A stretch of DNA of 64,000 bases, from UHGV virus genome UHGV-1455077. The stretch is one strand, 5' to 3'. The position numbers were made by a program, and so were the translations under genes. Below the pieces are notes generated by a model, which saw only the letters and a list, made by a program, of their open reading frames with translations, had not been told where the DNA came from and made no database searches. Positions within the stretch are counted from its first letter, which is position 1, and every line of letters starts with the position of its first letter. Positions 1-64,000 of this stretch are shown one piece after another. The DNA is from a virus.

Positions 1-522
1 AAATTCATATCCATTAGAAGTTTGAAGCCAACAAATTTTTTCATCTCCATCATTCATTTCAACAGGAAAATATTGTTTATAATTTTCTTCAATTGTTCTT
101 AATCGTTTCATAAATGAATGAAAAGATTCATTAATTAGATATGTACAATTATCAAAAGTATTTAAAACTAAAAATTGTTGTTTTGGTATTCCATTATGAG
201 GAATAGTTGGTATATGTATTCTTTCAATATCTGAATCTGCTACATAATCAAATAATTTATTATATCCAATACCAATAAACAATATATTCATTAAATTAAC
301 TGTATGAATTTCATTATCTATACCAATAAATTTAATATCTAATGCATTATCATAAAAAATATGCCAGCTTTTTTCTATTGGTTTTTCTTTAGGTATTAAT
401 TTATTTTTTGAAATATAATCATTTTCATTTATTGTTTTTAATGATTTAAAAACAAATGAATTTGTTTCAGAATTATATATTTGACAATAAGATTTTCTTT
501 CTTCCATAAAAGAAGATTTCAT
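1..522 (-). CDS. hypothetical protein, partial (N-terminal part in window; gene continues past window start)
   Basis: Open reading frame on minus strand from ATG at 522..520 (MKSSFMEERKSYCQIY...) running uninterrupted to position 1; not in ORF track because it runs off the edge. Confidence 0.4.
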   Translation of the reverse strand, partial: MKSSFMEERKSYCQIYNSETNSFVFKSLKTINENDYISKNKLIPKEKPIEKSWHIFYDNALDIKFIGIDNEIHTVNLMNILFIGIGYNKLFDYVADSDIERIHIPTIPHNGIPKQQFLVLNTFDNCTYLINESFHSFMKRLRTIEENYKQYFPVEMNDGDEKICWLQTSNGYEF

Positions 523-621
523 TTCTTTAATATCATTTTTAATATTTTTTATTTCTTTATTAATATGTGATGTAATAATTTTCTTTGATTTATAATTTCC
601 TATTTTTTTATTTTTCAATTA

Positions 622-792
622 AACTTCTCCATCAACCTCAATTTCTTTACATTCATAAAGTTTTAATTTTAATTCTTTGTTTTCAAACATTTCTTTTGAT
701 TTCTGAAATTCCTCAATTGTTTCGCAAGGTAAAACTTCATTATTTGTATTACCATACTCATCTGTCATAATTAGTTCAATGATATATTTCAT
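622..792 (-). CDS. small hypothetical protein (56 aa)
   Basis: GGAG RBS then ATG at 792..790 (MKYIIELIMTDEYGN...), ATGA start/stop overlap with upstream gene 789..1019; below ORF-track length cutoff. Confidence 0.3.
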
Positions 793-1019
793 AATTTTAA
801 CTCCTCTTTAAGTGTTTTGTTATATTTTGAAGCATTTAATAAAACTTTGGTAAATGTTTCAACTTCAACCTCACCTGTTTCAGGATTTAAATAATCAGAA
901 TATGATAAATCACATTTATCACAATAACTACTATCAAGAGATAACTTTGTTTTTTTACCTTCAATAATCAAACCACTTTTTCCAGCAGAAACAGGATTAA
1001 CATCTATAAAATATCGCAT
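789..1019 (-). CDS. hypothetical protein
   Basis: ORF 76 aa, tightly packed with neighbours on same strand. Confidence 0.4.
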   Translation of the reverse strand: MRYFIDVNPVSAGKSGLIIEGKKTKLSLDSSYCDKCDLSYSDYLNPETGEVEVETFTKVLLNASKYNKTLKEELKL

Positions 1020-1028
1020 TTTTTACTC

Positions 1029-1268
1029 CTAAAAATCAGATTCAATTTCTATAATTTTATGCTGTGAAGGAAATAATTCTATTGATGATAAGAATTTTTC
1101 AGCATTTTCTTTTGAGCGAAATAAACCTTTAATTTGAAAATCTATTTGACAATCTTCAATTATAGAATCATATTCATCATTTTTAAAATGAACATTTTTC
1201 AATGTATCTATGTAAACAATTGCATATAACATTATTTTATTCCTTATTAAGCAGTTTTGTAACGACAA
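1029..1268 (-). CDS. hypothetical protein
   Basis: ORF 79 aa in co-directional small-gene array. Confidence 0.4.
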   Translation of the reverse strand: MSLQNCLIRNKIMLYAIVYIDTLKNVHFKNDEYDSIIEDCQIDFQIKGLFRSKENAEKFLSSIELFPSQHKIIEIESDF

Positions 1269-1534
1269 GAACCAATTTCATAGCCTTTTTTAGCTAACAA
1301 TTCATTAAAATACCATAAATTAGTTCCACCAGTATAATCTTGACGATTTTTTGCTGTCCGAAACATAATAAAATTATTATTTGTCATTGGACAAGTTCTT
1401 ACATCAGCAGTTGAAATGTAGTACAATTGACCATCCAAATTAAAAAATCCTGAACAGTAATAATAGCCAGCTTTTAACTCAATATCTGTTCCACCAATAA
1501 TTTCAATTGCCTTTTTCAAAGAAACTTTTTTCAT
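1247..1534 (-). CDS. hypothetical protein
   Basis: ORF 95 aa; preceded on minus strand by TTGACA-N16-TATATT promoter. Confidence 0.45.
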   Translation of the reverse strand: MKKVSLKKAIEIIGGTDIELKAGYYYCSGFFNLDGQLYYISTADVRTCPMTNNNFIMFRTAKNRQDYTGGTNLWYFNELLAKKGYEIGSCRYKTA

Positions 1535-1569
1535 TTTATTAACCTTTCATTGTTGTTTTTGATAAGGTT

Positions 1570-1597
1570 AATATAACATATAAAAATTACTTGTCAA
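1570..1597 (-). promoter_or_regulatory. sigma70-like early promoter (TTGACA-N16-TATATT, extended ATATGTTATATT) for gene 1247..1534
   Basis: minus-strand reading ttgacaagtaatttttatatgttatatt; same extended -10 block as promoter at 40317..40344. Confidence 0.5.
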
Positions 1598-1605
1598 TAG
1601 GAAAA

Positions 1606-1639
1606 ATAAAAAAATCTGCCAAACTTGGCAGATTTTTGA
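1606..1639. terminator. bidirectional rho-independent terminator
   Basis: hairpin atctgccaaacttggcagat flanked by A-run and T-run. Confidence 0.7.
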
Positions 1640-1939
1640 TTATTTAAAAGGTTTAACTTTTGCATATGAAATAATTCTAAATGGATTTTTAAGATACCAA
1701 TCACGATTAAATTTATGTTTAATAGCGTGATAAAACTTACCTTTTGATGGTGATTTAATCCAATCTAAATAATCTTTTCGTGTTAAACCTCTTACAATAT
1801 ATGTTTTTGGATTTTTTTGAACTTTAAATGTGATAATTTCTTCACCTGGAAAAAAACGATTTCGGCGACCATAATAAGATACATCTTTTAACCAAGATGA
1901 ATTAACTAATCTTTCTTGTAACAATGTGCTTACTTTCAT
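1640..1939 (-). CDS. hypothetical basic protein
   Basis: ORF 99 aa, K/R-rich. Confidence 0.45.
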   Translation of the reverse strand: MKVSTLLQERLVNSSWLKDVSYYGRRNRFFPGEEIITFKVQKNPKTYIVRGLTRKDYLDWIKSPSKGKFYHAIKHKFNRDWYLKNPFRIISYAKVKPFK

Positions 1940-1948
1940 TTATATCCT

Positions 1949-4900
1949 TTATTCAACAATAATATTATTTTTACCACGTAAATAGTCAACAGTAATTAAA
2001 ATTGTTCCAGCAGTTGAAACTTGAATTACCGCAGATGAATCATCAACATTACTTAATGGAATGAATTTATTAATTAAATTCATATTTTCATCTAATAATT
2101 CCAAATACAAAGTATAATCAGAAAAATTATATTCTAATGTATAATCAGTATCATCTGCAATAATTTCAAAAGTTGTTGGATTAACTTTTTGTAAATCTCT
2201 TTCAAAGTTAAAAATAAAGTCATAACCTGTTTCTGGGATAACGAACCAATATGTTGAATTAAATAATTCGTGAGCATCAGATGAAGTATGTGCCAATTTA
2301 CATTCATAATATCTATCGCGATAAGCTACTCTATCACCAACTTTGTATTCAACACTTGTAGCCCAATTTTGGTAATACTTACCATTAATATCTCTTTTTG
2401 TTACATCTAATATATTTCTATTAAATAATAAACGAGCTGAATCTTCATTATTTGATGCAACAATAGAAACATATTTAATATCTTTTAAATCAACAGTTAA
2501 TCCCGTGTCAAAATCTTTTCCTTGTGCATAAACATCTTCCCACATTGATATTTTACCAGTTCTGCCTGCATCTTCATCAAAAGATGATGATGAAATATGA
2601 GCTTGACTACACATATAATAATAAGTTTCTTCAACTCCATCATATGTTTCATTATGTTTTACAATATCACCAACAGCATATGATAAATTTGATTCCCAAG
2701 TTAATGTATCTTGATTAATTTTATTCACAATAGAATAAAATGGTCGTCTAATATTAATTGATATTTGTTTTAAATTAACAAAATCTCCATAAATTCCTTT
2801 ATCAAAGAAAATTAAAGGAATTCTTGTTTTATTAATTGTTTGAATAGCTTGATAATCAATACCTAAACGATTTTCAGTTGATGCTAATTTATTAACATAT
2901 TCAACATTAGGAATAGCATCATTATCTGAAGCAATACGTTCAGCATATGATAATCCTGTATGTGTTGAATCATCAATAACTAAATAATTATCTCTTGTTG
3001 TTTGGAAAGTAATCTTTTGTCCACTCTCATAACTACGTATTGGATTACCATTTAAATCTAATGTTTTATCTAATAATATTGATGGAGTATAATAATTTTC
3101 TAATTTCCAATAATTACTATTATCTGTTGTTATATCAGTTGATGAAGTATGAGCTTGTAAGCATACAAAAATTTTATAACCTATTTCAAATGGTATTTGA
3201 ACATAATCATTAACATTATATTCAACTCCAATTTCCCAATCAGGATAAGATATTGAGTTTCCACCTAATTCTAAATGTCCATAAAACCCTGAACCAATAG
3301 AAACATCACCTATTAAATTTGTTCCTGTAACGGCAACTTTATTATTATTAGTTTCATCGCCTTGTTCAATAGTTAAACCATTTGTTAATGGTTTAACAAC
3401 TTCTTGACCATTAACAATTTCAGTATTATAAAGTCCTTTAACTAAATAATCTCCATTTGGAGTTGCTAAATAATCTAAAAATACCCATTTAGGTTGATAA
3501 AAACCAAATTGATAAATTCTTTTTGAACTCATTTCTGGGTCTAATGTATCAATATTATTTAATTCTGAATTATTAGAAAAACGAGTTGCAACAGTATTTG
3601 TTTCAGTAACTTCTTTATCAAATAAAGTATTAATAAATGTTAAATATTCTGTTCTATTACTTAAAGTAATAATATTTTTTCCCAATGAACAATTAGTAAA
3701 TTTATTACTAATAAATGAACCATTAGATGTTTTTCCAGCATCATTAAAGGCAGTAATATTTAACGCTTGATTTGTAATATCTTTAAATAAACAATTATTA
3801 AATAAAAACCAACTTAAATTATTTGATATACTTACACCATTTTTACCATTTTCAAATATGCAATCAAAAAAATGTATATGTGATGAATCTTGTAATCCTT
3901 GTGTTTTGTAAATATTAACTAATGTTGAACCGTTTCCATTTTGAACGTCTGAATAGCCAACAAATTTAACATTTTTAAACCATACATCAAAAGTTGAACC
4001 TAATAGTAAAACAGTTTCTAATGTACTTTCAGATACATCAAATGTCATATCTTCAACAATAATATTATGAGCAATTTCTCCATTAACACCATACTTATTT
4101 GTTGCTGATAAATCACTTAATACATAATTACTGTCTAATGTTGTTAATAATATATTTAAACCATTTTCATAACTATTAGTTTTAATAATTGTTCTATCAA
4201 TTCCTTCACCTTTTAAATGAATACCAGTTGGCAATGCAATAGGTTTAGAATTAATAATGTATTCTCCCGCAGGAACAAGCATTGTTTTATAACAATTTGG
4301 TTTATTATCTGAACAAAAAACAGTTAAAATTGCATTATAAAAACTATCTGAATCATCAGTTGTTCCATCTCCTAACACACCAAAGTTTTTAACTGAACAA
4401 TAATCATCTAAAACTTCTTGAATAGTTCTATCAGATGGCGGATTAGCATTTTCAGTATAACTTGAATCAGTTGTGATACCAATAATATCTAAAATACCAC
4501 CTTGTTCTTGACCTTCTCCATTTTCTAAAACAAGAGTATCTCCATTACTAATTAATTGTATTTTTCCACCTTCAACAACTTGTGCTTTAACATCTAAATT
4601 TAATGAATTAATAATATCACAAAATCCTTGGGCATCAGTTTCTTTATCAAAAGTTATAGTTTGACCATTGATTACAATTGTTGTTCCAGCAGGAATTGAT
4701 GGATATAATTTAGAACCTGTTACAATAATTGGAAGATTGCTTTCACTACCATTTGAAAAAACATATTTTATCATTTCCAAATTATCACTAAATTCAGTTA
4801 ATACTTGAATATTACCATATGGAAAAGTATTTGATTGAATTCTTTCTTTTAATTTTGGATTATTTGGATTACCAATAAAAAGGCTATTAGTATCAGTTGC

Positions 4901-4993
4901 TAAACCAAATTCACCTTCGTGTAAATCAGTCAATTCACTTTGATTTCCACGTCTATGTTGCATTAATGCTATCTGCTTTGTATTCTTTGCCAT
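1949..4993 (-). CDS. tail spike / tail fibre protein with pectate-lyase-superfamily right-handed beta-helix (putative polysaccharide depolymerase)
   Basis: 1014 aa; motif VKNFGVLGDGTTDDSDSFYNAIL typical of pectate lyase 3 / tailspike beta-helix domains; N-terminal anchor-like region. Confidence 0.65.
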   Translation of the reverse strand: MAKNTKQIALMQHRRGNQSELTDLHEGEFGLATDTNSLFIGNPNNPKLKERIQSNTFPYGNIQVLTEFSDNLEMIKYVFSNGSESNLPIIVTGSKLYPSIPAGTTIVINGQTITFDKETDAQGFCDIINSLNLDVKAQVVEGGKIQLISNGDTLVLENGEGQEQGGILDIIGITTDSSYTENANPPSDRTIQEVLDDYCSVKNFGVLGDGTTDDSDSFYNAILTVFCSDNKPNCYKTMLVPAGEYIINSKPIALPTGIHLKGEGIDRTIIKTNSYENGLNILLTTLDSNYVLSDLSATNKYGVNGEIAHNIIVEDMTFDVSESTLETVLLLGSTFDVWFKNVKFVGYSDVQNGNGSTLVNIYKTQGLQDSSHIHFFDCIFENGKNGVSISNNLSWFLFNNCLFKDITNQALNITAFNDAGKTSNGSFISNKFTNCSLGKNIITLSNRTEYLTFINTLFDKEVTETNTVATRFSNNSELNNIDTLDPEMSSKRIYQFGFYQPKWVFLDYLATPNGDYLVKGLYNTEIVNGQEVVKPLTNGLTIEQGDETNNNKVAVTGTNLIGDVSIGSGFYGHLELGGNSISYPDWEIGVEYNVNDYVQIPFEIGYKIFVCLQAHTSSTDITTDNSNYWKLENYYTPSILLDKTLDLNGNPIRSYESGQKITFQTTRDNYLVIDDSTHTGLSYAERIASDNDAIPNVEYVNKLASTENRLGIDYQAIQTINKTRIPLIFFDKGIYGDFVNLKQISINIRRPFYSIVNKINQDTLTWESNLSYAVGDIVKHNETYDGVEETYYYMCSQAHISSSSFDEDAGRTGKISMWEDVYAQGKDFDTGLTVDLKDIKYVSIVASNNEDSARLLFNRNILDVTKRDINGKYYQNWATSVEYKVGDRVAYRDRYYECKLAHTSSDAHELFNSTYWFVIPETGYDFIFNFERDLQKVNPTTFEIIADDTDYTLEYNFSDYTLYLELLDENMNLINKFIPLSNVDDSSAVIQVSTAGTILITVDYLRGKNNIIVE

Positions 4994-5070
4994 TTTAAAT
5001 AAACCTTTTACATTATATATGATTATTTATTTAATAAATGTTTGTATAACCTTATTGATTGGGTTGAAAT

Positions 5071-5100
5071 AAAAATAAAAAGAGAGGATTTTACCTCTCT
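5071..5100 (-). terminator. rho-independent terminator downstream of regulator gene
   Basis: hairpin agagagg-attttac-cctctct followed on minus strand by T-run, immediately after stop codon at 5100. Confidence 0.6.
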
Positions 5101-5708
5101 TAATTTAAATCAATACCTAATTCTTTTGCTTTATTAATCATCTGTACTCTATTAAAACAATTCATTCTTTTTAGTATATTTGTTATATGAACTTTAACCG
5201 TGGATTCAGATATATTTAATTCATAAGCAATTTGTTTATTTGATAATCCTTTATTAATCAACTTAATAACATCTATCTGCTTATTTGTAACAATATTATT
5301 AAATGATTTCATTATTAAGTTATTAGGAAAATAATTTTCATTTAACATAATTAAGTTTATTATATTGAAAATTTTATCATTTGAATACTTTTTAGAAATA
5401 TAACCAGCAACATTAAACGCCATATATGTTTTAACATCTGATGAAATATATTCTGATGTAAAAATAACAATTTTTGATTTCGTATTACTATTTGTAATAG
5501 TTTTAATAAGAGATTGCATATCTATTTTGTTAGTTTTTGTAATAAAAATTAAATCATACATATTAAAATCAACATTATTTTTAACTGCCAAATAATCACA
5601 GTACGCATCAACATCACATTCAATATTAAATCTTTTTAATAATTCTTTTAGTCCAGTAACATATAGTTCCTCATCATCTAAAGTTAGTATTTTCATTCTT
5701 AACCTCAC
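5100..5708 (-). CDS. LuxR/NarL-family response-regulator-like transcription factor with atypical receiver domain
   Basis: C-terminal HTH LuxR signature LSNKQIAYELNISESTVKVHITNILKRMN; N-terminal receiver-like fold (LTLDDEE, conserved K) but phospho-acceptor Asp position reads IFITK instead of LLDL. Confidence 0.7.
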   Translation of the reverse strand: MRLRMKILTLDDEELYVTGLKELLKRFNIECDVDAYCDYLAVKNNVDFNMYDLIFITKTNKIDMQSLIKTITNSNTKSKIVIFTSEYISSDVKTYMAFNVAGYISKKYSNDKIFNIINLIMLNENYFPNNLIMKSFNNIVTNKQIDVIKLINKGLSNKQIAYELNISESTVKVHITNILKRMNCFNRVQMINKAKELGIDLN

Positions 5709-5793
5709 TTCTGTTTGTTATAAAACTATCACAATAATAAAAGAGGTATTAATAATTCTTTAGAAGCGTAGCACATAATTCTTAATATTTAGT

Positions 5794-5808
5794 TTTCAAT
5801 ATGAAAAT
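5794..5808. promoter_or_regulatory. 15-bp palindrome TTTTCAATATGAAAA in divergent promoter region (candidate operator)
   Basis: perfect inverted repeat ttttca-ata-tgaaaa about 86 bp upstream of regulator start. Confidence 0.3.
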
Positions 5809-5883
5809 AGTTTTAAAAAAAATTTATTAAGTAAAAACAATAAGTTATCTCATTTTTATCTCAAATTTCATTTAATTTTGGTC

Positions 5884-5892
5884 AATAAATAT
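5884..5892 (+). promoter_or_regulatory. late-promoter-like motif AATAAATAT upstream of 5934 cluster
   Basis: motif shared with more than 14 other sites upstream of start codons. Confidence 0.35.
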
Positions 5893-5933
5893 TTTTGTGA
5901 GAAGGACATCACGATTAAATTGAGAGGTTAAAA

Positions 5934-6392
5934 ATGAATACATCTTATGAAAAATTATCATTTTATAACACCTTTTTTGGTGGTTCAATAGATGGTGATA
6001 ATATTGTTTCAACGGACTTTTATGGCAACAAGCAAATCGTTGGTGTAACAATGAAAAAATATCAAGATACGTTAGATTTATTAAACACATATTATAATAA
6101 ATTGATTGAACTTGGTGTCATTGAAAAGGAGAAAACTCCAGAAGATATTGCTAAAGAGCAACAACAAATGATGCAAGCAATGTTTACCCAAATGCAGATG
6201 ATGCAAGAGAAATTGGATAATTTACAAAAGAATACTGATGAAAATATTATGAAAGGCGAAAATAATGAATATGAATCAAATAGCGAATTTGTTAACACAG
6301 AAATTCAATCTGAATCAAAATCAACAGAGCAACCTATCACAGTCAATAGAAAAAGCAAGAACTCTGCTAAATTCAGTAAACAATCCAACTGA
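5934..6392 (+). CDS. hypothetical Q/M-rich protein
   Basis: ORF 152 aa, good RBS agagg; 3-prime 128 nt overlap next ORF in +1 frame. Confidence 0.4.
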   Translation: MNTSYEKLSFYNTFFGGSIDGDNIVSTDFYGNKQIVGVTMKKYQDTLDLLNTYYNKLIELGVIEKEKTPEDIAKEQQQMMQAMFTQMQMMQEKLDNLQKNTDENIMKGENNEYESNSEFVNTEIQSESKSTEQPITVNRKSKNSAKFSKQSN

Positions 6393-6657
6393 AGCATTAT
6401 CTAAAGCAAATATTGACCCAGGTTTTTTAGAAAAAATTAAAGGTTACTTAAACAATCCAATGTATAGCTTTTTATTACCTATGATTGGAATAGATAAAAA
6501 AGTTGCCTTACAAAAGATAGATTCATTGGAACAAATGTTGAATAATCAGTCAACTAATCTTACAACATACTCTAATGAATCTCAAACTTCATCATTCCCA
6601 ACGAGTCAGAATGATGATTTAGAAAGATTTAGAAAAGGTCTAAATTCTTTCAAATAG
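6265..6657 (+). CDS. hypothetical protein
   Basis: ORF 130 aa non-low-complexity; starts inside previous ORF. Confidence 0.4.
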   Translation: MNMNQIANLLTQKFNLNQNQQSNLSQSIEKARTLLNSVNNPTEALSKANIDPGFLEKIKGYLNNPMYSFLLPMIGIDKKVALQKIDSLEQMLNNQSTNLTTYSNESQTSSFPTSQNDDLERFRKGLNSFK

Positions 6658-6709
6658 GACTCAATATTATTATGTTTATTAAAATATTATTATAAAAGGA
6701 GATATTATT

Positions 6710-7294
6710 ATGAACGAAATGATGTCAAATGATACTACATTTAGTTGGGGTTGGGTAATTTTCTTAATCTTAATTTTATGGTTCTTTGTTGGCGGAAACG
6801 GTTTTGGTTTTGGCGGATATGGTAACAGAGCTGGAAGTTTTTTAGCTGGTGATATATTAGGTCAATTACAAGGTCGTGATGCTTCATTAAGTTGCGGAGC
6901 TTCAAACTGTGAAGTTGAAAGACGTGGCTTAATTACTGCCGCTGAAACAAATTATAGAATTATTGACCAAGCTCAGCAAACTCGCAATGTTGTAGAAGCA
7001 ACTTCTGCTACAACAAATGCAAAAATTGACTTCTATGCTTACCAAGATTTAAGAGATAAATTATCTGAATCTCAAAGAGAAAATATGATGTTACAAAACA
7101 AATTATATTCTGATGCGAAATTCGGTGCAATTGAAGCTCAATTAGCTTCTATCTCTTGCAGAATGGCTAAACAACCAGAAGTTTATGCAACAAGTGCTGT
7201 TTGTCCAAATGCCGCTGTAATTAACGGTTTAGGTATCAATGGTATGCCTTACGGTTTTTACGGTTGCGGATGCAATGGTAACGTATTATCTTAA
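6710..7294 (+). CDS. membrane-anchored Gly-rich / Cys-containing protein (possible i-spanin-like or envelope protein)
   Basis: AAGGAG RBS; N-terminal TM WGWVIFLILILWFFV, glycine-rich GGNGFGFGGYGN, predicted helical periplasmic region, C-terminal GFYGCGCNG. Confidence 0.5.
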   Translation: MNEMMSNDTTFSWGWVIFLILILWFFVGGNGFGFGGYGNRAGSFLAGDILGQLQGRDASLSCGASNCEVERRGLITAAETNYRIIDQAQQTRNVVEATSATTNAKIDFYAYQDLRDKLSESQRENMMLQNKLYSDAKFGAIEAQLASISCRMAKQPEVYATSAVCPNAAVINGLGINGMPYGFYGCGCNGNVLS

Positions 7295-7315
7295 TTAAGA
7301 TAATATAATTAAATC

Positions 7316-7343
7316 GGGTGATGATGATTATTCACCATCACCC
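7316..7343 (+). terminator. strong hairpin downstream of 6710..7294 (terminator-like, weak U-tract)
   Basis: gggtgatgatga-ttat-tcaccatcaccc 12-bp stem with one mismatch. Confidence 0.4.
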
Positions 7344-7365
7344 TTGAATTACAAGGAGAATTATT

Positions 7366-7698
7366 ATGTTTTGTGATATATTACACGTTAAAAGTACAGC
7401 AGTAGCATATAACGCCGCAACTGCTGATGCAACATCTAATTTATTAATTACTTTACCAAATGCTACTTTAACAAATGGTCAAGTTTTTACTTTAGATATT
7501 TGCCAATCAATTCCTGAAATTCCAGCAGGTGATAATCCACAAGTGATGTTAGTAATTAATTCATCACCTTATCCTGTTTATTTACAAATGGGAAATTATG
7601 TACGTGCAAATAGCTTAAAATGTCGTAAAAGATTAACATTAGTGTTTGGAACAGACCCATCACATATGACTGTTTTATCACCTTGTTTGAAATTCTAA
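7366..7698 (+). CDS. hypothetical Cys-containing protein
   Basis: ORF 110 aa, AAGGAG RBS. Confidence 0.45.
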   Translation: MFCDILHVKSTAVAYNAATADATSNLLITLPNATLTNGQVFTLDICQSIPEIPAGDNPQVMLVINSSPYPVYLQMGNYVRANSLKCRKRLTLVFGTDPSHMTVLSPCLKF

Positions 7699-7765
7699 AA
7701 TAAAAAGGAATAAGTTGTTGTATGCCTTTATTCTTTATGAGTAAAGGCATCTGAAAAGGATTAAA

Positions 7766-8140
7766 ATGAATTGTAAATTTAATGTTAAAAAATGTCTTAC
7801 TTGTCCAAAATATAATCATTGCTTATTACAAATGGTTTATACAAATACTTTGGGTCTTGCTGATATGATTAATGATTTAGTTGAAAATCAACAAAAATTA
7901 ATTAATACATTATCTAATATTCAAACATCTATCTATCCTAAATCTTTAGAAGATAGTGTTGATTTATCAACAAATGTTGATGAAATATCGACAAAATTAG
8001 ATACATTAACAAGAATGTTTGAAAATAATGAAGATGATAAAAATGAAATGAATATAGACTTATCACAAATACAAGCAACATTATTAAATATTAAATCAAG
8101 AATTGATAATCTTTTATTAGAAAAGGAAAGAGATGCTTAG
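7766..8140 (+). CDS. hypothetical protein with N-terminal CxxC pair
   Basis: ORF 124 aa; KKCLTCPKYNHC. Confidence 0.4.
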   Translation: MNCKFNVKKCLTCPKYNHCLLQMVYTNTLGLADMINDLVENQQKLINTLSNIQTSIYPKSLEDSVDLSTNVDEISTKLDTLTRMFENNEDDKNEMNIDLSQIQATLLNIKSRIDNLLLEKERDA

Positions 8141-8333
8141 ATTTATTGGAGATATGTTTATTGGTTGGATACTTTTTACCGATACTGGTAAAAAAACAAT
8201 TAATATGGTAGTGAATAAGGCGTATAAACATATTCAATCAAATGTGTTAAATTCAACACAAATGAAAGATTTATTGTCATTAAAAGATATTTTTATAAAG
8301 GATGAAAATGATAAATCTACCACTAACAATTGA
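8133..8333 (+). CDS. hypothetical small protein
   Basis: ORF 66 aa overlapping neighbours by a few nt. Confidence 0.3.
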   Translation: MLRFIGDMFIGWILFTDTGKKTINMVVNKAYKHIQSNVLNSTQMKDLLSLKDIFIKDENDKSTTNN

Positions 8334-8559
8334 ACAAAAAATTGATGAAATTCATACCGAAGTTGTTCAGAACGATAATATGTTAGATGTATTAAATTTA
8401 ATTTCCATTGCATTAGGTTTTTATAACTCATATTTGAATATCCAACAGATTGATAACAACTCTATTATGGCAGAATTAAATAAGCAAGATAAAATTTATT
8501 TTGAACGAATAATTAAATTACTTGAAGAAATAAAAGGAGCAAAAAATGATGATGAGTAA
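8302..8559 (+). CDS. hypothetical small protein
   Basis: ORF 85 aa. Confidence 0.35.
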   Translation: MKMINLPLTIEQKIDEIHTEVVQNDNMLDVLNLISIALGFYNSYLNIQQIDNNSIMAELNKQDKIYFERIIKLLEEIKGAKNDDE

Positions 8560-8848
8560 TGGAATGATGCGTGGTAATAACGTTCCTGAAATGTCTGAAG
8601 AAAAGACAGAAATTAAAGTTAAAGATGAAGAAACATCACAAACTCAAATTTGTGAAAACAATGTTGAAATTAAAAAAGATTCTTCAACATCAGATTTTAT
8701 GAATCTTGCAAAACTTTATATTCCATTAGTTACTTCTATGATTAATACAAGTAACGAGTCTTTTGAAATTAAATGTTTACACGAAAAGTTGCACGAATTA
8801 GATAAGAGAATTGCAGTTTGTGAAGCATTAATCCATTCAGGAAAATAA
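8546..8848 (+). CDS. hypothetical protein
   Basis: ORF 100 aa followed by terminator. Confidence 0.35.
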   Translation: MMMSNGMMRGNNVPEMSEEKTEIKVKDEETSQTQICENNVEIKKDSSTSDFMNLAKLYIPLVTSMINTSNESFEIKCLHEKLHELDKRIAVCEALIHSGK

Positions 8849-8849
8849 A

Positions 8850-8880
8850 AAGAAAAGGGCTGTATAGCCCTTTTCTTTTA
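8850..8880. terminator. bidirectional rho-independent terminator
   Basis: aaaagggctgtatagccctttt hairpin with flanking A/T runs. Confidence 0.7.
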
Positions 8881-10116
8881 GAATTTATAATGTTGAGGAT
8901 ATAATATATAAGGAGCAAATTCATCCGCATATTTTTTTAATTTTTCATCTAAATCTTCATCTTCAATAGCGTTATCAAATTTTTCAATTGATATATATTC
9001 AATACTTAAAGCTCCATCAATTTTACCATCATTATATATTGGAGCTAAAAATATACCTTTAACACCTCGCATATTAAATCTTTCAATAGTATTTGCTCCA
9101 AATTTACTTATATCTGCCGCAATATTACCACTTTTTGACATTATATTTTTAATATTTTTTTCTCTATCATCACTAATCATTTGCACATTTGCAATTTCAC
9201 TTGTTACACCAACAATTGTTGATTCGTAAACTGCTGAATGATAATGTTCTCCATCTTTTGTAAAATATTTAGAAATCATTGCACGAGAACCATTAAATTC
9301 TCTTAAAATTTCATCTAATTTTTCTTTAACAATTAAAGTATAAGTTGGATGAGGTGGTTTTAAAATTGTTTTATAAGATTTACACATTGGTTTTCCATCA
9401 AATAACTCATCTTTTAAATCCCCATTAATAACACCAATCGTTTCACATAAATTATTAAATATTACGTTTAAATAACCATCTATTGTATTAAATGCAAAAT
9501 ACATTTTTGTTGCAGGTGTTGTATCACAACCACGAGAAAATAAATTCTTAACAGAATTAGAAACTAATTTTTCTGTAATATCTGAAAGCATATAAAATTT
9601 ATTTAAAAATTTTACAGGTATCCCTCTTTCTAAAAATTTTCTTTTTTGATTAATGTTATTTTTTGTTAAGCATTCCATTAAATAAGAGCAAGCAACATCA
9701 CAATCTAAATTATCAATATCTATTTCATCAACAAAAGTTTTAAAAGATTCACGAGCATTTTCATATATAATATGAATAACTTCTTTTGCCATTTTTTCTT
9801 TATTTGCCATATAATCTTCATCTTCTGGATGTAAATTATTTTTTAATTTAATTGCATCTATTCCTGTATTTAACCAATAATCTAAATTTCTAAAAATTGG
9901 GTGCTTTAATAAATCTTTTTTGGTATAACTTAAAGAAGTTTTTTTAAAAGTTAATTTATTAATAATAGCTTTAAATAAACCACATATTTGTTCTTTAAAA
10001 TAAACTAAACTAAAAATTGTTAAAAATGCCCAAAAAGAAGGGCCTAAATCTTTAATGTCATTCCATATTAAAAGCCAACCTGAATCGTTTGCTAGTGTTG
10101 GTAAATCTGTCATCAA
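8878..10116 (-). CDS. membrane protein with C-terminal GAF-like domain
   Basis: 412 aa; N-terminal hydrophobic FWAFLTIFSLVYF; C-terminal block resembling GAF sensor fold (judgement from pattern only). Confidence 0.45.
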   Translation of the reverse strand: MMTDLPTLANDSGWLLIWNDIKDLGPSFWAFLTIFSLVYFKEQICGLFKAIINKLTFKKTSLSYTKKDLLKHPIFRNLDYWLNTGIDAIKLKNNLHPEDEDYMANKEKMAKEVIHIIYENARESFKTFVDEIDIDNLDCDVACSYLMECLTKNNINQKRKFLERGIPVKFLNKFYMLSDITEKLVSNSVKNLFSRGCDTTPATKMYFAFNTIDGYLNVIFNNLCETIGVINGDLKDELFDGKPMCKSYKTILKPPHPTYTLIVKEKLDEILREFNGSRAMISKYFTKDGEHYHSAVYESTIVGVTSEIANVQMISDDREKNIKNIMSKSGNIAADISKFGANTIERFNMRGVKGIFLAPIYNDGKIDGALSIEYISIEKFDNAIEDEDLDEKLKKYADEFAPYILYPQHYKF

Positions 10117-10210
10117 CTTATCCTAAAAATTTTCATTACTAGAATTATTTATACATTTTATAAATTCCATAAATATTCTTATTAAAAAGACATTAAACAA
10201 AGGTTAAAAT

Positions 10211-10672
10211 ATGGATAATCAAATTACAAAAAATTTTACTTTATCAGAATTAACATATTCTGATACTGCAAAAGCTAAAAAATTAGATAATACTCCAACA
10301 GAAATTGAATATAATAATATGAAAAATTTATGTGAAAATGTATTGCAACCTTTAAGAGATGCATTAGGAAAACCAATAAGAGTTAATTCTTGTTATCGTG
10401 GAAAACAACTTAATGAAGCTGTCGGTGGTTCAAAAACTTCTCAACATTGTAAAGGTCAAGCTGCTGATATTGAAATTATTGGTATGAGTAATTATGATTT
10501 AGCTTGCTATATTCGTGATAATTTTGATTTTGACCAATTGATTCTTGAATTTACTGATAATATTAAGAATGATATTAATGCTGGTTGGGTTCACGTATCT
10601 TATGTTTCACCAAGTGTTAATCGTAAACAATGTTTAACAATTAATAAGTCTGGAACAAAATTAGGATTTTAA
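10211..10672 (+). CDS. peptidase M15 (D-Ala-D-Ala carboxypeptidase-like) endolysin
   Basis: SCYRGKQLNEAVGGSKTSQHCKGQAADIEI and GWVHVSY zinc-binding H/D/H motifs of M15/VanY-type peptidoglycan peptidases. Confidence 0.7.
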   Translation: MDNQITKNFTLSELTYSDTAKAKKLDNTPTEIEYNNMKNLCENVLQPLRDALGKPIRVNSCYRGKQLNEAVGGSKTSQHCKGQAADIEIIGMSNYDLACYIRDNFDFDQLILEFTDNIKNDINAGWVHVSYVSPSVNRKQCLTINKSGTKLGF

Positions 10673-11058
10673 TACCCACACGCATACCAATCAATCCCAA
10701 ATACAGCATTATTATATAATCTTATATAAGCACTTGATTTTGTTTTTGCCGTAAAATTTACTGGATTATTTGCATAATATTGTTCATCTGTTGAAGAAGT
10801 TGCATTGGAAGTATTTCCAACGATAATATAGTTTGTATTTGAAAAATTTTTTATAAAATAGATATAATTATGAACAAGTTTATGCCCACCTTGTTCAATC
10901 CAGCCATCTGACCAAACACGATACCATTGACTTCCATCTTCTGATTGACCTGTTTCAATAACATATTTCATTGAATTAAGTTTATTAGTTATTTCTTCAA
11001 GTTTATCAAGTAATCCATTAATTCGTTCCATATCTATTTTACTTACATCAGTCATCAA
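10669..11058 (-). CDS. hypothetical protein
   Basis: ORF 129 aa. Confidence 0.4.
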   Translation of the reverse strand: MMTDVSKIDMERINGLLDKLEEITNKLNSMKYVIETGQSEDGSQWYRVWSDGWIEQGGHKLVHNYIYFIKNFSNTNYIIVGNTSNATSSTDEQYYANNPVNFTAKTKSSAYIRLYNNAVFGIDWYACGY

Positions 11059-11100
11059 TTTATCCTTTATTTGTATTTAATAAATACAAATAAACCATTA

Positions 11101-11127
11101 AAAAACCGCCTATATAGGCGGTTTTTT
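11101..11127. terminator. bidirectional rho-independent terminator
   Basis: aaaaaccgcctatataggcggtttttt. Confidence 0.75.
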
Positions 11128-11145
11128 ATAAATATTTTCAACTGA

Positions 11146-12780
11146 TTACATTCCCATTTGTGATGGTTTCATTGCCGACATTAACTTTAAATTAGTTTCT
11201 GTATCATCAATAATTAATCCTTCAACAGTAAGCAATGAACCAGCAATAGATGCTCCGTTTTCCAATGCACAACGAACAACTTTCGTTGCATCAAGAATAC
11301 CTGCTTCAATTAAATCACAGAATTTATCATTACGAGCATCATAACCATATGAATAAGTTTCATTATCTTGAACCTTTTCTACAATTACTTCACCAGTTTT
11401 TCCTGCATTTTCAGCAATTTTTTTCATTGGAGCAGATAAAGAATTAAGAACAATACCATATCCTGTCCATTCATCATCTGTTATAGCAAAATCAAGATTA
11501 TTACTAATTTCTTGATATGCTCTTACAAGAGAAACACCACCACCTGGTAAAATACCTTCTTCAAGTGCCGCTCTCGTTGCACATACAGCATCTTCAACAC
11601 GGTCTTTCTTTTCTTTAACTTCGGTTTCTGTTGCACCACCGACTTTAATAACAGCAACGCCTTTAGTCAATTTTGCAAGTCTTTCACGAAGTTTTTCTTT
11701 ATCATATGAAGATTCAGTATTTTCAATTTCAGCAATTAATTGTTCAGCTCTTTCAGAAACAGCATTTTTATCACCGTGTCCACCAATAATAACTGTTTCA
11801 GTTGGTGAAATACGAATTTTATCACAAGAACCTAATGATTCTATTTTAACATCTTCTAATTTATATCCCATTTGTGTTGAGATAAATTCACCACCTGTTA
11901 AAATTGCAATATCTTCCATTTGAAATTTACGAATATCACCAAATGAAGGAGCTTTAACTGCACAAACTTTTAAACCTGCTTTCATTCTATTAATTACTAA
12001 TGTTGACAAAGGTTCATCAGCCATTTCATCTGAAATAAGAACTAATGGTTGACCAATTTGCATAACATCTTCAAGCAATGGCAAAATAGATTGAATTGTA
12101 TTAATTTTACCATCATATAAAAGAATCAATGGATTATCATATTCAACTAATTGTCTTTCTGCATTAGTCATAAAATATGGAGAAAGATAACCTTGGTCAA
12201 ATTGTAAGCCATCAACAACTTCCAATTCAGTTTTTAATCCTTTTGCTTCCTCAACCGTGACAACACCACGTTCACCAACAATTTCAATAGCTTTAGCAAT
12301 AAAATCTCCAATTTCAGCATCGCCGTTTGCAGAAATAGTTGCTAATTGTCTAATTTCTTCATTAGTTTCAACTTTTTTAGAATGAGATTTTAATACTTCA
12401 ACAACATCTTTAACAGCTATATTAATACCTTGCTGAATTTCAGTTGATTTACGACCTTTTGAAATCCATTTTAAGCCTTCTTCAGCAATTGCAGATGCAA
12501 TAATACAAGTAGCTGTTGTTCCATCACCTGCATCTCTATTTGTTTTTTCAGAAGCCTGAACAATTAATTTTGCTCCTTCACCTTCTGCATCCATTAAAGT
12601 AATAGATTTTGCAACTGTTACACCATCTTTAGTAACTTTTGGTGTTCCCCAAGACTGTTGAATTGCAATTGTTCTACCACCAGGGCCTGATGTTTGTGCA
12701 ACAACATCAGAAACTGTTTTTAATCCTTTATATAGCTCTGTACGAGCTTCATCGCCTTTAATAACTTTTTTAATTGGCAT
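11146..12780 (-). CDS. groEL: chaperonin GroEL (phage-encoded, no C-terminal GGM repeat tail)
   Basis: 544 aa; hallmark GDGTTTATV-type motif ([12 protein letters not shown]) and LPGGGV; ends KPSQMGM instead of (GGM)n. Confidence 0.9.
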
Positions 12781-12840
12781 ATTTTTAACTCCTTATTTTA
12801 ACTTTTCTATTATATTATAAATTATTTTATAAATGCAATA

Positions 12841-13143
12841 TTAATGTAAAATACCTAAAATATCAGTTTCTCTTAAAATGGTTTTTTCTTCTCCATTTAA
12901 TTTGATAACTTGACCAGCAAATTTACCAAATAAAACTCTATCACCAACTTTAACAGTCATTGGCATTGTTTTACCTGTTTCTTCATTATATAAACCATTT
13001 CCACAAGCAATTACAACACCTGTTGATGGTTTTTCCTTGGCATTATCAGGAATAATAATACCTCGGTCAGATACTCCTTTTTCTTCATCTTTTTCAACAA
13101 CCACAAAATTAAATAATGGTTGAATTTCTAATTTATTTTCCAT
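12841..13143 (-). CDS. groES: co-chaperonin GroES
   Basis: 100 aa; GroES pattern ...IIIPDNAKEKPSTGVVIACGNG...; immediately upstream of groEL in operon order. Confidence 0.85.
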   Translation of the reverse strand: MENKLEIQPLFNFVVVEKDEEKGVSDRGIIIPDNAKEKPSTGVVIACGNGLYNEETGKTMPMTVKVGDRVLFGKFAGQVIKLNGEEKTILRETDILGILH

Positions 13144-13157
13144 AATATTTTCTCCAT

Positions 13158-13190
13158 AAAAAAATAAGCTAACTTGTTTGTTAGCTTATT
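13158..13190 (-). terminator. rho-independent terminator between 13228..13782 and groES
   Basis: ataagctaacttgtttgttagcttat followed by T-run on minus strand. Confidence 0.6.
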
Positions 13191-13227
13191 ATAACGGAGA
13201 ATGAAAATGATTGTCAAAAATAAAAAA

Positions 13228-13782
13228 TTATTTTTTTATTTCTTTACCCATAGTTGATAAATCAAAATCTTTTGAAGGGTCTTTCATAAAAGTTTGATTA
13301 AATAAATTTGTTTCATCTGTCATATTTTTATAATTAATTAAAACTTTTTCAAAATATGTAACCAATTCTTGTCTTGTTGGAAACTTTTTATATTTTTTAA
13401 AAAATCTTGATAATTTTGGTAAAATAAGTTCTTGTTGAAATGGTATATAAATATCGTTTGTTTGAACATCATTTCCGTCTGTTTCTAAATAGAACATAGG
13501 GATAACAAACTCATATCCTAATAAAATTTTCTTAAATCTTGAATTATCAATAGTTCCACGAGTACCAATGCCAAATGCAATTGTAATTCTTCCTGTTCCA
13601 AAAACTTCTTTAATTACTTCATTAATGAAATTTAGTTTTTTAAAAGAAATATCTTTTGAAAGTTGTTTATAATTTCTGTTAGCCTTAATCGCTGTTCTAA
13701 TTTTTAGTTTATTAAAAATTTTCGAACCATTTTGTTTTTTATTCCATACATTTTTAACTATAAGCATAATATTTTCTTTCAA
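13228..13782 (-). CDS. hypothetical protein
   Basis: ORF 184 aa. Confidence 0.45.
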   Translation of the reverse strand: MKENIMLIVKNVWNKKQNGSKIFNKLKIRTAIKANRNYKQLSKDISFKKLNFINEVIKEVFGTGRITIAFGIGTRGTIDNSRFKKILLGYEFVIPMFYLETDGNDVQTNDIYIPFQQELILPKLSRFFKKYKKFPTRQELVTYFEKVLINYKNMTDETNLFNQTFMKDPSKDFDLSTMGKEIKK

Positions 13783-13845
13783 AAAAAATTAGCACCATTG
13801 CTGATGCTAATTTATTATTATATTTTTTAGTTGTCAAGAACTTTT

Positions 13846-15657
13846 TTAGTTCCATTGTAAATGCCAATAGAATGTTGTTCCTGTACTATCATTTGTAACT
13901 CTGGCAATTGAAAACTTTTTAGTTGATTCAAAATAATTCATTACTTGTTGCATTTCATCTTGTAATACATCATTTTCAATTAATTGTTTCCAAACCTGAT
14001 AATATTTTTTAGACATTGTTGGAGCTTCCATTACATAATTAACTTCAGGAACTTCTGTATATGTACCCCCATTTATTAATTTTGTTTCTAAAATTTTATC
14101 ATTAACAATTCTAACTGTTGCATTTGCATCGCCATCATTAAAGACAACACTTGTTGGATACATATAACCATCACCATAATTATCCATAACAATATATTTA
14201 ATTGTCCATTCTAAATCTGTATCTACTGGTATACGACCTAATAAATAATCATTTAAATTCCATACTTTATTAACAAGTGTCCAATGACCTGCAATTTTAA
14301 CATAAGTTGTATATGCTTCTAATTCTCCAGAATATGCTACAACATCGTGGTCTTCACCCCAATCATCATAAAGTTTAATTTGGTCAAATCTATATTCATT
14401 TTCTGTTTCAACCCAAGACCCATTAATTTTAATTCTATAACGACCTTCATCCCAAATGAATATATCTAAATTTTCACCAAATACATCTGGTGGTAAATTA
14501 TCCCAATCATATTCAACTACAATTTCTTGCCAGATACGATGGCAACATTTATACACTTTATGAGGTATACGATTTATAATATTTCCATCTTCATCATATA
14601 CTAATTCATTGTAATAGCCAACATCATAATCTAAACCATCTTCTGCGGTTGGTTTTCTATCTCCAAAATTCCAAATATTATGTGATAAATTCCATCCACA
14701 ATTTGTTTTTACATAATTTTTTCCAAATACATTATAACAAACTGTTCCTTCAACTCCAAAATTAAATGGTAATTTAAAAGTTTTATAATCATATATTGTT
14801 GAAACTTCAACCCAACCGTCAGATGTTTTTACATATATTTTATCTTGCTCTTTTGTATAAGTATCACTAATCATACCAAATGCTTCTGGTGGTAAAGAAT
14901 TTATATCATAAATTGTTCCAATAGGAAACCAATCAGTTTCACCTGGATATATACTATTACCATTTAAATCTTTAACTTGTTGTTCATTATCTCTTGTAAT
15001 TTGTAAATCTGAAATTAAACCATAATCTGAATCTATATCTAACCAAACAGAATCTCCTGGTTTTATTGTTTCATCATTCCAATATTTCATATTTTTATAA
15101 ACTAATTTAGCCGTATCAAAAATAGTTGTATATTCTCCACGATTAACAATTTCTAAATTAATAATATCTCCGTTATCATTAATTTCTGAAACTCTAAATT
15201 CTAATGGAATAGAATTATTATCATCTTTAACTTGTAAAACTTCTCCAACTCTAAAATAGTTTTTTGGATATATTTTACCAGCAGAATCACCTGCATTTGC
15301 AAAATTTTCAAAAATATTAGTTTCAGAATTACCCCCATCAATAATTTCTTCAAATAATTCAGTTTCAGAATTACCACCATCTACATATTTAATTAATGGT
15401 GAATTATTTAAATCTTCATTTTCATAATCTTTATGAATAGTAACTTTTGATAATTCCATTATACAATGAGATTTTGCTTCTTTAATTGGGTCTGCAAATT
15501 CACGAGCATCTGTCATTACTGTATTATATACATCACATTCAAATTGATTTTCGTCAACCGCTTGCATAATATATTCTTCAATATCATTAATCTCTTTTAA
15601 AATACGAGATTTATTTCGGGCATATTGTTTAGCTTCAGTTGCATTATAAAAATCCAT
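13846..15657 (-). CDS. hypothetical large Trp/Tyr-rich protein (possible virion protein)
   Basis: 603 aa; late-type motif AATAAATAAT 34 nt upstream. Confidence 0.45.
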   Translation of the reverse strand: MDFYNATEAKQYARNKSRILKEINDIEEYIMQAVDENQFECDVYNTVMTDAREFADPIKEAKSHCIMELSKVTIHKDYENEDLNNSPLIKYVDGGNSETELFEEIIDGGNSETNIFENFANAGDSAGKIYPKNYFRVGEVLQVKDDNNSIPLEFRVSEINDNGDIINLEIVNRGEYTTIFDTAKLVYKNMKYWNDETIKPGDSVWLDIDSDYGLISDLQITRDNEQQVKDLNGNSIYPGETDWFPIGTIYDINSLPPEAFGMISDTYTKEQDKIYVKTSDGWVEVSTIYDYKTFKLPFNFGVEGTVCYNVFGKNYVKTNCGWNLSHNIWNFGDRKPTAEDGLDYDVGYYNELVYDEDGNIINRIPHKVYKCCHRIWQEIVVEYDWDNLPPDVFGENLDIFIWDEGRYRIKINGSWVETENEYRFDQIKLYDDWGEDHDVVAYSGELEAYTTYVKIAGHWTLVNKVWNLNDYLLGRIPVDTDLEWTIKYIVMDNYGDGYMYPTSVVFNDGDANATVRIVNDKILETKLINGGTYTEVPEVNYVMEAPTMSKKYYQVWKQLIENDVLQDEMQQVMNYFESTKKFSIARVTNDSTGTTFYWHLQWN

Positions 15658-15706
15658 TGCTTTATTCCTTATATCATAAACTTTATAATATTATTTATTG
15701 ATATAA

Positions 15707-15737
15707 AAAAACCGAGAAGTTATAACTTCTCGGTTTT
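15707..15737. terminator. bidirectional rho-independent terminator
   Basis: aaaaccgagaagttataacttctcggtttt. Confidence 0.75.
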
Positions 15738-15739
15738 GA

Positions 15740-16288
15740 TTATTTTTTAAATGCCTTTAATGGAATATCAATTTTAATTTGTTTTCCTTCAATTTGACAT
15801 AAAACCGAAGATTCATTTAATGTTAAACAAGGCTTGATTTCTTTAACAACATAATTAACATTTGAAGCTCTTGCCCCTTTATGAATAAAATAGTAGTTAT
15901 CATTTTCATTTAAAACAATATTTTTAGCTGGGATAATATCACCAACATTTATTGTTTCTGAAATATTAATAACTTCTGTATATTCTTTAGATTCAGAAGT
16001 CATTTTTTCTCCAGCTTGGTCAACAGCAGTATCGTGAATTTCATCTTGTGTATCATCTTCTTCATTTTGTTTTTGACCATCAATAATAATTTTATCGTCA
16101 ATAATTTCAGTTACTGCTTTATTATTTGATAATACGTCTTCTAAACCTTGTTCATCAAGCTCAACTCTATATTTTTTATTTAATAAAAGTAAAAAGTTAA
16201 CAGTTGATAATACTTTTACTCCGTGTGAACGTAAAAGATAAATTAAGCTATTAATATTTTGAATTATTCTATCTTCAAAATTAGCCAC
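15740..16288 (-). CDS. hypothetical protein
   Basis: ORF 182 aa. Confidence 0.4.
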   Translation of the reverse strand: MANFEDRIIQNINSLIYLLRSHGVKVLSTVNFLLLLNKKYRVELDEQGLEDVLSNNKAVTEIIDDKIIIDGQKQNEEDDTQDEIHDTAVDQAGEKMTSESKEYTEVINISETINVGDIIPAKNIVLNENDNYYFIHKGARASNVNYVVKEIKPCLTLNESSVLCQIEGKQIKIDIPLKAFKK

Positions 16289-16290
16289 GA

Positions 16291-16743
16291 TTATTTTTCC
16301 TCTCTATCAATTTCTTCAATTTCAATATCATCTAAATCTAAATCATCATCAGCATTAGGGTCAAATTCATTGAAATCTTCATCTCCACCAAAGTCGTCTT
16401 CAAAATCTCCCATATCTGAATCAACAGAATCTCCAATATTGTCACCATTAAACAATTTAACAACTTCATTATCAATCTCACCTTTAATATCAGTAATTGA
16501 ATTAATGATAGTGTCTAATTTTTGACTAATTGAATCATTAAAAGAATCTGCTTTTTCAATATCACCATCATATTTGATTTTTTTAACTAAATTTGCTAAA
16601 TCTTTAGTTTTAATGTTTGAAATTTTTTCAATCATATTTTGTAATTCATCAGAGATTGATTCAACAGCCAATGCTAATTCAGTTGATTTAATTTCTGATT
16701 CACATAAATTTTTAATAAAATTTGATTTCATTTGTTTCTCCAT
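16291..16743 (-). CDS. hypothetical protein with strongly acidic C-terminal tail
   Basis: 150 aa; C-terminus DSDMGDFEDDFGGDEDFNEFDPNADDDLDLDDIEIEEIDREEK. Confidence 0.45.
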   Translation of the reverse strand: MEKQMKSNFIKNLCESEIKSTELALAVESISDELQNMIEKISNIKTKDLANLVKKIKYDGDIEKADSFNDSISQKLDTIINSITDIKGEIDNEVVKLFNGDNIGDSVDSDMGDFEDDFGGDEDFNEFDPNADDDLDLDDIEIEEIDREEK

Positions 16744-16814
16744 ATTAATTTGAACATTTATAATTATATTTATATAAAAAAATCTAAACCTCTTTATCCA
16801 GATAATAAAATATA

Positions 16815-16843
16815 TTGACTTTTATATTGACAATGTTTATTAT
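16815..16843 (+). promoter_or_regulatory. sigma70-like early promoter for primase (TTGACT-N17-TATTAT)
   Basis: ttgacttttatattgacaatgtttattat 27 nt upstream of ATG. Confidence 0.4.
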
Positions 16844-16869
16844 ACTACTAAAAATTTGAGAAAAAATTT

Positions 16870-17871
16870 ATGAATGATATTTTAGAAACAATATATAACT
16901 TATTACCATCAGATAAAAAACAACGGAATAATGGGTGGATTTTTTTTAATTGCCCATCTTGTTATCATACAGAAAATCCAGATACTAAACATCGTGGAAA
17001 TATTTTATTTACAGATGATGGTTTTGTTTATCAATGTTTTAATTGTAAATTTAAATGTGGATTTACATTAGGTCAATATCTTTCTAAAGATACTACTCAA
17101 TGGTTAAAAGATTTAGGAATTTCAACAAAAGATTTAAATGATTTAAGATTAAAAATTAGAGAATATAATGAAGCAAATTCTGAAAAGCCAAAAGATTCTA
17201 AAATTATTATTAAAAAAAGAGAAATTAAGCAAATTCCTACTGGATATAAATCTATAATTAAATCTTTAAATGAAGGTGAAAATTCATATACTTTTATGGA
17301 AGTATTGAAATATATCAATAATAGAAATCCATATCTATTGGAATGGACAGATTTATTATGGTGTCCAAAACAATTTAATTTTTTAATACCTTGTTATGAA
17401 TATGAAGAAATTGTTGGTTATTCATTAAGAAAATTAACTGATGAAACAAATAACAAATATATTCATTATATACCAACAGGATATATTTATAATTACGATA
17501 ATTTATTAAAGCCACGCAAATATGAAATCGTTTGTGAAGGGCAAACAGATGCAATTGCAATTAATGGTGTATCAATATTAAGTAATACTTTTACTCCAGA
17601 AAGATTAAAAAGAATTTTACCATTCGTTAATGATAAAGAAATTATATTATTACCTGATAGAGATAAAAGTGGCAATAAAATGGTTCAACAATTATTAGAA
17701 GAAAACTTACCTTTTAGTGTTGCTTTTCCAAATTGGGAAAGAGGAATAAAAGATGCTGAACAAGCCGCTAAAAAATATGGAAGATTATATACAATTTACA
17801 GTATATTAAATTCTAAGGAGAATAATAAAGAATTAATTAAAATGAAATCATTAAAATGGTTTAGTATATAA
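16870..17871 (+). CDS. DNA primase, T4 gp61-like (zinc ribbon + Toprim)
   Basis: FFNCPSCYH...CFNCKFKCGF zinc-binding; Toprim acidic motifs IVCEGQTDAIA and LPDRDKSG. Confidence 0.75.
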   Translation: MNDILETIYNLLPSDKKQRNNGWIFFNCPSCYHTENPDTKHRGNILFTDDGFVYQCFNCKFKCGFTLGQYLSKDTTQWLKDLGISTKDLNDLRLKIREYNEANSEKPKDSKIIIKKREIKQIPTGYKSIIKSLNEGENSYTFMEVLKYINNRNPYLLEWTDLLWCPKQFNFLIPCYEYEEIVGYSLRKLTDETNNKYIHYIPTGYIYNYDNLLKPRKYEIVCEGQTDAIAINGVSILSNTFTPERLKRILPFVNDKEIILLPDRDKSGNKMVQQLLEENLPFSVAFPNWERGIKDAEQAAKKYGRLYTIYSILNSKENNKELIKMKSLKWFSI

Positions 17872-17881
17872 AGGAAATAAA

Positions 17882-18214
17882 ATGGGTAAAATAAACATTG
17901 AAACTATAAAAGATAAAAACTATACAATGATAAAATGTGAAGATGAAGATAGTGATGATATAATAATTGGATATAAATCAAATGATAATAATGAATTCGA
18001 ATCTAAAGCATTTTATTTACCAATCATTCCATATGGATATTATTATAAATTAACAAAAGATGTTGATTTAGAAGATGACATTGTATATGCTATGGATGGA
18101 TATAGAACCAAATATGTTAATGGTGTTAAAGTTGGCGTAATGTCTGATGAAGATTTAAAATGGTATGAAGAAAATGTCAAAGAAATTAATATAGAGGAAA
18201 TATATGGCAAATAG
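17882..18214 (+). CDS. hypothetical protein
   Basis: ORF 110 aa. Confidence 0.4.
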   Translation: MGKINIETIKDKNYTMIKCEDEDSDDIIIGYKSNDNNEFESKAFYLPIIPYGYYYKLTKDVDLEDDIVYAMDGYRTKYVNGVKVGVMSDEDLKWYEENVKEINIEEIYGK

Positions 18215-18425
18215 TTTATTATTAAATAGTGATTTAGCATATAATAAAATTAAAGATAATTTATCAAAAGATATTAAAAATTCAATATTAAAAGAAGAAT
18301 TTTGTTCATTTTTAGATAAATTACGAAACAAATTTAAAAATGAAAATTTTAGTTCATATGATATAGTGTTTTTTAATAAAATTTTATTGCCTTTAACTAA
18401 AAAAGTTTATCAATTAAAGGAGTAA
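18204..18425 (+). CDS. hypothetical small protein
   Basis: ORF 73 aa. Confidence 0.35.
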   Translation: MANSLLLNSDLAYNKIKDNLSKDIKNSILKEEFCSFLDKLRNKFKNENFSSYDIVFFNKILLPLTKKVYQLKE

Positions 18426-18428
18426 AAA

Positions 18429-18947
18429 ATGAATTTATTTACAATAAGCGATAATACACAATACTGTGCAAGAAATTTAGATGATGTATTATTAAGAAAA
18501 ACAATTGTTGAAGCGGCACAAATGCTTTCAACAGCAATTATAATTAATGATAAAATTAAAGATAAACCAGAAGGAATTTATAAAAAATATAATGCTAATG
18601 AAGAACATAACCAATGGGTTAGAGAATCAAAATATAACTATAAGTGGACATATATGTATCTTATTGATTGCTTAAATGAATATCAATATAGATTTGATAA
18701 GACACACGATACTCATAAATTAGCCTTTATATTTCCACAATATGAAAATTATTTTCCATTAATTGATATGACTCCATTTACTCGTAAATTTAATCAAAAT
18801 TATGAAAATTATAATCAATTGATGGAAACTAAAAATACGTGTAATGCTTATAAACAGTATTTAATTACAAAATGGAAAAAAGAAACTTTAGATGGTAAAG
18901 CACCAATATGGACAAAACGAGAAAAACCTGATTTTTATAAAGGATAA
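18429..18947 (+). CDS. hypothetical protein
   Basis: ORF 172 aa. Confidence 0.4.
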   Translation: MNLFTISDNTQYCARNLDDVLLRKTIVEAAQMLSTAIIINDKIKDKPEGIYKKYNANEEHNQWVRESKYNYKWTYMYLIDCLNEYQYRFDKTHDTHKLAFIFPQYENYFPLIDMTPFTRKFNQNYENYNQLMETKNTCNAYKQYLITKWKKETLDGKAPIWTKREKPDFYKG

Positions 18948-18950
18948 AAA

Positions 18951-19586
18951 ATGATTATTGAAAAATTAATTGAATTGCATAAAATTCCATCATACACTTT
19001 AGATGGCTGGGAATTAAAAGGTAATCCCATTATAACTTTAGCAAGTTATCAATATAATGGAACTGAATTAAGTCAAGTTAATAATAAAATTATGCAACCT
19101 ATTATAAAATATATTGATATTAATAAATCTAATGAATCTATTATTAAAAAATTATTAATAGATTTATGGAATAATATGTCTTTTCGAGAAGAATTTTATG
19201 AAGTATATCATCGTTTAAAAAGGGAGAAAAACATTAAAAATATCACATATGCAACTAATGAATATTCTCAATTAAGAGAAGATGATATTCAAATAGAATG
19301 GAAAGAAAATAATACTTATAATTCATTTTATGATAATGATTTTTATCCATTTAATGTTAATAAAATAAATGATATTGATGATTTTAAAGTATATATAGAT
19401 ACTATTAAATGCCCTTTCTGTGGATATGATACAAAATTACCTGCAAATTCACCTTTATTCATATCATTACAAAAAGATTTTATCTGTCCAAAATGTAATA
19501 AAATCATTATTCAACATTCTCCTATAACAACATATTGCTTAGATGATGAAAAAATAATTAAAGAATTAGGATTAAAAAATGAGTAA
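18951..19586 (+). CDS. hypothetical protein with C-terminal zinc ribbon
   Basis: 211 aa; CPFCGY...CPKC. Confidence 0.4.
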   Translation: MIIEKLIELHKIPSYTLDGWELKGNPIITLASYQYNGTELSQVNNKIMQPIIKYIDINKSNESIIKKLLIDLWNNMSFREEFYEVYHRLKREKNIKNITYATNEYSQLREDDIQIEWKENNTYNSFYDNDFYPFNVNKINDIDDFKVYIDTIKCPFCGYDTKLPANSPLFISLQKDFICPKCNKIIIQHSPITTYCLDDEKIIKELGLKNE

Positions 19587-20034
19587 TTTTACAAACGATT
19601 TACATAAACATAAATTAATTTTACGAGGAGTATTATATAATTTAGCAAATCAATTAAAAGAACGTGCTGATAATCACGACAATTCAAAATATGATAAAGA
19701 AGAAAAAGAAGTATTTGAAAGCATTGATAATATTAAAAGAGAAGATTTTGATTCTTATGAAGAATATTATAATTGTACAAAACCTCTTATTCAAAAAGCA
19801 TTAGACCATCATTATGCTAAAAATAGGCATCACCCTGAACATTTTGAACACGGTGTTGAAGATATGAATCTTTTAGATATTTTAGAAATGGTTGTTGATT
19901 GGGATTCCTCTGCATCTTGCAGAGGAACTGAATTAGATACCGATTATTCTTTTAAAAGATTTAAAATTACCCCACAACTTCAAAAAATTATATTAAATAC
20001 TTTAAAAATACTTTATGATGAAGATAAAAAATAA
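19579..20034 (+). CDS. HD-domain phosphohydrolase-like protein
   Basis: 151 aa; RADNHDNSKYD (H..HD..K) and downstream His/Asp cluster. Confidence 0.45.
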   Translation: MSNFTNDLHKHKLILRGVLYNLANQLKERADNHDNSKYDKEEKEVFESIDNIKREDFDSYEEYYNCTKPLIQKALDHHYAKNRHHPEHFEHGVEDMNLLDILEMVVDWDSSASCRGTELDTDYSFKRFKITPQLQKIILNTLKILYDEDKK

Positions 20035-20086
20035 TGCAAAAGTATTATAAATTATATATAATGAGTTAAATTTATAAAGGGGTAAA

Positions 20087-21436
20087 ATGATTATACCAAA
20101 TAACTTTGATGAACAAGACCAAAAATCACTAATTCAATTTTTGTTTAGTGAGCCATCTTTGTTTATCCGAGCAAAACCGATTTTAAAACCAGAATATTTT
20201 GATAAAAAATTTCAAGAAACAATTCAATATTTACTTGATTTTTCAACTGAATATAGTACATTGCCAACTGTTGAGCAATTGAATAATAATTCCAGAATTG
20301 ACTATCAAAAAGTTGAAGGTTTATCTGATACAAACATTCAAAAATCTGTATTAGATATGGCGGAATGGTTTTGTAAAAAAAGAGGTTTAGAAATTGCAAT
20401 TGAAGAATGTTATGAACGTATTTCTAAAGGCGATACCTCTGGAATTGACCAACGAATTAGAGAAGCTCAAATGATTTCTTTAACAAGAGATTTAGGTATT
20501 AATTACTGGGATAATACGGCAGAATGGTTACATAAAATTGATAAAGAAATGGGAGTTATTCCAACAGGTTGGACAGAATTTGATAAACTCTTTAATGGTG
20601 GATTTTCTTGGGGTCAATTAAATTATGTTGTTTCTCCATCTGGTGGTGGTAAATCATTATGTATGGCTAATTTAGCATTAAATTGGTCTTTAATGGGTTT
20701 TAATGTTCTTTATTTTACATTAGAATTAGATAGAGAATTAGTCGGTAAAAGAATTATGGCAATGGAAAGAAATGTTGCATATTCTGACATTTCATTAAAA
20801 GCAGATGCATTATGTGAACAAGTTCAAATTAAAAAATTAAAAGACCATCCAGGAGTTATTCAGATTATTGATTTACCTCGTGGTGCAACACCTACTGATA
20901 TACGTTCACAATTACAAAATTTTGAATTAGAAACAAAAATTATTCCAGAAATATTAATATTTGACTATGCTGGAATTATGAATCCTTCTGATAGAAAAGT
21001 TGATGTGAATAATATTCATTTAAGAGACAAAAATATTGCTGAAGAATTACGAGAAATCGCTAGGGAAAGAACTCATAATAATAAAAGAACTATGTGTATA
21101 TCAGCAAACCAAATTACAAAAGATGGTGCTTCTGAAATGGAATTTACTCAAACTGATATTGCAGGCGGTTCAACATTAGTACATACTTGTGATAATTTAT
21201 TTTCAGTAAGAACAAATGAAAGTATGCGGCAACGTGGAGAATATGAATTTAAAATTATTAAAAGTCGTAATGCAGGTTGTACGGATGTTAAATTTAAAAT
21301 GGGATATAATTCTAAAACATTAAGAATTTCAGATTTTTCAATGATAGGAAAAGATATTCCTGATAATTCTAATAATTCAACTTCTGTTTTATCAGCACTT
21401 AAAACATTAGAACAATATAAAGAAAAGGGAGAATAA
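20087..21436 (+). CDS. replicative DNA helicase, DnaB family / T4 gp41-like
   Basis: 449 aa; Walker A SPSGGGKS; VLYFTLELDRELVGKRIMAME parallels gp41/DnaB RecA-like core. Confidence 0.8.
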   Translation: MIIPNNFDEQDQKSLIQFLFSEPSLFIRAKPILKPEYFDKKFQETIQYLLDFSTEYSTLPTVEQLNNNSRIDYQKVEGLSDTNIQKSVLDMAEWFCKKRGLEIAIEECYERISKGDTSGIDQRIREAQMISLTRDLGINYWDNTAEWLHKIDKEMGVIPTGWTEFDKLFNGGFSWGQLNYVVSPSGGGKSLCMANLALNWSLMGFNVLYFTLELDRELVGKRIMAMERNVAYSDISLKADALCEQVQIKKLKDHPGVIQIIDLPRGATPTDIRSQLQNFELETKIIPEILIFDYAGIMNPSDRKVDVNNIHLRDKNIAEELREIARERTHNNKRTMCISANQITKDGASEMEFTQTDIAGGSTLVHTCDNLFSVRTNESMRQRGEYEFKIIKSRNAGCTDVKFKMGYNSKTLRISDFSMIGKDIPDNSNNSTSVLSALKTLEQYKEKGE

Positions 21437-21448
21437 ATTCTCCCTTTT

Positions 21449-22891
21449 TTATATTTCAACTCCAGCAATTCGTAAAGTTTCATTAATTTCATCATCAAAT
21501 TCACTTGTATCATTACATTCTGATACTTTATATCCATTGGCAAACATAGCTTTTCTTTGAGCATCAGCGGCTTTTTTAGTTTTAAATTTACCGTGTGTTC
21601 CTTCTTTACCTTTATTTGTCCAACCTGAACCTGATTTAACTGTATCTTCTTCTAATTCATCATCTTTTTCAAATAATTCTTCTTTATCTAATTCTTTTGA
21701 TTGTTTATTTTTATAATCACTAAAATCTTTTTTTAATTTTTCGTGTTTATCTTTAATTCTTTTCATTTTTTCATCTTCGCATTTATTACATTCTTTATCA
21801 GAATCTTCTGCTTCTTCAAAAGGTTGTGTTGCTCCATCTAAATAAGGGTCTTCACCTTTCATTAATCTTTCAAATTCTTCTCGTGTCCATTCATTACCAT
21901 ATTGGTCAACAATTGTTCCATCTGATTTAACATTTTTTATCATTGGTTTTTCATCTTGAACTTGTTCATAAGAATCTTCAAAAGGTTGTGTTGCTCCATC
22001 TAAATAAGGGTCTTCAATACCGTGAGCATTTCCTGCTAAAGCTCCTGCCATTGCCGCACCTGCAATTGCACCTTTAGCAAATTTACCAGCTTTTTTCAAA
22101 CCACTTTTAAAATCTTCATCAATTTCTTTAGATTTTCCAAATATTCTTTTATATTCTGCATAATATTCATCAAAATTATCTAAATCATCTTTAGAAACTC
22201 TACCAAATCTATCACCTTGAGCATATTTTACTTTAGCAATAATTTTAGCTTTTTTAATTTGTTCAGGATTACCTTGCCCAAAAAATGCACCCTCTTTTTT
22301 ATTAGAATTTTCATCTCTAATAAATCCTGCCTTTGGAATATAATCCATAACTGATTCATTTACTTTTTTTTCATCATCTTTATTTTCTGATTTTTCTTCT
22401 TTAGAATCTTCTTTTTCACTTTTTACTGAATCTTCTTTATTAGTATCTTCTGATTTTTCTTCATATTTAAATTCTGAAAAATTTGGACTTACTTTTTTAG
22501 ATTGTGAAGATTCAGAATTATCTGTTTTCACAGAAGATTTTTCAATTTTTGGAGTTTCAGCTTTATCTGCACTTTCACTTGATTTTGAAAATTCAAAAGA
22601 AGCATTATTTTTAAATACTCCTGAATTTCCTGTTGGTAAAATTTGTTCACCTTTTTCACCATCGCTATCTATATCTCCAAATGCAGAAGCATCTAATTGT
22701 TCCCAACCTTTTGATGTTGAAGCCTTTGGTAATTTCACAGGCTTATCATTATAAGGCATATCGGCTTCCATAACTGCTTTAATTTTATGATTATTAACTG
22801 TCATAAAATTAACAAATTCATTTAAATCATTGAAATGTTTAATTCCTTTTCTTCCTGAATTTGTTTCAATTGCCATTCTAAAACTATTCAT
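21449..22891 (-). CDS. K/E/D-rich disordered protein with internal repeat and DUF2188-like C-terminus
   Basis: 480 aa; EDPYLDGATQPFE repeated twice (40-bp DNA direct repeats near 21827 and 21985); C-terminal GWTNKGKEGTHGKFKTKKAADAQRKA. Confidence 0.5.
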   Translation of the reverse strand: MNSFRMAIETNSGRKGIKHFNDLNEFVNFMTVNNHKIKAVMEADMPYNDKPVKLPKASTSKGWEQLDASAFGDIDSDGEKGEQILPTGNSGVFKNNASFEFSKSSESADKAETPKIEKSSVKTDNSESSQSKKVSPNFSEFKYEEKSEDTNKEDSVKSEKEDSKEEKSENKDDEKKVNESVMDYIPKAGFIRDENSNKKEGAFFGQGNPEQIKKAKIIAKVKYAQGDRFGRVSKDDLDNFDEYYAEYKRIFGKSKEIDEDFKSGLKKAGKFAKGAIAGAAMAGALAGNAHGIEDPYLDGATQPFEDSYEQVQDEKPMIKNVKSDGTIVDQYGNEWTREEFERLMKGEDPYLDGATQPFEEAEDSDKECNKCEDEKMKRIKDKHEKLKKDFSDYKNKQSKELDKEELFEKDDELEEDTVKSGSGWTNKGKEGTHGKFKTKKAADAQRKAMFANGYKVSECNDTSEFDDEINETLRIAGVEI

Positions 22892-23025
22892 TGTATTTAA
22901 TCCTTTAAAAAGTCTATATTTGATATTATTATTTATGCTATTTTAATGTTAGTTAATATTTTTTATGAATTATAATAAATATATTCAGATACAAAAATTT
23001 GTATCATTAATTTAAGGAGAAAAAA

Positions 23026-23433
23026 ATGGATTATGGTTTCGGTAAAACTTATACACTTCCTAACAAATTTACTGCTTTGAACGGTTGTGTACAATATTAT
23101 ACAGTTGTATTCACAAATGTTGTTGTTGATAAAACTCAATCAGCATTAGATACAGATGCTAAAAAAGCAGAAGCAGAAGCAAACTTATTAAGAGCTTTAG
23201 AAGTTTTAAGAACATATGGTGGTCAGCCAATTATCACCGTTGTTGATAACAAAACAATTAAATTCACTTTAGAACAAGCTAATGTTTATGGTGATGCTTC
23301 TAAAACTCAACCATCTGCTAAAAATTTATTAACTGATGCTGAAGCTCAAATTGAAGCTTTATTTGCTAATTTAAAAGCAGTTGATGGCTCAACATCATTT
23401 GCTTGTACAGCAACTGTTGAAGAAGTATTTTAA
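23026..23433 (+). CDS. hypothetical small abundant protein (strong RBS, own terminator)
   Basis: 135 aa; AAGGAG RBS; AATAAATAT motif upstream; terminator downstream. Confidence 0.5.
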   Translation: MDYGFGKTYTLPNKFTALNGCVQYYTVVFTNVVVDKTQSALDTDAKKAEAEANLLRALEVLRTYGGQPIITVVDNKTIKFTLEQANVYGDASKTQPSAKNLLTDAEAQIEALFANLKAVDGSTSFACTATVEEVF

Positions 23434-23458
23434 TTTAGGATTATAAGTTAAAACATTT

Positions 23459-23495
23459 AAAAAGAGAGAGTTTAATAACTCTCTCTTTTCTTTTA
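23459..23495 (+). terminator. rho-independent terminator
   Basis: aagagagagtttaataactctctctt + T-rich tail. Confidence 0.75.
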
Positions 23496-23554
23496 TCCAA
23501 TACTGTATTCAATAAATAATTCTATATAGATAAAAATTTATTAGAGGATTAATT

Positions 23555-25942
23555 ATGAATCAATTATATAAACTTTTTAATGTAAAATCAGATAGAGAAT
23601 ATAGAAAAGTTATGGAAAATATGGATTTATCTCCATATGATATGTTTAAAATTGAAGATATTGCAAACAACGGACAAGATTTAACTGAACAACGTCAATT
23701 AGTTTTAAGTTTGCTTGCATTGACAACTAATGATAATTATAAATTTTGCAAAAATCAATTTAATAAAAACAATACTCCACGTAAATTAAAAGAAAATGTT
23801 ACTGTTCCACAAGAACAATCATTAACATTAAATGACATTATGGAACTTAATGATATAATTGATTTAGTTGCAAAAAAATGCCATAATAATAAGATGGCAT
23901 ATCAACAATTATATCAAGTTGTTGCAAAATCAACAAGTAAAAATATTGCTAACGCATTTTTTAATATGGCATTTAACGCTCAAAATACAGATGACAATTT
24001 AAAATTTAATACAGATTTAGTTGTTGATAATCAAAATGTTGCTCAAGCAATTTATCAAATTAAATCATTAATTAAATCAGCACTTAATTCAATTCAAGAA
24101 CCAAAAAAAGAAGAAAAAATTAATGAATCTGTTTTAAATGAAGATAACTTTCCTGAAGCAGTAAAAAATATATATGCTTTATTTCACAGCAATAATAATG
24201 TTGATGATTTAAATAAAATTATTTCAATGTTGGATAATAAAATTAATGTTTCTCGTTCAACAAAAGAAAAGAATTTTTTTAATTCTATTAAAACAAATGT
24301 AATTGCAAAATTAAATAAATTAAAAAAAGATAATGTTACAGAATGTTTAGCAAGTAATGTTGTTTCTACTGCTGTTGAAGAAGATACATTTAATGGCTTA
24401 TTAGATGATTTAGCAAAGCCAACTATTATTAATATAACTGTTAATAAAGAAACAGGAAATATTGATGATGTTCAACCAGTTTTAAATGATACACCAAATA
24501 TGGATTTAATTAATGGTGTTCAAGCTGTTCAGCCTTTAACATTATCACCAACTGCAATTGATGCTCCAATTTTACAAAAACCAGACCAAGCATCTGTTGT
24601 TTCTGCATTATCAGCATTATCTTCACATTTAAATGATACTAAATCAGATTCTCGTGAAAATAATTTAGAATGTTTACAAACAATCAATACATTATTAAAT
24701 CAAATATCATCATATTTTAATAGTTTACTTTCAGAAAGCAAAATGAAAATTAACAATGATGGCGTAATGGAACTTAATGAAGCAGATATTTTTGAACATA
24801 ATGCAAAACCTGATTTCACATATACTTTTCAAACACCAGATAATCACTATATTGAATTTAGTGGATATAAATTAAATGATAATTCATATGATATTGATTT
24901 AATGGATGAAGATTATAATTATATTACAACTTCTGAATTTACAAAAAATGGAGCTTCGGATAATAATATTAAAAATAATATTATTAAAATGAAACAAAAT
25001 TGGAATTTAATTGAAAAAGCATTAATAAACAAAATTAATACTTATAATGAAGATTTTCAACTTTCAGAAGATGTTGATTCAAAAAAACTTTTCAAAAATG
25101 ATGATGCAATAGCTCGTTTACAAAATGAAATTATTCGTCTTAAACAAAAATTAAAAGAACCAACATCTGATAAAAAATACTATGGTGTTAAATTATCATA
25201 TGCTGAAACTAAATTAAGAAAATTATTAGCCAAAAATGATGAAATAATGAATGAAGAAACTGTTTTTGACCATTCTTGGTATGAAAATGATGATGGAGAT
25301 TTTCCAAAAAGAACAAAAGAAGGTGTAATCATTGAAGATGAAGAAGTTGATGAAACTTGTTCTGCTGGAGCTACTGGGGCAGGAAATGTTGCAATGACAT
25401 CTCTTCCGATTGGTAAAAAAAGAAAATTATCAATAGGAGAATCTTTATTATTAAAATTTATTAAAGAAGGTCGTGATTGTACATCAATTTTTGATGGTCA
25501 TCATTATATGTTAAAAAATGGCTATCTTTATAAAGATGCTCAATTAGTAAAAACAAAAAACTTAAATGAAATGGTTGAATTTATTCAAGGAAATGTTGAT
25601 TTACCAATATTAGATGGGTTTTTACCAATGCATTTAGATATGATGTTAGAAGAAGATGTTAATAATCCAAATGAACTTTCAGATATGGATTTAACTCCTG
25701 AACAACGTCAATTAAAACAAAAGCAAGAACAAGATTTAGATACTCGTATTGATTCGGGGACAGATACAAAAGTATCTGTTGAAAATACAGATGATAATAA
25801 GATTGAATTAAATCAAGAATTAGTTGGCGTTGATGATACAGATATTAACAATAAACAATATGTTGTAAAAAATCCATCAACAAATAAAATTAAAATTGTT
25901 AAATCAAGTCAAATTAAAACTACTGATGACCAAGGAATTTAA
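23555..25942 (+). CDS. large hypothetical protein
   Basis: 795 aa, no recognisable motif. Confidence 0.5.
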   Translation: MNQLYKLFNVKSDREYRKVMENMDLSPYDMFKIEDIANNGQDLTEQRQLVLSLLALTTNDNYKFCKNQFNKNNTPRKLKENVTVPQEQSLTLNDIMELNDIIDLVAKKCHNNKMAYQQLYQVVAKSTSKNIANAFFNMAFNAQNTDDNLKFNTDLVVDNQNVAQAIYQIKSLIKSALNSIQEPKKEEKINESVLNEDNFPEAVKNIYALFHSNNNVDDLNKIISMLDNKINVSRSTKEKNFFNSIKTNVIAKLNKLKKDNVTECLASNVVSTAVEEDTFNGLLDDLAKPTIINITVNKETGNIDDVQPVLNDTPNMDLINGVQAVQPLTLSPTAIDAPILQKPDQASVVSALSALSSHLNDTKSDSRENNLECLQTINTLLNQISSYFNSLLSESKMKINNDGVMELNEADIFEHNAKPDFTYTFQTPDNHYIEFSGYKLNDNSYDIDLMDEDYNYITTSEFTKNGASDNNIKNNIIKMKQNWNLIEKALINKINTYNEDFQLSEDVDSKKLFKNDDAIARLQNEIIRLKQKLKEPTSDKKYYGVKLSYAETKLRKLLAKNDEIMNEETVFDHSWYENDDGDFPKRTKEGVIIEDEEVDETCSAGATGAGNVAMTSLPIGKKRKLSIGESLLLKFIKEGRDCTSIFDGHHYMLKNGYLYKDAQLVKTKNLNEMVEFIQGNVDLPILDGFLPMHLDMMLEEDVNNPNELSDMDLTPEQRQLKQKQEQDLDTRIDSGTDTKVSVENTDDNKIELNQELVGVDDTDINNKQYVVKNPSTNKIKIVKSSQIKTTDDQGI

Positions 25943-25951
25943 GGATAAAAA

Positions 25952-28486
25952 ATGAAATTAGAACAAATTATTACAGAGAATTTTCAAACTGTTTCTATTA
26001 ATGGTATTCTTTATTCATTAAATACTGATGAAAAAGCAATTTATGATAAAATTAAAAAAGAAGAAAATAAAAAATTATTTAAAAAAGATTTAGATGAATT
26101 TAGTCAAAGAATTGCTTCTGGATTAGTTACTAAAGGTATTTTACAACGTAGAAAAAATCCACAACACGAAATTTATTTTACAACTCGTGGACGTAGAAAA
26201 AATGCTGTTTTCAATAGACCATTGGAAGAAGTTGCTCCACCAGATATTGCAAGTGAAAAATGGATTAATAAAAATAAAGAAAAATTTAAAGAAAAATATG
26301 GAAGTAATTATAAAAAATATCTTTATGGTAAAGCTTGGAATATGTATAATGGAAAAGGTTTATCAGAAAGTTATAATGTTTTACTTGAAGGCATTACTGA
26401 ATTACAAAAATATTTTCCAAAAATTCCTTTAAAAAGAATTCAGGAATTAGTCGCTCTTGACCCAACATATAAGGGTGGTAATGAATTGGGTACATATGGT
26501 AAATGGATTTTAAAATTAGTTAATAATAATTTAAAAAATGAAGAAAATATTAAACAATTTGAAGAACTTAAAAAGAAATATCCAGATGGAATTAATCCAA
26601 AATCAGGTCAACCATTTATGCAACCAAAATTATTACCAGCTATTAAAGATGAAGACTTATATAAAATTACTGATTCATTAAAGCAATATAATATTAATAA
26701 AAAAGAAATTGGTAAGCCAATTGATTCTTTTCAAACATTACAAGATTTGGATAAAGAATTAAGCACTATTAAACAATCTGGAATACCAACAAATGAATTA
26801 GCATTAAAACGTTACAATATTGCTAAAAAAGGCGTTGAAAAAGGATTTAAAATAGTATACGAAGATGCAGATTGGTTAGTTGGTATTCCAACAACTAAAG
26901 AATCATCTTGTTTATTTGGTGATGATACATCTTGGTGTACAACTTCACCAGGTCAAAGTTATTATGAACATTATACAAAAGATGGGCCTTTATATATTAA
27001 TTTAAATAAAAATACAGGTCAACTATATCAATTCCATTTTGAAACAGATTCTTTTATGGATGAACACGATAATGAAGTTAATATTTTGAAATTATCTCGT
27101 AAATTTTCAAACGATTTAGTTAAATTTTATGATAATGTTGTTAAAAATGGAATTAACAATAATAAAACTAAAGATAAATTTATTCAATATCGTTATTTAT
27201 TTAATGATGATGATTTTGAAAATAATGATTTAGAAGATTATAAAGAAACACTCAAAAGTCGCCCATATTCTATTCAGTATATTCGTAACCCAACACAAGA
27301 ACTTATTGATATAGCAATCCAAGTATCTCCTTCAGTTATTAAATATATTGAACATCCAACACAAGAACAAATAGATTTATATATTAAAGAAAATCCAAGA
27401 GAAGCCATACATTTTATGGATACATTTTCGGATGAAAAATTATTAGAAATTATAAAAGAAAGAAATGATTTATTTAAATATTTTTATAATAAAGATGTTT
27501 CTCGTTTTACACCTGATTTATTTAATAAAGCATTAGATGTTTTAGATTTAACAAAAGATGATGATATTTTAAATACTAATTTTTCAGAAAAAGATGTATT
27601 TACAATTGTTAATAAATTTTTTAATATTAAAAATACAGACTATTATTCTAAAGAAAATTTAAAACTTTGTGTTAGATTATCAAAAATTGATATTAACAAT
27701 GTGCCAGAAGATATGAGATATAAATTATTAGTTATATATCCAAAACTTTTTGAAAACCTTAATGAAATTAGAGAAATTGATATGCAAGCACTCGTAGATA
27801 CTGCTAAAAATCAATATAATATTGGCGATACATCTGATTTAGAAATTAATTCAAATATTAAAACTATTTCAAAAAAATGTATTAATTTATTATTTAAATA
27901 TGTAAAAATAATAATACAAAAAGGTTTTAGTGTTTATATATCATCATTTTATGAATTTTTTAGTGTTGAAGATGCTATAAAATTTATAAAAATATTACCA
28001 GGTAATTTAACAAATATTGTATATAGCTTTGTTGAAGATACTGATAAATTTATTTCATTAATTAATACTTTATTTACATCTGAATTTGATTTTATAAAAT
28101 CTAATTATGTTAACAATGGATTGCTAAATAGATTAAGAAACTTAATTTTAAATGATATTCTTCCTGTTTATAATCGTTTAGATGAAGATGCCAAAAATAA
28201 TATTTTAGAGGTATTTATTGATAATATGGTATCAAAAGAACATAAATATTCAAGAGATTATAAATTATTAAAGAGATTTAATATTGACATACCTTATAAA
28301 TTACAAAAGAAAATAGCCGTTTTATCACCTGAAAGCGTTGTTGGAATTAAAAATTTAGATATTAGACTTCAAAAAGCATTGATTGAAAAAAATCCATTTA
28401 ATATTAAATTTATAAATAATCCAGATGCCGAAATTATTAAAATGGCATATGAAAAAGACCCTGATACAAAAAATTATATTAGATAG
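25952..28486 (+). CDS. large hypothetical protein with DUF4116-like tandem repeats
   Basis: 844 aa; repeats YIRNPTQELIDIAIQVSPSVIKYIEHPTQEQIDLYIKENP and C-terminal NPDAEIIKMAYEKDPDTKNYI; central DTSWCTTSPGQ block. Confidence 0.5.
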   Translation: MKLEQIITENFQTVSINGILYSLNTDEKAIYDKIKKEENKKLFKKDLDEFSQRIASGLVTKGILQRRKNPQHEIYFTTRGRRKNAVFNRPLEEVAPPDIASEKWINKNKEKFKEKYGSNYKKYLYGKAWNMYNGKGLSESYNVLLEGITELQKYFPKIPLKRIQELVALDPTYKGGNELGTYGKWILKLVNNNLKNEENIKQFEELKKKYPDGINPKSGQPFMQPKLLPAIKDEDLYKITDSLKQYNINKKEIGKPIDSFQTLQDLDKELSTIKQSGIPTNELALKRYNIAKKGVEKGFKIVYEDADWLVGIPTTKESSCLFGDDTSWCTTSPGQSYYEHYTKDGPLYINLNKNTGQLYQFHFETDSFMDEHDNEVNILKLSRKFSNDLVKFYDNVVKNGINNNKTKDKFIQYRYLFNDDDFENNDLEDYKETLKSRPYSIQYIRNPTQELIDIAIQVSPSVIKYIEHPTQEQIDLYIKENPREAIHFMDTFSDEKLLEIIKERNDLFKYFYNKDVSRFTPDLFNKALDVLDLTKDDDILNTNFSEKDVFTIVNKFFNIKNTDYYSKENLKLCVRLSKIDINNVPEDMRYKLLVIYPKLFENLNEIREIDMQALVDTAKNQYNIGDTSDLEINSNIKTISKKCINLLFKYVKIIIQKGFSVYISSFYEFFSVEDAIKFIKILPGNLTNIVYSFVEDTDKFISLINTLFTSEFDFIKSNYVNNGLLNRLRNLILNDILPVYNRLDEDAKNNILEVFIDNMVSKEHKYSRDYKLLKRFNIDIPYKLQKKIAVLSPESVVGIKNLDIRLQKALIEKNPFNIKFINNPDAEIIKMAYEKDPDTKNYIR

Positions 28487-28495
28487 GAATATACA

Positions 28496-29536
28496 ATGAT
28501 AAGAATGATAAAATTAGTTAACCAAAAACCTTTACATAAACAAATTATCCAAGAAGATTGGGGTAAACTTATTGTTCTTGATAAAAATGTACGTAATATT
28601 CTTTCAGGATGGAACACATCATCTTCTGATTTAGGAAAAGATGCTGAAGTAAAAGTTGTTCAAACATCAGGAAAAGAATTATGGTCTATATTAAATGAAG
28701 ATAATATATTAGGTGTTGTTATTAGATATAAGCAAGACAGTTTAATTCTTATTACAAATAATTATTCTAATGAATTTAAAATTAGAGAATTAGCTGATTT
28801 AGAAGATATTAATTCAAATATTACCTATTATGAAAATCGTTTATCTGTGCCAAGAACTTTTAAAAGTGAATCAGGATGTGTAAAATTATGTAATTCTATT
28901 ATTAAGTTTTTAGCATCATTATCATCGGTTAATCCTGATGAATTTTCTGACATTCCTAATACAACAAAAGAAATTGCATCTAAAATTAATTTTCAAATTG
29001 TTTATGAAGATTTAGAAAGAAATAAAAAACAGGCAGAAAGAAAAAAACTATCGTCATATAAAAATACAGTTAATCGAAATAATATTTCTACACCTTCAAA
29101 TTATGCAATGGAATCAGGAACTTTAAAACAACGTTTAAAGGATTTCCTTGAAAATAGATTACCTAATTATAATGATATTTCACAACTTCCAAAAGATATG
29201 AAGTTATTTAAAGAAAATACTCAATTTAAATTATTTGGTTGTGTTTATAAATTTGAAGGTTATAATAGCAGTTCATTGAAAAAACTTCTATTAAATAAAA
29301 CTGGTTATATTAATTTTGAGAATGAATATCGTTATAATTATAAAGACCACTTTAATGAATATCCAAAAGATATTGTATTTGAAATTGGTTTAAATAATCA
29401 ATATCAATTATATGTTAAAAATATATATTTTTATGCTGGTAGCAATTATTCATATTCTATTGATGAATTACAACCAATAGAACAATTTACAGCTTATATA
29501 GCTAATATAAAAAATAAATCTAATGACGAAGAATAA
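28496..29536 (+). CDS. hypothetical protein
   Basis: 346 aa. Confidence 0.45.
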   Translation: MIRMIKLVNQKPLHKQIIQEDWGKLIVLDKNVRNILSGWNTSSSDLGKDAEVKVVQTSGKELWSILNEDNILGVVIRYKQDSLILITNNYSNEFKIRELADLEDINSNITYYENRLSVPRTFKSESGCVKLCNSIIKFLASLSSVNPDEFSDIPNTTKEIASKINFQIVYEDLERNKKQAERKKLSSYKNTVNRNNISTPSNYAMESGTLKQRLKDFLENRLPNYNDISQLPKDMKLFKENTQFKLFGCVYKFEGYNSSSLKKLLLNKTGYINFENEYRYNYKDHFNEYPKDIVFEIGLNNQYQLYVKNIYFYAGSNYSYSIDELQPIEQFTAYIANIKNKSNDEE

Positions 29537-29562
29537 TTAATTTATTTAAACTATAAATATTA

Positions 29563-29598
29563 AAAAATCCATCATAAATATTATTATGATGGATTTTT
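29563..29598 (+). terminator. rho-independent terminator whose 3-prime arm contains the ATG of the next ORF
   Basis: aaaatccatcataa-atatta-ttatgatggatttt + TTTTT; preceded by TATAAATAT at 29552..29560. Confidence 0.6.
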
Positions 29599-30032
29599 CT
29601 GAAATTAAACAAAAGATTTTAACTGATGATAATGTTGCATCAGCGTTTGAATATATGCTATCAAAAATGATTTTTGAAAATCCTGTAAAACCATTACAAT
29701 TCATATATAAGAAATGTAAAATTGCTACGGGAAAAAATAATTTATATTCAATATATGATGCTAAGACAGGCGTTAAATTATATAATAAAATTTATTTTCA
29801 AGAAGTTGCCAAATATGTAGTCGATAATCTTAATTGTTATGGAAAAATTTCTCATATATTATTTTTAGAAAATGAGCTTATTAGATATAAAGAAAAAATA
29901 GATTTTTTTAAAAAATATTATATGCAGAAAAAAACAGATATTTTAGGAATTAAATTATCTGCAATGTATGATTCATATTTTCAAATTAAAAATAGTTTAT
30001 TAAATGTTCTTAAAGAGAATATTGGATATTAA
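29586..30032 (+). CDS. hypothetical protein
   Basis: 148 aa; start codon inside hairpin. Confidence 0.35.
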   Translation: MMDFSEIKQKILTDDNVASAFEYMLSKMIFENPVKPLQFIYKKCKIATGKNNLYSIYDAKTGVKLYNKIYFQEVAKYVVDNLNCYGKISHILFLENELIRYKEKIDFFKKYYMQKKTDILGIKLSAMYDSYFQIKNSLLNVLKENIGY

Positions 30033-30489
30033 TTATTTCGTATTCATTATCATTATATTCAAAATAATCATTCAATGATAATCCAATCATTTCTTTAACA
30101 AATGGTGCTTGAATAGATATTAACCCATTGCTTATATCAGATTCATACGTACTAACAATAGTATATCTTTTAATTTCTTCAGTTTCAGTATTTATAAATG
30201 TAACTGTTGCTCCAAATCCAATTTTATAATTTCCTTTTTCATTATAACAAATCATTGTTTTTTCAAATATTCGAGAATCTCTTAAAATATCTTGTAAATC
30301 TGATATTTTTTTTTCAATTCTATTTTGAAAATCTATGGCTTGTAAATATTCAGGCGGAAATTCATCTGAAACACCAATTGGACGTGTTTCCTCAAGCATT
30401 TGATAGGCTTTGGGTCTTTCATTATGAACTAGCTCATTTAGTTCATTACTTAATTTATCATATCCTTTTCTTGTTATAATTATTGTCAT
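30010..30489 (-). CDS. transcription elongation factor GreA/GreB-like protein
   Basis: 159 aa; C-terminal FKBP-like domain KIGFGATVTFINTETEEIKRYTIVS...LISIQAPFVKEMIGL parallels GreA VIFGATVTV...LISVNSPIARGLIG; N-terminal coiled coil with acidic tip SDEFPPEY. Confidence 0.65.
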   Translation of the reverse strand: MTIIITRKGYDKLSNELNELVHNERPKAYQMLEETRPIGVSDEFPPEYLQAIDFQNRIEKKISDLQDILRDSRIFEKTMICYNEKGNYKIGFGATVTFINTETEEIKRYTIVSTYESDISNGLISIQAPFVKEMIGLSLNDYFEYNDNEYEIINIQYSL

Positions 30490-30572
30490 ACATTTTTTCC
30501 ATTCTAAATATAATGGTCAGATATATAAATTATAAATCTAACCATTATATAATTAATTTATGGTAATATTTA

Positions 30573-30872
30573 TTACATATTATACAAAATACTTAATCCT
30601 GTTTCAACTTCATCTAAAACAGTTTTTGTTTTTTCAATATCTTCTTTATTTTTCATTTTTGATTTAGCCATTTTTTTAATTAATGCAGGCTTAATCATCA
30701 ACTCTTTATCATCAATACCTTCATTTAATGATTCACATCTTGACTTAATATCATCATTCATACTATCAGTTAAGTCTTTAATTTCTTCTAATGCAGTAAT
30801 GGCACTTTCAATAACATTTTTTAGTTTTGTTCGGTCTTCTGCATTAAAATTTCTTTCTTCAAAAATATTCAT
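30573..30872 (-). CDS. hypothetical protein
   Basis: ORF 99 aa. Confidence 0.4.
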   Translation of the reverse strand: MNIFEERNFNAEDRTKLKNVIESAITALEEIKDLTDSMNDDIKSRCESLNEGIDDKELMIKPALIKKMAKSKMKNKEDIEKTKTVLDEVETGLSILYNM

Positions 30873-30887
30873 AATCTTTTTTTCTCC

Positions 30888-31205
30888 TTATATAATTTTT
30901 AATGATGAGCCAATCCATTCATCTAACTCATCTAAATCCATAGCAATTGAACTATCTAACAATTCTGCTTTTATATGAGATGTAATAAGCATAACAACAG
31001 GAACAGCATTATAACCTAATTGTGTTATAATATCAATATTAGAACATTCGTAAAAATCTAAATCATATTTCTTTGAATTTTCAATTTCTTCAAGATTTTC
31101 TTGAGTCATTTTACAAGGAATACAATTTGGCTGTCCAAATTTTACAAGTGATGGTCTAATACCTGTAAGAGCATTTAGTTCTTCCATCGTTTTAATTTCT
31201 TTCAT
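30888..31205 (-). CDS. thioredoxin-like protein
   Basis: 105 aa; active site FGQPNCIPCKM (WCGPCKM-like) and cis-Pro region VPVVML. Confidence 0.6.
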   Translation of the reverse strand: MKEIKTMEELNALTGIRPSLVKFGQPNCIPCKMTQENLEEIENSKKYDLDFYECSNIDIITQLGYNAVPVVMLITSHIKAELLDSSIAMDLDELDEWIGSSLKII

Positions 31206-31711
31206 TAGTATTCTCCATATTTAATTTTATTATAGCTTGATGAAATTAAATTAACCATCATTGGTATATCCTTAATACCATTATGTGTTTTTTTCATCAT
31301 TGGTAAATTTGAAATATAGCATAAAGTGCTTATATCTTTAAATTTATACATTGTTGGCCCTTTAAAATTTAATGTATCATAGGCATTTAAAAGTATTGGA
31401 GCATCAAATGAAGTATTACACCATACATTTGTATTCCATATATCATCTCCATTGATTTCATTTAATACATTAAATAATGGTTGGGAATTTGAAAAAAATG
31501 TTTCTTGAACATCTTTATCTAAAGTTTCAATCCAATTAATTGTTTCAGCATCAATATCAAACAGTTGAATATCAATTAAATTTGCATCAACATTTAAATG
31601 TTTTTCAAGGAATATCTCTCCATTTTCAATATCAAACATTGCGTACGATATTCTTGCAATCGCCGCATTTCTTTTTAATGAAAATGTTTCTAATGTTAAT
31701 ACAGTTTCCAT
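31205..31711 (-). CDS. DEDDh 3-prime-5-prime exonuclease-like protein with atypical motif I
   Basis: 168 aa; motif II NTSFDAPILL and motif III HNGIKD present; motif I reads VLTLETFS (first Asp not conserved). Confidence 0.4.
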   Translation of the reverse strand: METVLTLETFSLKRNAAIARISYAMFDIENGEIFLEKHLNVDANLIDIQLFDIDAETINWIETLDKDVQETFFSNSQPLFNVLNEINGDDIWNTNVWCNTSFDAPILLNAYDTLNFKGPTMYKFKDISTLCYISNLPMMKKTHNGIKDIPMMVNLISSSYNKIKYGEY

Positions 31712-31723
31712 ATTAAAATATTC

Positions 31724-31918
31724 CTATAATTGTGATTTTATTTTATTTAATACATCAAAATCAATATTTTCTAAATAATTATCAGAATTTTCTTTTTTTA
31801 CAACCCAGCCAAGAGTTTTTTTACCGTTACCTTTATCAATCCGTCTACGTAAAAAAACATAATTATCTCTTTTAACAGTATTTTTCAAATAATTTATAGT
31901 TTTTTCTAAATCTGACAT
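31724..31918 (-). CDS. hypothetical small protein
   Basis: ORF 64 aa. Confidence 0.35.
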   Translation of the reverse strand: MSDLEKTINYLKNTVKRDNYVFLRRRIDKGNGKKTLGWVVKKENSDNYLENIDFDVLNKIKSQL

Positions 31919-31926
31919 AGTTTTCC

Positions 31927-32202
31927 TTACATTAAATGTCTATATGAATTTGGAGTATATGCAAGTAATTTTATTTCAATGATGTCAGCATCATCGCCAT
32001 AAAATTTATATGTATTGGTTTTTTCATCATAAGTATAAGATTGCAACCAATCCGTATGTTTATAAGATTCGATAGATTCATTATATAATTTAATTAATGA
32101 TTCTTCAGCCATTTTATAATTATCAAAAACACCGTGAATACTTGTATAATTCATATCTCCAAAATATTCTTTAATTAAAACAAATAATAAATTTTCTCCC
32201 AT
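31927..32202 (-). CDS. hypothetical protein
   Basis: ORF 91 aa; AATAAATAT-type motif 22 nt upstream. Confidence 0.4.
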   Translation of the reverse strand: MGENLLFVLIKEYFGDMNYTSIHGVFDNYKMAEESLIKLYNESIESYKHTDWLQSYTYDEKTNTYKFYGDDADIIEIKLLAYTPNSYRHLM

Positions 32203-32297
32203 ATTTTGTCCTTTTAAAGTTTATATATTTATTTTTAATATGTGTGAATATTAGCAAAGAATAAAAAAATAATCAATATTATTCCAAAAATTAAAGC

Positions 32298-32306
32298 AAT
32301 AAATAT
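32298..32306 (+). promoter_or_regulatory. late-promoter-like motif AATAAATAT 25 nt upstream of 32332
   Basis: sequence gcaataaatatatc; T4 late consensus is TATAAATA. Confidence 0.45.
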
Positions 32307-32331
32307 ATCTATAAAGAATTAAGGAAATACA

Positions 32332-33516
32332 ATGGGTACAAACAATTATCATCTTTATCAAAAAGAAAGAAGTCAAAATTATAATTATATTGACCGTGTA
32401 GTAAAAAATTATTTGGAACAAGGTGGTGGACTTTTTCACATTTATCCAATGAAATCAATTATTGATAATAATGGTGGTGAACACGAAATTGGTACTTCTG
32501 GATTTTATGTAACTGATGCAGTTTTTAATGAAAACTCTAAACGTAAATACTCCCGTGAAACCTTTGATTTATGGGGTGTTACAATGATGAATACACCAAC
32601 ATTTTCTTTTAATTTTGATGGTTTATCATTATTAGATGGCGACCAAAAAGAGATTTCATTTCACTATAATTCAATGGTTGCTCAACTTGGTCGAAAAATT
32701 TTAGTTGGAGATGTTATTGAATGGTCTTGGTTACGTGATTTAGATATTTTAGGTTCTGATGAAGCCGCTAATAAATTTTATCAAGTAACTTCATCTGAAC
32801 GAGATGAAAAAGGATGGGCGGCAAACTACAAATATCATTTATGGAAAGTTAAATGTAAGCCTATTACTAATTCTCCTGAATTTGAAGATTTATTTAATTA
32901 TGATAAAGAAAATGATTTTTATGAAGATGTTAATTCAGGTAATGGTGGTGGTGGTTTAGACCCAAATAATACCGCAGAATCAAGCGAATTAGATATAAAT
33001 GACCAAGTTTTAGAAGAAGCAGAATTAAAAGGGCCTTCATTCAGATTACACGATGAACATCATATTTATTTAGATGAAAACAATAGATTATACGATACTC
33101 ACGGTCGTTTTATTCCACAAGGTATAGATGGTATTCCAAATCAATTAAATTGCATTGATGTACCATTTGGAGAATTTTTTCCTGATTCATCAACTGTTAA
33201 AGATGGTGATTATTATTTAAGAGTAGATATGAATCCACCTAGATTATTTAAAAGATTTACAAATGAACAATCAAAAGAAGGCGGTTGGAGAATGGTTGAA
33301 TATGATAATAGAGAAAAATGGACAGGTGTTCCTATGGTATTAAGAAGTGTTATTAACAATGACACAACTGTTAAATTTGAAGATGGAGAAGTACAACCTG
33401 CTCGTCAAAATATTAAAGACCTTGTTAAAGCAAGAGTTAAAAAAGAACACGGCAAACCAAGACCTTGGAAAGATATTACAATTATTGAGCCAGATGCAAC
33501 TCCAACAGGTATTTAA
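32332..33516 (+). CDS. putative virion structural protein
   Basis: 394 aa; late motif upstream, strong terminator downstream; no specific family recognised. Confidence 0.5.
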   Translation: MGTNNYHLYQKERSQNYNYIDRVVKNYLEQGGGLFHIYPMKSIIDNNGGEHEIGTSGFYVTDAVFNENSKRKYSRETFDLWGVTMMNTPTFSFNFDGLSLLDGDQKEISFHYNSMVAQLGRKILVGDVIEWSWLRDLDILGSDEAANKFYQVTSSERDEKGWAANYKYHLWKVKCKPITNSPEFEDLFNYDKENDFYEDVNSGNGGGGLDPNNTAESSELDINDQVLEEAELKGPSFRLHDEHHIYLDENNRLYDTHGRFIPQGIDGIPNQLNCIDVPFGEFFPDSSTVKDGDYYLRVDMNPPRLFKRFTNEQSKEGGWRMVEYDNREKWTGVPMVLRSVINNDTTVKFEDGEVQPARQNIKDLVKARVKKEHGKPRPWKDITIIEPDATPTGI

Positions 33517-33546
33517 AAAAATGGTACGCATTGCGTACCATTTTTT
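33514..33546. terminator. bidirectional rho-independent terminator
   Basis: aaaaaaatggtacgcattgcgtaccatttttt perfect 10-bp stem. Confidence 0.8.
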
Positions 33547-34117
33547 AGAATTCATCTAATTGTGTTTCCCAATACTCTTTCGAAAACCAATCATTATCAT
33601 CGTATTCTTTATTTTTACGATTTTTCTTTGCATTTTCTTCCAATTGTCTAATACTTGGAATATATGGTTTATGTATTAAATGCATATGTGATTCCTCAAG
33701 TGTTTTACCACCTTTTTTACTATTACATTCTCTACAAGCTGTAACAATATTATCCCAACAAGTTTTACCGCCTTTACAGCGAGGATGTACGTGGTCAAAT
33801 GTTAAATCATCTGCTTTAAATCTTTTACCACAATATTGGCATACATAATCATCACGAAGATAAACATTTCTTCGAGAAAATTTTGGAGTATGATTAACAT
33901 TTACATACTTTTTTAAAACAACTATTTTAGGCAGTTTCATTTCTTTATTTTGAATAATAATAGAATCATCATATTCTTTAACAACTGATAATCTTCCCTT
34001 TAATAAGGATTTAATAACTTTTTTCATACTATTCAAAGATAATGGGTATCTACTTAAAGGCTGATAATCTCCATTAAGAATTAAAACTGGTCTATTCATT
34101 ATACTTTTATTTGTCAT
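33545..34117 (-). CDS. HNH endonuclease
   Basis: 190 aa; YVCQYCGKRF...FDHVHPRCKGGKTCWDNIVTACRECNSKKG HNH/zinc-finger core; overlaps upstream AAA gene by 11 nt. Confidence 0.75.
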   Translation of the reverse strand: MTNKSIMNRPVLILNGDYQPLSRYPLSLNSMKKVIKSLLKGRLSVVKEYDDSIIIQNKEMKLPKIVVLKKYVNVNHTPKFSRRNVYLRDDYVCQYCGKRFKADDLTFDHVHPRCKGGKTCWDNIVTACRECNSKKGGKTLEESHMHLIHKPYIPSIRQLEENAKKNRKNKEYDDNDWFSKEYWETQLDEF

Positions 34118-35294
34118 CGTTAATTACTTTTCTAAATTGGTCAATTGTTAATATATTCCATTTGACTTGTCTAATTAATTCTTGTAATGTTGCAGGATTA
34201 ATAAACTCCTTTTTAAATAAATTGTCAAGTCCTAATTTATCAAAAATCATTTTATTTGCCATTTCATTATTTAAATCGGTTAATTCTATTTTATAATCCA
34301 TACGACCATCACGTAAAAAGGCTTCATCTAATTGTTCAATATGATTTGTTGTGAAGAAACAAATTATTCCTTCTGGAGTATATAAACCATCTAATACATT
34401 TAATATATCTGATAATGTTATTTTATTATCTCTTGATGGATTAATAATATCACCCGTCATTTCATTATCAACTCTATTATTAACAGCCGTATCAGCACAG
34501 TCAATATCTTCAAATACAAATATTTTTCTATCAGGTGATGAAATTTGCCATATTAAATCATCAATATCTCTAATAGTTTTTAAACTAATCATTTTAATTT
34601 GAAAATTTAATTCACTTGCTAATGCAAATATCAAAGAACTTTTTCCTGTACCAGGTACACCATATAATAAATAATTTCTTTTATATAAAATGTTATTATT
34701 AATATAATCATTTTTTGATTTTAAGAAATGTTTTATATCATTTAAAATCTTATTTCCAATGTTATCATTTGTATATACACTTGTTAAAGGTCTTTTTGTT
34801 CTTTTAATTTCATTATATCCTTGAATAACAGTTATCTTATTATCATATGCTTCAACTGTATCCTTTAAAGATTCTTCTAATTTTTTAATAAATTTCTTTT
34901 TATTTGCAAAATATACCCTTAAAAATATTTTTAAAGTTACACCATTTGCATCAGATTCCCACGATTTTGAAAAATATACCAATTTTTTAAACATCCATAG
35001 CCAAGTTACTCCATAACCTTCACCAATTTCTTGTTTATTATTAATTTCATATGTATTTTGAAATAAATGTGTTTGATTTTTAATTAATAATTCTAAATTT
35101 TTATTTGGAACACTTTCATAATTGTATATTTTAGCATTATATGAAATTGAAAATGAAATTAATGATATAAGTTTTGTATAAACCCAACCAAAAATTACTT
35201 TACTATGCATAACAAACATTGCAACAATACCGCCACTATACATAGTTGCTAATGCAGGATTTGATTGTACAATTTCTTTAAAAAACTCTAACAT
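34107..35294 (-). CDS. BCS1-like AAA+ ATPase with N-terminal transmembrane segment
   Basis: 395 aa; N-terminal hydrophobic PALATMYSGGIVAMFVMHS; Walker A LLYGVPGTGKSS, Walker B IFVFEDIDCA, second region FFTTNHIEQLDEAFLRDGRMD closely parallels mitochondrial BCS1 AAA module. Confidence 0.75.
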   Translation of the reverse strand: MLEFFKEIVQSNPALATMYSGGIVAMFVMHSKVIFGWVYTKLISLISFSISYNAKIYNYESVPNKNLELLIKNQTHLFQNTYEINNKQEIGEGYGVTWLWMFKKLVYFSKSWESDANGVTLKIFLRVYFANKKKFIKKLEESLKDTVEAYDNKITVIQGYNEIKRTKRPLTSVYTNDNIGNKILNDIKHFLKSKNDYINNNILYKRNYLLYGVPGTGKSSLIFALASELNFQIKMISLKTIRDIDDLIWQISSPDRKIFVFEDIDCADTAVNNRVDNEMTGDIINPSRDNKITLSDILNVLDGLYTPEGIICFFTTNHIEQLDEAFLRDGRMDYKIELTDLNNEMANKMIFDKLGLDNLFKKEFINPATLQELIRQVKWNILTIDQFRKVINDDK

Positions 35295-35322
35295 TATTTT
35301 TCCTTTTATTTAATTTTACATA

Positions 35323-35350
35323 ATAATATCATTAAATTTAAAAATGTCAA
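35323..35350 (-). promoter_or_regulatory. sigma70-like promoter (TTGACA-N16-TATTAT) for AAA-HNH operon
   Basis: minus-strand ttgacatttttaaatttaatgatattat, about 20 nt leader then AAAAGGA RBS and ATG 35294. Confidence 0.5.
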
Positions 35351-35362
35351 GAACATATAATA

Positions 35363-35396
35363 AAAAAAGAGGTTGAATTTCTTCAACCTCTTTTTT
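35363..35396 (-). terminator. rho-independent terminator after capsid gene
   Basis: aaaaaaagaggttgaatttcttcaacctctttttt. Confidence 0.8.
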
Positions 35397-35414
35397 AATA
35401 CTCTTTTCAGCTAA

Positions 35415-36620
35415 TTAGATGAAACGTAAGTTAGCAACTTTAATTTTAGCTAAGAAGTCGCCAGCGTTACCTAAAGAGTTAGCTGGGTTAGTTAAAGCGA
35501 AGAAGCCATAACGTGTGCTTAAAGCCATAACGTGTTCGAATGTATTAGGGTCTAAGATAGTACCTGATGACATTACTGGAATGTATGGGCAATAATAAGC
35601 TGCGGCATCAATTTCATCTGAACCTTTATAACCGATTAAAATATCATCATCTTTAGCATATGTGTTTACATAAACTTTTAATGTGTTATTTAATGTACCA
35701 ACAAATTTATTATTAGTTGGAGCTTCAAATGTACCTTCTGTTGTTCTTACGAACTGTGAAGCAGTAGCTGATTGTAAAACAGATAATACTGTGTGTGAAA
35801 CTACTGACCAGTTAGCAGAAGCTTTTCTGATTTTACGAGCAATTTCGTTTGAGTATCTGTTAATCATAACAGCCAATGCGGCGTGTTCGTCAACAACTGA
35901 TGTTGCAACACCTGAAATTCTGTTTTGGTCATAAGTTGCAACTGGTAAACCAGCAATAGCTTGTAATTTACCTAAAATTTCTTGGTCAATATCTAATACG
36001 ATTTCTTGAGCTAAAGCAGAAGTTAATTCTTGTTCAATATTAGCACCGTATTGAGATTGAGCATCTTGCATAGCTTCTAATGTAAATCTAGCTTTTAATT
36101 TACGAGAGCCAGCTTTAACATCTTCTTTTACGAATTCAATGTTAATATCGTTACCACCAGTACCTTCTAATACAGCAGTATCAGCCGCACCTGGGTTAAC
36201 CATATCTTCATTACCAGAATACCAAGCACCAACTAAGAATGGTGATAATGCTTCTTGACCAGCGATGATACCTGTACCATCAACAGGAGAATTTGTAGCA
36301 TATCTAATTCTCATAGTTGTAATTGTACCAGAAGGGCCTGATAATGGTTGAACACCTACTAATTCGTGTGCCATAACTGTTGGCATAATACGTTTAATTA
36401 AAGGCATCATAACTTTGTTAATAATTGCCACATTTGCGGCAACTGTTGAACCTTGGGTTGCGTGTTCTGCTAAGAATTGTCTACGTACATTTTCTAATAC
36501 AGATTCTGTAATACGTCTACGAGAAGCACCCTTAATGTCAGAAACCATACCTTTTTTCAATCTATTCCAAGCTGATGGACTTTCTAACAATAACACGCTC
36601 TTTTCAATATTTGTTGTCAT
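35415..36620 (-). CDS. major capsid protein, T4 gp23-like
   Basis: 401 aa; N-terminal propeptide-like segment then VAANVAIINKVMMPLIKRIMPTVMAHELVGVQPLSGPSG pattern of gp23 family; locally elevated GC; gene order protease-scaffold-MCP. Confidence 0.85.
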   Translation of the reverse strand: MTTNIEKSVLLLESPSAWNRLKKGMVSDIKGASRRRITESVLENVRRQFLAEHATQGSTVAANVAIINKVMMPLIKRIMPTVMAHELVGVQPLSGPSGTITTMRIRYATNSPVDGTGIIAGQEALSPFLVGAWYSGNEDMVNPGAADTAVLEGTGGNDINIEFVKEDVKAGSRKLKARFTLEAMQDAQSQYGANIEQELTSALAQEIVLDIDQEILGKLQAIAGLPVATYDQNRISGVATSVVDEHAALAVMINRYSNEIARKIRKASANWSVVSHTVLSVLQSATASQFVRTTEGTFEAPTNNKFVGTLNNTLKVYVNTYAKDDDILIGYKGSDEIDAAAYYCPYIPVMSSGTILDPNTFEHVMALSTRYGFFALTNPANSLGNAGDFLAKIKVANLRFI

Positions 36621-36643
36621 TATTTTTTCTCCTAAAAATTACT

Positions 36644-37903
36644 TTAAAATTTGCAATTAGCAATAACTTTATTAATTTCTTCTTCTAAGTCACTACTTAG
36701 ATTGCCTTCATTTAAGTCTATTGCATTTTTGTTTTTACTTTCACCTGTTAAAAATGTAACTTTTTTACCCTCTTTTAACACTCTGTCATTTTTATTTATT
36801 TGATTTGTTGAAGAATTGCCTAAAATCATAGGAATATATCTCTTAATTGATTCTTCCAACTTTTCAGTAGCAATTTCTTTAACCAAATTTTTCATCATAT
36901 TTTGCTTATCAATAGGTAAATGAGCTATTGATTCATTAATAATTTTATCTCTTGATAATTTATTATTGATAGCTGATAATTGATTTACCTGATTTTTAGC
37001 TTCATTTAATTGTTTTTCTAAAACTTTGTTTGAATGCATTAATTTATTCTGTGAAGCTTTAACTGATTCAAACATAGATTTAACAACTTTATCTTCATTA
37101 AAGAATTTAACAGCAAATTCTTTAGCAAATGATTCAAAAATTTTCATACCAAATGCTTTTTTACGATTTTCTGCAATATCTTGACGGAATTGTTTTAATT
37201 CACGTGTAAGTGTTTCTTGCATAAATTTTTGCATTTTAGTTGAAGCTTCTGCAAAGAATTGTTTTTTAGCTTCTGAAATTTTTTCTTTTTGTTCTTGAAC
37301 TAATCTAACTCTTAAAGCATCTAAAGATTTCATTTCATCTTTATGATTTTTTGCTTGCATAGAAACTTGTTCAGAAATAAATTTACCAAATTGTTCTAAT
37401 GCATCGCCCAACTGTTTTCTATCGTTATAATGTTCAGTCATTTCTTTTTTAACTGATTCATTTAACCATTTAGAAGCAGTATCAATAAATTTAGATTTTT
37501 CTTCTTCTAATTTATTTTGCATTGTTGTTTGAACATTTTTTAATTTATTATTAAAGTTTTCTTTAATAACAGCAACTTTATCTGCAACTTCTTTTGCTAC
37601 GTTAGCTTTAGCTTTTTGTAAAGCAAGTTTTTCTTCAATTAATTTTTTTCTATGAATATCAATTTTCTTCATTTCTTCATTAATAGTTTGGCGAGATAAT
37701 TTATCCATAGATTCAATAATTTTTTCTTTATCTTGTTTAGCTTGTTTAGATAATTCTTCATAAACTTCTTTACGAGCTTCATTTTTTAATTCTTTATATT
37801 TTTCAGTCATTAAAGCATTAAATGCATTCTTAGCATCGGCAGTTGTAATATTTAAACTTTCCATAAGTTTTTCATTTAATTCTTTATCTGTCAATCTTGC
37901 CAT
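36644..37903 (-). CDS. prohead scaffold protein, gp22-like
   Basis: 419 aa, K/E-rich all-helical/coiled-coil composition, position between protease and MCP. Confidence 0.6.
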   Translation of the reverse strand: MARLTDKELNEKLMESLNITTADAKNAFNALMTEKYKELKNEARKEVYEELSKQAKQDKEKIIESMDKLSRQTINEEMKKIDIHRKKLIEEKLALQKAKANVAKEVADKVAVIKENFNNKLKNVQTTMQNKLEEEKSKFIDTASKWLNESVKKEMTEHYNDRKQLGDALEQFGKFISEQVSMQAKNHKDEMKSLDALRVRLVQEQKEKISEAKKQFFAEASTKMQKFMQETLTRELKQFRQDIAENRKKAFGMKIFESFAKEFAVKFFNEDKVVKSMFESVKASQNKLMHSNKVLEKQLNEAKNQVNQLSAINNKLSRDKIINESIAHLPIDKQNMMKNLVKEIATEKLEESIKRYIPMILGNSSTNQINKNDRVLKEGKKVTFLTGESKNKNAIDLNEGNLSSDLEEEINKVIANCKF

Positions 37904-37925
37904 TGTAATGGTCTCCTTTTAACCT

Positions 37926-38606
37926 TTATTTACAGCTCCAGTTTCTAAACCAAGATACAATATCTTCATTTAATTTAGATTCATATCTTGAAGAACTACT
38001 GTTTATTAAATCTTGAGCATTGTTTAATAATTTTTGACCACTACCAGTATACATTAATTTTTCATATATAGGTGTTGGTCTTGCATCTTGAGCTGAAGGG
38101 GTTGCCACAATATCAACTGTAACAATTTCAAAATCTGAAACCGTATTATCATAATCGCTTACATTACCAGAACCACGAGATGATACACCAAGTGGAACTC
38201 CGTCTTGTAATAATCCTTCAACTATTTTTCCTGATGGAGTATTTGATAAAATTTTCATTTTACCAATACCATCGTTTCCCTTCATATGTATTTCTTCAAT
38301 TAAGTGGGAAACATTATGAACATTGATAACCAATGTATCTGGGTGGTCTAATTCTCCTAAAACACCACCGTGCATTTGGATTTGTTCGCTTAAATCATTT
38401 ACTGCACTTTCAATTTCGTGTCTTGGGTAAATACGACCATTAAGGTTTTGAATTTCTCCCTGAATAAAGATACCTTTCAAATACCAATGTTTTTTACGAT
38501 TACCGTTTTCATCAACATAATCAGTCGGGTCAGCCATCATTCGTGACTGACCTGAACTGATATATTCTTGAAGAACTGGTTTATTATTAACTAACATATT
38601 ACCCAT
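37926..38606 (-). CDS. prohead core protease, T4 gp21-like
   Basis: 226 aa; LGELDHPD and LGVSSRGSG blocks matching the gp21 protease family; conserved position. Confidence 0.75.
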   Translation of the reverse strand: MGNMLVNNKPVLQEYISSGQSRMMADPTDYVDENGNRKKHWYLKGIFIQGEIQNLNGRIYPRHEIESAVNDLSEQIQMHGGVLGELDHPDTLVINVHNVSHLIEEIHMKGNDGIGKMKILSNTPSGKIVEGLLQDGVPLGVSSRGSGNVSDYDNTVSDFEIVTVDIVATPSAQDARPTPIYEKLMYTGSGQKLLNNAQDLINSSSSRYESKLNEDIVSWFRNWSCK

Positions 38607-38621
38607 TCTTACAAATCCTTA

Positions 38622-39665
38622 TTAGTTACCCATCATTGATTTACCAGCGGCAGGTTTATTAGCTGGTTTTTCAACTTTGTGCCATTGTTTAGCACCTTTA
38701 TTTTCAGTTGACTGAACTTTAACTTTTTTATCTGCTGATTCGCCTTTAGAATCAGTTGAACTTACACCTAAACGTGGTTTCTTATTTAATTTCATATCAG
38801 ATAATTTACCAAAGTTCATTGTACCTTTTTTATTTACGCCTTCATCTTCAGAAGTCATTTTTTTACGAGGGTCAGCAATATTTGACCAACCTTCTTCAAT
38901 TGCATCTTCTGAACCATTTTCAGCTTCTAAACGATTTAAAATATCCATTAAATCATCATATGTTTCTTCTGAAACTTCAACAGTACCTTCTGAATCTTCA
39001 CCCATTTCGTGAGCATCCATTTCATCTTCAATACCAGCTTCAATTTCATCTTCACCTTCAGCTTCTAAATCAGATACTAAATCATCACCTTCTGCTTCTT
39101 CAACTTTTATATCTTCTTCAAAATCAAAATCAGAATCGTCATCTTCAACATCTAATTCTTCAACTTCTGAACCATCTTGGAAATGTGAAGAAATTTCATC
39201 AAATAAATCATTAATTTCTTCATCATCAGCGGCACCAGCCATTTCATAATCAGCTTTTAAGTCTTCAATGATTGCTAATGCATCATCATCAGATGATGCT
39301 TCTTCATCATCACCATCACTTAATTTTCTTTCATCAACGATATTACGAAGTTCATCCAATTTACCTCTTACATCATCTGGTAATTCACCTGGATATTTTT
39401 CTTCTAATTCGTCAATAGCAACCATAGTTTGGTCGCTTGCTTCATTTCTACTATCAATTTCATCATTAGAAATTTCACTATTTAATTCATCACCCATATC
39501 AGATACTTCAAAACTTTCATCTTCAGCTTCTAACAAAGAGTAACAATTTTTAGCTTTTAAATCCCATTGACGTTTGAAAAGACGAGTAGCTTTAGCTATA
39601 TCATTATCATTAACCAAAGCATCAAATGCTTCTGCTAATAATTTTCTTTCTAAATCGTTAGTCAT
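38622..39665 (-). CDS. highly acidic protein in gp67/gp68 (prohead core) position
   Basis: 347 aa; long D/E tracts, basic C-terminus; TATAAATA 43 nt upstream. Confidence 0.5.
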   Translation of the reverse strand: MTNDLERKLLAEAFDALVNDNDIAKATRLFKRQWDLKAKNCYSLLEAEDESFEVSDMGDELNSEISNDEIDSRNEASDQTMVAIDELEEKYPGELPDDVRGKLDELRNIVDERKLSDGDDEEASSDDDALAIIEDLKADYEMAGAADDEEINDLFDEISSHFQDGSEVEELDVEDDDSDFDFEEDIKVEEAEGDDLVSDLEAEGEDEIEAGIEDEMDAHEMGEDSEGTVEVSEETYDDLMDILNRLEAENGSEDAIEEGWSNIADPRKKMTSEDEGVNKKGTMNFGKLSDMKLNKKPRLGVSSTDSKGESADKKVKVQSTENKGAKQWHKVEKPANKPAAGKSMMGN

Positions 39666-39755
39666 TTAATTAACTCCTTAATTGTTAAAAAATATTTTGT
39701 TCTATTTGTATTTATAAAAACTTATTAAGTTTTGATGAAAATTAGTATTTTTCTC

Positions 39756-39786
39756 TTGACAAATTAAAAAAATAATATACTATATA
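39756..39786 (+). promoter_or_regulatory. sigma70-like promoter for plus-strand moron genes
   Basis: ttgacaaattaaaaaaataatatactatata. Confidence 0.4.
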
Positions 39787-39812
39787 AAAAAATTTATTGA
39801 TAAGGATAAAAA

Positions 39813-40016
39813 ATGGAAACTATTAAAAATATTTCATTGGATGATGCTTTTGCTTGCTTCCAAATTGAATATTCAAAATCTTATACAAACGTTTATTACA
39901 CATCAAATATTGCCGATAAAGATGTATATGGATTTTTTGCTGATGGTGTTGAAAAAGGTTATTGGTATAATGAACCATTAGATAAAAATAAAAATGGAAC
40001 AGCAATCTATTATTAA
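39813..40016 (+). CDS. hypothetical small protein
   Basis: ORF 67 aa opposite to flanking structural genes. Confidence 0.3.
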   Translation: METIKNISLDDAFACFQIEYSKSYTNVYYTSNIADKDVYGFFADGVEKGYWYNEPLDKNKNGTAIYY

Positions 40017-40308
40017 ACAATGGAGAAATAATATGTCTAAACTTAAATTATCCAATCTAAATGTTGTTGGCTGTTATAAGCATCCAACAAAAGATGTAGA
40101 ATGTGTTAAATTAATAAATGGACAAATATATGAACGCTTTTTTAATCCTTTTATTAAAGATTGGTCTGATTGGTCATTAGTAAAATCTTATAAATTAGAA
40201 AGGCATTTTGAAAAAAATAACACATATAATAATGTGTATGATATTAAATTTGTTTTAACATTACCAAATGGAATGAAATTATTAGATATTCCATTTGAAA
40301 AATTATAA
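39994..40308 (+). CDS. hypothetical protein
   Basis: ORF 104 aa. Confidence 0.35.
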   Translation: MEQQSIIKQWRNNMSKLKLSNLNVVGCYKHPTKDVECVKLINGQIYERFFNPFIKDWSDWSLVKSYKLERHFEKNNTYNNVYDIKFVLTLPNGMKLLDIPFEKL

Positions 40309-40316
40309 TTTTTTCA

Positions 40317-40344
40317 TTGACAATTAAAAAATATATGTTATATT
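40317..40344 (+). promoter_or_regulatory. sigma70-like promoter TTGACA-N16-TATATT (extended ATATGTTATATT)
   Basis: ttgacaattaaaaaatatatgttatatt 21 nt upstream of RBS AAGGAG and ATG 40366. Confidence 0.5.
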
Positions 40345-40365
40345 TCCATTATAAGGAGATATACT

Positions 40366-40683
40366 ATGAAAAAACATATGATTATTAAAAAGAAAGATAA
40401 TGAAAAACTTTATCAAGAGATTTTCAAACGTGTTAAAAATCAGTATGATTGGGCAATGAAACAATCTGCTGAATGTCATTTTCCTTGGATGCCGTATTTT
40501 AAACAATACTTCATTTCAAATATGGAAAAACCCAAATTCCATTCTGAAAAAACGAAAGATAAATTATATATTCGTGCATTGCGTGAATTAAAAATTCTTC
40601 CCAATGAAGGAGAACCTATTCCTGAATATATGTATGATGCTTATGAAACCAAATATGGTGAAAAATTAAAAGAGAGTATGTAA
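40366..40683 (+). CDS. hypothetical protein
   Basis: ORF 105 aa with AAGGAG RBS. Confidence 0.4.
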   Translation: MKKHMIIKKKDNEKLYQEIFKRVKNQYDWAMKQSAECHFPWMPYFKQYFISNMEKPKFHSEKTKDKLYIRALRELKILPNEGEPIPEYMYDAYETKYGEKLKESM

Positions 40684-40694
40684 TATACTCTCTT

Positions 40695-40973
40695 TTACAT
40701 TGGCATTCCACCACCTAAATCTCCACCCATTCCTTCTGGATTTTCTAAATTTGGGCCGTAAAGAATTGGAACAAATACAGAATCTTGTGCTAATTCTTCT
40801 CTTTTACTATTACGAATTTTTTTTAATCTGTTAATATCAGATAATTTAAGCACTTTTTTTCGTTTTTTAAATATTTTTGGAATATTCTTATCATCCATTC
40901 TATCATATGGTTTATCCATATCATCATTATCATTTTCTAATAAAATTGTCAATTCTTTTAACATTGTACTCAT
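40695..40973 (-). CDS. small protein with GroEL-like Gly/Met C-terminal tail
   Basis: start revised to internal Met (MSTMLKEL...) with AAAGGA RBS just after portal stop; ends NPEGMGGDLGGGMPM. Confidence 0.4.
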   Translation of the reverse strand: MSTMLKELTILLENDNDDMDKPYDRMDDKNIPKIFKKRKKVLKLSDINRLKKIRNSKREELAQDSVFVPILYGPNLENPEGMGGDLGGGMPM

Positions 40974-40983
40974 TGTTTTTCCT

Positions 40984-42774
40984 TTATACTGATGGAGTTG
41001 AACCTGCACCTGCGGTTGGAGCAATACCCATACCACCTGCATCTCCTGATGGCATTCCACCACCCATTTCACCATTACCCATACTACTCATATCACCACC
41101 TGCTGGCATACCACCTAATGATTCCATACCAGCATTCATATCTGCCGCCATATCATTCAAGTAATCCATTGAAATATCTTCAATACCAACGGTACGTAAA
41201 CCAGGAATTTGATTTTTATCTTCAGTTGGTAATTCAACATCTTCATTTTTAAATCTATTTTGATTTTCAATAATCAATAAACGCTGATTTTCATTAAATT
41301 CTTCTTCTGTAAGTTTCAAATAATATTTTAATGCGAATTGTTTTGAGATATATTGACTTCCAGATGCACTAAGAAATGCATTTAATCTATTTGTTTTAAT
41401 TTCTTCTTCTGAAATTTCAGTAATATTAGATGGTTCATTAAAAGTTAAATTAAAACTATCTTCATTAACATTAATTCCTCTATGTTGCAAAAATCTTTTA
41501 TATTCTTTATCTAATTCAGGAATTAAAATATCTTGAATACGACAACAAAATTTAAAAAATCTTAATTCTTGAACATATGCATTTGCAACATTTGTTGGTA
41601 AAGTTCGTTGTCCGTCAGTTGGCCCGTAAGGTACCCAAGATTGTGGAACATTCATACCACGAATTAATAAATTCTCCCAAAAAACCATATCATTAATTTC
41701 ACCAAGTGCTTGACCACCAGCTAATTTTTCAATTTTTGGCTGAACACCATCTGAATCAACTGGTAAGAAATAATCTTCATTCATTGGAATTGAATTATAT
41801 GCAACATCTATTGTATTAAATACACCATCTGTATCTTTAGCAGGCATACGTCTTTGAGATAATTCATTTTTGGTTTTTTCAAGTATTTGTTTACGCTTAT
41901 AGCGAGGTATTCCCCCAACTGGAATATAAAAAACTAATTTTTCTGTTGCATTTTTAATTCTATATAATAAAATGCAATCTTGTAATAACATTTTTTGGAT
42001 ATAAATTTTATAAATTTTTTCTAAAATTGATAATCCAAATGGAAAAAGTAATACATTATCGACATTTAATGATAAATGAATTACATTATCAGCACTAACT
42101 GGTAAAGTTGTATTATCATCAGTTGGATTTGGAGAGGTTGATGCATTTGCAGTATTGCTTGCATTAACAACACCAGGAAAATTAGAATTAATTGTATTTA
42201 ATAAATTTCTTGTAGTAACATCTGATTGTGCAGTTGTTGCAACTTTTAAAGGAACATTTAATTCAACATTTTTAATAACATAATGTGTTGGATTTTTTAA
42301 ATCATCTACAACAACGCCTAACACATCATATATATTAACTTTTTGTAATTCATATGTATCAGGGTCACGAACAAAAAATACATCTCCATATTTTAATGCA
42401 TCTCGAATTGTTGGATACATTCTTTTTTTCCATTCATTTGTTTTAACCCAATCATCTAATTCTTTTTCAATTGTTAGTGTTTGGGAATCAGGCAACTTTT
42501 CATTTGCAGTATATTCAATTTTAAATGGCTTATCTTTATCAGCTTGGATAACATAATCTACAATCGTATCTAATGACCAAGAAATAATAGGGTCTTGTTC
42601 CATACCATCATAAATAGTATATCTTTCACAACGATTATTTGGGCCTTGATAAACTGCTGGTAAATAATTTTTATATCTATCATAAATTGACGTAGCATTA
42701 TCTCCAGAATTACCTCTAACTCCAAGCTTTGCTTTTGGTAATGTTACCGCTTTTAAAAATTTTTTATAAGACAT
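40984..42774 (-). CDS. portal protein, T4 gp20-like, with Gly/Met-rich C-terminal tail
   Basis: 596 aa; size, position upstream of prohead core/protease genes and overall pattern; C-terminus GGMPAGGDMSSMGNGEMGGGMPSGDAGGMG; late motif AATAAATAT 26 nt upstream. Confidence 0.8.
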   Translation of the reverse strand: MSYKKFLKAVTLPKAKLGVRGNSGDNATSIYDRYKNYLPAVYQGPNNRCERYTIYDGMEQDPIISWSLDTIVDYVIQADKDKPFKIEYTANEKLPDSQTLTIEKELDDWVKTNEWKKRMYPTIRDALKYGDVFFVRDPDTYELQKVNIYDVLGVVVDDLKNPTHYVIKNVELNVPLKVATTAQSDVTTRNLLNTINSNFPGVVNASNTANASTSPNPTDDNTTLPVSADNVIHLSLNVDNVLLFPFGLSILEKIYKIYIQKMLLQDCILLYRIKNATEKLVFYIPVGGIPRYKRKQILEKTKNELSQRRMPAKDTDGVFNTIDVAYNSIPMNEDYFLPVDSDGVQPKIEKLAGGQALGEINDMVFWENLLIRGMNVPQSWVPYGPTDGQRTLPTNVANAYVQELRFFKFCCRIQDILIPELDKEYKRFLQHRGINVNEDSFNLTFNEPSNITEISEEEIKTNRLNAFLSASGSQYISKQFALKYYLKLTEEEFNENQRLLIIENQNRFKNEDVELPTEDKNQIPGLRTVGIEDISMDYLNDMAADMNAGMESLGGMPAGGDMSSMGNGEMGGGMPSGDAGGMGIAPTAGAGSTPSV

Positions 42775-42800
42775 TTAATCTCCTTAATAACTCAATAAAA

Positions 42801-42809
42801 ATATTTATT
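42801..42809 (-). promoter_or_regulatory. late-promoter-like motif (minus-strand AATAAATAT) 26 nt upstream of portal start
   Basis: plus-strand atatttatt. Confidence 0.45.
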
Positions 42810-42826
42810 GTATGTATTTTTAATTT

Positions 42827-44980
42827 CTATATCATACCAGTATTTTTACTTGTTGCCATAAATCCAATATTTTCTAATTGTTGTGTTTGTCTTTGCTGAC
42901 CTCTTTCAATTCTTTCTAACGCATCAAGCATTAATGAATTAATTTCTTTAATATCTTTCTGAACTTGATTTGTTGCATTAAATCGTTGAGTTTCTGCATT
43001 TTGTGTTGATGCATTACTTGCTGATGTATTTGATGAAGAATCAAATGATGGTTGTGCAGGTGGAACGGTATTTGGAGTTGTTGTATTACTTGTTTCTTTC
43101 CATCCATATTTGTTTAATAATTTTGTTGTCATTTCTTCAATAGCAAATGCATATTTCATTGGATTTAATGCAGACAATGCATTTTCAAAAAGAGATTCTT
43201 GTTTCATTTCATTGGTATACATTTCTCCTGTACCAATAAAACCATTTTCAGAAACATCTCGTATACCAGAATATGCATCATAAGCTAATGCCATTGGAGC
43301 AACTAATTTTCCACCAATTCGACCAACTTTTCCTGCCATTTTACCTGCTTTACCAGCAAACTTACCAAGTTTACCAGCTTTACCGCCTTTACCAGAACCA
43401 CCAAAGAAATTACCAATACCATCCATTGCACTTCCGACAACAACAGTTCCAGCAGTAACAAACATTGCACCAACAGTATTAAGTAATTTAGATGCTAACC
43501 CATCAGCTAAATTACCTGCAATACTTGCACCTAAATCAATCCAAAAATTATCTGAAAATTTATCTTTTAAACGACTTAATGGAGATAAAACACTTTCATT
43601 AATCATTTGTAATTTATCAGCAAAAAAACCTAATTCTTTACCTACATTTTCAAGATTTTGTGTGCGTAAATTTTCTAATATTATTTTTGAACGTTCTATT
43701 TCATCTGAAAAATTTCTTGCTGATTTTAAAATATTACTATCAGTAGATTCTCCATTATAAGTTGCTAATTTTTGTCCTCTTGTACCAACAGCAACTTGAC
43801 CAAATAATGCGGCATTTTCAGGTCTATATACTAAATTTGAACCATATAAAGCATCATTTACTAATGATGAATTCATTCTATTACGTTCAGTTTGATTTCT
43901 ATCAAGGGAAGCATTAATAAAAGAAATCATTTCTTCCATTTGCATATTTGGATTACGAGCAACCATATTTCTTAATTGGGCATAATCTCTACCTTGTTGA
44001 ATTGCCATAGCTCCTAAATATTTTTCACTTGTAACATCATTTAAAATTAATGCACGAGCCATTTCAGGGCCAACTTGCTGTGCAAGTAAACCTTCAAGAG
44101 CTTCCATTGCTGGATTAGCACTTCGTAATGCCTGAATTGCAAATTCATCTTCTTTTAATTTATTTTCTTGTAAAATTAAATCAATACTTTTACCAGTTGC
44201 CATACTCAACTGTTTAAGATTTTTAGTATATAATTCTGTTTCTTTTCTTAAACGTTCACGGTCTAATTGTTCAATATTAGCATATTTTGTTCGTGTATCA
44301 AGATATTCAGATAAAATTGCTTCTTCTTCTTGACGTGTTAAATTAAATTGTCCTGATACAGATTTTAATGTATCATTAAAAAATCCAACCCCATCATTTA
44401 AAAAATTTGCAGATGCATTTAATCTTGATAATAGCTGTGAATTCTTTGTATATAATTTAACTAATTGAGTTTGTGGTCTTGCTAAATCTTCTGATGATTT
44501 ACGTAAACTATCAAATCCTTTTGCAACTGAAACGCCAGCACTTTCTAATTCTCTTAAAGATTCAATTCTTTTTAGTCCATTTTGAAGGCTTGATATAGTT
44601 GCTCCTGCAACAGCTTGTACAATTTTTGCCGCAACAGCTTTATTATTAGATTCTTCTTTACTTTTACTAGATTTTTTTCTATTTCTATCTTCTTTAATAG
44701 CATTATTAATATTATTAACCGCAGATGCTATTTTATCAAAAGATACTTTTCTTTCTTTTTGCTCAATATCAGATAATTTAATATATTTTTTAACATTTAC
44801 TGATAATTCTTGAAGATTTTTATCAACTGTTTTACCAAATTTTTTTGGAAAATAACGACTTAATAATTCATCTAATGGTTGAATAGAACCTAAATCATTA
44901 AAACCAACAGCAACTTCTTTCCCTCTATGTAATACAGGGATTTTTGAAGAAGTTTCCATTTCAATATAATCTTCAGCCAT
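42827..44980 (-). CDS. tape-measure-like / internal virion protein
   Basis: 717 aa; helical repeats, hydrophobic Gly-zipper segment GASIAGNLADGLASKLLNTVGAMFVTAGTVVVGSAMDGIG and Gly/Lys-rich GGSGKGGKAGKLGKFAGKAGK. Confidence 0.45.
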   Translation of the reverse strand: MAEDYIEMETSSKIPVLHRGKEVAVGFNDLGSIQPLDELLSRYFPKKFGKTVDKNLQELSVNVKKYIKLSDIEQKERKVSFDKIASAVNNINNAIKEDRNRKKSSKSKEESNNKAVAAKIVQAVAGATISSLQNGLKRIESLRELESAGVSVAKGFDSLRKSSEDLARPQTQLVKLYTKNSQLLSRLNASANFLNDGVGFFNDTLKSVSGQFNLTRQEEEAILSEYLDTRTKYANIEQLDRERLRKETELYTKNLKQLSMATGKSIDLILQENKLKEDEFAIQALRSANPAMEALEGLLAQQVGPEMARALILNDVTSEKYLGAMAIQQGRDYAQLRNMVARNPNMQMEEMISFINASLDRNQTERNRMNSSLVNDALYGSNLVYRPENAALFGQVAVGTRGQKLATYNGESTDSNILKSARNFSDEIERSKIILENLRTQNLENVGKELGFFADKLQMINESVLSPLSRLKDKFSDNFWIDLGASIAGNLADGLASKLLNTVGAMFVTAGTVVVGSAMDGIGNFFGGSGKGGKAGKLGKFAGKAGKMAGKVGRIGGKLVAPMALAYDAYSGIRDVSENGFIGTGEMYTNEMKQESLFENALSALNPMKYAFAIEEMTTKLLNKYGWKETSNTTTPNTVPPAQPSFDSSSNTSASNASTQNAETQRFNATNQVQKDIKEINSLMLDALERIERGQQRQTQQLENIGFMATSKNTGMI

Positions 44981-44991
44981 CTATCTAACCT

Positions 44992-46500
44992 TTATAATTT
45001 AGAATTTAAACTATTATATGCATTTTTTACACCAGAAGTATCAATTCCTTTAAAAAATTGTTTTAATGCACCAAAAGTTGGTTCAACAACTAAAATAAAC
45101 ATTACTTCTCTTGATGAGTTATCAGTAAATGTTAAAATTGTTCTTTGTTGACCCATAGTTGTTGCACGTTCAGTTCTTGTTACTGTAAAAATACCATCTA
45201 ATAAATCATCATAACGAATAACTTTAATATATTCATTAATATCACCGTGAACTAATAATCTTTTTGAAATTTGTTGAAATAAACTATTATCAGCATTTCT
45301 AATTTCTTCTATTTTATTTAATTCAGTTTCTCTATCTTCTCCATATGATGCATTTGTCTGTAACTCTGACAAATAATATTTTTTTACGGTACTTAAATTT
45401 GGAACGTTTGTAAAAACATAATTAACATAATTAACTTTACCAACATTTTTCATTATATCTTTAATTCTTTTAATAATATCGGCTGATGCCTTTGCTTTTA
45501 ATGAAAATTCTTGTTGTAAATCATAGTCATCATCTTCTTTTTTAACAGATGACATCATTTTATCAAGAAATTTTACTTGATTTGGCTTATTTTGTTGTAT
45601 ATTTTTATAAACAGTTTCCCACCATTTTTGAGTAGCTGAATCAAATAATTTTTGTGTTTCTTCATCACGTTTATCATAAAATTCATCTAAATTTTTATAT
45701 TTTTTCTTTAATTTAGAAATATTTGCCTTTGCTTTAAGTTTTGATGTTCCACAAAAATATAAATTATTATATAAATCTTCCAAAATATCTATATTTTTTT
45801 GTCCAACTATATCTTTAAATTTTTCATCAAATAAAGGTATTTTATTATTTTTAAGAGATTCTTTTATGAATACTTCTCTTTTATCACTATCAATATCTAT
45901 ATCATTATCAAAATCTTCATCATTAATTTCTGTTTCATTATTAACTTCATCATCCGAAACATCATTTTTATTTTCTTCATTATTTAATGGTAATGCCATT
46001 TGTTTTTCATTTTCTTTTTCTTTTTTTAATTCTGGCTTATAATTTTGTTGAAAACGATTTAATGATTCATCTGCCATTTGTTCAGTTTTCTTTTCTAAGC
46101 TATAAGATATACCACCATTATCCAATAAATCTAAAAAATCTTTATTTAAACCATCTAAAATAATATCATTATTAAAAATTCTTCTTAATTCATTACTGAT
46201 TAAAGTTGCTTCTGTTGTTGTTTTTTCTTCATCAGTTCCATTTGGATTGATTGGTTCACTTAAACTTTTATACCAATCATATTTGGCTTGAGTTCCATAT
46301 TTACTATTAATTTTTTTAGCTGTTGTCTGGACAATATGATTAAACAACATTTTTTTTAATTCTTGAATTTCATCACGAGTAAATGTTTTATTTGATGAAC
46401 TATCTTCAAACAAAAGTACACCCCCATTTTTAATTATACTTTCATATAATTCATCAGTAATTGTAAATTTTTCATTATTTTTCAAAATATATTTAACCAT
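44992..46500 (-). CDS. hypothetical protein
   Basis: 502 aa; no Walker motif so not called terminase; late motif 29 nt upstream. Confidence 0.45.
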   Translation of the reverse strand: MVKYILKNNEKFTITDELYESIIKNGGVLLFEDSSSNKTFTRDEIQELKKMLFNHIVQTTAKKINSKYGTQAKYDWYKSLSEPINPNGTDEEKTTTEATLISNELRRIFNNDIILDGLNKDFLDLLDNGGISYSLEKKTEQMADESLNRFQQNYKPELKKEKENEKQMALPLNNEENKNDVSDDEVNNETEINDEDFDNDIDIDSDKREVFIKESLKNNKIPLFDEKFKDIVGQKNIDILEDLYNNLYFCGTSKLKAKANISKLKKKYKNLDEFYDKRDEETQKLFDSATQKWWETVYKNIQQNKPNQVKFLDKMMSSVKKEDDDYDLQQEFSLKAKASADIIKRIKDIMKNVGKVNYVNYVFTNVPNLSTVKKYYLSELQTNASYGEDRETELNKIEEIRNADNSLFQQISKRLLVHGDINEYIKVIRYDDLLDGIFTVTRTERATTMGQQRTILTFTDNSSREVMFILVVEPTFGALKQFFKGIDTSGVKNAYNSLNSKL

Positions 46501-46783
46501 TATATTTCCTCAATTTTATATGTATATGAATATTTATTACATCTAAATAAAATAAAAAAGCACCATTATATGATGCTTTTTGTTTTTGCTTCATTTATTT
46601 TTTTATCATATTCCGTTTTCATTTTAATATAACGTTCTCTTAATTTATAAGGCATACTATAAATTTCTTGTAACGTTATTTGCCCATTAGAATATATTTG
46701 CATATTTAATAAAGAATTTTCAATACTATCTTTTTGTTTATTTAACTGCTCAATAAATTCTAAAATTTGTTCATCATTAGAAT

Positions 46784-47722
46784 TTAAGAGCTTAAACCGA
46801 AAAAATCCGATTGATTAAATCCATAAAATCTATCTTTCCATTGATGCCCGCAATAAGGACAGAAAAATTCTAATTCATTTGGTAAACCAATATCATTTAA
46901 TTCTTTAATTTTAGAAAAAATTTCATTAACAAAGGAAGCACTTGATTCTGAAATAAATTCATAAATTAAATTATTATCATCAACAAAACTACCATCAGGC
47001 AAAATTACTTTTAAAATACCATTAGATACAATTTTATTACCAATATCACTAATATTTAAATAAATTTTAGAAACATTCGAAACAAATTTTGTTCTTTCTT
47101 CTTCTGTTTGATTTTCATCATCAAATTTATAATCTTTAAATTGTTTTAAAATTGATTTTTCTTTAAAATTTAATAAATTAAATAAATTTTTATCTTTTGT
47201 AATATTTGGTCTAATATAGATTTTTAATCCATTTTCAGTTTCCATAATATATTCTTTTTCTAATACCGAAATTCTTTCTAAAATATTTCTACAAGAAAAT
47301 GAAAAGGATTGTGAATGTAAGCAAATTTTATTTTCTTTTTCTAATTTCGTTAACTTATCTGGTTCATTTTTTAATTTTTCTTTTAATTCCATACAATGTG
47401 GACAACTTAATTCTAATTTTAATTCATCACCATATGTTGCCGCTCTAATACCAAGCATTAAAACATTTAAATCTGGATATAACAACATTTCTGGATTTTT
47501 AATAGCTGGAACGCAAGATTTAATAACATCAATATTTGCTTGACCAGACAATAGTGCATCTGGATTAACCATTATTAATTCATCTTTAGGTAGCATAGGA
47601 AATATTTCAACTTCATTCAATGCATTTAATACAACAACATTAGAAGAATACCAATTTCCATTTGTTGGAAGTTTAATAGAAAGTTCTGCTTTACGAGCAT
47701 AATCAAGCAATGGATTACTCAT
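46784..47722 (-). CDS. putative virion protein with two Cys pairs (zinc ribbon)
   Basis: start moved to MSNPLL with AAAGGAG RBS and TATAAATA 29 nt upstream; CPHC...CPYCGHQW. Confidence 0.45.
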   Translation of the reverse strand: MSNPLLDYARKAELSIKLPTNGNWYSSNVVVLNALNEVEIFPMLPKDELIMVNPDALLSGQANIDVIKSCVPAIKNPEMLLYPDLNVLMLGIRAATYGDELKLELSCPHCMELKEKLKNEPDKLTKLEKENKICLHSQSFSFSCRNILERISVLEKEYIMETENGLKIYIRPNITKDKNLFNLLNFKEKSILKQFKDYKFDDENQTEEERTKFVSNVSKIYLNISDIGNKIVSNGILKVILPDGSFVDDNNLIYEFISESSASFVNEIFSKIKELNDIGLPNELEFFCPYCGHQWKDRFYGFNQSDFFGLSS

Positions 47723-47784
47723 AATTTCTCCTTTAAAAACTAATTTATTTTTATTTATAACATATAAAATATGAAAAAACAAAT

Positions 47785-47811
47785 AAAAAAGGAGTTTTAA
47801 ACTCCTTTTTT
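47785..47811 (-). terminator. rho-independent terminator after giant gene
   Basis: aaaaaaggagttttaaactcctttttt. Confidence 0.75.
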
Positions 47812-50800
47812 ATTTTTCTTCAAAATATGATAACATTTTTTGAATTACAATTGCACTTTCAGCTTCTAAATAATCATATTTTGTTTGATTTCCTATGAAA
47901 ATTGAATCATCACGAGAATCATAATCACCATTCCAGAAATTTAATGTTACATTAAAATCTTCTGCAACAGTAACTTTACTACCAACAGGAACAGTTGCTT
48001 TTGTAAATGGTAATTCATTTGTTAAATATTCAAGAGTATCATTACTACCTGTTTTTAATCCTAATACAACTGCGGATGTTGAAACTCCTGAAACTAATGA
48101 AAATGTTATTGGATATTGATTATATCCTTCTCCAGATATATCTGGTGTATAAATTTTAACATTATTAGCAAAACTGTTTTTCATATATGAAGCATCTAAT
48201 ACACCGTTTTTAGTTATATTAATTCCCATATAATCATAACCATTCCATAAATCTTCGGTAATAATAAAATCAGTTGTTCTTGGTGTTTCATCTCTATACC
48301 AATTTGGAACATTATTTTTTAATTCTGCATCATCCATATATGTATATAAACTATCAGAAACATTAATTGTTCCATCTTGTAAACCAACAGTATGGAAGAT
48401 TGGAGATGTTCCTTGCATTCCTTCATATTGTTTAAGTATCCACTTGCCATCAGAATATATTTTTACAACATCGCCTGTTTCAAAATGATATTCTTCAAAA
48501 TGTTCTTGTAAATCAATCTCTGATTCAAAAGTTGCTCTTGGTGTTATCATTTTAATTGAATCATCAGCATATAAATCTTTATATGTCCAATATTTAGAAA
48601 CATCATAAGTTTGATATTTTAATAAAGTATAATCATTTAAATTATCCATTCTCCATAAAGTCCAAATATTTTCATATACTTCATCAGTTTTTACTAAAAT
48701 TGTTTTTCCAATTAAAGCTGTGTCTTCACTTGAAATCATTTCTAAATGAGTATCAAATGAATAATCATATTCTGGATATGGTTCTTTACTTAAAAATATA
48801 TTATTAAATTCACTTGAACCAACATCAATATCTGATAATACATCACGAGTATCAAATATATGATTTAATATATCAACGAAATTTTGTCTTGCTTTTGATA
48901 TATTTTCAAACATTGTTTGTCGAGGTCTAATGTAAATACCAATTTTATTTCTTTCTAATAATTCTGGGTCAGGAACAACTTGACCTAAAGAATCATAGCC
49001 AACTAAACTTGCTTTCATTTTATCCCATAATGAATCTGGAATTTCGGCATCAGTATTTTCTTTAACTAAAACCCATTCTTCGTGTTCAGTTACATCATTA
49101 TCGCCTAAAAAATTCAATTGAATTACAAAATCTCTACCTGCATTTATTGTATCAAAATTACCAATAATCATTGAACTATATTGTGTTTCGCCATCATACG
49201 CATATACAGGAGCATACCAAATTACACCTTCATCTTGTGGAGAATTGATAATTTGCGAAATATATAATGCACTTGTATGTCTGAATTGAACTGAAGGTAT
49301 TTCAGATGGATTTTTTACCCAATAGTAATAATATACTTCATTTTTTTCAGTTGAATTATTATATACTTCTTTAGTTACATAAGAAATATCTTTTGGTTCA
49401 GTTGTTGATTTAGTCCATTCCATTATAGCAATTTCTGAACCAGGCATTTGTTTACCCCAATTATTTCTTCTATAAGTAATTTCTCCTTGTGAATAGTCTA
49501 AATATTTAACTTTTGAAATATCCCACCATAATTGTCCAACTTTATTATCACCCCAAGTTGAATAATTATTATAATCAGCAGGGTCTTGTGCAATTATATA
49601 ATTAATTTCTTTTAATAAATTATTTGGAAAAACTCCTTGAATTGGGTCATAAGGCTGAATAGTTGCCATTGTTTCATTATTATCATCATTAACCATAAAG
49701 CAAGATTTAACTTCTTTAATATTAACTTTACGATTTTGTAAACGATATAATGAATATGTTTTATCAACTGTTGGTTTATAATCTATATCAGTTTCTCCAA
49801 CATCATAAACTTCTCCAGATTGTTCATTAATATATTTAAATACTGACCAAGCCATTTTATCAATAATATTTTGTGAATCATTAATATGATAAGATGGGTC
49901 ATAAATTTTCTTTAAGTTATCTACATTATTAATAACATCTCTTAATACATATATTAAATCGCCAATTTCTAAATGAGTTGTATCAAAACTATAAACATCA
50001 GCAATTTTATCAACAACCATAGAAATCCAATTGTTTTCTTCATCAACTTTTTTACGTATATCCCAACCTTGTTTAGTATTGGCAAATGAAATCCAAACTT
50101 TTTCACCAACTTTCATATTTTTTAACATTTCATCAAAAGTTGTTTCATTATCAATGATATAATTTGTTTCACCAATTTCTGCAAATCCAGCAGTTGGATA
50201 AAATTTAAAATTATTTGTAAAGTTAAATTTATTTAATTCTTTACTTTCTTTTTTCTTTAACCAATTTGAATTATTCCAAGTAATATCAATAATAGAATTA
50301 TTTAATTTAACATTATCAGATGTTGTAAATGAAACAATTTGAGGGTCTTGCGTGATTAAATCAGGTTGTACTTTTAATTCAATAATTGAACTATTTGAAG
50401 TATAACCAAATTCTCCAACTTTAAATGCCCAGTTTTCAAACAATTCAATTTCATTATTTTCTGCATCCATAATATAAGTTGAACGATTTAATTTATCAAA
50501 TGAACGTTTTGTCCCTTTTTCTTTAAGTAATCCTTTATAGAAATCAAAGATATTTCTATCATCAATTAATAATCTTTCCATAGATGGTAATTTTTGAAAA
50601 CCAATAGTTCTCTTTGCATAATCACCAAAAATACCTTGTGAGCGAACATCATCAGTATTATAGAAATATTTAAAATCATTAGCTAATTTATCATAGTTTG
50701 GATATGCTCCATTTTTATCAATTAAATAACCAGGAGCAAAATATGTTCCGTTCCAGCCATCAACTTTAATACCTAAAAGTTTTAAACGCTGTGCTTTAAT

Positions 50801-53800
50801 ACAAAGTAATGGGTCATATATAATGTCACCATAAATTGTTTGATTATCAAATAATATAATATGTTCATTTTCAATTTCTTTAATTTTCAAACAAGTAATA
50901 GCTTTATTTGTTGAGAATATATAAGTATCACCTTCTTTACGATAAACATCTAAATCTTCATTGAATATTGGTAAAGAAGCAGTATTTAATACTGACCAAT
51001 AACCATTAACATATTGTCCAACTTTATCAATAAATGCATCGTGGAAAATACCAATACCATCAGCACCAGGATTTAACATAATAATTGAATCTGTTTCAAT
51101 ATTTGTTGTCGTCCATAATAAGAAATCTCTAGCTTTATTTCTGAAATTTACCAATTCTCCATTGGTATCTAACATATTAAAATACCATCCTTCAACATCT
51201 TCAAGATATTTTCCATAACCATTAATAATATTATAAACATCTTGAATAGAAGAATAAACAGTTTTATAATTTATTTTTTCTAATTTATCAGTCCATTCAT
51301 TATAATAAATAACATTTCTTCCAGCAATATTAACAGTTGATTTTTTACCATTATATTGAGGAATTTTTACCATAAAATATGGCTTTTCATAATCATAACC
51401 ATCTATCATATAACCAGATTCAACTTTTTGAATTACAATTGCTGAATATGAATATTGTTTATCGGTAATAGTTTTATATAAATCTAATTCATAATTTTGT
51501 GAAGGAATAACTCCAAAATTATCTGATAAAATTTTAATACTATCATATTTGTAATAGCCTGCACATTTATAAGATAATTTCATTGTAATTTTTCTTATTG
51601 AATCAGCAATATAATTTGTAATATCTACATTTTCGTGTAATAAGAAATCTGAAATCCATTGTTGAATACCAATTTTTTGAATATAAGAATTATCAACTAA
51701 TTCATTATGCATAACAACATCAGATGGAGAAGGTCTTTTACCTAAATCATCATAAATAATTTGCTCATATGAAGTATCTTTAAAAATAACTTTAATATTT
51801 TGAGTATCCCAATTTCTTTCTACCCATTCTGTTGGTCTCATCATATATAAAATTGATTGAATTGAATATCTATATTCAGATGTATACATCCACGCAAATT
51901 CCCAACGACCAATATCACCAACTTTCCAAGATTGTCTTGCATAATATGGAATAGGAGCATTTAAAACAATACCAATATCAACTGGATTTAATAATTCACC
52001 ATTTTCATTAACTGGTAAATATTTTTCAATTAATTGTGGACGTTTTAAAAATTCATATTCTCCTTTTGATTCTCCATCAGCTACGTAACCATTTTCAATA
52101 TCTTGCCACATAGGTAAATTTGCAGAAGTATATGGTGCAGTACCATAATGTTCTTCCCACCATTCAGGCATTGAACCAAAACCTAACATTTCCCAAGGAT
52201 GAGTATGAGGTCTATAAGTATCATAGTAATACATATAAATTGATTTATATGAACCATATAATTGTTCGCCATCAGCATCTACACAAGTTGAATAATTCCA
52301 AGAAAATGGGTCATTTTGGTCAAAACCATCATTAATAGTATAATCAACACCTTTATCTTGACACCATTTTTCAAAAATAGGAGTTAAAAATTCTTTATAT
52401 TCTTGTTGATTATAACTTGTTTCTCTAAATTTACCAGGAATATATTCTAACTTATTGTATAATGGTAAACTATTTTTAAATTTATCTAAGATTGAATTAT
52501 AAATAGCTGTTTCAATTCCTAATAATGCTTCATCACGATAATCATTAAATAACATTTGATATGAACCATCGTGGCAAAGTAAAACTTTTGGTTTATTAGC
52601 ATTTTCTTCAAATACAATAATCTGTGGCTTATAACAAGAATCTAATCCTAAATATGCAGGAGTAGCTGGAATATAACATTCTCCATATTCATTTGCTACA
52701 CCATTATTATAAAATGAATTTAATCCTTCTTTACCAATATTAATTTTACTTAATGCAGTTTGAATAATTTTTTTAACATCTGTTTGTTGAGTTATATGAG
52801 AAACTGAACCTGTTGGACTAATAACATCAACAGTTTCATATTCATCATATTCTCCACTATTACTCATTGAAGTAATAATATTTTTAAATTTAGTTTTAAA
52901 TTTTGTATATTCATTAGTTATATATGTTAATACTGTTCTTATATTTGAAAATTCACGAGAATTTAGCAACATTGTTTTAAGGGCAGGACTTTCGTGTTGT
53001 AAAATTTCTGTACCTAATGATAAATCTTTTTTTGTATTATTATAATTATTATTTCCTGATGAATTACCACTAAATGCACTTTGATTTTCAATGATGCTTC
53101 TTAATTGGTCAAAACATTCATTATAATTAATTTGAGAAATATCTTCATTCATTGCATTTGAAGTAATAGTTAATGGTAAATCATAAAAATATCCATCAGC
53201 AATTGTATCAGTTAACTTTTTAACTAATAATTTAATATATAAGCTATCATCAGTATTTAAAATACTTGTTTCAGCAATCATTAATTTTTTATCTTTAATG
53301 ATATAATCAATACCGTCATTTAACAAAACACCATTTAGATATACAAATGATGATTTTTTATTTGTAACTTCGTCTGGCTGATATGCTAATTGAAAAACAG
53401 TATATTTCACATCATCAATTGTTTCATATACTTTATTATCTGAAACTGTTAACTCGGTTGTAATATATTGAGTAGTTATATCTTTAGAAATATACCAGTT
53501 ATTTAAATATACATCTTGTCCATTTAATTTAAAAAACTTAAATCCATCATACTCTTTTAATATTGTATAATCATAATAAGTAAATGTTTGTGTTCTAATT
53601 ATATTATCAAAAATGTAATTACCATAGCCATCAGTAACAATAGCTTTATTTAAATCTTCATCTATTGTTGCTCCTGCTTCATCAGTTGTAACATAATCAA
53701 ATAATTTACTTCCCTTAAATGATGATTGATTGTAATATAATTGATTATCTAAAGTGTTTTTTTCATCATCATAAAGTTGAAATAATGGTGATTGATTAAC

Positions 53801-55174
53801 ATTATGCTTTTGTTGTCCTGTTATCCATTCTCCATTGTTATAATAGTAATAAATACCTGCATAACGACCTTTACGTACAGTTATGCCTTCTCCTTCAACT
53901 GGTGAACCATCTGTTGATAAACCATTAATTACTGGTTGTAAAATAACAGTATTAATTGATGAAACGCCTGAAACTTGATAAATTCTATTATTTGATAATT
54001 CATCAGAATCGCCTGTGATTAAAATTGTCATTCCATCTTTTAAATCAACCCCTTGTATTGGTTGTGGAACAATACCATTTAAATCATTCTTTCTACTATT
54101 AACAATTAAATCAACATATCCACGATTATAAGTTCCATAATTATATAATTGAATATCTTTATTAAAACATAAAATAGGTTTTTTAGCCTGAATATATTGA
54201 ATTTTTCTTGTATTATCTGTGTATCTGATACTTTCAAACTCACCAAAAGTTTTAACTTTAATTGTTAAATCCATATCAGCATAAATCATTGTATCATCAG
54301 TCATATCTTCTGGCGATGCGTTTGTATAATATAATACATTATTACTTATTAATTGATAAATTATTGTATTTTCAATTTTATCTAAAACTGAACGATGAAA
54401 CCAACGATTTCTTAATGACCAAGCGTTACCATCAATTGCTCCTCTTTCCATAACATAATAATCAGGAGCTTTAGATATTGAAGATAAAATTTCACTATCA
54501 TTAATTAATTGAATTGATGAACCAACTCCTTCTACAATAAATGGAATATTATTATACTCTGGATTTTCATCATTAATAAATAACACTCTCATACCAGATG
54601 AAAAATTTACTGTTACTTCATTTTCATCTTCATCAATTCCTTTATAAGTATAATTTTCTTTTCCAATAATATCAGTAACAGCATTTGTTTTTGATAATAA
54701 TTCTACTGGTGGCTGACCATCTTCTACCCAATAATAAAAGTTATAGTTTAAAAACATATCTATATTAATTGGCGGACACCAAGACCAATATGTATCCGAA
54801 AGCAATCTGTTTTGGTCATTTGTTTCACAACCCTGAATTTTCAATGTATTTAAGAAATTACTAAAATCAACAACGGAATTATTTGATTCTAATGATTCAT
54901 CATTAGGATTTGTTGTTACTAAAACAGGTGATAATTGATAAGTTTTTCTTTCACTTGATGGTTCTGAAAGATAAAAATCACCTTTTTCTAATGCAACCGA
55001 TTTTTTACCAATATATCCATTAATATAACTTTCATATGATTGTTGGAAAAATGGATTTAAAACATAATCTATATATTTGCCAATTAGTTGTCTATTTGAA
55101 AATTCTGCTGGAAAAAAATCTTTTAAATCTTTTTTAACAATTTGTTTAACCGAAGTTGCTTCATTAATTGCCAT
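47810..55174 (-). CDS. giant virion structural protein (2454 aa), likely tail fibre/baseplate-associated
   Basis: single uninterrupted ORF of 7.4 kb; late motif 26 nt upstream; Asn/Tyr-rich beta-type composition; no enzymatic motif recognised. Confidence 0.55.
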   Translation of the reverse strand: MAINEATSVKQIVKKDLKDFFPAEFSNRQLIGKYIDYVLNPFFQQSYESYINGYIGKKSVALEKGDFYLSEPSSERKTYQLSPVLVTTNPNDESLESNNSVVDFSNFLNTLKIQGCETNDQNRLLSDTYWSWCPPINIDMFLNYNFYYWVEDGQPPVELLSKTNAVTDIIGKENYTYKGIDEDENEVTVNFSSGMRVLFINDENPEYNNIPFIVEGVGSSIQLINDSEILSSISKAPDYYVMERGAIDGNAWSLRNRWFHRSVLDKIENTIIYQLISNNVLYYTNASPEDMTDDTMIYADMDLTIKVKTFGEFESIRYTDNTRKIQYIQAKKPILCFNKDIQLYNYGTYNRGYVDLIVNSRKNDLNGIVPQPIQGVDLKDGMTILITGDSDELSNNRIYQVSGVSSINTVILQPVINGLSTDGSPVEGEGITVRKGRYAGIYYYYNNGEWITGQQKHNVNQSPLFQLYDDEKNTLDNQLYYNQSSFKGSKLFDYVTTDEAGATIDEDLNKAIVTDGYGNYIFDNIIRTQTFTYYDYTILKEYDGFKFFKLNGQDVYLNNWYISKDITTQYITTELTVSDNKVYETIDDVKYTVFQLAYQPDEVTNKKSSFVYLNGVLLNDGIDYIIKDKKLMIAETSILNTDDSLYIKLLVKKLTDTIADGYFYDLPLTITSNAMNEDISQINYNECFDQLRSIIENQSAFSGNSSGNNNYNNTKKDLSLGTEILQHESPALKTMLLNSREFSNIRTVLTYITNEYTKFKTKFKNIITSMSNSGEYDEYETVDVISPTGSVSHITQQTDVKKIIQTALSKINIGKEGLNSFYNNGVANEYGECYIPATPAYLGLDSCYKPQIIVFEENANKPKVLLCHDGSYQMLFNDYRDEALLGIETAIYNSILDKFKNSLPLYNKLEYIPGKFRETSYNQQEYKEFLTPIFEKWCQDKGVDYTINDGFDQNDPFSWNYSTCVDADGEQLYGSYKSIYMYYYDTYRPHTHPWEMLGFGSMPEWWEEHYGTAPYTSANLPMWQDIENGYVADGESKGEYEFLKRPQLIEKYLPVNENGELLNPVDIGIVLNAPIPYYARQSWKVGDIGRWEFAWMYTSEYRYSIQSILYMMRPTEWVERNWDTQNIKVIFKDTSYEQIIYDDLGKRPSPSDVVMHNELVDNSYIQKIGIQQWISDFLLHENVDITNYIADSIRKITMKLSYKCAGYYKYDSIKILSDNFGVIPSQNYELDLYKTITDKQYSYSAIVIQKVESGYMIDGYDYEKPYFMVKIPQYNGKKSTVNIAGRNVIYYNEWTDKLEKINYKTVYSSIQDVYNIINGYGKYLEDVEGWYFNMLDTNGELVNFRNKARDFLLWTTTNIETDSIIMLNPGADGIGIFHDAFIDKVGQYVNGYWSVLNTASLPIFNEDLDVYRKEGDTYIFSTNKAITCLKIKEIENEHIILFDNQTIYGDIIYDPLLCIKAQRLKLLGIKVDGWNGTYFAPGYLIDKNGAYPNYDKLANDFKYFYNTDDVRSQGIFGDYAKRTIGFQKLPSMERLLIDDRNIFDFYKGLLKEKGTKRSFDKLNRSTYIMDAENNEIELFENWAFKVGEFGYTSNSSIIELKVQPDLITQDPQIVSFTTSDNVKLNNSIIDITWNNSNWLKKKESKELNKFNFTNNFKFYPTAGFAEIGETNYIIDNETTFDEMLKNMKVGEKVWISFANTKQGWDIRKKVDEENNWISMVVDKIADVYSFDTTHLEIGDLIYVLRDVINNVDNLKKIYDPSYHINDSQNIIDKMAWSVFKYINEQSGEVYDVGETDIDYKPTVDKTYSLYRLQNRKVNIKEVKSCFMVNDDNNETMATIQPYDPIQGVFPNNLLKEINYIIAQDPADYNNYSTWGDNKVGQLWWDISKVKYLDYSQGEITYRRNNWGKQMPGSEIAIMEWTKSTTEPKDISYVTKEVYNNSTEKNEVYYYYWVKNPSEIPSVQFRHTSALYISQIINSPQDEGVIWYAPVYAYDGETQYSSMIIGNFDTINAGRDFVIQLNFLGDNDVTEHEEWVLVKENTDAEIPDSLWDKMKASLVGYDSLGQVVPDPELLERNKIGIYIRPRQTMFENISKARQNFVDILNHIFDTRDVLSDIDVGSSEFNNIFLSKEPYPEYDYSFDTHLEMISSEDTALIGKTILVKTDEVYENIWTLWRMDNLNDYTLLKYQTYDVSKYWTYKDLYADDSIKMITPRATFESEIDLQEHFEEYHFETGDVVKIYSDGKWILKQYEGMQGTSPIFHTVGLQDGTINVSDSLYTYMDDAELKNNVPNWYRDETPRTTDFIITEDLWNGYDYMGINITKNGVLDASYMKNSFANNVKIYTPDISGEGYNQYPITFSLVSGVSTSAVVLGLKTGSNDTLEYLTNELPFTKATVPVGSKVTVAEDFNVTLNFWNGDYDSRDDSIFIGNQTKYDYLEAESAIVIQKMLSYFEEK

Positions 55175-55200
55175 TATTTTATCCTTTTATATTCATAATA

Positions 55201-55208
55201 ATATTTAT
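55201..55208 (-). promoter_or_regulatory. late-promoter-like motif for giant gene
   Basis: plus-strand atatttat 26 nt upstream of start 55174. Confidence 0.4.
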
Positions 55209-55269
55209 GATTTCAAGAAGTCAAATTTTTAAGGTATACAAATAACATAAATACATACAGAAGCATTTT

Positions 55270-55278
55270 AATAAATAT
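55270..55278 (+). promoter_or_regulatory. late-promoter-like motif AATAAATAT 26 nt upstream of 55305
   Basis: ttaataaatatgttt. Confidence 0.45.
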
Positions 55279-55304
55279 GTTTATAAAGATTAATGGAGAT
55301 AACA

Positions 55305-55910
55305 ATGGATTATGTAAATACACTTTCAAAATTTGGTGTTAAATTAGATGATAGAAACCAAAGAACTAAATTTAACCACTTAAAAACTCGTTATAGAGTT
55401 AGATTTGAAGGCTTCGCTTCACCAATCGGCGGTGAAAACATAACTATGGATATGCGTAGTTTTACAACACCAAAGGGTGCATTTGAAGACCAGACTATTG
55501 AAACAGTAAATGGCCCAATTTACTATCCAGGAAAATGGACTTGGGAACCAACATCATTTACTGTTTATGATTCTTATGATAATATGAATTATAAAGAATT
55601 ATATCGTCAAATTCAATTACAAAGAGATTTATCAGAACAAGTTACAGGTACTGTTTCTCAAAACTATAAATATGTAACAATGTTTGAATATACTGATGGT
55701 CACCAAAATGCTATTGCAACTTGGGTAATGGAAGGTTGTTTCTTACTTCAAGCTCAACCAGAAGATGGTGATAATGGAAACCACGAATCAATGTTAATTA
55801 ACTGTTCACAAAGATTTGATAACGCAACCTTATATGATTATGATGGAACTTTAATTACAGGTGATGGTGCAGTTTCAACATTAATGTCTAAAGTTTTAGC
55901 CTATAACTAA
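55305..55910 (+). CDS. putative tail tube protein (gp19-like)
   Basis: start revised to MDYVNTL after GGAGA RBS; NGPIYYPGKWTWEPTSFTVYD resembles the gp19/gp48/gp54 tube family block; flanked by late motif and strong terminator. Confidence 0.4.
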   Translation: MDYVNTLSKFGVKLDDRNQRTKFNHLKTRYRVRFEGFASPIGGENITMDMRSFTTPKGAFEDQTIETVNGPIYYPGKWTWEPTSFTVYDSYDNMNYKELYRQIQLQRDLSEQVTGTVSQNYKYVTMFEYTDGHQNAIATWVMEGCFLLQAQPEDGDNGNHESMLINCSQRFDNATLYDYDGTLITGDGAVSTLMSKVLAYN

Positions 55911-55926
55911 TACATTTAACAAAATT

Positions 55927-55957
55927 AAAAAGAGAGGTTTTAAAACCTCTCTTTTTT
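55927..55957. terminator. bidirectional rho-independent terminator
   Basis: aaaaagagaggttttaaaacctctctttttt. Confidence 0.8.
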
Positions 55958-55971
55958 AATATTCATTTGAA

Positions 55972-58758
55972 TTACTTATCATTACTAACTGTTATAATTT
56001 CCCCATTAGCAGGTTGATTATTTAATATCACATAATTCATTTCTTGCTTTGCGGCTTTTTCAAGTGTAGATTCATCTGATGAATATGCAACTTCTTCAGT
56101 AACTATTTTATAATCATCTTTAGTTAATAATACTGGATTTTCACTATAAATGACACTATCTGTTGTATATTCTTTATCAATATAAAAATTAGTAATTCTA
56201 TAACGAGAAGAATTTACTTCTTGAATATTTTCAAAATACAATTTTTCATCATTAATAAAAATATATCCCATAAAAGAAGGTTTAGAACTTTTAATTTCAA
56301 TTTTATTACCATCATAAATATTATTTTTATTAGTTACAGTTGGTAAACCTAAAATTTCAATATTATCTTCATTGCTTGTTGGAGATGTTAAATTACTAAT
56401 TGTAATATCTATATTTTGTAATGGCATTATGACTAATTTATTATCATAAATATATGCTTTAACAATATTTTTTGTTGCCGATAAATTATTAATTGTATCA
56501 ACAGCATCTTGTAATGTACCTCTTTCTGGATGTTCTTTCATATATCCAGTTGAATTTTTATCTGAACCCCAAACAACATTATTTTTATTAATTCTTAATC
56601 CATTTGAACCATCTTTTAAAATTGGTGTATCTGTTGTTATATATGCTTTAGTTCCTTGAACATATGTACCTGTTAATTCTTGTAAAGGACTTCCAACATT
56701 ATTACTAAGTACGATACTTTTTCCCTGATTAGCAATCATAACTATATTATTATTATCTTTAATAATATTAAAATTAGATATACCAGAAGTTGATTGTTTC
56801 ATATATGTTATAAATTCATCAATACCTGTTATATTTTTTGTAATTTTGACAATATATGTTTTATTTCCAATAATAACATTTAAATTCTGATTTGAATGAA
56901 TTACTAAATTATTTGTTGGTATTGTTAATGACACATTACCTGGTTTATAGATATTATCACTTGAAATATCAAAATATGTACTATTATATTTTATTGGTGT
57001 TAATAAATTTATTAATGGCTTAATCATTACATTAACTTTTTCATTATCAGTTAATGTACCTGGAATTATAAATTTATTTTCTACATCATCGGTAATAAAT
57101 GTCATTATTGATTTAACTCGTGATGAACAATCTTTTTGTGTAGATTCTCTAAAATCAATAACATAATCATTTATATTATGTTTTTCTGCTAAATAACTTC
57201 CGTCTGCACCTCGTCTTATTCTTTTTAAAATATTATTTGCTTCATCAACTTCATAAAATTCAATAATTTCAGAATTAATAATTATTTTTCCTGGAGTAAT
57301 ATCTTTGTTTTTTTCAATAATTGGTAGTTTAAGAGCATTAATATTTTTAACATATATTTCAGAATCACCAATATTTAAATCTTTTGTTAATTGAGTAATT
57401 TTACTTTTACTAAAATTCATTTTATATTGATAATCTTTATAATCACACCCATATAATGAAGTTGGAACATTATTATCATCAACATTATAAATCATTAAAT
57501 ATGGTAATGGAGCAGATACACAAAGTTCAGATGGTCTTTCAACTTCATATGAAGGTCTTAAAAAACCACTACCATCAACATTAATAACATTGTTTGATTG
57601 TCCATAACGGTCTTCCCAAGTATATATTTTATCATATATATAATAATAATCAATAGTTGTTACAATTATATGTCCATTTTCCACAATTCTATTATCATAA
57701 TATTGATTATTTTCTTTATCAAATGGAAGATAAACTTTACCATCAACTAATTCCCAATTTGTTAATGGAACTCTTGTAATTTGTTCACTTATATCTCTTG
57801 TACCATTTGGATATTCAATATTAACAGTTATTTTATTACTATTAAATCCGCCTTCTGGAACATCAAAATACTCTGTACCATATTCTTTAAATTCTTTTAA
57901 TCCTGTATCTGATGACATTTTATTAAATGGATGTCCAACAAAAACCCAAGATTTTTTTTGACCATCTTTATTTTCAGTAATAACAAGTTTTTCTAAGTTA
58001 CGAATTGTATAAAATAATGTTAATAAATTATTTTCTAATGAATAATCAGTAATTTCTGTTTCTATTCCATTAAAATATGATGTTATTGTAATAAAATTAT
58101 GTTGTAATAAATCTTCATTTTCTAATTTAAATGTTTGTAAACCAACATTTACAAATTCTTTTATATAAGGATAATCAAAATTTTCATTATAATTAACTAA
58201 ACAATAATCATTAGTTACTGTTGGTGCATCATACAAAGTTGAATCATATAAAAATGCATCATATCCAGCCGTATCAACATTAAATGTTGAACCATTAATT
58301 GTAATTCCTTTAAAATGGCAATTTAAATAATCTTTAATATCATCTAAATTTTTAGTTTTATATGCATATAATCTGTTTGCCATATGTGTGTCCATATATT
58401 CAATATCAGATAAAGAACCTTGAGGGTCAACTGCTGATGTTACAGCATCATAACGAATATACATTGTTATATTATTTTTTTCTTGTTCTTTTGCCCCAGA
58501 AACATTTACATCATCTCGTTGAGAAGAATATTTTTCAATAAATTGTTCAAATTCCACGTGATAGGGCTTAATTTGATAAATGTAATCAATAACATCTTCA
58601 ATAACTGAATCTTGTTTATATTTTTTATTATTAACTGTTGAGTTAATACCAGTATAATTCACTAAACTGGTTTTTAATGCCCAATCAACGTTTTTTTGTT
58701 CTGAAAAAATATAATGCAATAAACCAAAAAATATTTTATTTTTATCTAATAATGACAT
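55972..58758 (-). CDS. large putative structural protein (baseplate/fibre)
   Basis: 928 aa; late motif 25 nt upstream. Confidence 0.5.
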   Translation of the reverse strand: MSLLDKNKIFFGLLHYIFSEQKNVDWALKTSLVNYTGINSTVNNKKYKQDSVIEDVIDYIYQIKPYHVEFEQFIEKYSSQRDDVNVSGAKEQEKNNITMYIRYDAVTSAVDPQGSLSDIEYMDTHMANRLYAYKTKNLDDIKDYLNCHFKGITINGSTFNVDTAGYDAFLYDSTLYDAPTVTNDYCLVNYNENFDYPYIKEFVNVGLQTFKLENEDLLQHNFITITSYFNGIETEITDYSLENNLLTLFYTIRNLEKLVITENKDGQKKSWVFVGHPFNKMSSDTGLKEFKEYGTEYFDVPEGGFNSNKITVNIEYPNGTRDISEQITRVPLTNWELVDGKVYLPFDKENNQYYDNRIVENGHIIVTTIDYYYIYDKIYTWEDRYGQSNNVINVDGSGFLRPSYEVERPSELCVSAPLPYLMIYNVDDNNVPTSLYGCDYKDYQYKMNFSKSKITQLTKDLNIGDSEIYVKNINALKLPIIEKNKDITPGKIIINSEIIEFYEVDEANNILKRIRRGADGSYLAEKHNINDYVIDFRESTQKDCSSRVKSIMTFITDDVENKFIIPGTLTDNEKVNVMIKPLINLLTPIKYNSTYFDISSDNIYKPGNVSLTIPTNNLVIHSNQNLNVIIGNKTYIVKITKNITGIDEFITYMKQSTSGISNFNIIKDNNNIVMIANQGKSIVLSNNVGSPLQELTGTYVQGTKAYITTDTPILKDGSNGLRINKNNVVWGSDKNSTGYMKEHPERGTLQDAVDTINNLSATKNIVKAYIYDNKLVIMPLQNIDITISNLTSPTSNEDNIEILGLPTVTNKNNIYDGNKIEIKSSKPSFMGYIFINDEKLYFENIQEVNSSRYRITNFYIDKEYTTDSVIYSENPVLLTKDDYKIVTEEVAYSSDESTLEKAAKQEMNYVILNNQPANGEIITVSNDK

Positions 58759-58802
58759 TTGATTCCTTACTTTTTAATATAATTATTTATTGATTGATTT
58801 CT

Positions 58803-58856
58803 CACGAATAAATATATATACAAAAGAATAAATATATATACAAAAGAATAAATATC
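58803..58856 (+). repeat. 2.5 tandem copies of 20-bp unit GAATAAATATATATACAAAA, each carrying the late-promoter-like motif
   Basis: direct reading: gaataaatatatatacaaaa gaataaatatatatacaaaa gaataaatat; last copy 26 nt from ATG 58882. Confidence 0.8.
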
Positions 58857-58881
58857 TTATTGATAACCAAAGGTTAAATTT

Positions 58882-59409
58882 ATGAGCTATTCAGGTTTTT
58901 TAAGTGACCCAGAGTATACACGCAGAAGTCAGGATGAAAATGTTACAGGAAATTGGACATTTGAACATATTGTGACTTGCAAAGAAGCTATTCGTGGTAC
59001 AGCTATTGCCACATATTATGGTGACTTAGCAGAATATTATACACATTCTGTTATGGAACAAATTCCTGTGGGAACTTTAGTTAAATTTGGTGGCGAAAAA
59101 GAAATTACAAAAACCCAACCTAATGATAAACATTGCTTTGGAATTATTTCTTCAAAACCTGGTATTGAATTAAATAAAAAAACTCAAGAAGGTGCATTAC
59201 CTGTTGCATTATGTGGTAAAGTTCCTTGTAGAGTTTCTGGAACAATTAAAAAATTTGAAAAATTAACAACTTCTAAAATTGCAGGTGTTGCAAAAAAGAA
59301 AACATTTTTAGATTGGTTACTCTTTAAACCAACAATTGGTATTTCTTTAGAAGAAAAAACTAAAAAAACTGAAAAACTTATTGAAATTTTTATGCACACT
59401 CATATATAA
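58882..59409 (+). CDS. hypothetical protein
   Basis: 175 aa; first gene of plus-strand cassette between minus-strand structural genes. Confidence 0.45.
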   Translation: MSYSGFLSDPEYTRRSQDENVTGNWTFEHIVTCKEAIRGTAIATYYGDLAEYYTHSVMEQIPVGTLVKFGGEKEITKTQPNDKHCFGIISSKPGIELNKKTQEGALPVALCGKVPCRVSGTIKKFEKLTTSKIAGVAKKKTFLDWLLFKPTIGISLEEKTKKTEKLIEIFMHTHI

Positions 59410-59454
59410 TAATTCTTATAGTAAATAATTTTATATTATTACATAGGAGATATT

Positions 59455-60279
59455 ATGAAAACTTTAATTGTTTACCCAACTTTTTTATGCCCTTATTCTT
59501 GTGCATTTTGTCTTACTAAAGATAAAAACTCATTAAATGAATTTTTAGATATTTTTAAATTAAGAGATTTTTTAGAAAAGAATGCATCAAAATTTGATAA
59601 AATTAAAATTTCTGGCGGTGAACCAATGTCAATCAATTATGATTATTTTAATGAATTGGTTGATACTTTAAAAGAATTTAATACAAACATTGTCGTATCA
59701 TCATATCCTGTTGAATTAAAAAATTATCGTGATGATATTGAATATGAATTTTCATATGATTTTTTAGCTAGACCTCGTGCATTAGAAGTTTGGGAAAATC
59801 TTTTGAATTTTCCTAAAAAATTTGATGTAAAAGTTTTAGTATCTCCTCAAATTTTAAAAACATTTCACCCAAATGTAATATTAAATAAATTGTCAATATT
59901 ACCAAACATTAATACTGTTGAATTTAAAGAATATTATAGAAATGAAACAACTATGTGGAATTTAAATAGTTTAGTATATGATAAATTTATTAAATTAGTG
60001 TTATCATCTCAATTAAATGTTCCATTTATTAACTTAAATAAAGAAAAAATGAGATTTTTAAATGGTAAAACCTCTAAAGCCAATGAATCTTTTTTTGAAG
60101 AAGAATATTGTTTATTACCTGATAATAAATTATATGTTCAACAGTTCAATGAAAACGATATTTCTTATTTTAAAGAAATAAATGAAAATGATATTGGTTT
60201 AGAAAAAGTTAATTATCCAGAAGAATATAATTTTTATTCTAAAAATTTAAGACAATGGAGTCTTAATAATGACATCTAA
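59455..60279 (+). CDS. radical SAM enzyme, QueE-like (7-carboxy-7-deazaguanine synthase family) / activase-like
   Basis: 274 aa; CxxxCxxC cluster CPYSCAFC (compare B. subtilis QueE CDYSCSWC) and SAM-binding ISGGEP. Confidence 0.65.
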   Translation: MKTLIVYPTFLCPYSCAFCLTKDKNSLNEFLDIFKLRDFLEKNASKFDKIKISGGEPMSINYDYFNELVDTLKEFNTNIVVSSYPVELKNYRDDIEYEFSYDFLARPRALEVWENLLNFPKKFDVKVLVSPQILKTFHPNVILNKLSILPNINTVEFKEYYRNETTMWNLNSLVYDKFIKLVLSSQLNVPFINLNKEKMRFLNGKTSKANESFFEEEYCLLPDNKLYVQQFNENDISYFKEINENDIGLEKVNYPEEYNFYSKNLRQWSLNNDI

Positions 60280-61015
60280 TAAAGCAAAATTAGTTAATGC
60301 TCCCTTAAACATTAACGATATGGATGAAGACTTAGAATCAAAAACTGTTTATGTATTTGATTATTCTAAGTCTTCATTACAAGGTTTAGATTTTTTAAAT
60401 TACATTAAAAATACAAGTGTTGTGTCAGATATTTTTATTTCTGCCGATGTGCCAACATTTACAAAAAATACATTATTAGAATCCTATATGAAATCATCAA
60501 CATTTTATCATATAACTTCATTTAATTTAACAATATTAAATATGATTTATATTATAAAAAAATCTAAAAAAAGAATAACTTGTACATTTTTTTCAGAAGA
60601 AGAATCTAATCAATTTATTAATACACATTCAGACTTACTAAATGAATGGATAAACGTGTATGATTCATTATTTGCTTATATGTTAATTTTATCTTCTATG
60701 GATAAAAATGATATTTTTAATAATGATAAAATTCGTTCTTTTTATGATGCTGATAAAATGAATAACAATTCATCATTATCTCCAAATGTTATGTCTTTAC
60801 TTCTTGATGATGTATTTTATTACTATTATGAAGATGGTATTAATCGTTCAAATGTATCATACTATAAAAAATATTTTGAAGAAAAATTATATGACAATAA
60901 ATCATTACAAATGATTTTATTAAATGATGCTAATTTTATTTTTAAAATATTATATGATATGGTTCATAATGATGAATTTAGTAAATATTTAGAAAATCAT
61001 CCAAATCTAAAATAA
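60269..61015 (+). CDS. hypothetical protein translationally coupled to radical SAM gene
   Basis: 248 aa; 11-nt overlap with upstream gene. Confidence 0.45.
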   Translation: MTSNKAKLVNAPLNINDMDEDLESKTVYVFDYSKSSLQGLDFLNYIKNTSVVSDIFISADVPTFTKNTLLESYMKSSTFYHITSFNLTILNMIYIIKKSKKRITCTFFSEEESNQFINTHSDLLNEWINVYDSLFAYMLILSSMDKNDIFNNDKIRSFYDADKMNNNSSLSPNVMSLLLDDVFYYYYEDGINRSNVSYYKKYFEEKLYDNKSLQMILLNDANFIFKILYDMVHNDEFSKYLENHPNLK

Positions 61016-62422
61016 ACTTAATACCGAGTCCATAGATATATTTGTTGTATTAGTAATTTTTCCAATAATTGAAGATGGGTCATCAACCACTTTTAGAATA
61101 TATTTGCCTTTATCTTCCGACTCATTGTAATTTTCTATGGTTTTTTGTACTTGTAATACAAAATTTGTTTCATCTGCAAAACCTAATTTACGAGCTGTAT
61201 CAAGTAATTGAGATTTAAATTTATCCCAACGTTCTTCACTTGGAGCATCTAAAATACCTTTAATAAATGATACTGCGTTTTCAACAGTAAATTGAACGCC
61301 TTCTTTATATCTTTTATTTAAAAATGTTGCCATATTACCAGTAATTGATGAATTTATCATTGCTTTAAGATATGATTTACTTTCTTCACTTCCAAAAGTT
61401 GTTGTATAAGGTTCAACATCTAATAAATCATTTGTTATTCCTTCAAATTTAAAAGTAATATTAATTTCATTTGGTGCCCAACTACCAATTTTTCCTGTAC
61501 CAAAATCTATTGATGTAATTTTTGGATTCATATATGTATAAACCATCATTTTATCCATATACATTTCAATAACAGATATTTTATCAATGAAATTAAAATA
61601 ACTATCTAAATTCCATCCCCAATGAGTTGGGTCAGTATCAAATTTATGTAATAATATTTCCTTATTATAATCATTATAATCTTTACATAAAAATGTATCG
61701 TTAATTACTTTTAAATACGCAAAGAAAAATTGCTGAACTGGATTTTCTTTAACATCATAAAAAGAAATATTTAAATCACCATATGATAATTTTTCATTAA
61801 CTAAACGTGGACGATTATATTCATTAAATTGTTTAACTTCTATATCAATTTTTGGTTTACTAACTGTTTTAACAAATTTTGATAATTCAAATGATAATTG
61901 CTTTAATAAAAATTTATCAGGTAAATAATCTGCATTTGTTTCGGCATCAACATCTGCATTAAGACCTAATGCTCCACTAACCGCATCAGTAACTCCTTTT
62001 TTTAAATTTGAAAGAGAATTAGAAACTGATGAAATCGTATCAGATATACTATCTGATATTGTATCAAAAAATCCTTTATTCTTGCTTTCAGAAACAGAAT
62101 TTTGATAAGATTCAGATGCATCAGTTGAAGATTGTTGTGCAGAAAGTCTTGTTAAGTATTCAATTAATGATTTTTTTTGATTTATTAATGTTTGAATATT
62201 TGGATTTAATGAAAAATAAACAAAAAACATTGTTTCTGGTTTTGGTAAATTTGGAATTGGTGCTTTTGTTTGATATTTCTTTTGACCTTCCAAATTTGTA
62301 TATTCTGGAACAAAATCTTGACCATAAACGGTGCTGATATAATCAACACCACTTACTGCTTTTACAACGTTTGAATTATATAATTTATTAGTAACACCAC
62401 TAATTAATGATTCTATTCCCAT
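61007..62422 (-). CDS. putative structural protein
   Basis: 471 aa; late motif 26 nt upstream. Confidence 0.45.
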   Translation of the reverse strand: MGIESLISGVTNKLYNSNVVKAVSGVDYISTVYGQDFVPEYTNLEGQKKYQTKAPIPNLPKPETMFFVYFSLNPNIQTLINQKKSLIEYLTRLSAQQSSTDASESYQNSVSESKNKGFFDTISDSISDTISSVSNSLSNLKKGVTDAVSGALGLNADVDAETNADYLPDKFLLKQLSFELSKFVKTVSKPKIDIEVKQFNEYNRPRLVNEKLSYGDLNISFYDVKENPVQQFFFAYLKVINDTFLCKDYNDYNKEILLHKFDTDPTHWGWNLDSYFNFIDKISVIEMYMDKMMVYTYMNPKITSIDFGTGKIGSWAPNEINITFKFEGITNDLLDVEPYTTTFGSEESKSYLKAMINSSITGNMATFLNKRYKEGVQFTVENAVSFIKGILDAPSEERWDKFKSQLLDTARKLGFADETNFVLQVQKTIENYNESEDKGKYILKVVDDPSSIIGKITNTTNISMDSVLSLF

Positions 62423-62444
62423 AAATAAATCTCCATTTTCTATT

Positions 62445-62456
62445 ATAAATATTTAT
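62445..62456. promoter_or_regulatory. palindromic ATAAATATTTAT: late-promoter-like motif readable on both strands
   Basis: 26 nt from minus-strand start 62422 and 39 nt from plus-strand start 62492. Confidence 0.4.
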
Positions 62457-62491
62457 GTATTTTATATAAACTATATTTTTAAGGATAATTT

Positions 62492-62977
62492 ATGGCAAAT
62501 AAGAAGAAACTTGATGATGAATTTAATATTCTTACATCTTCAGAAATTAAACAAGCAAACGATATTGCCGCCGCATTAAGTGTTATCAATAAAGAAAATA
62601 TTGTAACAGAAATTGAACCAATGGAAATTAAAAAATTTATTGTTCAGCAAAATGAAAATATTAAAGATTTATCAAAATTATCATTAGAAGAAAAAACCGA
62701 AGTTGAATTAGACACAATTGCTAATCAAGCTGACCAAGCATTTGTTGATTTAATGGATATAGCATTAAATACTCAAGGTAAAGCCTGTGGAGATATTGCT
62801 TCTGCCGCTAATAATTTTTTAACAATTAAATTAAATTCTAAATTAGCAAAATTAGATGCTAAAATGAAAAAACTTAATTATGATTTAAATAAACAAAAAT
62901 TTGAAGCAAGTTTAAATAAACACAATGACGATGAAGACGATGATGAAGATGATGGTATTCAAATTATAAATGTTTAA
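62492..62977 (+). CDS. coiled-coil protein with poly-acidic C-terminus
   Basis: 161 aa; ends NDDEDDDEDDGIQIINV. Confidence 0.45.
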   Translation: MANKKKLDDEFNILTSSEIKQANDIAAALSVINKENIVTEIEPMEIKKFIVQQNENIKDLSKLSLEEKTEVELDTIANQADQAFVDLMDIALNTQGKACGDIASAANNFLTIKLNSKLAKLDAKMKKLNYDLNKQKFEASLNKHNDDEDDDEDDGIQIINV

Positions 62978-63000
62978 AGGTGTCGAAAACGACACCTTTA
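62977..63000. terminator. palindromic hairpin (weak terminator)
   Basis: aaaggtgtcgaaaacgacaccttt. Confidence 0.4.
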
Positions 63001-63003
63001 AAC

Positions 63004-63987
63004 TTAATTTTCCATTATTTCATAATTATCAGAATTTTCTTCAATATCTTCTGACTCATCAACAATTTCATTTCCGTCATCATCATATAATATATTTTTA
63101 AATTCTTCTTCTAACTGCTCATTAAATGTTGGATTATATCCAATTTCTTGCATCAATTTAGATTTTATTCTTCGTTGTGTTTTTTCAGAATTTAATGTAG
63201 CTGTAAATTTATTTGATGCCACTTGTGTTAAATATGAAAATACATTATTAGATTTTGATTCCTCAAATTTTAATGCCACATCGCATAAATGAACCAATGC
63301 AGAGCCTTTCATATCATCTAAATATGTATATCCAGACCAATTTCCTGATTTTGCAAATTGGTCAACCAGCATAATAATCATATATACTAAGCCATCACTC
63401 AAACGTCCTTGAGATATATCAAAATGACCGCTTTCAATAGTATCTCCTTTCCAATGTGACCTTAAAACTTCTTTAGCATCTTTTAAAATATCTGTTGAAA
63501 ATGTTTCAGATAATTTTTTAATTTCATTTGTTAAATTTTCAATGTTTTCTTTACATAATTTATTATTTTCTTTAAACGGTATTTGTTTATCTTTTGTTTG
63601 TTGATTTAATCTTATATTCCGATTATTATCCTTAATTTTTTCTTTTAAATTTGAAATTTTTAAATTTAATTCATCAATTTTATTCAAATTACTTCCAAAA
63701 TTTTCAAAAGTTTTTTCAAAATCATCTTTATCAATTAAAAAATGTTTAAATGGCGACATTTTAAGTTCTTGTAAATTAACTTTACCATTCTTACAATATG
63801 GTAAAACGTGTTCATTCGTCATCACTCTAATTATAATATATGAACTATTTGGATTTTTCTTGAAAAAATCATTCATAATATTCGGCGTAATTAAATTATA
63901 ATCCTCACATATAATATCATATTGTCCATATTCAGGTTTTTCATAACAACAATATGTTAATTTTGATTTATGTACTTCTTCCAGCAA
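63004..63987 (-). CDS. late sigma factor, T4 gp55-like, with about 170-aa N-terminal extension (5-prime end may lie beyond window)
   Basis: C-terminal half GLVYMIIMLVDQFAKSGNWSGYTYLDDMKGSALVHLCDVALKFEESKSNNVFSYLTQVASNKFTATLNSEKTQ parallels T4 gp55 [73 protein letters not shown]. Confidence 0.55.
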   Translation of the reverse strand: MLEEVHKSKLTYCCYEKPEYGQYDIICEDYNLITPNIMNDFFKKNPNSSYIIIRVMTNEHVLPYCKNGKVNLQELKMSPFKHFLIDKDDFEKTFENFGSNLNKIDELNLKISNLKEKIKDNNRNIRLNQQTKDKQIPFKENNKLCKENIENLTNEIKKLSETFSTDILKDAKEVLRSHWKGDTIESGHFDISQGRLSDGLVYMIIMLVDQFAKSGNWSGYTYLDDMKGSALVHLCDVALKFEESKSNNVFSYLTQVASNKFTATLNSEKTQRRIKSKLMQEIGYNPTFNEQLEEEFKNILYDDDGNEIVDESEDIEENSDNYEIMEN

Positions 63988-64000
63988 ATTGGAATTTTTT

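Follow-up and report, generated by a model that had tools for sequence, protein, structure and literature searches.

Bacteriophage T4 supplies only a divergent lid, gp31 (phrog_931, without a roof hairpin and with a longer loop), and uses the GroEL of its host; folding of its capsid protein gp23 is described as strictly requiring GroEL and gp31 (van der Vies, 1994, as cited in PMC5649160). Why, then, would a phage with a Gp23-type capsid encode an ordinary GroES together with a GroEL of its own? We addressed this question in a groES-groEL locus of the window, by which we mean the whole 64-kb stretch of DNA that was analysed. The T4 system and this locus have in common a chaperonin component supplied by the phage, a Gp23-type capsid and a presumed role in capsid folding. 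On balance, we think it probable that the gene pair is a functional group I chaperonin operon owned by the phage lineage, with the Gp23-type capsid protein as its likeliest main client.

The gene pair and its operon signals

Both ORFs were found with exact limits on the minus strand, as were all the motifs within them that are described below: groES (12841..13143; 100 aa, 11.0 kDa), which encodes the co-chaperonin, and groEL (11146..12780; 544 aa, 58.7 kDa), which encodes the group I chaperonin. An earlier note on this DNA, which named no strand, placed groES directly upstream of groEL, and this is correct for the minus strand, where a 60-nt spacer separates groES from groEL. The same note had announced that a phage with a gp23-like capsid gene encodes a complete chaperonin pair, and both proteins indeed score above curated HMM cut-offs. 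GroEL reaches 653.6 bits against the TIGR02348 equivalog (cut-off 582.1; model positions 2-525 of 526 covered), 241 bits against Pfam Cpn60_TCP1 (PF00118) and 508 bits against phrog_5725 ('chaperonin groEL'), and its best 60 PDB matches are all canonical GroEL/Hsp60 chains (440-516 bits), with no EL-type chain among them. GroES reaches 94.2 bits against Pfam Cpn10 (PF00166; cut-off 21.1) and 102.3 bits against NF001531 (cut-off 96), and its PDB matches at E<=1 are all Cpn10/GroES, gp31 being absent from them. The small protein is thus a GroES and not a gp31-like form, as had been proposed: it belongs to phrog_3188 ('co-chaperonin GroES') and not to phrog_931, BLASTP shows no similarity to T4 gp31 (E=11), and the Cpn10 model gives gp31 30.8 bits, compared with 94.2 bits for the window protein.

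The residues on which the ATPase and the interaction between the two proteins depend are conserved. For GroEL, we scored 107 sequences as the clade, including the cellular sequence P0107, and used 26 non-clade GroELs for comparison. When the equatorial ATP-binding residues were checked for loss, the whole ATP/Mg and catalytic set (T30, D52, D87, T89, T90, I150/S151, D398, G414-416 and D495) was found to be retained in the window protein. The ATP-site motif, called a hallmark in the earlier note, keeps its catalytic residues but reads GDGTTA (12511..12528; residues 85-90) and not the strict GDGTTT; to the extent that the function of this phosphate loop is mediated by the backbone, it may survive. 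D52, D87, T89, D398 (whose equivalent lies in VEDAV, 11584..11598), G414-416 and D495 are invariant in the 107 clade-scored sequences, as are S201, Y203, F204, L237 and L259. T90 is found in 106 of the 107 and Y199 in 94, and variation at T30, T90, I150, L234 and V263 is conservative only. In the apical set that binds GroES and substrate (Y199, S201, Y203, F204, L234, L237, L259, V263 and V264), which includes the GYLSPYF motif (12172..12192), eight of the nine residues are identical in the window protein and V264 is replaced by I. GroES has both its mobile loop (G-I-I-I, 13048..13065) and its roof hairpin (12958..12996), the latter one residue longer than in E. coli. Both the loop, in which three hydrophobic residues come after a G, and the roof are conserved in the clade relatives, most of which read G-G-(I/L)-(I/V)-(I/L) where the window GroES reads R-G-I-I-I-P.

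The signals around the two genes suggest that they form their own transcription unit, which would have a promoter, a terminator and a Shine-Dalgarno site for each gene. A sigma-70-type promoter sequence, TTGACA-N18-TATAAT (13188..13217, minus strand), matches the consensus at 12 of 12 positions just upstream of groES, within the 84-nt gap that precedes the gene. This is the single perfect occurrence in the 64-kb window, where 0.49 would be expected by chance, and the identical match lies upstream of groES in relatives L033-L035 (82% identity). We consider it a putative groESL promoter, as a match to the sigma-70-type consensus is not in itself proof of use. A hairpin with a T-run (13163..13190, minus strand) overlaps the -10 box; this terminator-like site probably ends transcription of the gene that lies upstream (13228..13782). 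Shine-Dalgarno sequences can be read on the minus strand 8 nt before the ATG of groES (GGAG, 13152..13155) and 8 nt before that of groEL (AAGGAG, 12789..12794), the second one inside the 60-nt spacer. At the other end, 18 nt past the groEL stop, a symmetric 13-bp hairpin with an A-run/T-run on both sides (11099..11128) has the features of a strong bidirectional intrinsic terminator, which would close the operon. No CIRCE operator was found with up to three mismatches allowed and the operon has no heat-shock operator, which distinguishes it from that of E. coli. A different motif, ATAAATA at -30 to -50, precedes the structural and lysis genes of the window (21 of 56 ORFs, compared with 1.4 expected).

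The neighbouring genes (13228..13782, 13846..15657 and 10669..11058) matched no informative Pfam or PHROG family, and the same is true of the small ORFs that adjoin groES in the relatives. A small heat-shock protein, such as that encoded upstream of marine viral groESL, is absent among the groESL neighbour genes according to the same two collections. The 179-aa upstream ORF was considered as a co-chaperone and dropped, a homologue search having given only two real relatives, not enough to predict a structure from. The 64-kb window yielded no tRNA genes.

Candidate clients of the chaperonin

An identical GroEL is encoded on metagenome scaffolds of about 289 kb and 26% GC, i.e. those of an uncultured jumbo phage. 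The gp23-like capsid gene mentioned in the earlier note (35415..36620, minus strand; 401 aa, 43.4 kDa) encodes a true member of the Gp23 family of major capsid proteins (PF07068, 279.7 bits; phrog_138). It comes last in a tightly spaced operon (38622..35415) that carries the late-type ATAAATA at its head and is ended by a terminator (35396..35363). The description of the genome as T4-like is justified for the head and baseplate module, with a gp20 portal (PF07230, 249.8 bits), a gp21-type S77 protease (PF03420, 88.9 bits) and a T4 baseplate protein (PF12322, 28.7 bits), but not beyond it, given the scaffold size of about 289 kb and the nearest relatives of the capsid protein (about 53%), which belong to Rak2/GAP32/CBB-like jumbo phages of 340-380 kb and to Vibrio phage 2.275.O.

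Since the ATPase core and the apical GroES/substrate surface of GroEL, as well as the mobile loop and cage roof of GroES, all appear to have been retained, the two proteins would be expected to form together a lidded, ATP-driven folding cage. The operon would be read from a promoter of the host sigma-70 type, rather than from the late-type motif of the structural genes, and the cage may for this reason already exist when the bulk of the virion proteins starts to be made late in infection. Its main client would most probably be the Gp23-type capsid protein, an abundant product of 43 kDa; the cage would serve other virion proteins as well, and the production of capsids would thereby be freed from the supply and compatibility of host GroEL and GroES. 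The idea of the earlier note that the phage does this folding 'independently of the host' is plausible. Chaperonin genes recur around this capsid family, as illustrated by the Rak2-like phages EJP2 and Hallingskeid, which have GroES only, and by Vibrio phage 2.275.O, which has GroEL. None of the Rak2/GAP32/CBB-like phages examined, nor 2.275.O, has both genes, in contrast to the window, and megablast detected no similarity of these phages to the window at the nucleotide level. Size provides no argument for a dedicated machine, since a 43-kDa capsid protein would fit the ordinary cage of the host.

It is also possible, although we lean against it, that the pair serves as a general booster of folding capacity, i.e. 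that additional chaperonin made early keeps the whole proteome of the infected cell soluble, with no privileged client, in a jumbo phage that would be making hundreds of proteins and shutting down host gene expression. That the pair goes strictly with Gp23 capsids is ruled out by the complete Bacteroides phage DAC16, which has groES-groEL and in whose whole genome no Gp23, gp20 or S77 could be detected; the marine GroEL>GroES contigs resemble podoviruses (PMC5649160), and the pair is therefore not specific to Gp23 capsids, as a general role would predict. The early-type promoter and the location of the operon outside the head module, about 22 kb from the capsid gene, point in the same direction, as does the ordinary roof of GroES, which suggests that the cage is not enlarged, unlike with gp31. 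Marine et al. have moreover argued that larger genomes rely more heavily on chaperonins (PMC5649160). Against a role without a privileged client stand the recurrence of chaperonin genes in phages having this capsid family and the fact that the GroEL dependence of gp23-type proteins is the best documented link between phages and chaperonins. The two explanations overlap and are not mutually exclusive, and we retain the capsid protein as the likeliest main client.

Residues lost from GroEL and their bearing on its cycle

The gene pair resembles that of E. coli in domain order, catalytic and apical residues, mobile loop and roof, and in the order groES-then-groEL, with 44% identity for GroEL and 40% for GroES. 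The window GroEL nevertheless differs by the substitutions T91A, L31S, R197Q, D83R, K327P, A109K, R452K, E461T and S463E and has no GGM repeats; E386, K105 and V464 are retained, and a 2-aa insertion adjoins the E434 inter-ring contact. Across the clade, T91 is changed to A or N (92 of the 107 clade-scored GroELs, compared with T in all 26 comparison GroELs), L31 to S or A, R197 to Q, D83 to R or K, K327 to P, A109 to K, E461 to T or S and S463 to E or D, and the GGM tail is lost. The allosteric salt bridges R197-E386 and D83-K327 and several inter-ring contacts have disappeared from most of the clade. These clade-wide changes leave it in doubt whether the protein goes through a GroEL-like cycle.

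We tentatively suggest, with more doubt than conviction, that the clade has a lidded but allosterically stripped GroEL, in which encapsulation by GroES is kept and the T-state salt bridges, inter-ring contacts and GGM tail have been given up, for fast, non-cooperative and possibly single-ring folding of the capsid protein. If true, such a GroEL would parallel in nature the 'relaxed-state' mutants that have been engineered from GroEL, and in evolution it would stand between the cellular protein and the phage chaperonins of the lidless EL type.

An allosteric rewiring after which GroEL would no longer be a classical double-ring, cooperative and encapsulating machine seems improbable to us. The protein could in that case be a single-ring chaperonin, a constitutively 'relaxed' and fast-cycling one, or a holdase like gp146 of phage EL. 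The loss across the clade of R197 (the partner of E386), D83-K327, A109, E461, S463, the third P-loop Thr and the GGM tail, all at positions that are near-invariant in the 26 non-clade GroELs, would fit such a change, as would the 2-aa insertion beside E434 and the fact that the EL chaperonin, which is lidless, lacks both salt bridges as well (PMC7185714). However, a co-evolving GroES with intact mobile loop and roof adjoins groEL throughout the clade, and the apical GroES-binding residues are conserved; their retention argues for continued lid-dependent encapsulation. Gp146 of Pseudomonas phage EL and the related phiKZ-like chaperonins are likewise Hsp60 homologues of jumbo phages without the D83-K327 and R197-E386 bridges, but the EL protein is very divergent, has no co-chaperonin and neither binds GroES nor encapsulates (PMC7185714), whereas the window GroEL is canonical (44% identity to that of E. 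coli) and has a conserved GroES next to it.

Ancestry and known counterparts

In a neighbour-joining tree, a clade of 106 GroEL sequences, which excludes the cellular sequence P0107, is monophyletic in 100 of 100 bootstraps, with a stem of 0.24. Identity to any sequence outside the clade is at most 53%, and the species-representative bacterial genomes contain no match above 52%. The earlier note had left the choice between EL-like and host-acquired chaperonins to phylogeny; the outcome favours neither an EL-like form nor a recent acquisition from a host: the sequences form a monophyletic phage clade of their own, and the best 60 PDB matches of the window GroEL include no EL-type chain. Contigs of 143-292 kb with a GroEL of only 53-68% identity still have the genes in the order groES-groEL, as do viral contigs from IMG/VR (203 and 282 kb); the distant relatives L008 and L009 have a short ORF between the two genes. 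Both genes are under purifying selection (dN/dS of about 0.26 for groEL and 0.12 for groES), and their GC3 (9-10%) is like that of the portal gene. Monophyly, synteny with groES, purifying selection and phage-like codon composition together indicate, from sequence comparison, that the pair is old in the phage lineage and not a recent capture from a host. The idea that a host groESL was captured recently, or that the assembly is chimeric, with the pair as a passenger without a phage-specific role, could appeal to the canonical HMM scores of the proteins and to some database 'phage' groESL records that seem bacterial by their organism names and sizes (e.g. two from Salmonella enterica, of about 500 kb), but we find it hardly credible and effectively refuted by the phylogeny (long stem, cellular matches not above about 53%), the synteny, the phage-like GC3, dN/dS values well below 1, the missing CIRCE and the recovery of an identical GroEL (indexed in 49 collection blocks) from 23 independent metagenome contigs, where the phage genes next to it are also the same.

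The novelty implied by the earlier note did not survive a comparison with the literature and databases. Both the viral groES>groEL operons and the hypothesis that they fold the capsid protein have been in print since 2017: Marine et al. (PMC5649160) described both GroES>GroEL and GroEL>GroES operons in virioplankton, found viral chaperonin clades distinct from cellular GroEL, proposed them to be typical of viruses with larger genomes and suggested folding of the major capsid protein as a role for viral chaperonins. In one of the virioplankton arrangements a short ORF separates groES from groEL, which is also the case in L008 and L009. These operons are marine and mostly lie on short contigs, and many of their GroES proteins have the mobile-loop glycine replaced or the roof missing, whereas in the window clade every GroES has retained the roof and most have retained both glycines (that of the window itself has R-G).

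The annotation of Flavobacterium phage vB_FspM_immuto (NC_055915) likewise already listed a Gp23 capsid together with GroES and GroEL. This phage is a myovirus with adjacent groES>groEL that also encodes a gp20 portal and an S77 prohead protease; its capsid protein is homologous to that of the window (32% identity, E 2e-28), and in the tree its GroEL joins the window clade with weak support (48 of 100 bootstraps). It differs in its genome size (160 kb, compared with about 289 kb), in its aquatic Bacteroidota host and in its GroEL, which is only 44% identical to that of the window and keeps GDGTTT, R197 and K327. The immuto capsid protein is 536 aa long and has an insertion region that is absent from the window capsid protein.

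The general picture is thus unchanged, since the literature already contains groESL operons of phages and the proposal that they help to fold the capsid, and the finding of a phage gene pair of a type described before is of modest interest. We found no literature account of this jumbo-phage lineage or of its groESL, and megablast of positions 9000..16000 against 50,697 phage records gave no match. A large, previously uncharacterised clade of phages of about 200-390 kb therefore joins the viruses with a full chaperonin. Among cultured jumbo phages, Iyer et al. (2021; PMC7824862) found that those with HSP60 and those with HSP10 were different sets, and the clade is an exception to this pattern of Hsp60 or Hsp10, never both. 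Its more than 100 natural variants of a GroES-dependent GroEL without the textbook allosteric switches could serve chaperonin biochemists, and the pair could be tried as a matched helper for the expression of Gp23-type capsid proteins. The sample names of the scaffolds look like human-gut cohort codes, which suggests that the phages of the clade come from gut metagenomes.

The groES-groEL pair and its ancestry

Our analysis confirmed that the window encodes a GroES of 100 aa (13143 to 12841, minus strand) and, after a 60-nt spacer on the same strand, a GroEL of 544 aa (12780 to 11146). GroEL exceeds the cut-off of the NCBIfam GroEL equivalog TIGR02348 (653.6 bits, cut-off 582.1) and scores 241 bits with Pfam Cpn60_TCP1, and GroES passes both Pfam Cpn10 (94.2 bits, cut-off 21.1) and NF001531 (102.3 bits, cut-off 96). 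PHROGs labels them 'chaperonin groEL' (508 bits) and 'co-chaperonin GroES'; in the PDB, the matches of GroEL are canonical Cpn60s of bacteria and mitochondria (440-516 bits) and those of GroES are Cpn10 chains only. GroEL and GroES are 44% and 40% identical, respectively, to the E. coli proteins. The proposal in the earlier note that this GroES is not of the gp31 type held up well. BLASTP found no similarity between it and T4 gp31 (E=11; the gp31 sequence is 100% identical to record X17657), and gp31 falls into another PHROG (phrog_931, 'head morphogenesis'), reaches 30.8 bits with Cpn10 and lacks the roof hairpin that is kept in the window GroES and its relatives. In the same multiple alignment, their mobile loop is of normal length and reads G-I-I-I. 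The 60 best PDB matches of the window GroEL included no chain of the EL type, the lidless phage chaperonin.

The window is phage DNA, encoding a Gp23-family capsid protein (35415..36620, minus strand; PF07068, 279.7 bits), an S77 prohead protease (37926..38606), a T4-type portal (40984..42774, minus strand), a T4 baseplate protein (46784..47782), a tail tube-like protein, a DnaB-like helicase, a primase and an M15 endolysin. Its GC content is 26%, and megablast against 50,697 deposited phage records gave no match. The description of the genome as T4-like is apt for the head and baseplate module only, since the nearest capsid proteins (~53%) are those of 340-380-kb Rak2/GAP32/CBB-like jumbo phages and Vibrio phage 2.275.O, and scaffolds with the identical GroEL and the same neighbours include ones of 288.5 and 289.4 kb. 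That GroEL was found on 23 metagenome contigs, and the collection indexes it in 49 blocks; relatives at 82% identity lie on viral contigs from IMG/VR that are 203 and 282 kb long. The source is an uncultured jumbo phage that, to judge by sample names resembling human-gut cohort codes, may come from the human gut.

Among 5.8 billion proteins searched, about 106 cluster representatives were 51-82% identical to the window GroEL, many of them on 200-390 kb contigs, and cellular GroELs followed at ~50-52%; a non-exhaustive peptide-pattern scan covering 185,579 species of bacteria and archaea, with one genome per species, gave no match above 52%. The earlier note had raised the question of whether the genes branch with EL-like phage chaperonins or were acquired from a host. 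In a neighbour-joining tree that set 32 representatives of the clade against 26 GroELs for comparison (that of E. coli, 12 from genome bins and 13 unnamed metagenome proteins) and three from cultured phages, the jumbo-phage sequences were monophyletic in 100/100 bootstraps, with a stem of 0.24 substitutions per site and at most 53% identity to any sequence outside the clade. They grouped weakly (48/100) with the GroELs of the Bacteroidota phages DAC16 and immuto. On four diverged contigs (GroEL 53-68% identical), groES lies directly 5' of groEL or one small ORF away. The dN/dS against the 82% relative is ~0.26 for groEL and ~0.12 for groES, and their GC3 (9.7% and 8.9%) is like that of the portal gene (10.6%). 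Because of this monophyly, conserved synteny, dN/dS and phage-like GC3, the pair has long belonged to this phage lineage and is maintained by selection; it is neither a recent host capture nor an assembly artefact.

In the two most distant clade members, a 105-132-aa ORF without a Pfam family separates groES from groEL (L008, 3590..3988; L009, 3671..3988), the same layout as in Cellulophaga phage phi38:1 (Marine et al., PMC5649160). The called GroES of the 68% relative (L007, 3604..3987) has 127 aa, with an N-terminal extension of ~31 aa not present in the others that is either a mis-called start or real.

Viral GroES>GroEL and GroEL>GroES operons, in clades distinct from cellular GroEL, have been described previously; 40% of GroEL-bearing viral contigs also carried GroES, and the full complex was proposed to be typical of larger-genome viruses, with the major capsid protein as a possible folding client (Marine et al. 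2017, PMC5649160). What is new here is the pair in a large, uncharacterised jumbo-phage clade, which runs against the occurrence of HSP60 and HSP10 in different sets of 224 cultured jumbo phages (PMC7824862). Our literature search found no paper on this lineage, which is weak evidence since its coverage was incomplete. In the phage collection, 269 records match the window GroEL and 39 its GroES; these counts of phages with GroEL appear inflated, since several groES-groEL records (H1, H2, H9-H12, H20, H21) look like bacterial contigs or fragments by organism name and record size, among them Acinetobacter phage MD-2021a, small Listeria and Enterococcus fragments and two ~500 kb Salmonella enterica records.

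Transcription and candidate clients of the chaperonin

The single perfect match to TTGACA-N18-TATAAT in the 64 kb (0.49 expected anywhere in the window) lies at 13217..13188 on the minus strand, within the 84-nt gap 5' of groES. The 82% relatives have an identical promoter 5' of groES, and in the 53-54% relatives a perfect promoter leads a slightly longer operon that includes both genes. A hairpin with a T-run (13190..13163, minus strand), probably the terminator of the gene upstream, overlaps the -10 box. Shine-Dalgarno sequences GGAG and AAGGAG precede the start codons of groES and groEL on the minus strand, a symmetric 13-bp hairpin (11099..11128) lies 3' of the groEL stop, and no CIRCE operator was found.

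The late promoter consensus of T4 is TATAAATA. A resembling motif, ATAAATA, which in the window often reads CAATAAATA, occurs 30-50 nt 5' of 21 of the 56 ORFs (1.4 expected), mainly structural and lysis genes, including the portal, the head of the protease-scaffold-capsid operon, tail genes and the endolysin; groES is not among them. Examples lie 5' of 40984..42774(-), 38622..39665(-), 55972..58758(-), 23555..25942(+) and 10211..10672(+). The likeness suggests T4-style late transcription. The capsid operon is closed by a terminator of its own; from these signals, we infer that the chaperonin operon would be early and driven by host sigma-70, and the capsid operon late.

Other genes share the second promoter class, with TTGACA ~45-75 nt 5' of the start codon and a TATAAT-like -10 box: besides groES (12841..13143(-)), it precedes 1247..1534(-), 13228..13782(-), 16870..17871(+), 34107..35294(-) and 40366..40683(+). 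Shine-Dalgarno sites are strong throughout the window and, together with these promoters, argue for a host with classical sigma-70 and Shine-Dalgarno usage, away from Bacteroidota; the nearest cultured-phage GroELs, in contrast, are those of Bacteroidota phages.

A phage-owned GroES/GroEL cage made early would fold phage proteins, and its principal client would most likely be the abundant 43.4-kDa Gp23-type capsid protein, a reading that we consider reasonably probable. It is based on the established GroEL dependence of T4 gp23 folding (cited in PMC5649160) and on the repeated occurrence of chaperonin genes among phages that have a capsid protein of this family. Escherichia phage EJP2 and Erwinia phage Hallingskeid carry only GroES, Vibrio phage 2.275.O carries GroEL, and Flavobacterium phage immuto carries both; the RefSeq annotation of immuto lists GroES and GroEL as well as 'Major capsid protein Gp23'. 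A serious rival, overlapping with the first and possible at a lower level of confidence, is that the pair boosts folding capacity in general, because Bacteroides phage DAC16 has adjacent groES and groEL in a complete 178-kb genome in which tblastn detected no Gp23, gp20 or S77 protein, marine GroEL>GroES contigs resemble podoviruses (PMC5649160), and a 43-kDa client fits without an enlarged cage, the GroES roof being ordinary. The suggestion in the earlier note that the phage folds its capsid protein with its own chaperonin is, overall, supported in part.

Residues altered in the phage GroEL

We audited GroEL in E. coli numbering over 107 sequences, one of which (P0107) is cellular. The window protein keeps T30, G32, P33, D52, D87, G88, T89, T90, I150, S151, D398, G414-416, I493 and D495, positions mostly invariant across the 107, with conservative variation at T30, P33, G88, T90, I150 and I493. 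The ATP-binding residues D52, D87, T89, T90, D398 and D495 are thus not lost; the hallmark ATP-site motif reported in the earlier note stands as to its catalytic residues, its loop reading GDGTTA owing to a change of T91 (A/N across the clade). Also kept are the apical residues Y199, S201, Y203, F204, L234, L237, L259 and V263.

Like T91, the other positions altered clade-wide are near-invariant among the 26 comparison GroELs: L31 (S/A/C in the clade), R197 (Q), D83 (R/K), K327 (P), A109 (K), E461 (T/S) and S463 (E/D); this specific set at allosteric and inter-ring positions is new. Across the clade, a short Met/Gln-rich tail likewise replaces the GGM repeats, and a 2-aa insertion adjoins the E434 inter-ring contact in the window GroEL. 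In E. coli GroEL, absence of the R197-E386 and D83-K327 bridges destabilises the tense state. Both salt bridges are described as important for GroEL allostery and are likewise missing from the lidless chaperonin of phage EL (PMC7185714). The apical surface is intact and GroES has been retained with GroEL, which speaks for continued lid-dependent encapsulation. A rather doubtful reading of these substitutions is that the chaperonin keeps its lid but has been stripped of its allostery, perhaps working as a single ring; if true, this would hold moderate interest for chaperonin biochemists.

Other genes of the window

Immediately 3' of the capsid gene terminator lies an AAA+ ATPase gene (34107..35294, minus strand; PF00004, 57.9 bits) with its own promoter, TTGACA-TG-TATTAT, followed with an 11-nt overlap by an HNH endonuclease gene (33545..34117, minus strand). 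By analogy with AAA+ chaperones of jumbo phages listed by Iyer et al. (PMC7824862), the ATPase may serve as another assembly chaperone. Alignment of the capsid protein (401 aa) with immuto Gp23 (536 aa; L037, 32897..34507) gives two blocks separated by ~150 immuto residues (127-286); the window protein thus appears to be a version without the insertion region of the larger protein. Beside the baseplate gene, an ORF of 2454 aa (47810..55174, minus strand) without a Pfam family at E<=0.001 presumably encodes a giant tail or baseplate protein. The 1014-aa product of 1949..4993 (minus strand), probably a tail fibre or depolymerase, combines an N-terminus resembling Mtd, a beta-helix resembling that of pectate lyases and a CBM5/12 carbohydrate-binding module; giant CBM5/12 proteins are also encoded near groESL in L008 and L009. 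Finally, the 20-nt unit TTCTTTTGTATATATATTTA occurs twice in tandem at ~58806..58848, in the intergenic region (58759..58881) between the divergent genes 55972..58758(-) and 58882..59409(+).

Follow-up and report, generated by a model that had tools for sequence, protein, structure and literature searches.

The window analysed here is a stretch of 64,000 nucleotides of the virus genome UHGV-1455077. The capsid gene, which ends at position 35415, encodes a gp23-type major capsid protein (MCP; Pfam Gp23, 6e-83) and is followed by two genes on the minus strand. The first (34107..35294) codes for a AAA ATPase of 395 residues and the second (33545..34117) for an HNH nuclease of 190 residues. Their reading frames overlap by 11 nt, with the nuclease translationally coupled to the ATPase. 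Direct reading of the sequence gives a ribosome binding site, AAGGA, on the minus strand at 35301..35305, 6 nt 5' of the ATPase start codon. Upstream of this, on the same strand, is a sigma70-type promoter (35323..35350), and the unit is enclosed by two bidirectional terminators. One of these (35363..35396) is an intrinsic terminator that closes the late head operon, containing the p347, protease, scaffold and MCP genes. The other (33517..33545) is common to the HNH gene and the convergent gene of a 394-residue virion protein. The terminator after the capsid gene, the promoter, the ATPase, the 11-nt overlap and the HNH gene had all been noted in the original prediction, and each is present where it was placed.

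The GC content of the two genes, 21–28%, is that of other non-structural genes here, and the idea that they are compositionally foreign was rejected. Among the other genes of the window is one for a GroEL-like chaperonin; no tRNA genes were found.

Promoter and terminators

The promoter is composed of TTGACA (35350-35345), a spacer of 16 nt and TATTAT (35328-35323), with an extended -10 TG at 35331-35330. It has 11 of 12 matches plus the TG, and is the top-scoring sigma70-like site in 12 kb. Judged only by its number of occurrences, the pattern is no rarer than expected by chance (2 observed, 1.17 expected). Six of the eight TTGACA-N15-18-TAnnnT sites in the window fall inside the 6.8% of the DNA that is non-coding, each 22–45 nt upstream of a start codon on the same strand, and the ATPase promoter is in this class. 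Both hexamers, with a spacing of 16–17 nt, are kept 5' of the ATPase gene in the related lineages L016, L004 and L009/L010, although the spacers have diverged, and where two homing endonuclease genes have been inserted the promoter has stayed with the ATPase. The late-type promoter is of a different kind: TATAAATA is found at 39709-39716, 5' of the head operon, and the gene of the 394-residue virion protein is preceded by TATAAAGA, which has one mismatch to the late-type motif.

The terminator on the capsid side has a stem of 15 bp, flanked on either side by a T-run (-19.7 kcal/mol, z = -6.0). L016 and L004 also have a hairpin at this position, with its stem and loop sequence changed. The distal terminator is a 13-bp hairpin with an A-run on one flank and a T-run on the other (-19.1 kcal/mol, z = -4.3). 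A search of Rfam gave nothing beyond a sub-threshold match to RmaA, which is explained by this second hairpin and was rejected. Site scoring, the hairpins and conservation in relatives thus confirm that the ATPase has its own sigma70-type promoter, lying between two terminators.

The ATPase

The protein has N-terminal hydrophobic helices (residues ~13–46), a β-rich middle domain (47–165), a AAA module (166–340) and a lid (341–395). The AAA module carries the motifs GVPGTGKS at 212, FVFEDID at 259, TTNHIEQLD at 315 and RDGRMD at 328. It matches Pfam AAA (1.9e-15), and residues 2–350 match positions 9–371 of the 430 in the profile phrog_7485 (1.1e-58). When sequences in the PDB were searched, Bcs1 was the top match (1.6e-30, 110 bits), and the next AAA family, VAT/Cdc48, scored at most 57 bits. 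A profile of the ATPase family gave a value of 1.2e-48 for Bcs1, with other families at 1e-22 or weaker, and its positions 84–376 aligned with residues 128–414 of yeast Bcs1, which extends the match into the Bcs1 middle domain (128–218). The AlphaFold2 model (pLDDT 83.5) was compared with known structures using Foldseek. The top 12 matches were all full-length Bcs1 (385–437 columns), followed by YjoB. The Bcs1 AAA domain 6u1y alone gave a TMt of 0.8, and the gain in TM-score from the full-length protein over the AAA module is small.

The Walker B motif reads 'ED' (FVFEDID, 259–265), and 33 homologs keep both E262 and D263 without exception. The use of 'ED' instead of the classical 'DE' is a hallmark of Bcs1 and YjoB (PMC9565160). 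The protein is therefore a member of the BCS1/YjoB branch of the classical AAA+ ATPases, as was originally predicted; classic morphogenesis ATPases of phages do not give a better alignment.

The closest known proteins by sequence and fold are Bcs1/BCS1L (PDB 6SH3, 6UKO, 8T7U, 9GS2). Bcs1 forms a heptameric ring that translocates the folded Rieske protein in mitochondria. The likeness covers the classical AAA module, the 'ED' Walker B, the TTNH sensor, the R-x-G-R-x-D arginine motif, and the predicted order of N-terminal hydrophobic helix, β-rich N-domain, AAA and lid. However, full-length identity is only 22–25%, sequence searches by themselves do not detect the N-domain, and the protein is encoded by a phage, with no Rieske or bc1 genes seen near the locus. 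The second-best match by structure and profile is Bacillus subtilis YjoB (PDB 7W42), which combines a Bcs1-like N-domain with a AAA module whose Walker B is likewise 'ED'. YjoB, a proposed substrate-specific chaperone, forms soluble hexamers in the cytoplasm and has no transmembrane or amphiphilic helix (PMC9565160), whereas the phage ATPase has a conserved hydrophobic N-terminal helix.

This helix is 17 residues long and comes after N12, which is invariant, and P13, which is conserved for the most part. Most members have a net charge of -1 in the acidic N-terminus, and one to three K/R residues follow the helix; these flanks are consistent with a predicted N-out/C-in topology. The maximum hydropathy (KD19) is 1.54, close to the family median of 1.56 (range 0.83–2.11), which is borderline, and a few homologs reach only about 0.8–1.0. 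Membrane anchoring is thus not certain, and we describe the ATPase as probably membrane-associated. Neither the ATPase nor any other of the 33 family members matched the Pfam BCS1_N model, so that of the two HMMs originally suggested as checks the AAA model was found and BCS1_N was not detected. The N-terminal 165 residues alone have no sequence similarity to Bcs1, and a profile of the N-domain only had no significant match in the PDB. It is worth adding that the N-domains of YjoB and Bcs1 have a common fold without sequence identity (PMC9565160). Structure prediction, which had also been proposed as a check, gave a fold matching full-length Bcs1 and then YjoB.

The original prediction knew of no BCS1-type ATPase described in tailed phages. 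Such ATPases have in fact been described. Every major group of jumbo phages has BCS1 orthologs (Iyer et al. 2021; PMC7824862), the family has its own profile in phrog_7485, and homologs of the ATPase are present in 214 phage records, some of them annotated "mitochondrial chaperone BCS1". The ATPase itself is 100% identical to UniProt A0A8S5T1E7, which is public as "ATPase [Myoviridae sp. ctWb16]". In BFVD there are many matches from phages and giant viruses, in which such ATPases are widespread. The orthologs include gp468 of Salmonella phage Munch ('mitochondrial chaperone') and 'BCS1' of Tenacibaculum phage pT24, and are of the same family, size and architecture. The capsid of the window phage is nearest to the Munch/GAP32 group. 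However, the annotated copies are at most 32% identical to the ATPase described here, and their genes are distant from that of the capsid, with small hypothetical genes around them and no adjoining HNH. The find is real but fairly ordinary, since the family was already known from jumbo phages and the pairing with HNH, described below, is a local arrangement.

The HNH nuclease and the variable interval

The HNH protein matches Pfam HNH_5 (PF14279; 7e-17, 61.5 bits) and HNH (PF01844; 1.4e-14, 54.4 bits), against gathering cutoffs of 27.5 and 21.4 bits, and phrog_16726 (2e-36). It consists of a conserved N-terminal domain (1–80) and a Zn-stabilised HNH core with C93, C96, D108, H109, N123, C128, C131 and N132. 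In the alignment all of these are invariant, except for C131, which is more than 90% conserved. On these residues the nuclease is predicted to be catalytically intact. Its structural kin are Gmet_0936 (4h9d, 3e-15) and the HNH domains of IscB and Cas9. These and phrog_16726 have in common with it the Zn-stabilised ββα-metal core and all the catalytic residues; it differs in having a family-specific N-terminal domain of about 80 residues with no fold match, and it is not RNA-guided. The family is a conserved one of about 180 residues, with its own invariant N-terminal motif and with bacterial members. Comparison with L016 gave a dN/dS of 0.12, which indicates purifying selection.

When 50,697 phage records were searched with the region by megablast, no match was obtained. 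There is thus no close cultured relative, and the relatives were therefore taken from metagenomes. Among these, the unit of promoter, ATPase and HNH is kept only in the immediate subclade. An HNH gene lies within 10 kb of the ATPase gene at 3 of 59 loci, all from close kin of the window phage. Munch, L005 and L007 have the ATPase without HNH. In the sister lineages L011–L013 and L078 (flanks of up to 10 kb) the HNH gene is inverted and accompanied by other cargo in place of the ATPase, and the HNH homologs of RHph_TM30 and PA5oct have no adjoining ATPase. In annotated phages the distributions of the two families barely overlap at genus level. In relatives the ATPase gene has small early-type genes around it, or has a DNA methyltransferase or RNAP β-subunit genes as its neighbours. 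Across 47 loci there is no neighbour or client gene that is conserved family-wide, only clade-specific synteny, such as that with the RNAP β-subunit genes. The pairing, presented in the original prediction as a module of ATPase and nuclease, is therefore not a general system: adjacency and co-occurrence are not conserved across the families, and an obligate two-gene system is not supported. Conservation of the pair beside gp23, which had been named, for the whole group, as a finding that would count against a mobile or conflict module, holds for the closest lineages (MCP 89–99%) but not for the wider group. Four lineages (the window, L016, L004 and L009/L010), with ATPases that are only 53–63% identical, retain the start/stop overlap. 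A functional link beyond mere co-transcription is thus possible.

What lies between the capsid gene and the next virion gene varies: this interval is a hotspot that contains alternative cargo and homing endonucleases. Homing endonucleases of phrog_3339 are present in this interval in L009 (two), L078 and L080, and sister lineages whose capsid proteins are 85–90% identical have other genes in the place of the ATPase. Sharp breakpoints in identity coincide with the stop codon of the capsid gene and also fall within the ATPase gene. The unit therefore does lie in an insertion-prone interval, as its alternative cargo in relatives shows. An uninterrupted junction between MCP and the next gene, looked for as an insertion scar, was found in none of the relatives: all of them have cargo of some kind 3' of the capsid gene. 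Of the seven lineages in which the whole interval can be read, six contain HNH, the exception being L080, and the identity of HNH (66–88%) tracks the phage phylogeny.

Among 12 neighbouring genes, dN is highest for that of the ATPase. It is the fastest-evolving protein in the neighbourhood, which fits an arms-race role better than that of a housekeeping chaperone. Its putative substrate-binding domain has a dN of 0.51 and a dN/dS of about 0.76; at a pS of ~0.45, synonymous sites are probably saturated in this AT-rich genome, which limits dS as a test of allele replacement.

Possible functions of the unit

The reading that we favour, although with considerable reservation, is that this is a moron-like accessory unit under a sigma70 promoter, in which a BCS1-family chaperone or translocase, probably membrane-associated, is co-transcribed with an HNH nuclease resident at the locus, the pair not being obligate. 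The unit would be self-contained, running from terminator through host-type promoter, ribosome binding site, ATPase and HNH to the second terminator, and would occupy an interval prone to recombination, with the capsid gene on one side and the next conserved gene of a virion protein on the other. The analogy with Bcs1 and YjoB suggests that the ATPase may form a ring in which the N-terminal domains surround a chamber that holds a folded client. It would be tethered to the inner membrane by the N-out/C-in helix, and ATP would drive remodelling, insertion or movement of the client at the membrane. Having its own promoter outside the late head operon, it may act early or throughout infection. The HNH nuclease would be a long-term resident of the locus in this phage group, merely co-transcribed and translationally coupled in the window subclade, and functionally independent of the ATPase. 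We know of no phage BCS1-like protein with an experimentally established function, and the suggested chaperone or translocase activity is thus an analogy only.

Of the other explanations, we regard homing as possible though rather doubtful. Here the HNH nuclease would be a free-standing homing endonuclease (intronless homing), with the promoter and ATPase as a passenger brought into the locus, or retained there, by endonuclease-stimulated recombination. The phrog_3339 enzymes in the same interval, the occurrence of HNH in either orientation and its loss in L080, the breakpoints, and the position of HNH between two conserved virion genes all point this way. Free-standing homing endonucleases of T4-like phages are likewise stand-alone genes between conserved structural genes, at loci that collect such genes. 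They are, however, sporadic and decaying, whereas the HNH gene described here is under purifying selection, is present in nearly all the readable lineages with an identity that follows phylogeny, and belongs to a conserved family that extends to bacteria. A role of the ATPase in head morphogenesis seems unlikely. The published proposal is that phage BCS1 orthologs take part in prohead assembly (Iyer et al. 2021; PMC7824862), in which the ATPase would bind folded proteins and translocate them close to the membrane. On this view its adjacency to the capsid gene would reflect such a role. It does adjoin the protease, scaffold and MCP genes in the window subclade, and a phage that encodes a GroEL-like chaperonin has invested in folding and assembly factors. 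On the other hand, a strong terminator separates the ATPase from the late head operon, its promoter is host-type and not of the TATAAATA type, its genomic settings in relatives are those of early-type, methyltransferase or RNAP β-subunit genes, it is replaced in sisters with closely similar capsids, and it diverges fast where head proteins evolve slowly.

Similarly improbable, in our view, is a joint conflict module for superinfection exclusion, anti-defence or defence, in which the ATPase recognises or delivers a target and the nuclease is the effector. Translational coupling kept in the four lineages, a sigma70 promoter apart from the late genes, the hypervariable location, and the rapid evolution of the ATPase, above all in its putative substrate-binding domain, are consistent with such a module, as is a weak similarity to the anti-phage ATPase IetA/IteA. 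Against this, the pairing is confined to one subclade, the two families are distributed largely independently, and HNH is under ordinary purifying selection. The PADLOC and NCBIfam defence models gave only generic, sub-threshold AAA matches to IetA/IteA, covering the P-loop region: NCBIfam IteA scored 35 bits against a cutoff of 510, and PADLOC IetA (1.5e-9) matched residues 166–238 only. BCS1 is a much better match, and the neighbouring gene encodes an HNH nuclease and not an IetS protease. Ietat (IetA + IetS) was therefore rejected, and the unit is no recognised defence system. A more speculative form of partnership, which we think very improbable, is that a membrane-anchored BCS1-like ring exports the folded, zinc-bound HNH protein across the host inner membrane, or inserts it there. 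Were this so, it would be a Tat-independent route for a folded protein, analogous to the movement of the folded Rieske protein by Bcs1; the nuclease could attack the incoming DNA of competing phages or act at the envelope, and the fast-evolving N-domain would be the mark of an arms race.

On the reading that we favour, of an accessory unit with a BCS1-family ATPase, the locus refines existing knowledge and is no new kind of system. It is a compact unit with a promoter of its own that can be cloned in one piece, and it comes with natural variants in which the ATPase is present, replaced or relocated. It could thus serve as an entry point to the client protein, and as a means to ask whether bacterial viruses handle folded proteins at the membrane with a Bcs1-style machine. 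The locus is also a recorded case of a hotspot for recombination immediately 3' of a T4-type capsid gene, in which homing endonucleases abound.

The transcription unit downstream of the capsid gene

The late head operon lies on the minus strand. It encodes a 347-aa protein, the prohead protease (Peptidase_S77), a scaffold-like protein of 419 aa and, ending at 35415, a major capsid protein of the gp23 type. A T4-type TATAAATA is located upstream of it at 39709-39716, and a strong hairpin (35363-35396; 15 bp, -19.7 kcal/mol, z = -6.0) is found 3' of the capsid gene. After this hairpin there is a promoter, with TTGACA at 35350-35345, a spacing of 16 nt, TATTAT at 35328-35323 and an extended -10 TG. 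A ribosome-binding site, AAGGA, lies between the promoter and a 395-aa ORF on the minus strand (35294-34107), which encodes the AAA+ ATPase and overlaps by 11 nt with the 190-aa ORF of the HNH nuclease (34117-33545). A second hairpin (33545-33517, z = -4.3) is common to the HNH side and to the convergent gene for a 394-aa virion protein (32332-33516, phrog_11591). Every element listed in the original prediction is present at the coordinates it gave.

Rfam gave a sub-threshold match to the sRNA RmaA at 33507-33596 (31 bits; gathering score 57), which falls on the bidirectional terminator hairpin and is best explained as an artefact. Elsewhere in the window are the portal gene (40984-42774) and a 2454-aa virion structural protein (47810-55174, minus strand; phrog_10938, 1126 bits), while several other large ORFs (603-928 aa) gave no match in PHROG.

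The pattern TTGACA-N15-18-TATNAT was found twice in the window against 1.17 expected, a count that is not significant by itself. With the looser pattern TTGACA-N15-18-TAnnnT, six of eight matches fall inside the non-coding 6.8% of the window, each 22-45 nt 5' of a same-strand start codon. Apart from the site upstream of the ATPase gene, these are the TTGACA-N16-18-TAnnnT sites at 1570-1597, 13188-13217, 13809-13837, 39756-39783 and 40317-40344, and the same-strand ORFs downstream of them are each at most 184 aa long. This intergenic placement suggests that the five sites and the ATPase promoter together form a class of host-type promoters, scattered between the structural operons and mostly preceding small genes. 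The hexamers upstream of the ATPase gene and a spacing of 16-17 nt are kept in the related metagenomic loci L016, L004 and L009/L010, with the spacer and surroundings diverged. In L009, despite the insertion of two homing-endonuclease genes 3' of the capsid gene, the promoter is still directly upstream of the ATPase gene. Placement and conservation together provide persuasive evidence, at the level of sequence, for a real promoter. On the T4 paradigm, the ATPase-HNH unit would be transcribed early.

Family assignment of the ATPase and the nuclease

Pfam identifies only a generic AAA domain in the ATPase. A sequence search of the PDB places Bcs1 far on top (1.6e-30, 110 bits; other AAA proteins at most 57 bits). 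With a profile of the 33-sequence family, the Bcs1 match improves to 1.2e-48 and now takes in part of the middle domain of Bcs1 (profile 84-376 aligned to yeast Bcs1 128-414), the next family being B. subtilis YjoB. The AlphaFold model (pLDDT 83.5) gave the same order in Foldseek, where the first 12 hits were all full-length Bcs1 chains and YjoB followed. The Walker B sequence is FVFEDID, in which the E and D are both invariant in the family. The order 'ED' instead of 'DE' is a hallmark common to Bcs1 and YjoB (PMC9565160), and the phage protein shares it.

The Pfam BCS1_N model detected none of the 33 homologs, and a profile of the N-domain alone found nothing in the PDB. The resemblance of residues 1-165 to Bcs1 is therefore one of predicted fold alone, as is the likeness between the N-terminal halves of YjoB and Bcs1 (PMC9565160). 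A conserved N-terminal helix shows the charge pattern of an N-out/C-in anchor, acidic on its N-terminal side and basic on its C-terminal side, but is only borderline hydrophobic (hydropathy 1.54; family median 1.56).

The premise that BCS1-type ATPases are undescribed in tailed phages does not hold. Iyer et al. (2021, PMC7824862) reported BCS1 orthologs from members of each of the three major groups of jumbo phages, with a proposed role in folded-protein binding and translocation during membrane-proximal head assembly. By tblastn, homologs occur in 214 phage records, mainly of jumbo phages, some annotated as 'mitochondrial chaperone BCS1'. The protein belongs to phrog_7485. BFVD lists the identical sequence (100%) as UniProt A0A8S5T1E7, 'ATPase [Myoviridae sp. 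ctWb16]', alongside many relatives from phages and giant viruses. It is thus a further member of an already described family.

The HNH protein passes both Pfam HNH models and keeps all the catalytic and zinc-binding residues. Its nearest matches are Gmet_0936 and HNH domains of the IscB/Cas9 type. Its family, of around 180 aa and with a conserved N-terminal domain of its own, ranges over large phages of many hosts and some bacteria. The homologs in Rhizobium phage RHph_TM30 and Pseudomonas phage PA5oct have no ATPase neighbour.

The locus in related phages

In the capsid protein, identity to the GAP32/Munch/7t3-type jumbo phages is about 53%. Closer relatives are found only in metagenomes, and the INPHARED phage collection contains no near match to the window. 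The interval from the capsid gene to the conserved 39x-aa virion gene was compared in order of capsid identity. The arrangement promoter-ATPase-HNH is found in the window and L015-17 (99%), in L004 (90%) and, behind two phrog_3339 homing endonucleases, in L009/L010 (89%). L011/L012 (90%) have 526-aa and 303-aa genes opposite an inverted HNH gene, with a 178-aa gene before the HNH. L013 (85%) has a 701-aa ORFan, and L078 (85%) one homing endonuclease plus 549-aa and 324-aa genes, both again opposite an inverted HNH gene. L080 (78%) has three homing-endonuclease genes or fragments and lacks both HNH and ATPase. Comparison of these loci identifies the slot as a hotspot in which cargo and homing endonucleases collect.

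The cargo in place of the ATPase lies at L011 6584-9075, L078 12831-15438 and L013 6638-8743. The two gene pairs are homologous (34-36% identity), and neither they nor the ORFan had a match in Pfam or PHROG. At its C-terminus the 549-aa protein is similar to the end of an 844-aa ORF of the window (28334-28480). The homing endonucleases (L009 1700-4706; L078 11289-12779; L080 11290-14356 and 18362-19393) are of the phrog_3339/DUF7487 type and recur as insertions immediately 3' of the capsid gene in relatives; none occurs in the window. One of two scanned L009 copies carries a REase_MTES_1575-like domain.

Beyond the virion gene, a homolog of the GreA/GreB-like transcript-cleavage factors, an unusual phage cargo, is encoded at 30010-30489 (minus strand), as identified by Pfam assignments on the genes of relatives. 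It is present at 46-74% identity in all fetched related loci that reach far enough. The small-gene block adjoining the virion gene also encodes two proteins at 30888-31711 (minus strand). One, of 105 aa, looks thioredoxin-like and has a CxxC (CIPC) motif; the other, of 168 aa, has homologs in relatives that match Pfam Rv2179c-like.

In other phages of the group, ATPase homologs of 47-51% identity are located elsewhere: in L005 among small early-type genes, with a DNA methyltransferase gene following, and in L007 at a distance of 3-5 kb from genes for GroEL and HSP20. In Salmonella phage Munch the ATPase gene is 110 kb from the capsid gene. The window itself encodes a GroEL-like chaperonin at 11146-12780 (minus strand; phrog_5725, 5e-152). 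In one distinct clade the ATPase gene and genes for the beta subunits of a phage multisubunit RNAP are neighbours within a conserved block (L044 6128-10981; L035 7442-10747). Among 59 family loci, with flanks of up to 10 kb, an HNH or capsid gene is near the ATPase in only three, all contigs of the closest relative. Across 47 ATPase loci, no other neighbour was conserved family-wide. In annotated phages the two families hardly overlap at genus level, the ATPase occurring mainly in phages of Pseudomonas, Erwinia, Klebsiella, Serratia and Salmonella, and the HNH mainly in phages of Synechococcus, Gordonia, Pseudomonas, Vibrio and Rhizobium. From synteny and these separate distributions, the pairing is a subclade-specific arrangement and not a conserved two-gene system.

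Proposed function and divergence of the ATPase

The original interpretation is partly supported: it holds for the BCS1-type ATPase and the sigma70-like promoter, and fails on novelty and on a general ATPase-nuclease pairing. The evidence best fits an accessory unit of the moron type that encodes a chaperone or translocase of the BCS1/YjoB family, which would probably be membrane-tethered and act on a folded client, and would be co-transcribed with a locus-resident HNH nuclease. A true conflict module formed by the two proteins carries less weight. Defence-system models gave only generic matches below threshold. Lower weight is also given to an HNH homing cassette with the ATPase as passenger, and to the function in head assembly suggested by Iyer et al.

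Between the window and L016, amino-acid identity is 99% for the capsid, 93% for the virion protein, 92% for the protease, 90% for the scaffold and 88% for the HNH, and only 57% for the ATPase. Nucleotide identity is 90-99% as far as the capsid stop codon and collapses precisely there to about 50-68% (window 34350-35414 against L016 9874-11000). It returns to about 80-87% near 34350, within the C-terminal part of the ATPase gene. Among 12 neighbouring genes the ATPase has the highest dN (0.34; dN/dS 0.52), reaching 0.51 in the middle domain. Its dS is not above that of other non-structural genes, but with this base composition dS has probably reached saturation and so does not discriminate between recombinational allele replacement and fast evolution of a possibly diversifying kind.

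The interest of the locus is modest, and lies in a family of phage ATPases without any experimental function, in the unusually fast divergence, and in a neat series of natural variants. What stands out most is that the ATPase identities form a star-like matrix (47-63%) which does not follow the capsid tree.

Follow-up and report, generated by a model that had tools for sequence, protein, structure and literature searches.

Radical SAM chemistry is well known from RiPP and cofactor biosynthesis, as well as from the antiviral viperins, and in RiPP maturases it is a fused RRE domain that presents the substrate. We know of no radical SAM enzyme with a demonstrated role in the maturation of a virion protein of a phage. 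Clusters containing multiple radical SAM (rSAM) genes are present in several jumbo phages, namely RSL2 (gp066–078), RSF1, FLC6/S13 (Burkholderia), Atu_ph07 (gp164–172) and Phosso (XYS97439–97449), of which RSL2 is a phage of Ralstonia, Atu_ph07 of Agrobacterium and Phosso of Sinorhizobium. These clusters comprise four rSAMs together with a cupin, 2OG oxygenases, DHFR-like genes and several unknowns. Published mentions of the RSL2-like rSAM genes are at the level of annotation (PMC5468394, PMC8066314, PMC11898562), and in the literature searched we found nothing beyond annotations on the function of rSAM genes in jumbo phages.

Here we describe a three-gene cassette from a 64-kb stretch of viral DNA (the window) that contains one rSAM and one partner protein where the jumbo-phage clusters have many genes. 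By orthologue type, the window rSAM corresponds to RSL2 gp077, and the partner to RSL2 gp070, Phosso XYS97445 and Atu_ph07 gp169. As in Atu_ph07 and Phosso, these genes follow a giant virion protein and a fibre bearing an IMC (self-cleaving chaperone) domain. In contrast to the larger clusters, however, the rSAM and partner genes of the window are adjacent and in reversed order, and the fibre is cut down to 47 aa plus the IMC domain. Our reading is that the cassette modifies a virion protein by radical chemistry, and we assign this protein-maturation reading, taken as a whole, a probability of roughly 0.4.

A conserved three-gene cassette in a gut jumbo phage

The window has a G+C content of ∼25 % and encodes a T4-type Gp23 capsid protein, a Gp20 portal protein, a DnaB helicase and a Cpn60 chaperonin, and the capsid protein shares ∼53 % identity with its counterparts in jumbo phages of the Rak2, CBB and Phosso types. 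The exact rSAM protein was carried by 148 public contigs, the longest of which is 293 kb; contigs of this length, together with the T4-type genes of the window, identify the phage as a T4-core jumbo phage of ∼290 kb that comes from gut metagenomes. Cassette DNA had no match among isolated phages in a distant blastn search.

An earlier note, made from the letters of the window, had described three plus-strand ORFs embedded between structural genes, with translational coupling of the second and third through an 11-nt overlap. Our analysis bears this out in each respect (Table 1): a tail-tube-like gene lies on one side and the genes for two large virion proteins on the other, and the start of the partner gene and the stop of the rSAM gene share 11 nt (ATGACATCTAA), with GGAG located 8 nt upstream. 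The three ORFs are real genes and not chance ORFs, because the exact rSAM protein recurs in the 148 contigs, the trio was contiguous and in unchanged order in 12 of 12 relatives fetched (from gut metagenomes, and down to 40–45 % protein identity), and dN/dS was 0.23–0.32 for each cassette gene against the closest relative, a calculation restricted to this closest pair as dS was saturated in the distant ones. Furthermore, both flanking virion proteins, of 2454 and 928 aa, show homology to portions of gp180 of Atu_ph07, a giant structural protein of 4449 aa (BLASTP E-values of 1e-177 and 5e-10, respectively), and the cassette is therefore found in the same baseplate/fibre neighbourhood as the Atu_ph07 rSAM cluster.

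Table 1. Location of the cassette genes, their motifs and neighbouring features in the window
Feature	Position	Strand	Description
2454-aa and 928-aa virion proteins	47810-58758	-	205-aa plus-strand ORF in between; flank the cassette
Tandem 20-bp direct repeat	58806-58855	+	GAATAAATATATATACAAAA in two exact copies plus a partial third copy
ORF1	58882-59409	+	175 aa; fibre-like N-terminal stub (47 residues) and Peptidase_G2-type IMC autoproteolytic domain
D48-L-A-E51 codons of ORF1	59023-59034	+	Predicted autocleavage motif; cut expected between G47 and D48
Radical SAM enzyme (rSAM)	59455-60279	+	274 aa; very probably of SPASM/twitch lineage; zero auxiliary-cluster cysteines
CPYSCAFC codons of rSAM	59488-59511	+	CxxxCxxC ligands of the radical SAM [4Fe-4S] cluster
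Partner protein	60269-61015	+	248 aa; phage-specific family phrog_20767
Tail-tube-like gene	61007-62422	-	Flanks the cassette
T4 gp55-like late sigma factor	63004-63987	-	phrog_12791, E-value 2.5e-44

Late-type promoters in front of the cassette

The sequence NATAAATA is the T4 late-promoter consensus TATAAATA, which is read by gp55. We found it 31–52 nt upstream of 21 of 58 genes, including the structural genes that flank the cassette; within gene-upstream windows it occurred 22 times in sense and five times in antisense orientation, from a total of 50 occurrences over both strands of the window. The gp55-like sigma factor encoded downstream of the cassette (Table 1) is the likely reader of these promoters. 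The divergent intergenic region ahead of ORF1 contains a tandem repeat holding three T4-type late-promoter-like AATAAATA motifs, at positions -75, -55 and -35 relative to ORF1, and such a motif was absent directly before the rSAM gene and directly before the partner gene. No terminator was found at the cassette, and neither sigma-70 promoters nor intrinsic terminators were more numerous than in shuffled sequence. We consider it very likely that the cassette is a conserved late operon, and read the three genes as a putative single transcription unit that would be expressed together with the virion genes. Late timing of this kind fits morphogenesis better than it does DNA modification or early anti-defence.

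ORF1 resembles a miniature fibre with an IMC domain

The 175-aa product of ORF1, an unknown in the earlier note, in fact scores 27.1 bits against the Pfam Peptidase_G2 model (PF11962), which has a gathering score of 25, and also matches PHROG tail-fibre C-termini. The same Pfam domain is weakly flagged in the ORF1 orthologues of relatives. Over its whole length, ORF1 can be aligned with the C-terminal ends of fibre-like proteins from Atu_ph07 (gp176, 607 aa), Phosso (626 aa) and an IMG/VR contig (L019, 357 aa), and contains the conserved blocks (Y/A)DLAE.Y, GT.V..GG, FG.IS and P.AL.G.VP, with residues D48, L49, A50, E51 and Y53 being invariant (alignment A6).

Additionally, a profile of the ORF1 family matches the autochaperone of phi29 gp12 (PDB 3gqh), in which the cleaved domain starts with DFAEYFE and is aligned to ORF1 D48-LAEYY. 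Because D48 thus aligns with the first residue of the released phi29 domain, we predict autocleavage at G47/D48, an event that would leave an N-terminal stub of 47 residues. These 47 residues are all that precedes the cleavage motif, in the place where a long trimeric fibre or spike passenger would be expected, and the stub, by its sequence (YSGF..., G.W.F), is reminiscent of the final turn in the shaft of a fibre.

The partner protein and its linkage to the rSAM gene

The partner, likewise an unknown in the earlier note, belongs to phrog_20767 (E-value 6e-23). Conservation across 45 diverse members of its family gave no clear catalytic signature, with Y45 and S133 the only invariant residues; nor was any known modification motif found in it. 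Its predicted structure is confident (pLDDT 89), and profile comparison revealed no relationship between partner and rSAM. When 1.84 billion representatives were scanned in full with HMMER, 284 sequence clusters were identified for the partner family, mostly of 230–260 aa. Ten longer homologs (391–604 aa) were considered as possible Rosetta-stone fusions to enzymes and rejected as such, for their extra N-terminal regions are P/E-rich extensions of low complexity without any Pfam domain.

The gp077-type rSAM and the partner share one co-directional cluster in all 23 loci with enough flanking sequence, in at least four lineages; these loci were reached in three ways, i.e. through the partner, through the rSAM and from annotated phages. 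Unlike this pairing, the IMC association is not present in every locus: a fibre-IMC gene directly precedes the rSAM cluster in three further lineages besides the gut clade, IMC proteins also exist without an rSAM, and none was detected in the RSL2-like regions read, even by hmmsearch with the --max option. In Atu_ph07-like phages (Atu_ph07, Phosso and the loci L020–L022) the large cluster begins with the giant virion protein (∼4450 aa), a 199-aa protein, an IMC fibre of 607–633 aa, a cupin and an rSAM, and continues with an unknown, the partner, an rSAM, two unknowns, a further rSAM and finally the gp077-type rSAM. For the remaining rSAMs of this cluster, the SPASM-maturase models of PapB, DynA, DarE and anSME gave full-length matches that scored below the cutoffs; in RSL2-like clusters, 2OG oxygenases and DHFR-like genes are present in addition. 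We read the gut cassette as the minimal form of a larger rSAM module located beside the baseplate/fibre genes of other jumbo phages, from which the gut clade retains just the IMC protein, a single rSAM and the partner. That exactly these three have been kept is the strongest argument, albeit an indirect one, for the three genes working together.

The same linkage data also lend themselves to a different assignment of roles, in which the target of the rSAM would be the partner itself, as in an anSME/sulfatase- or activase/GRE-like pair, or another virion protein, with ORF1 merely a syntenic mini-fibre or a fibre chaperone acting in trans. Pairing in every locus with enough flank, which the IMC association does not match, together with the translational coupling of the two genes, the invariant Y45 and S133 of the partner family and the occurrence of IMC proteins without an rSAM, would all be in keeping with this. 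Against it count the contiguity of ORF1 in each of the 12 gut-clade loci, the position of a fibre-IMC gene ahead of the cluster in the three further lineages and the absence of known modification motifs from the partner, and we regard this arrangement as rather unlikely.

The rSAM enzyme is probably of SPASM lineage

In the rSAM protein CPYSCAFC occupies aa 12–19, and is the sole CxxxCxxC among window ORFs of ≥ 70 aa, with ISGGEP following at aa 52–57. The features of the radical SAM superfamily are all present, namely CxxxCxxC, an aromatic residue before the last Cys, the GGE motif and a partial TIM-barrel fold. Pfam and NCBIfam models matched just the first ∼80 residues (cluster and GGE), and all did so far under their curated cutoffs: NrdG2 was the top NCBIfam match (24.8 bits, cutoff 131), after which came viperin, AmcB, MoaA, DynA and HxsC, again below cutoff, and no match to a QueE model was obtained in these scans. 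When PDB sequences were searched with a 13-sequence rSAM profile, ThiH, viperins and SuiB were found at E-values of ∼1e-3 to 1e-4, and QueE at 0.4. Ranking by fold placed first ChlB (17.4, with 246 residues aligned), a triceptide cyclophane synthase (PMC12912966), and then anSME (16.3, 245 residues aligned), SkfB (15.4), TigE (15.1), viperin (15.1), SuiB (14.3), MoaA (14.0), PFL-AE (12.7) and three QueE structures (11.3, 8.2 and 8.0). The overall fold is therefore nearest to the SPASM/twitch maturases, a resemblance that includes the beta-hairpin after the barrel.

The rSAM family has at least 1505 members. Its distant homologs, from RSL2, RSF1, FLC6, Atu_ph07, Phosso and one IMG/VR contig, are 23–27 % identical to the window protein and ∼307 aa long, with an added C-terminal segment bearing CX2CX5CX3H-x10-C; several of them are named AslB or MoaA/NifB/PqqE/SkfB by JGI. 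We take CX2CX5C and one Cys further downstream to be the ligands that bind a single SPASM auxiliary cluster, as in the anSME structure. The full motif was present in all 84 of the distant homologs listed, whereas CX2CX5C was found in 0 of 42 gut-clade rSAM proteins, where C12, C16 and C19 are the only invariant cysteines; compared with the distant homologs, a 31-residue segment is deleted in the window rSAM. Because of this distribution, the window rSAM would appear to have descended from SPASM/twitch-type maturases and to have since lost its auxiliary-cluster site. Without its auxiliary cluster, the enzyme would be expected to carry out a reaction for which an additional, internal electron relay is dispensable. 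We assign the protein no SPASM/twitch membership, since the defining auxiliary-cluster cysteines are missing; that it is of SPASM lineage, and not a QueE or NrdG, we hold to be highly probable.

A maturase ancestry also bears on the possibility that rSAM and partner together form a small-molecule or nucleotide enzyme (MoaA-, viperin- or BtrN-like) that makes a cofactor or nucleotide analogue for host takeover or counter-defence, with ORF1 an unrelated neighbour. Viperin and MoaA do appear among the sequence matches, but these span just the ∼70-residue cluster/SAM motif and are far below cutoff (21.8 vs 180). Membership of the viperin/pVip family, for which a model would have to score above cutoff and reach into the C-terminal nucleotide-binding extension, was rejected. 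Moreover, the best folds, the ancestral Cys motif and the sister rSAMs point to peptide or protein maturases, the late-type promoter motif and tail-module location also speak against such an enzyme, and the cassette is without a nucleotide-metabolism partner; we thus judge a small-molecule role to be unlikely. A role in defence or anti-defence was likewise rejected, PADLOC having returned just a generic N-terminal match to a pVip-type radical SAM motif.

The earlier note had placed the enzyme in the QueE/activating-enzyme clade on the strength of CPYSCAFC and ISGGEP, and had proposed either a split 7-deazaguanine pathway or a new rSAM-based modification or anti-defence system employing the partner. 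We rejected membership of QueE and of NrdG on three counts, namely the family models, the search of PDB sequences with the rSAM profile and the ranking by fold; overall, the interpretation in the earlier note is supported in part. A QueE-like 7-carboxy-7-deazaguanine synthase, acting in a split pathway of DNA hypermodification, would be in agreement with the generic CxxxCxxC and GGE motifs, with the automatic JGI name of the exact protein ('organic radical activating enzyme') and with a QueC-like gene elsewhere in the genome of a related Burkholderia jumbo phage (PMC11898562). It is nonetheless very improbable in view of the models, profile search and fold ranking. As the earlier note had stated for QueC, QueD, FolE and NrdD, Pfam searches of 27 ORFs of the 64-kb window revealed none of these, nor DpdA, and FolE, QueD, QueC and DpdA/Gat were similarly missing from the ∼20-kb loci of relatives. 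We dismiss as equally improbable an NrdG/PFL-AE-type glycyl-radical activase for an anaerobic ribonucleotide reductase encoded elsewhere, which would suit the anaerobic gut habitat of the phage and the best NCBIfam E-value (NrdG2), and is contradicted by the same models, profile search and fold ranking.

Proposed mechanism and implications

On the protein-maturation reading, the rSAM would bind a [4Fe-4S] cluster and SAM, and cleave the latter reductively, whereupon the 5'-deoxyadenosyl radical would take a hydrogen atom from its substrate, a protein or peptide. The partner may act as a non-catalytic scaffold subunit that presents the substrate, replacing the missing fused RRE, or alternatively be the target itself. 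The preferred candidate substrate is the ORF1 mini-fibre, either before or after trimerization and cleavage: its chaperone domain would trimerize ORF1 and then cut itself off at G47/D48, with the 47-residue stub left behind. Related fibre-type virion proteins are alternative candidates, and ORF1 stub, partner and fibre proteins are each named by gene linkage alone. In its most specific form, which is a tentative proposal that we think improbable in all its parts at once, the cassette would be a new rSAM virion-maturation system: an auxiliary-less enzyme of SPASM lineage and a phage-only adaptor would modify the 47-residue peptide, for instance by cross-linking or epimerization, the self-cleaving IMC domain would both trimerize and release this peptide, taking the place of a leader peptide in a RiPP-like pathway, and the product would enter the baseplate or fibre.

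The rSAM and partner families are found in jumbo/mega-phages of gut, soil and plant-pathogen hosts, and the three-gene form from an abundant gut phage is the simplest version and the most tractable entry, as it involves a single enzyme, a single partner and a single small candidate substrate. Provided that the reading is correct, the cassette would represent a new class of post-translational modification of the virion, possibly affecting receptor binding or particle stability, as well as a new enzyme–adaptor pair for peptide engineering. Should the reading prove wrong, a likely mis-annotation would nevertheless have been put right, that of the enzyme as 'organic radical activating enzyme', 'PFL activating enzyme' or QueE-like.

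Comparison with known systems

With QueE and NrdG/PFL-AE the window rSAM has in common the radical SAM core motifs and a small size. Compared with the SPASM/twitch maturases (anSME/AslB, the cyclophane synthase ChlB, SkfB, PapB and DarE/DynA), it lacks both the auxiliary-cluster cysteines and a fused RRE, and scores below every curated cutoff; the ancestral motif is itself atypical for SPASM maturases, as a His stands in for the fourth Cys of CX2CX5CX3C. Furthermore, and again unlike those enzymes, it is encoded in a late structural operon of a phage, with a fibre-type candidate substrate instead of a leader–core peptide. Compared with the Peptidase_G2/IMC domains of phage tail spikes and fibres (the phi29 gp12 pre-neck appendage and the Dpo31 D4 chaperone), ORF1 passes the gathering score, and its D-(L/F)-A-E-Y motif is aligned to the start of the cleaved phi29 domain. 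It differs from IMC-bearing fibres and spikes, however, in having a passenger of 47 residues as opposed to about 450–690, and in being a stand-alone gene that heads an operon containing a radical SAM enzyme. In its proposed working, the cassette is most like a RiPP or protein maturase, and it belongs to an uncharacterised rSAM/partner module of jumbo phages.

Late-promoter-like motif

Across the window, an oriented NATAAATA motif was found 31-52 nt 5' of the start of 21 of the 58 genes, and within gene-upstream regions it lay in sense orientation 22 times versus five times in antisense. The motif looks like a late promoter of the T4 gp55 type, a reading that fits with the gp55-like sigma gene encoded here, and it could be a tool for mapping late operons throughout this phage clade. 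Ahead of ORF1, which encodes a 175-aa mini-fibre, an exact tandem repeat places the motif in triplicate; every other gene of the window has two copies at most.

Virion and accessory genes

The giant virion protein of Atu_ph07-like jumbo phages (~4450 aa) corresponds in the window to at least two genes, which are separated by a plus-strand ORF of 205 aa and whose order is rearranged. The tail-spike-like protein, whose Mtd_N-like N-terminus is joined to a beta-helix resembling pectate lyase and to a carbohydrate-binding module (CBM5/12), is possibly a receptor-binding depolymerase and offers a hint of the host. An HNH-endonuclease-like ORF adjoining the capsid module is probably a mobile homing-endonuclease gene; its Phosso relative, the HNH endonuclease XYS97428, lies near the radical SAM cluster of that genome.

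Features identified in the window and in related phages
Feature	Coordinates	Strand	Remarks
Tail-spike-like protein	1949-4993	-	1014 aa
GroEL-type chaperonin, phage-encoded	11146-12780	-	Pfam Cpn60_TCP1, E 2e-71
HNH-endonuclease-like ORF	33545-34117	-	190 aa; 41% identity to XYS97428
Gene with motif at -35	40984-42774
Giant-protein counterpart	47810-55174	-	2454 aa; motif at -35
Giant-protein counterpart	55972-58758	-	928 aa
Tandem 20-bp repeat	58806-58855		GAATAAATATATATACAAAA x2 + partial copy
Gene with motif at -35	61007-62422
gp55-like sigma gene	63004-63987
Extended partner homologs	L018:9182-10795		also P0141, P0171, P0177, P0193, P0195, P0206

Radical SAM loci of related phages

In Phosso-like loci (L002, L020-L022), a short Gp23-like fragment ORF of 195-226 aa (Pfam Gp23) was observed ~3-5 kb past the radical SAM cluster, distant from the true capsid gene. 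In RSL2-like phages, homologs of the 248-aa partner protein are extended at the N-terminus by 100-340 residues; these extensions have no Pfam match, are rich in proline and glutamate, and are probably disordered.

The ancestral, ~307-aa form of the radical SAM enzyme (L001:11732-12673, L002:7272-8192 and L007:7998-8912, together with 84 database homologs) contains a SPASM-like motif, CX2CX5CX3H-x10-C. As its histidine, invariant in 84/84, occupies the position of the fourth cysteine of canonical SPASM domains, the motif suggests a single, unusual auxiliary site.
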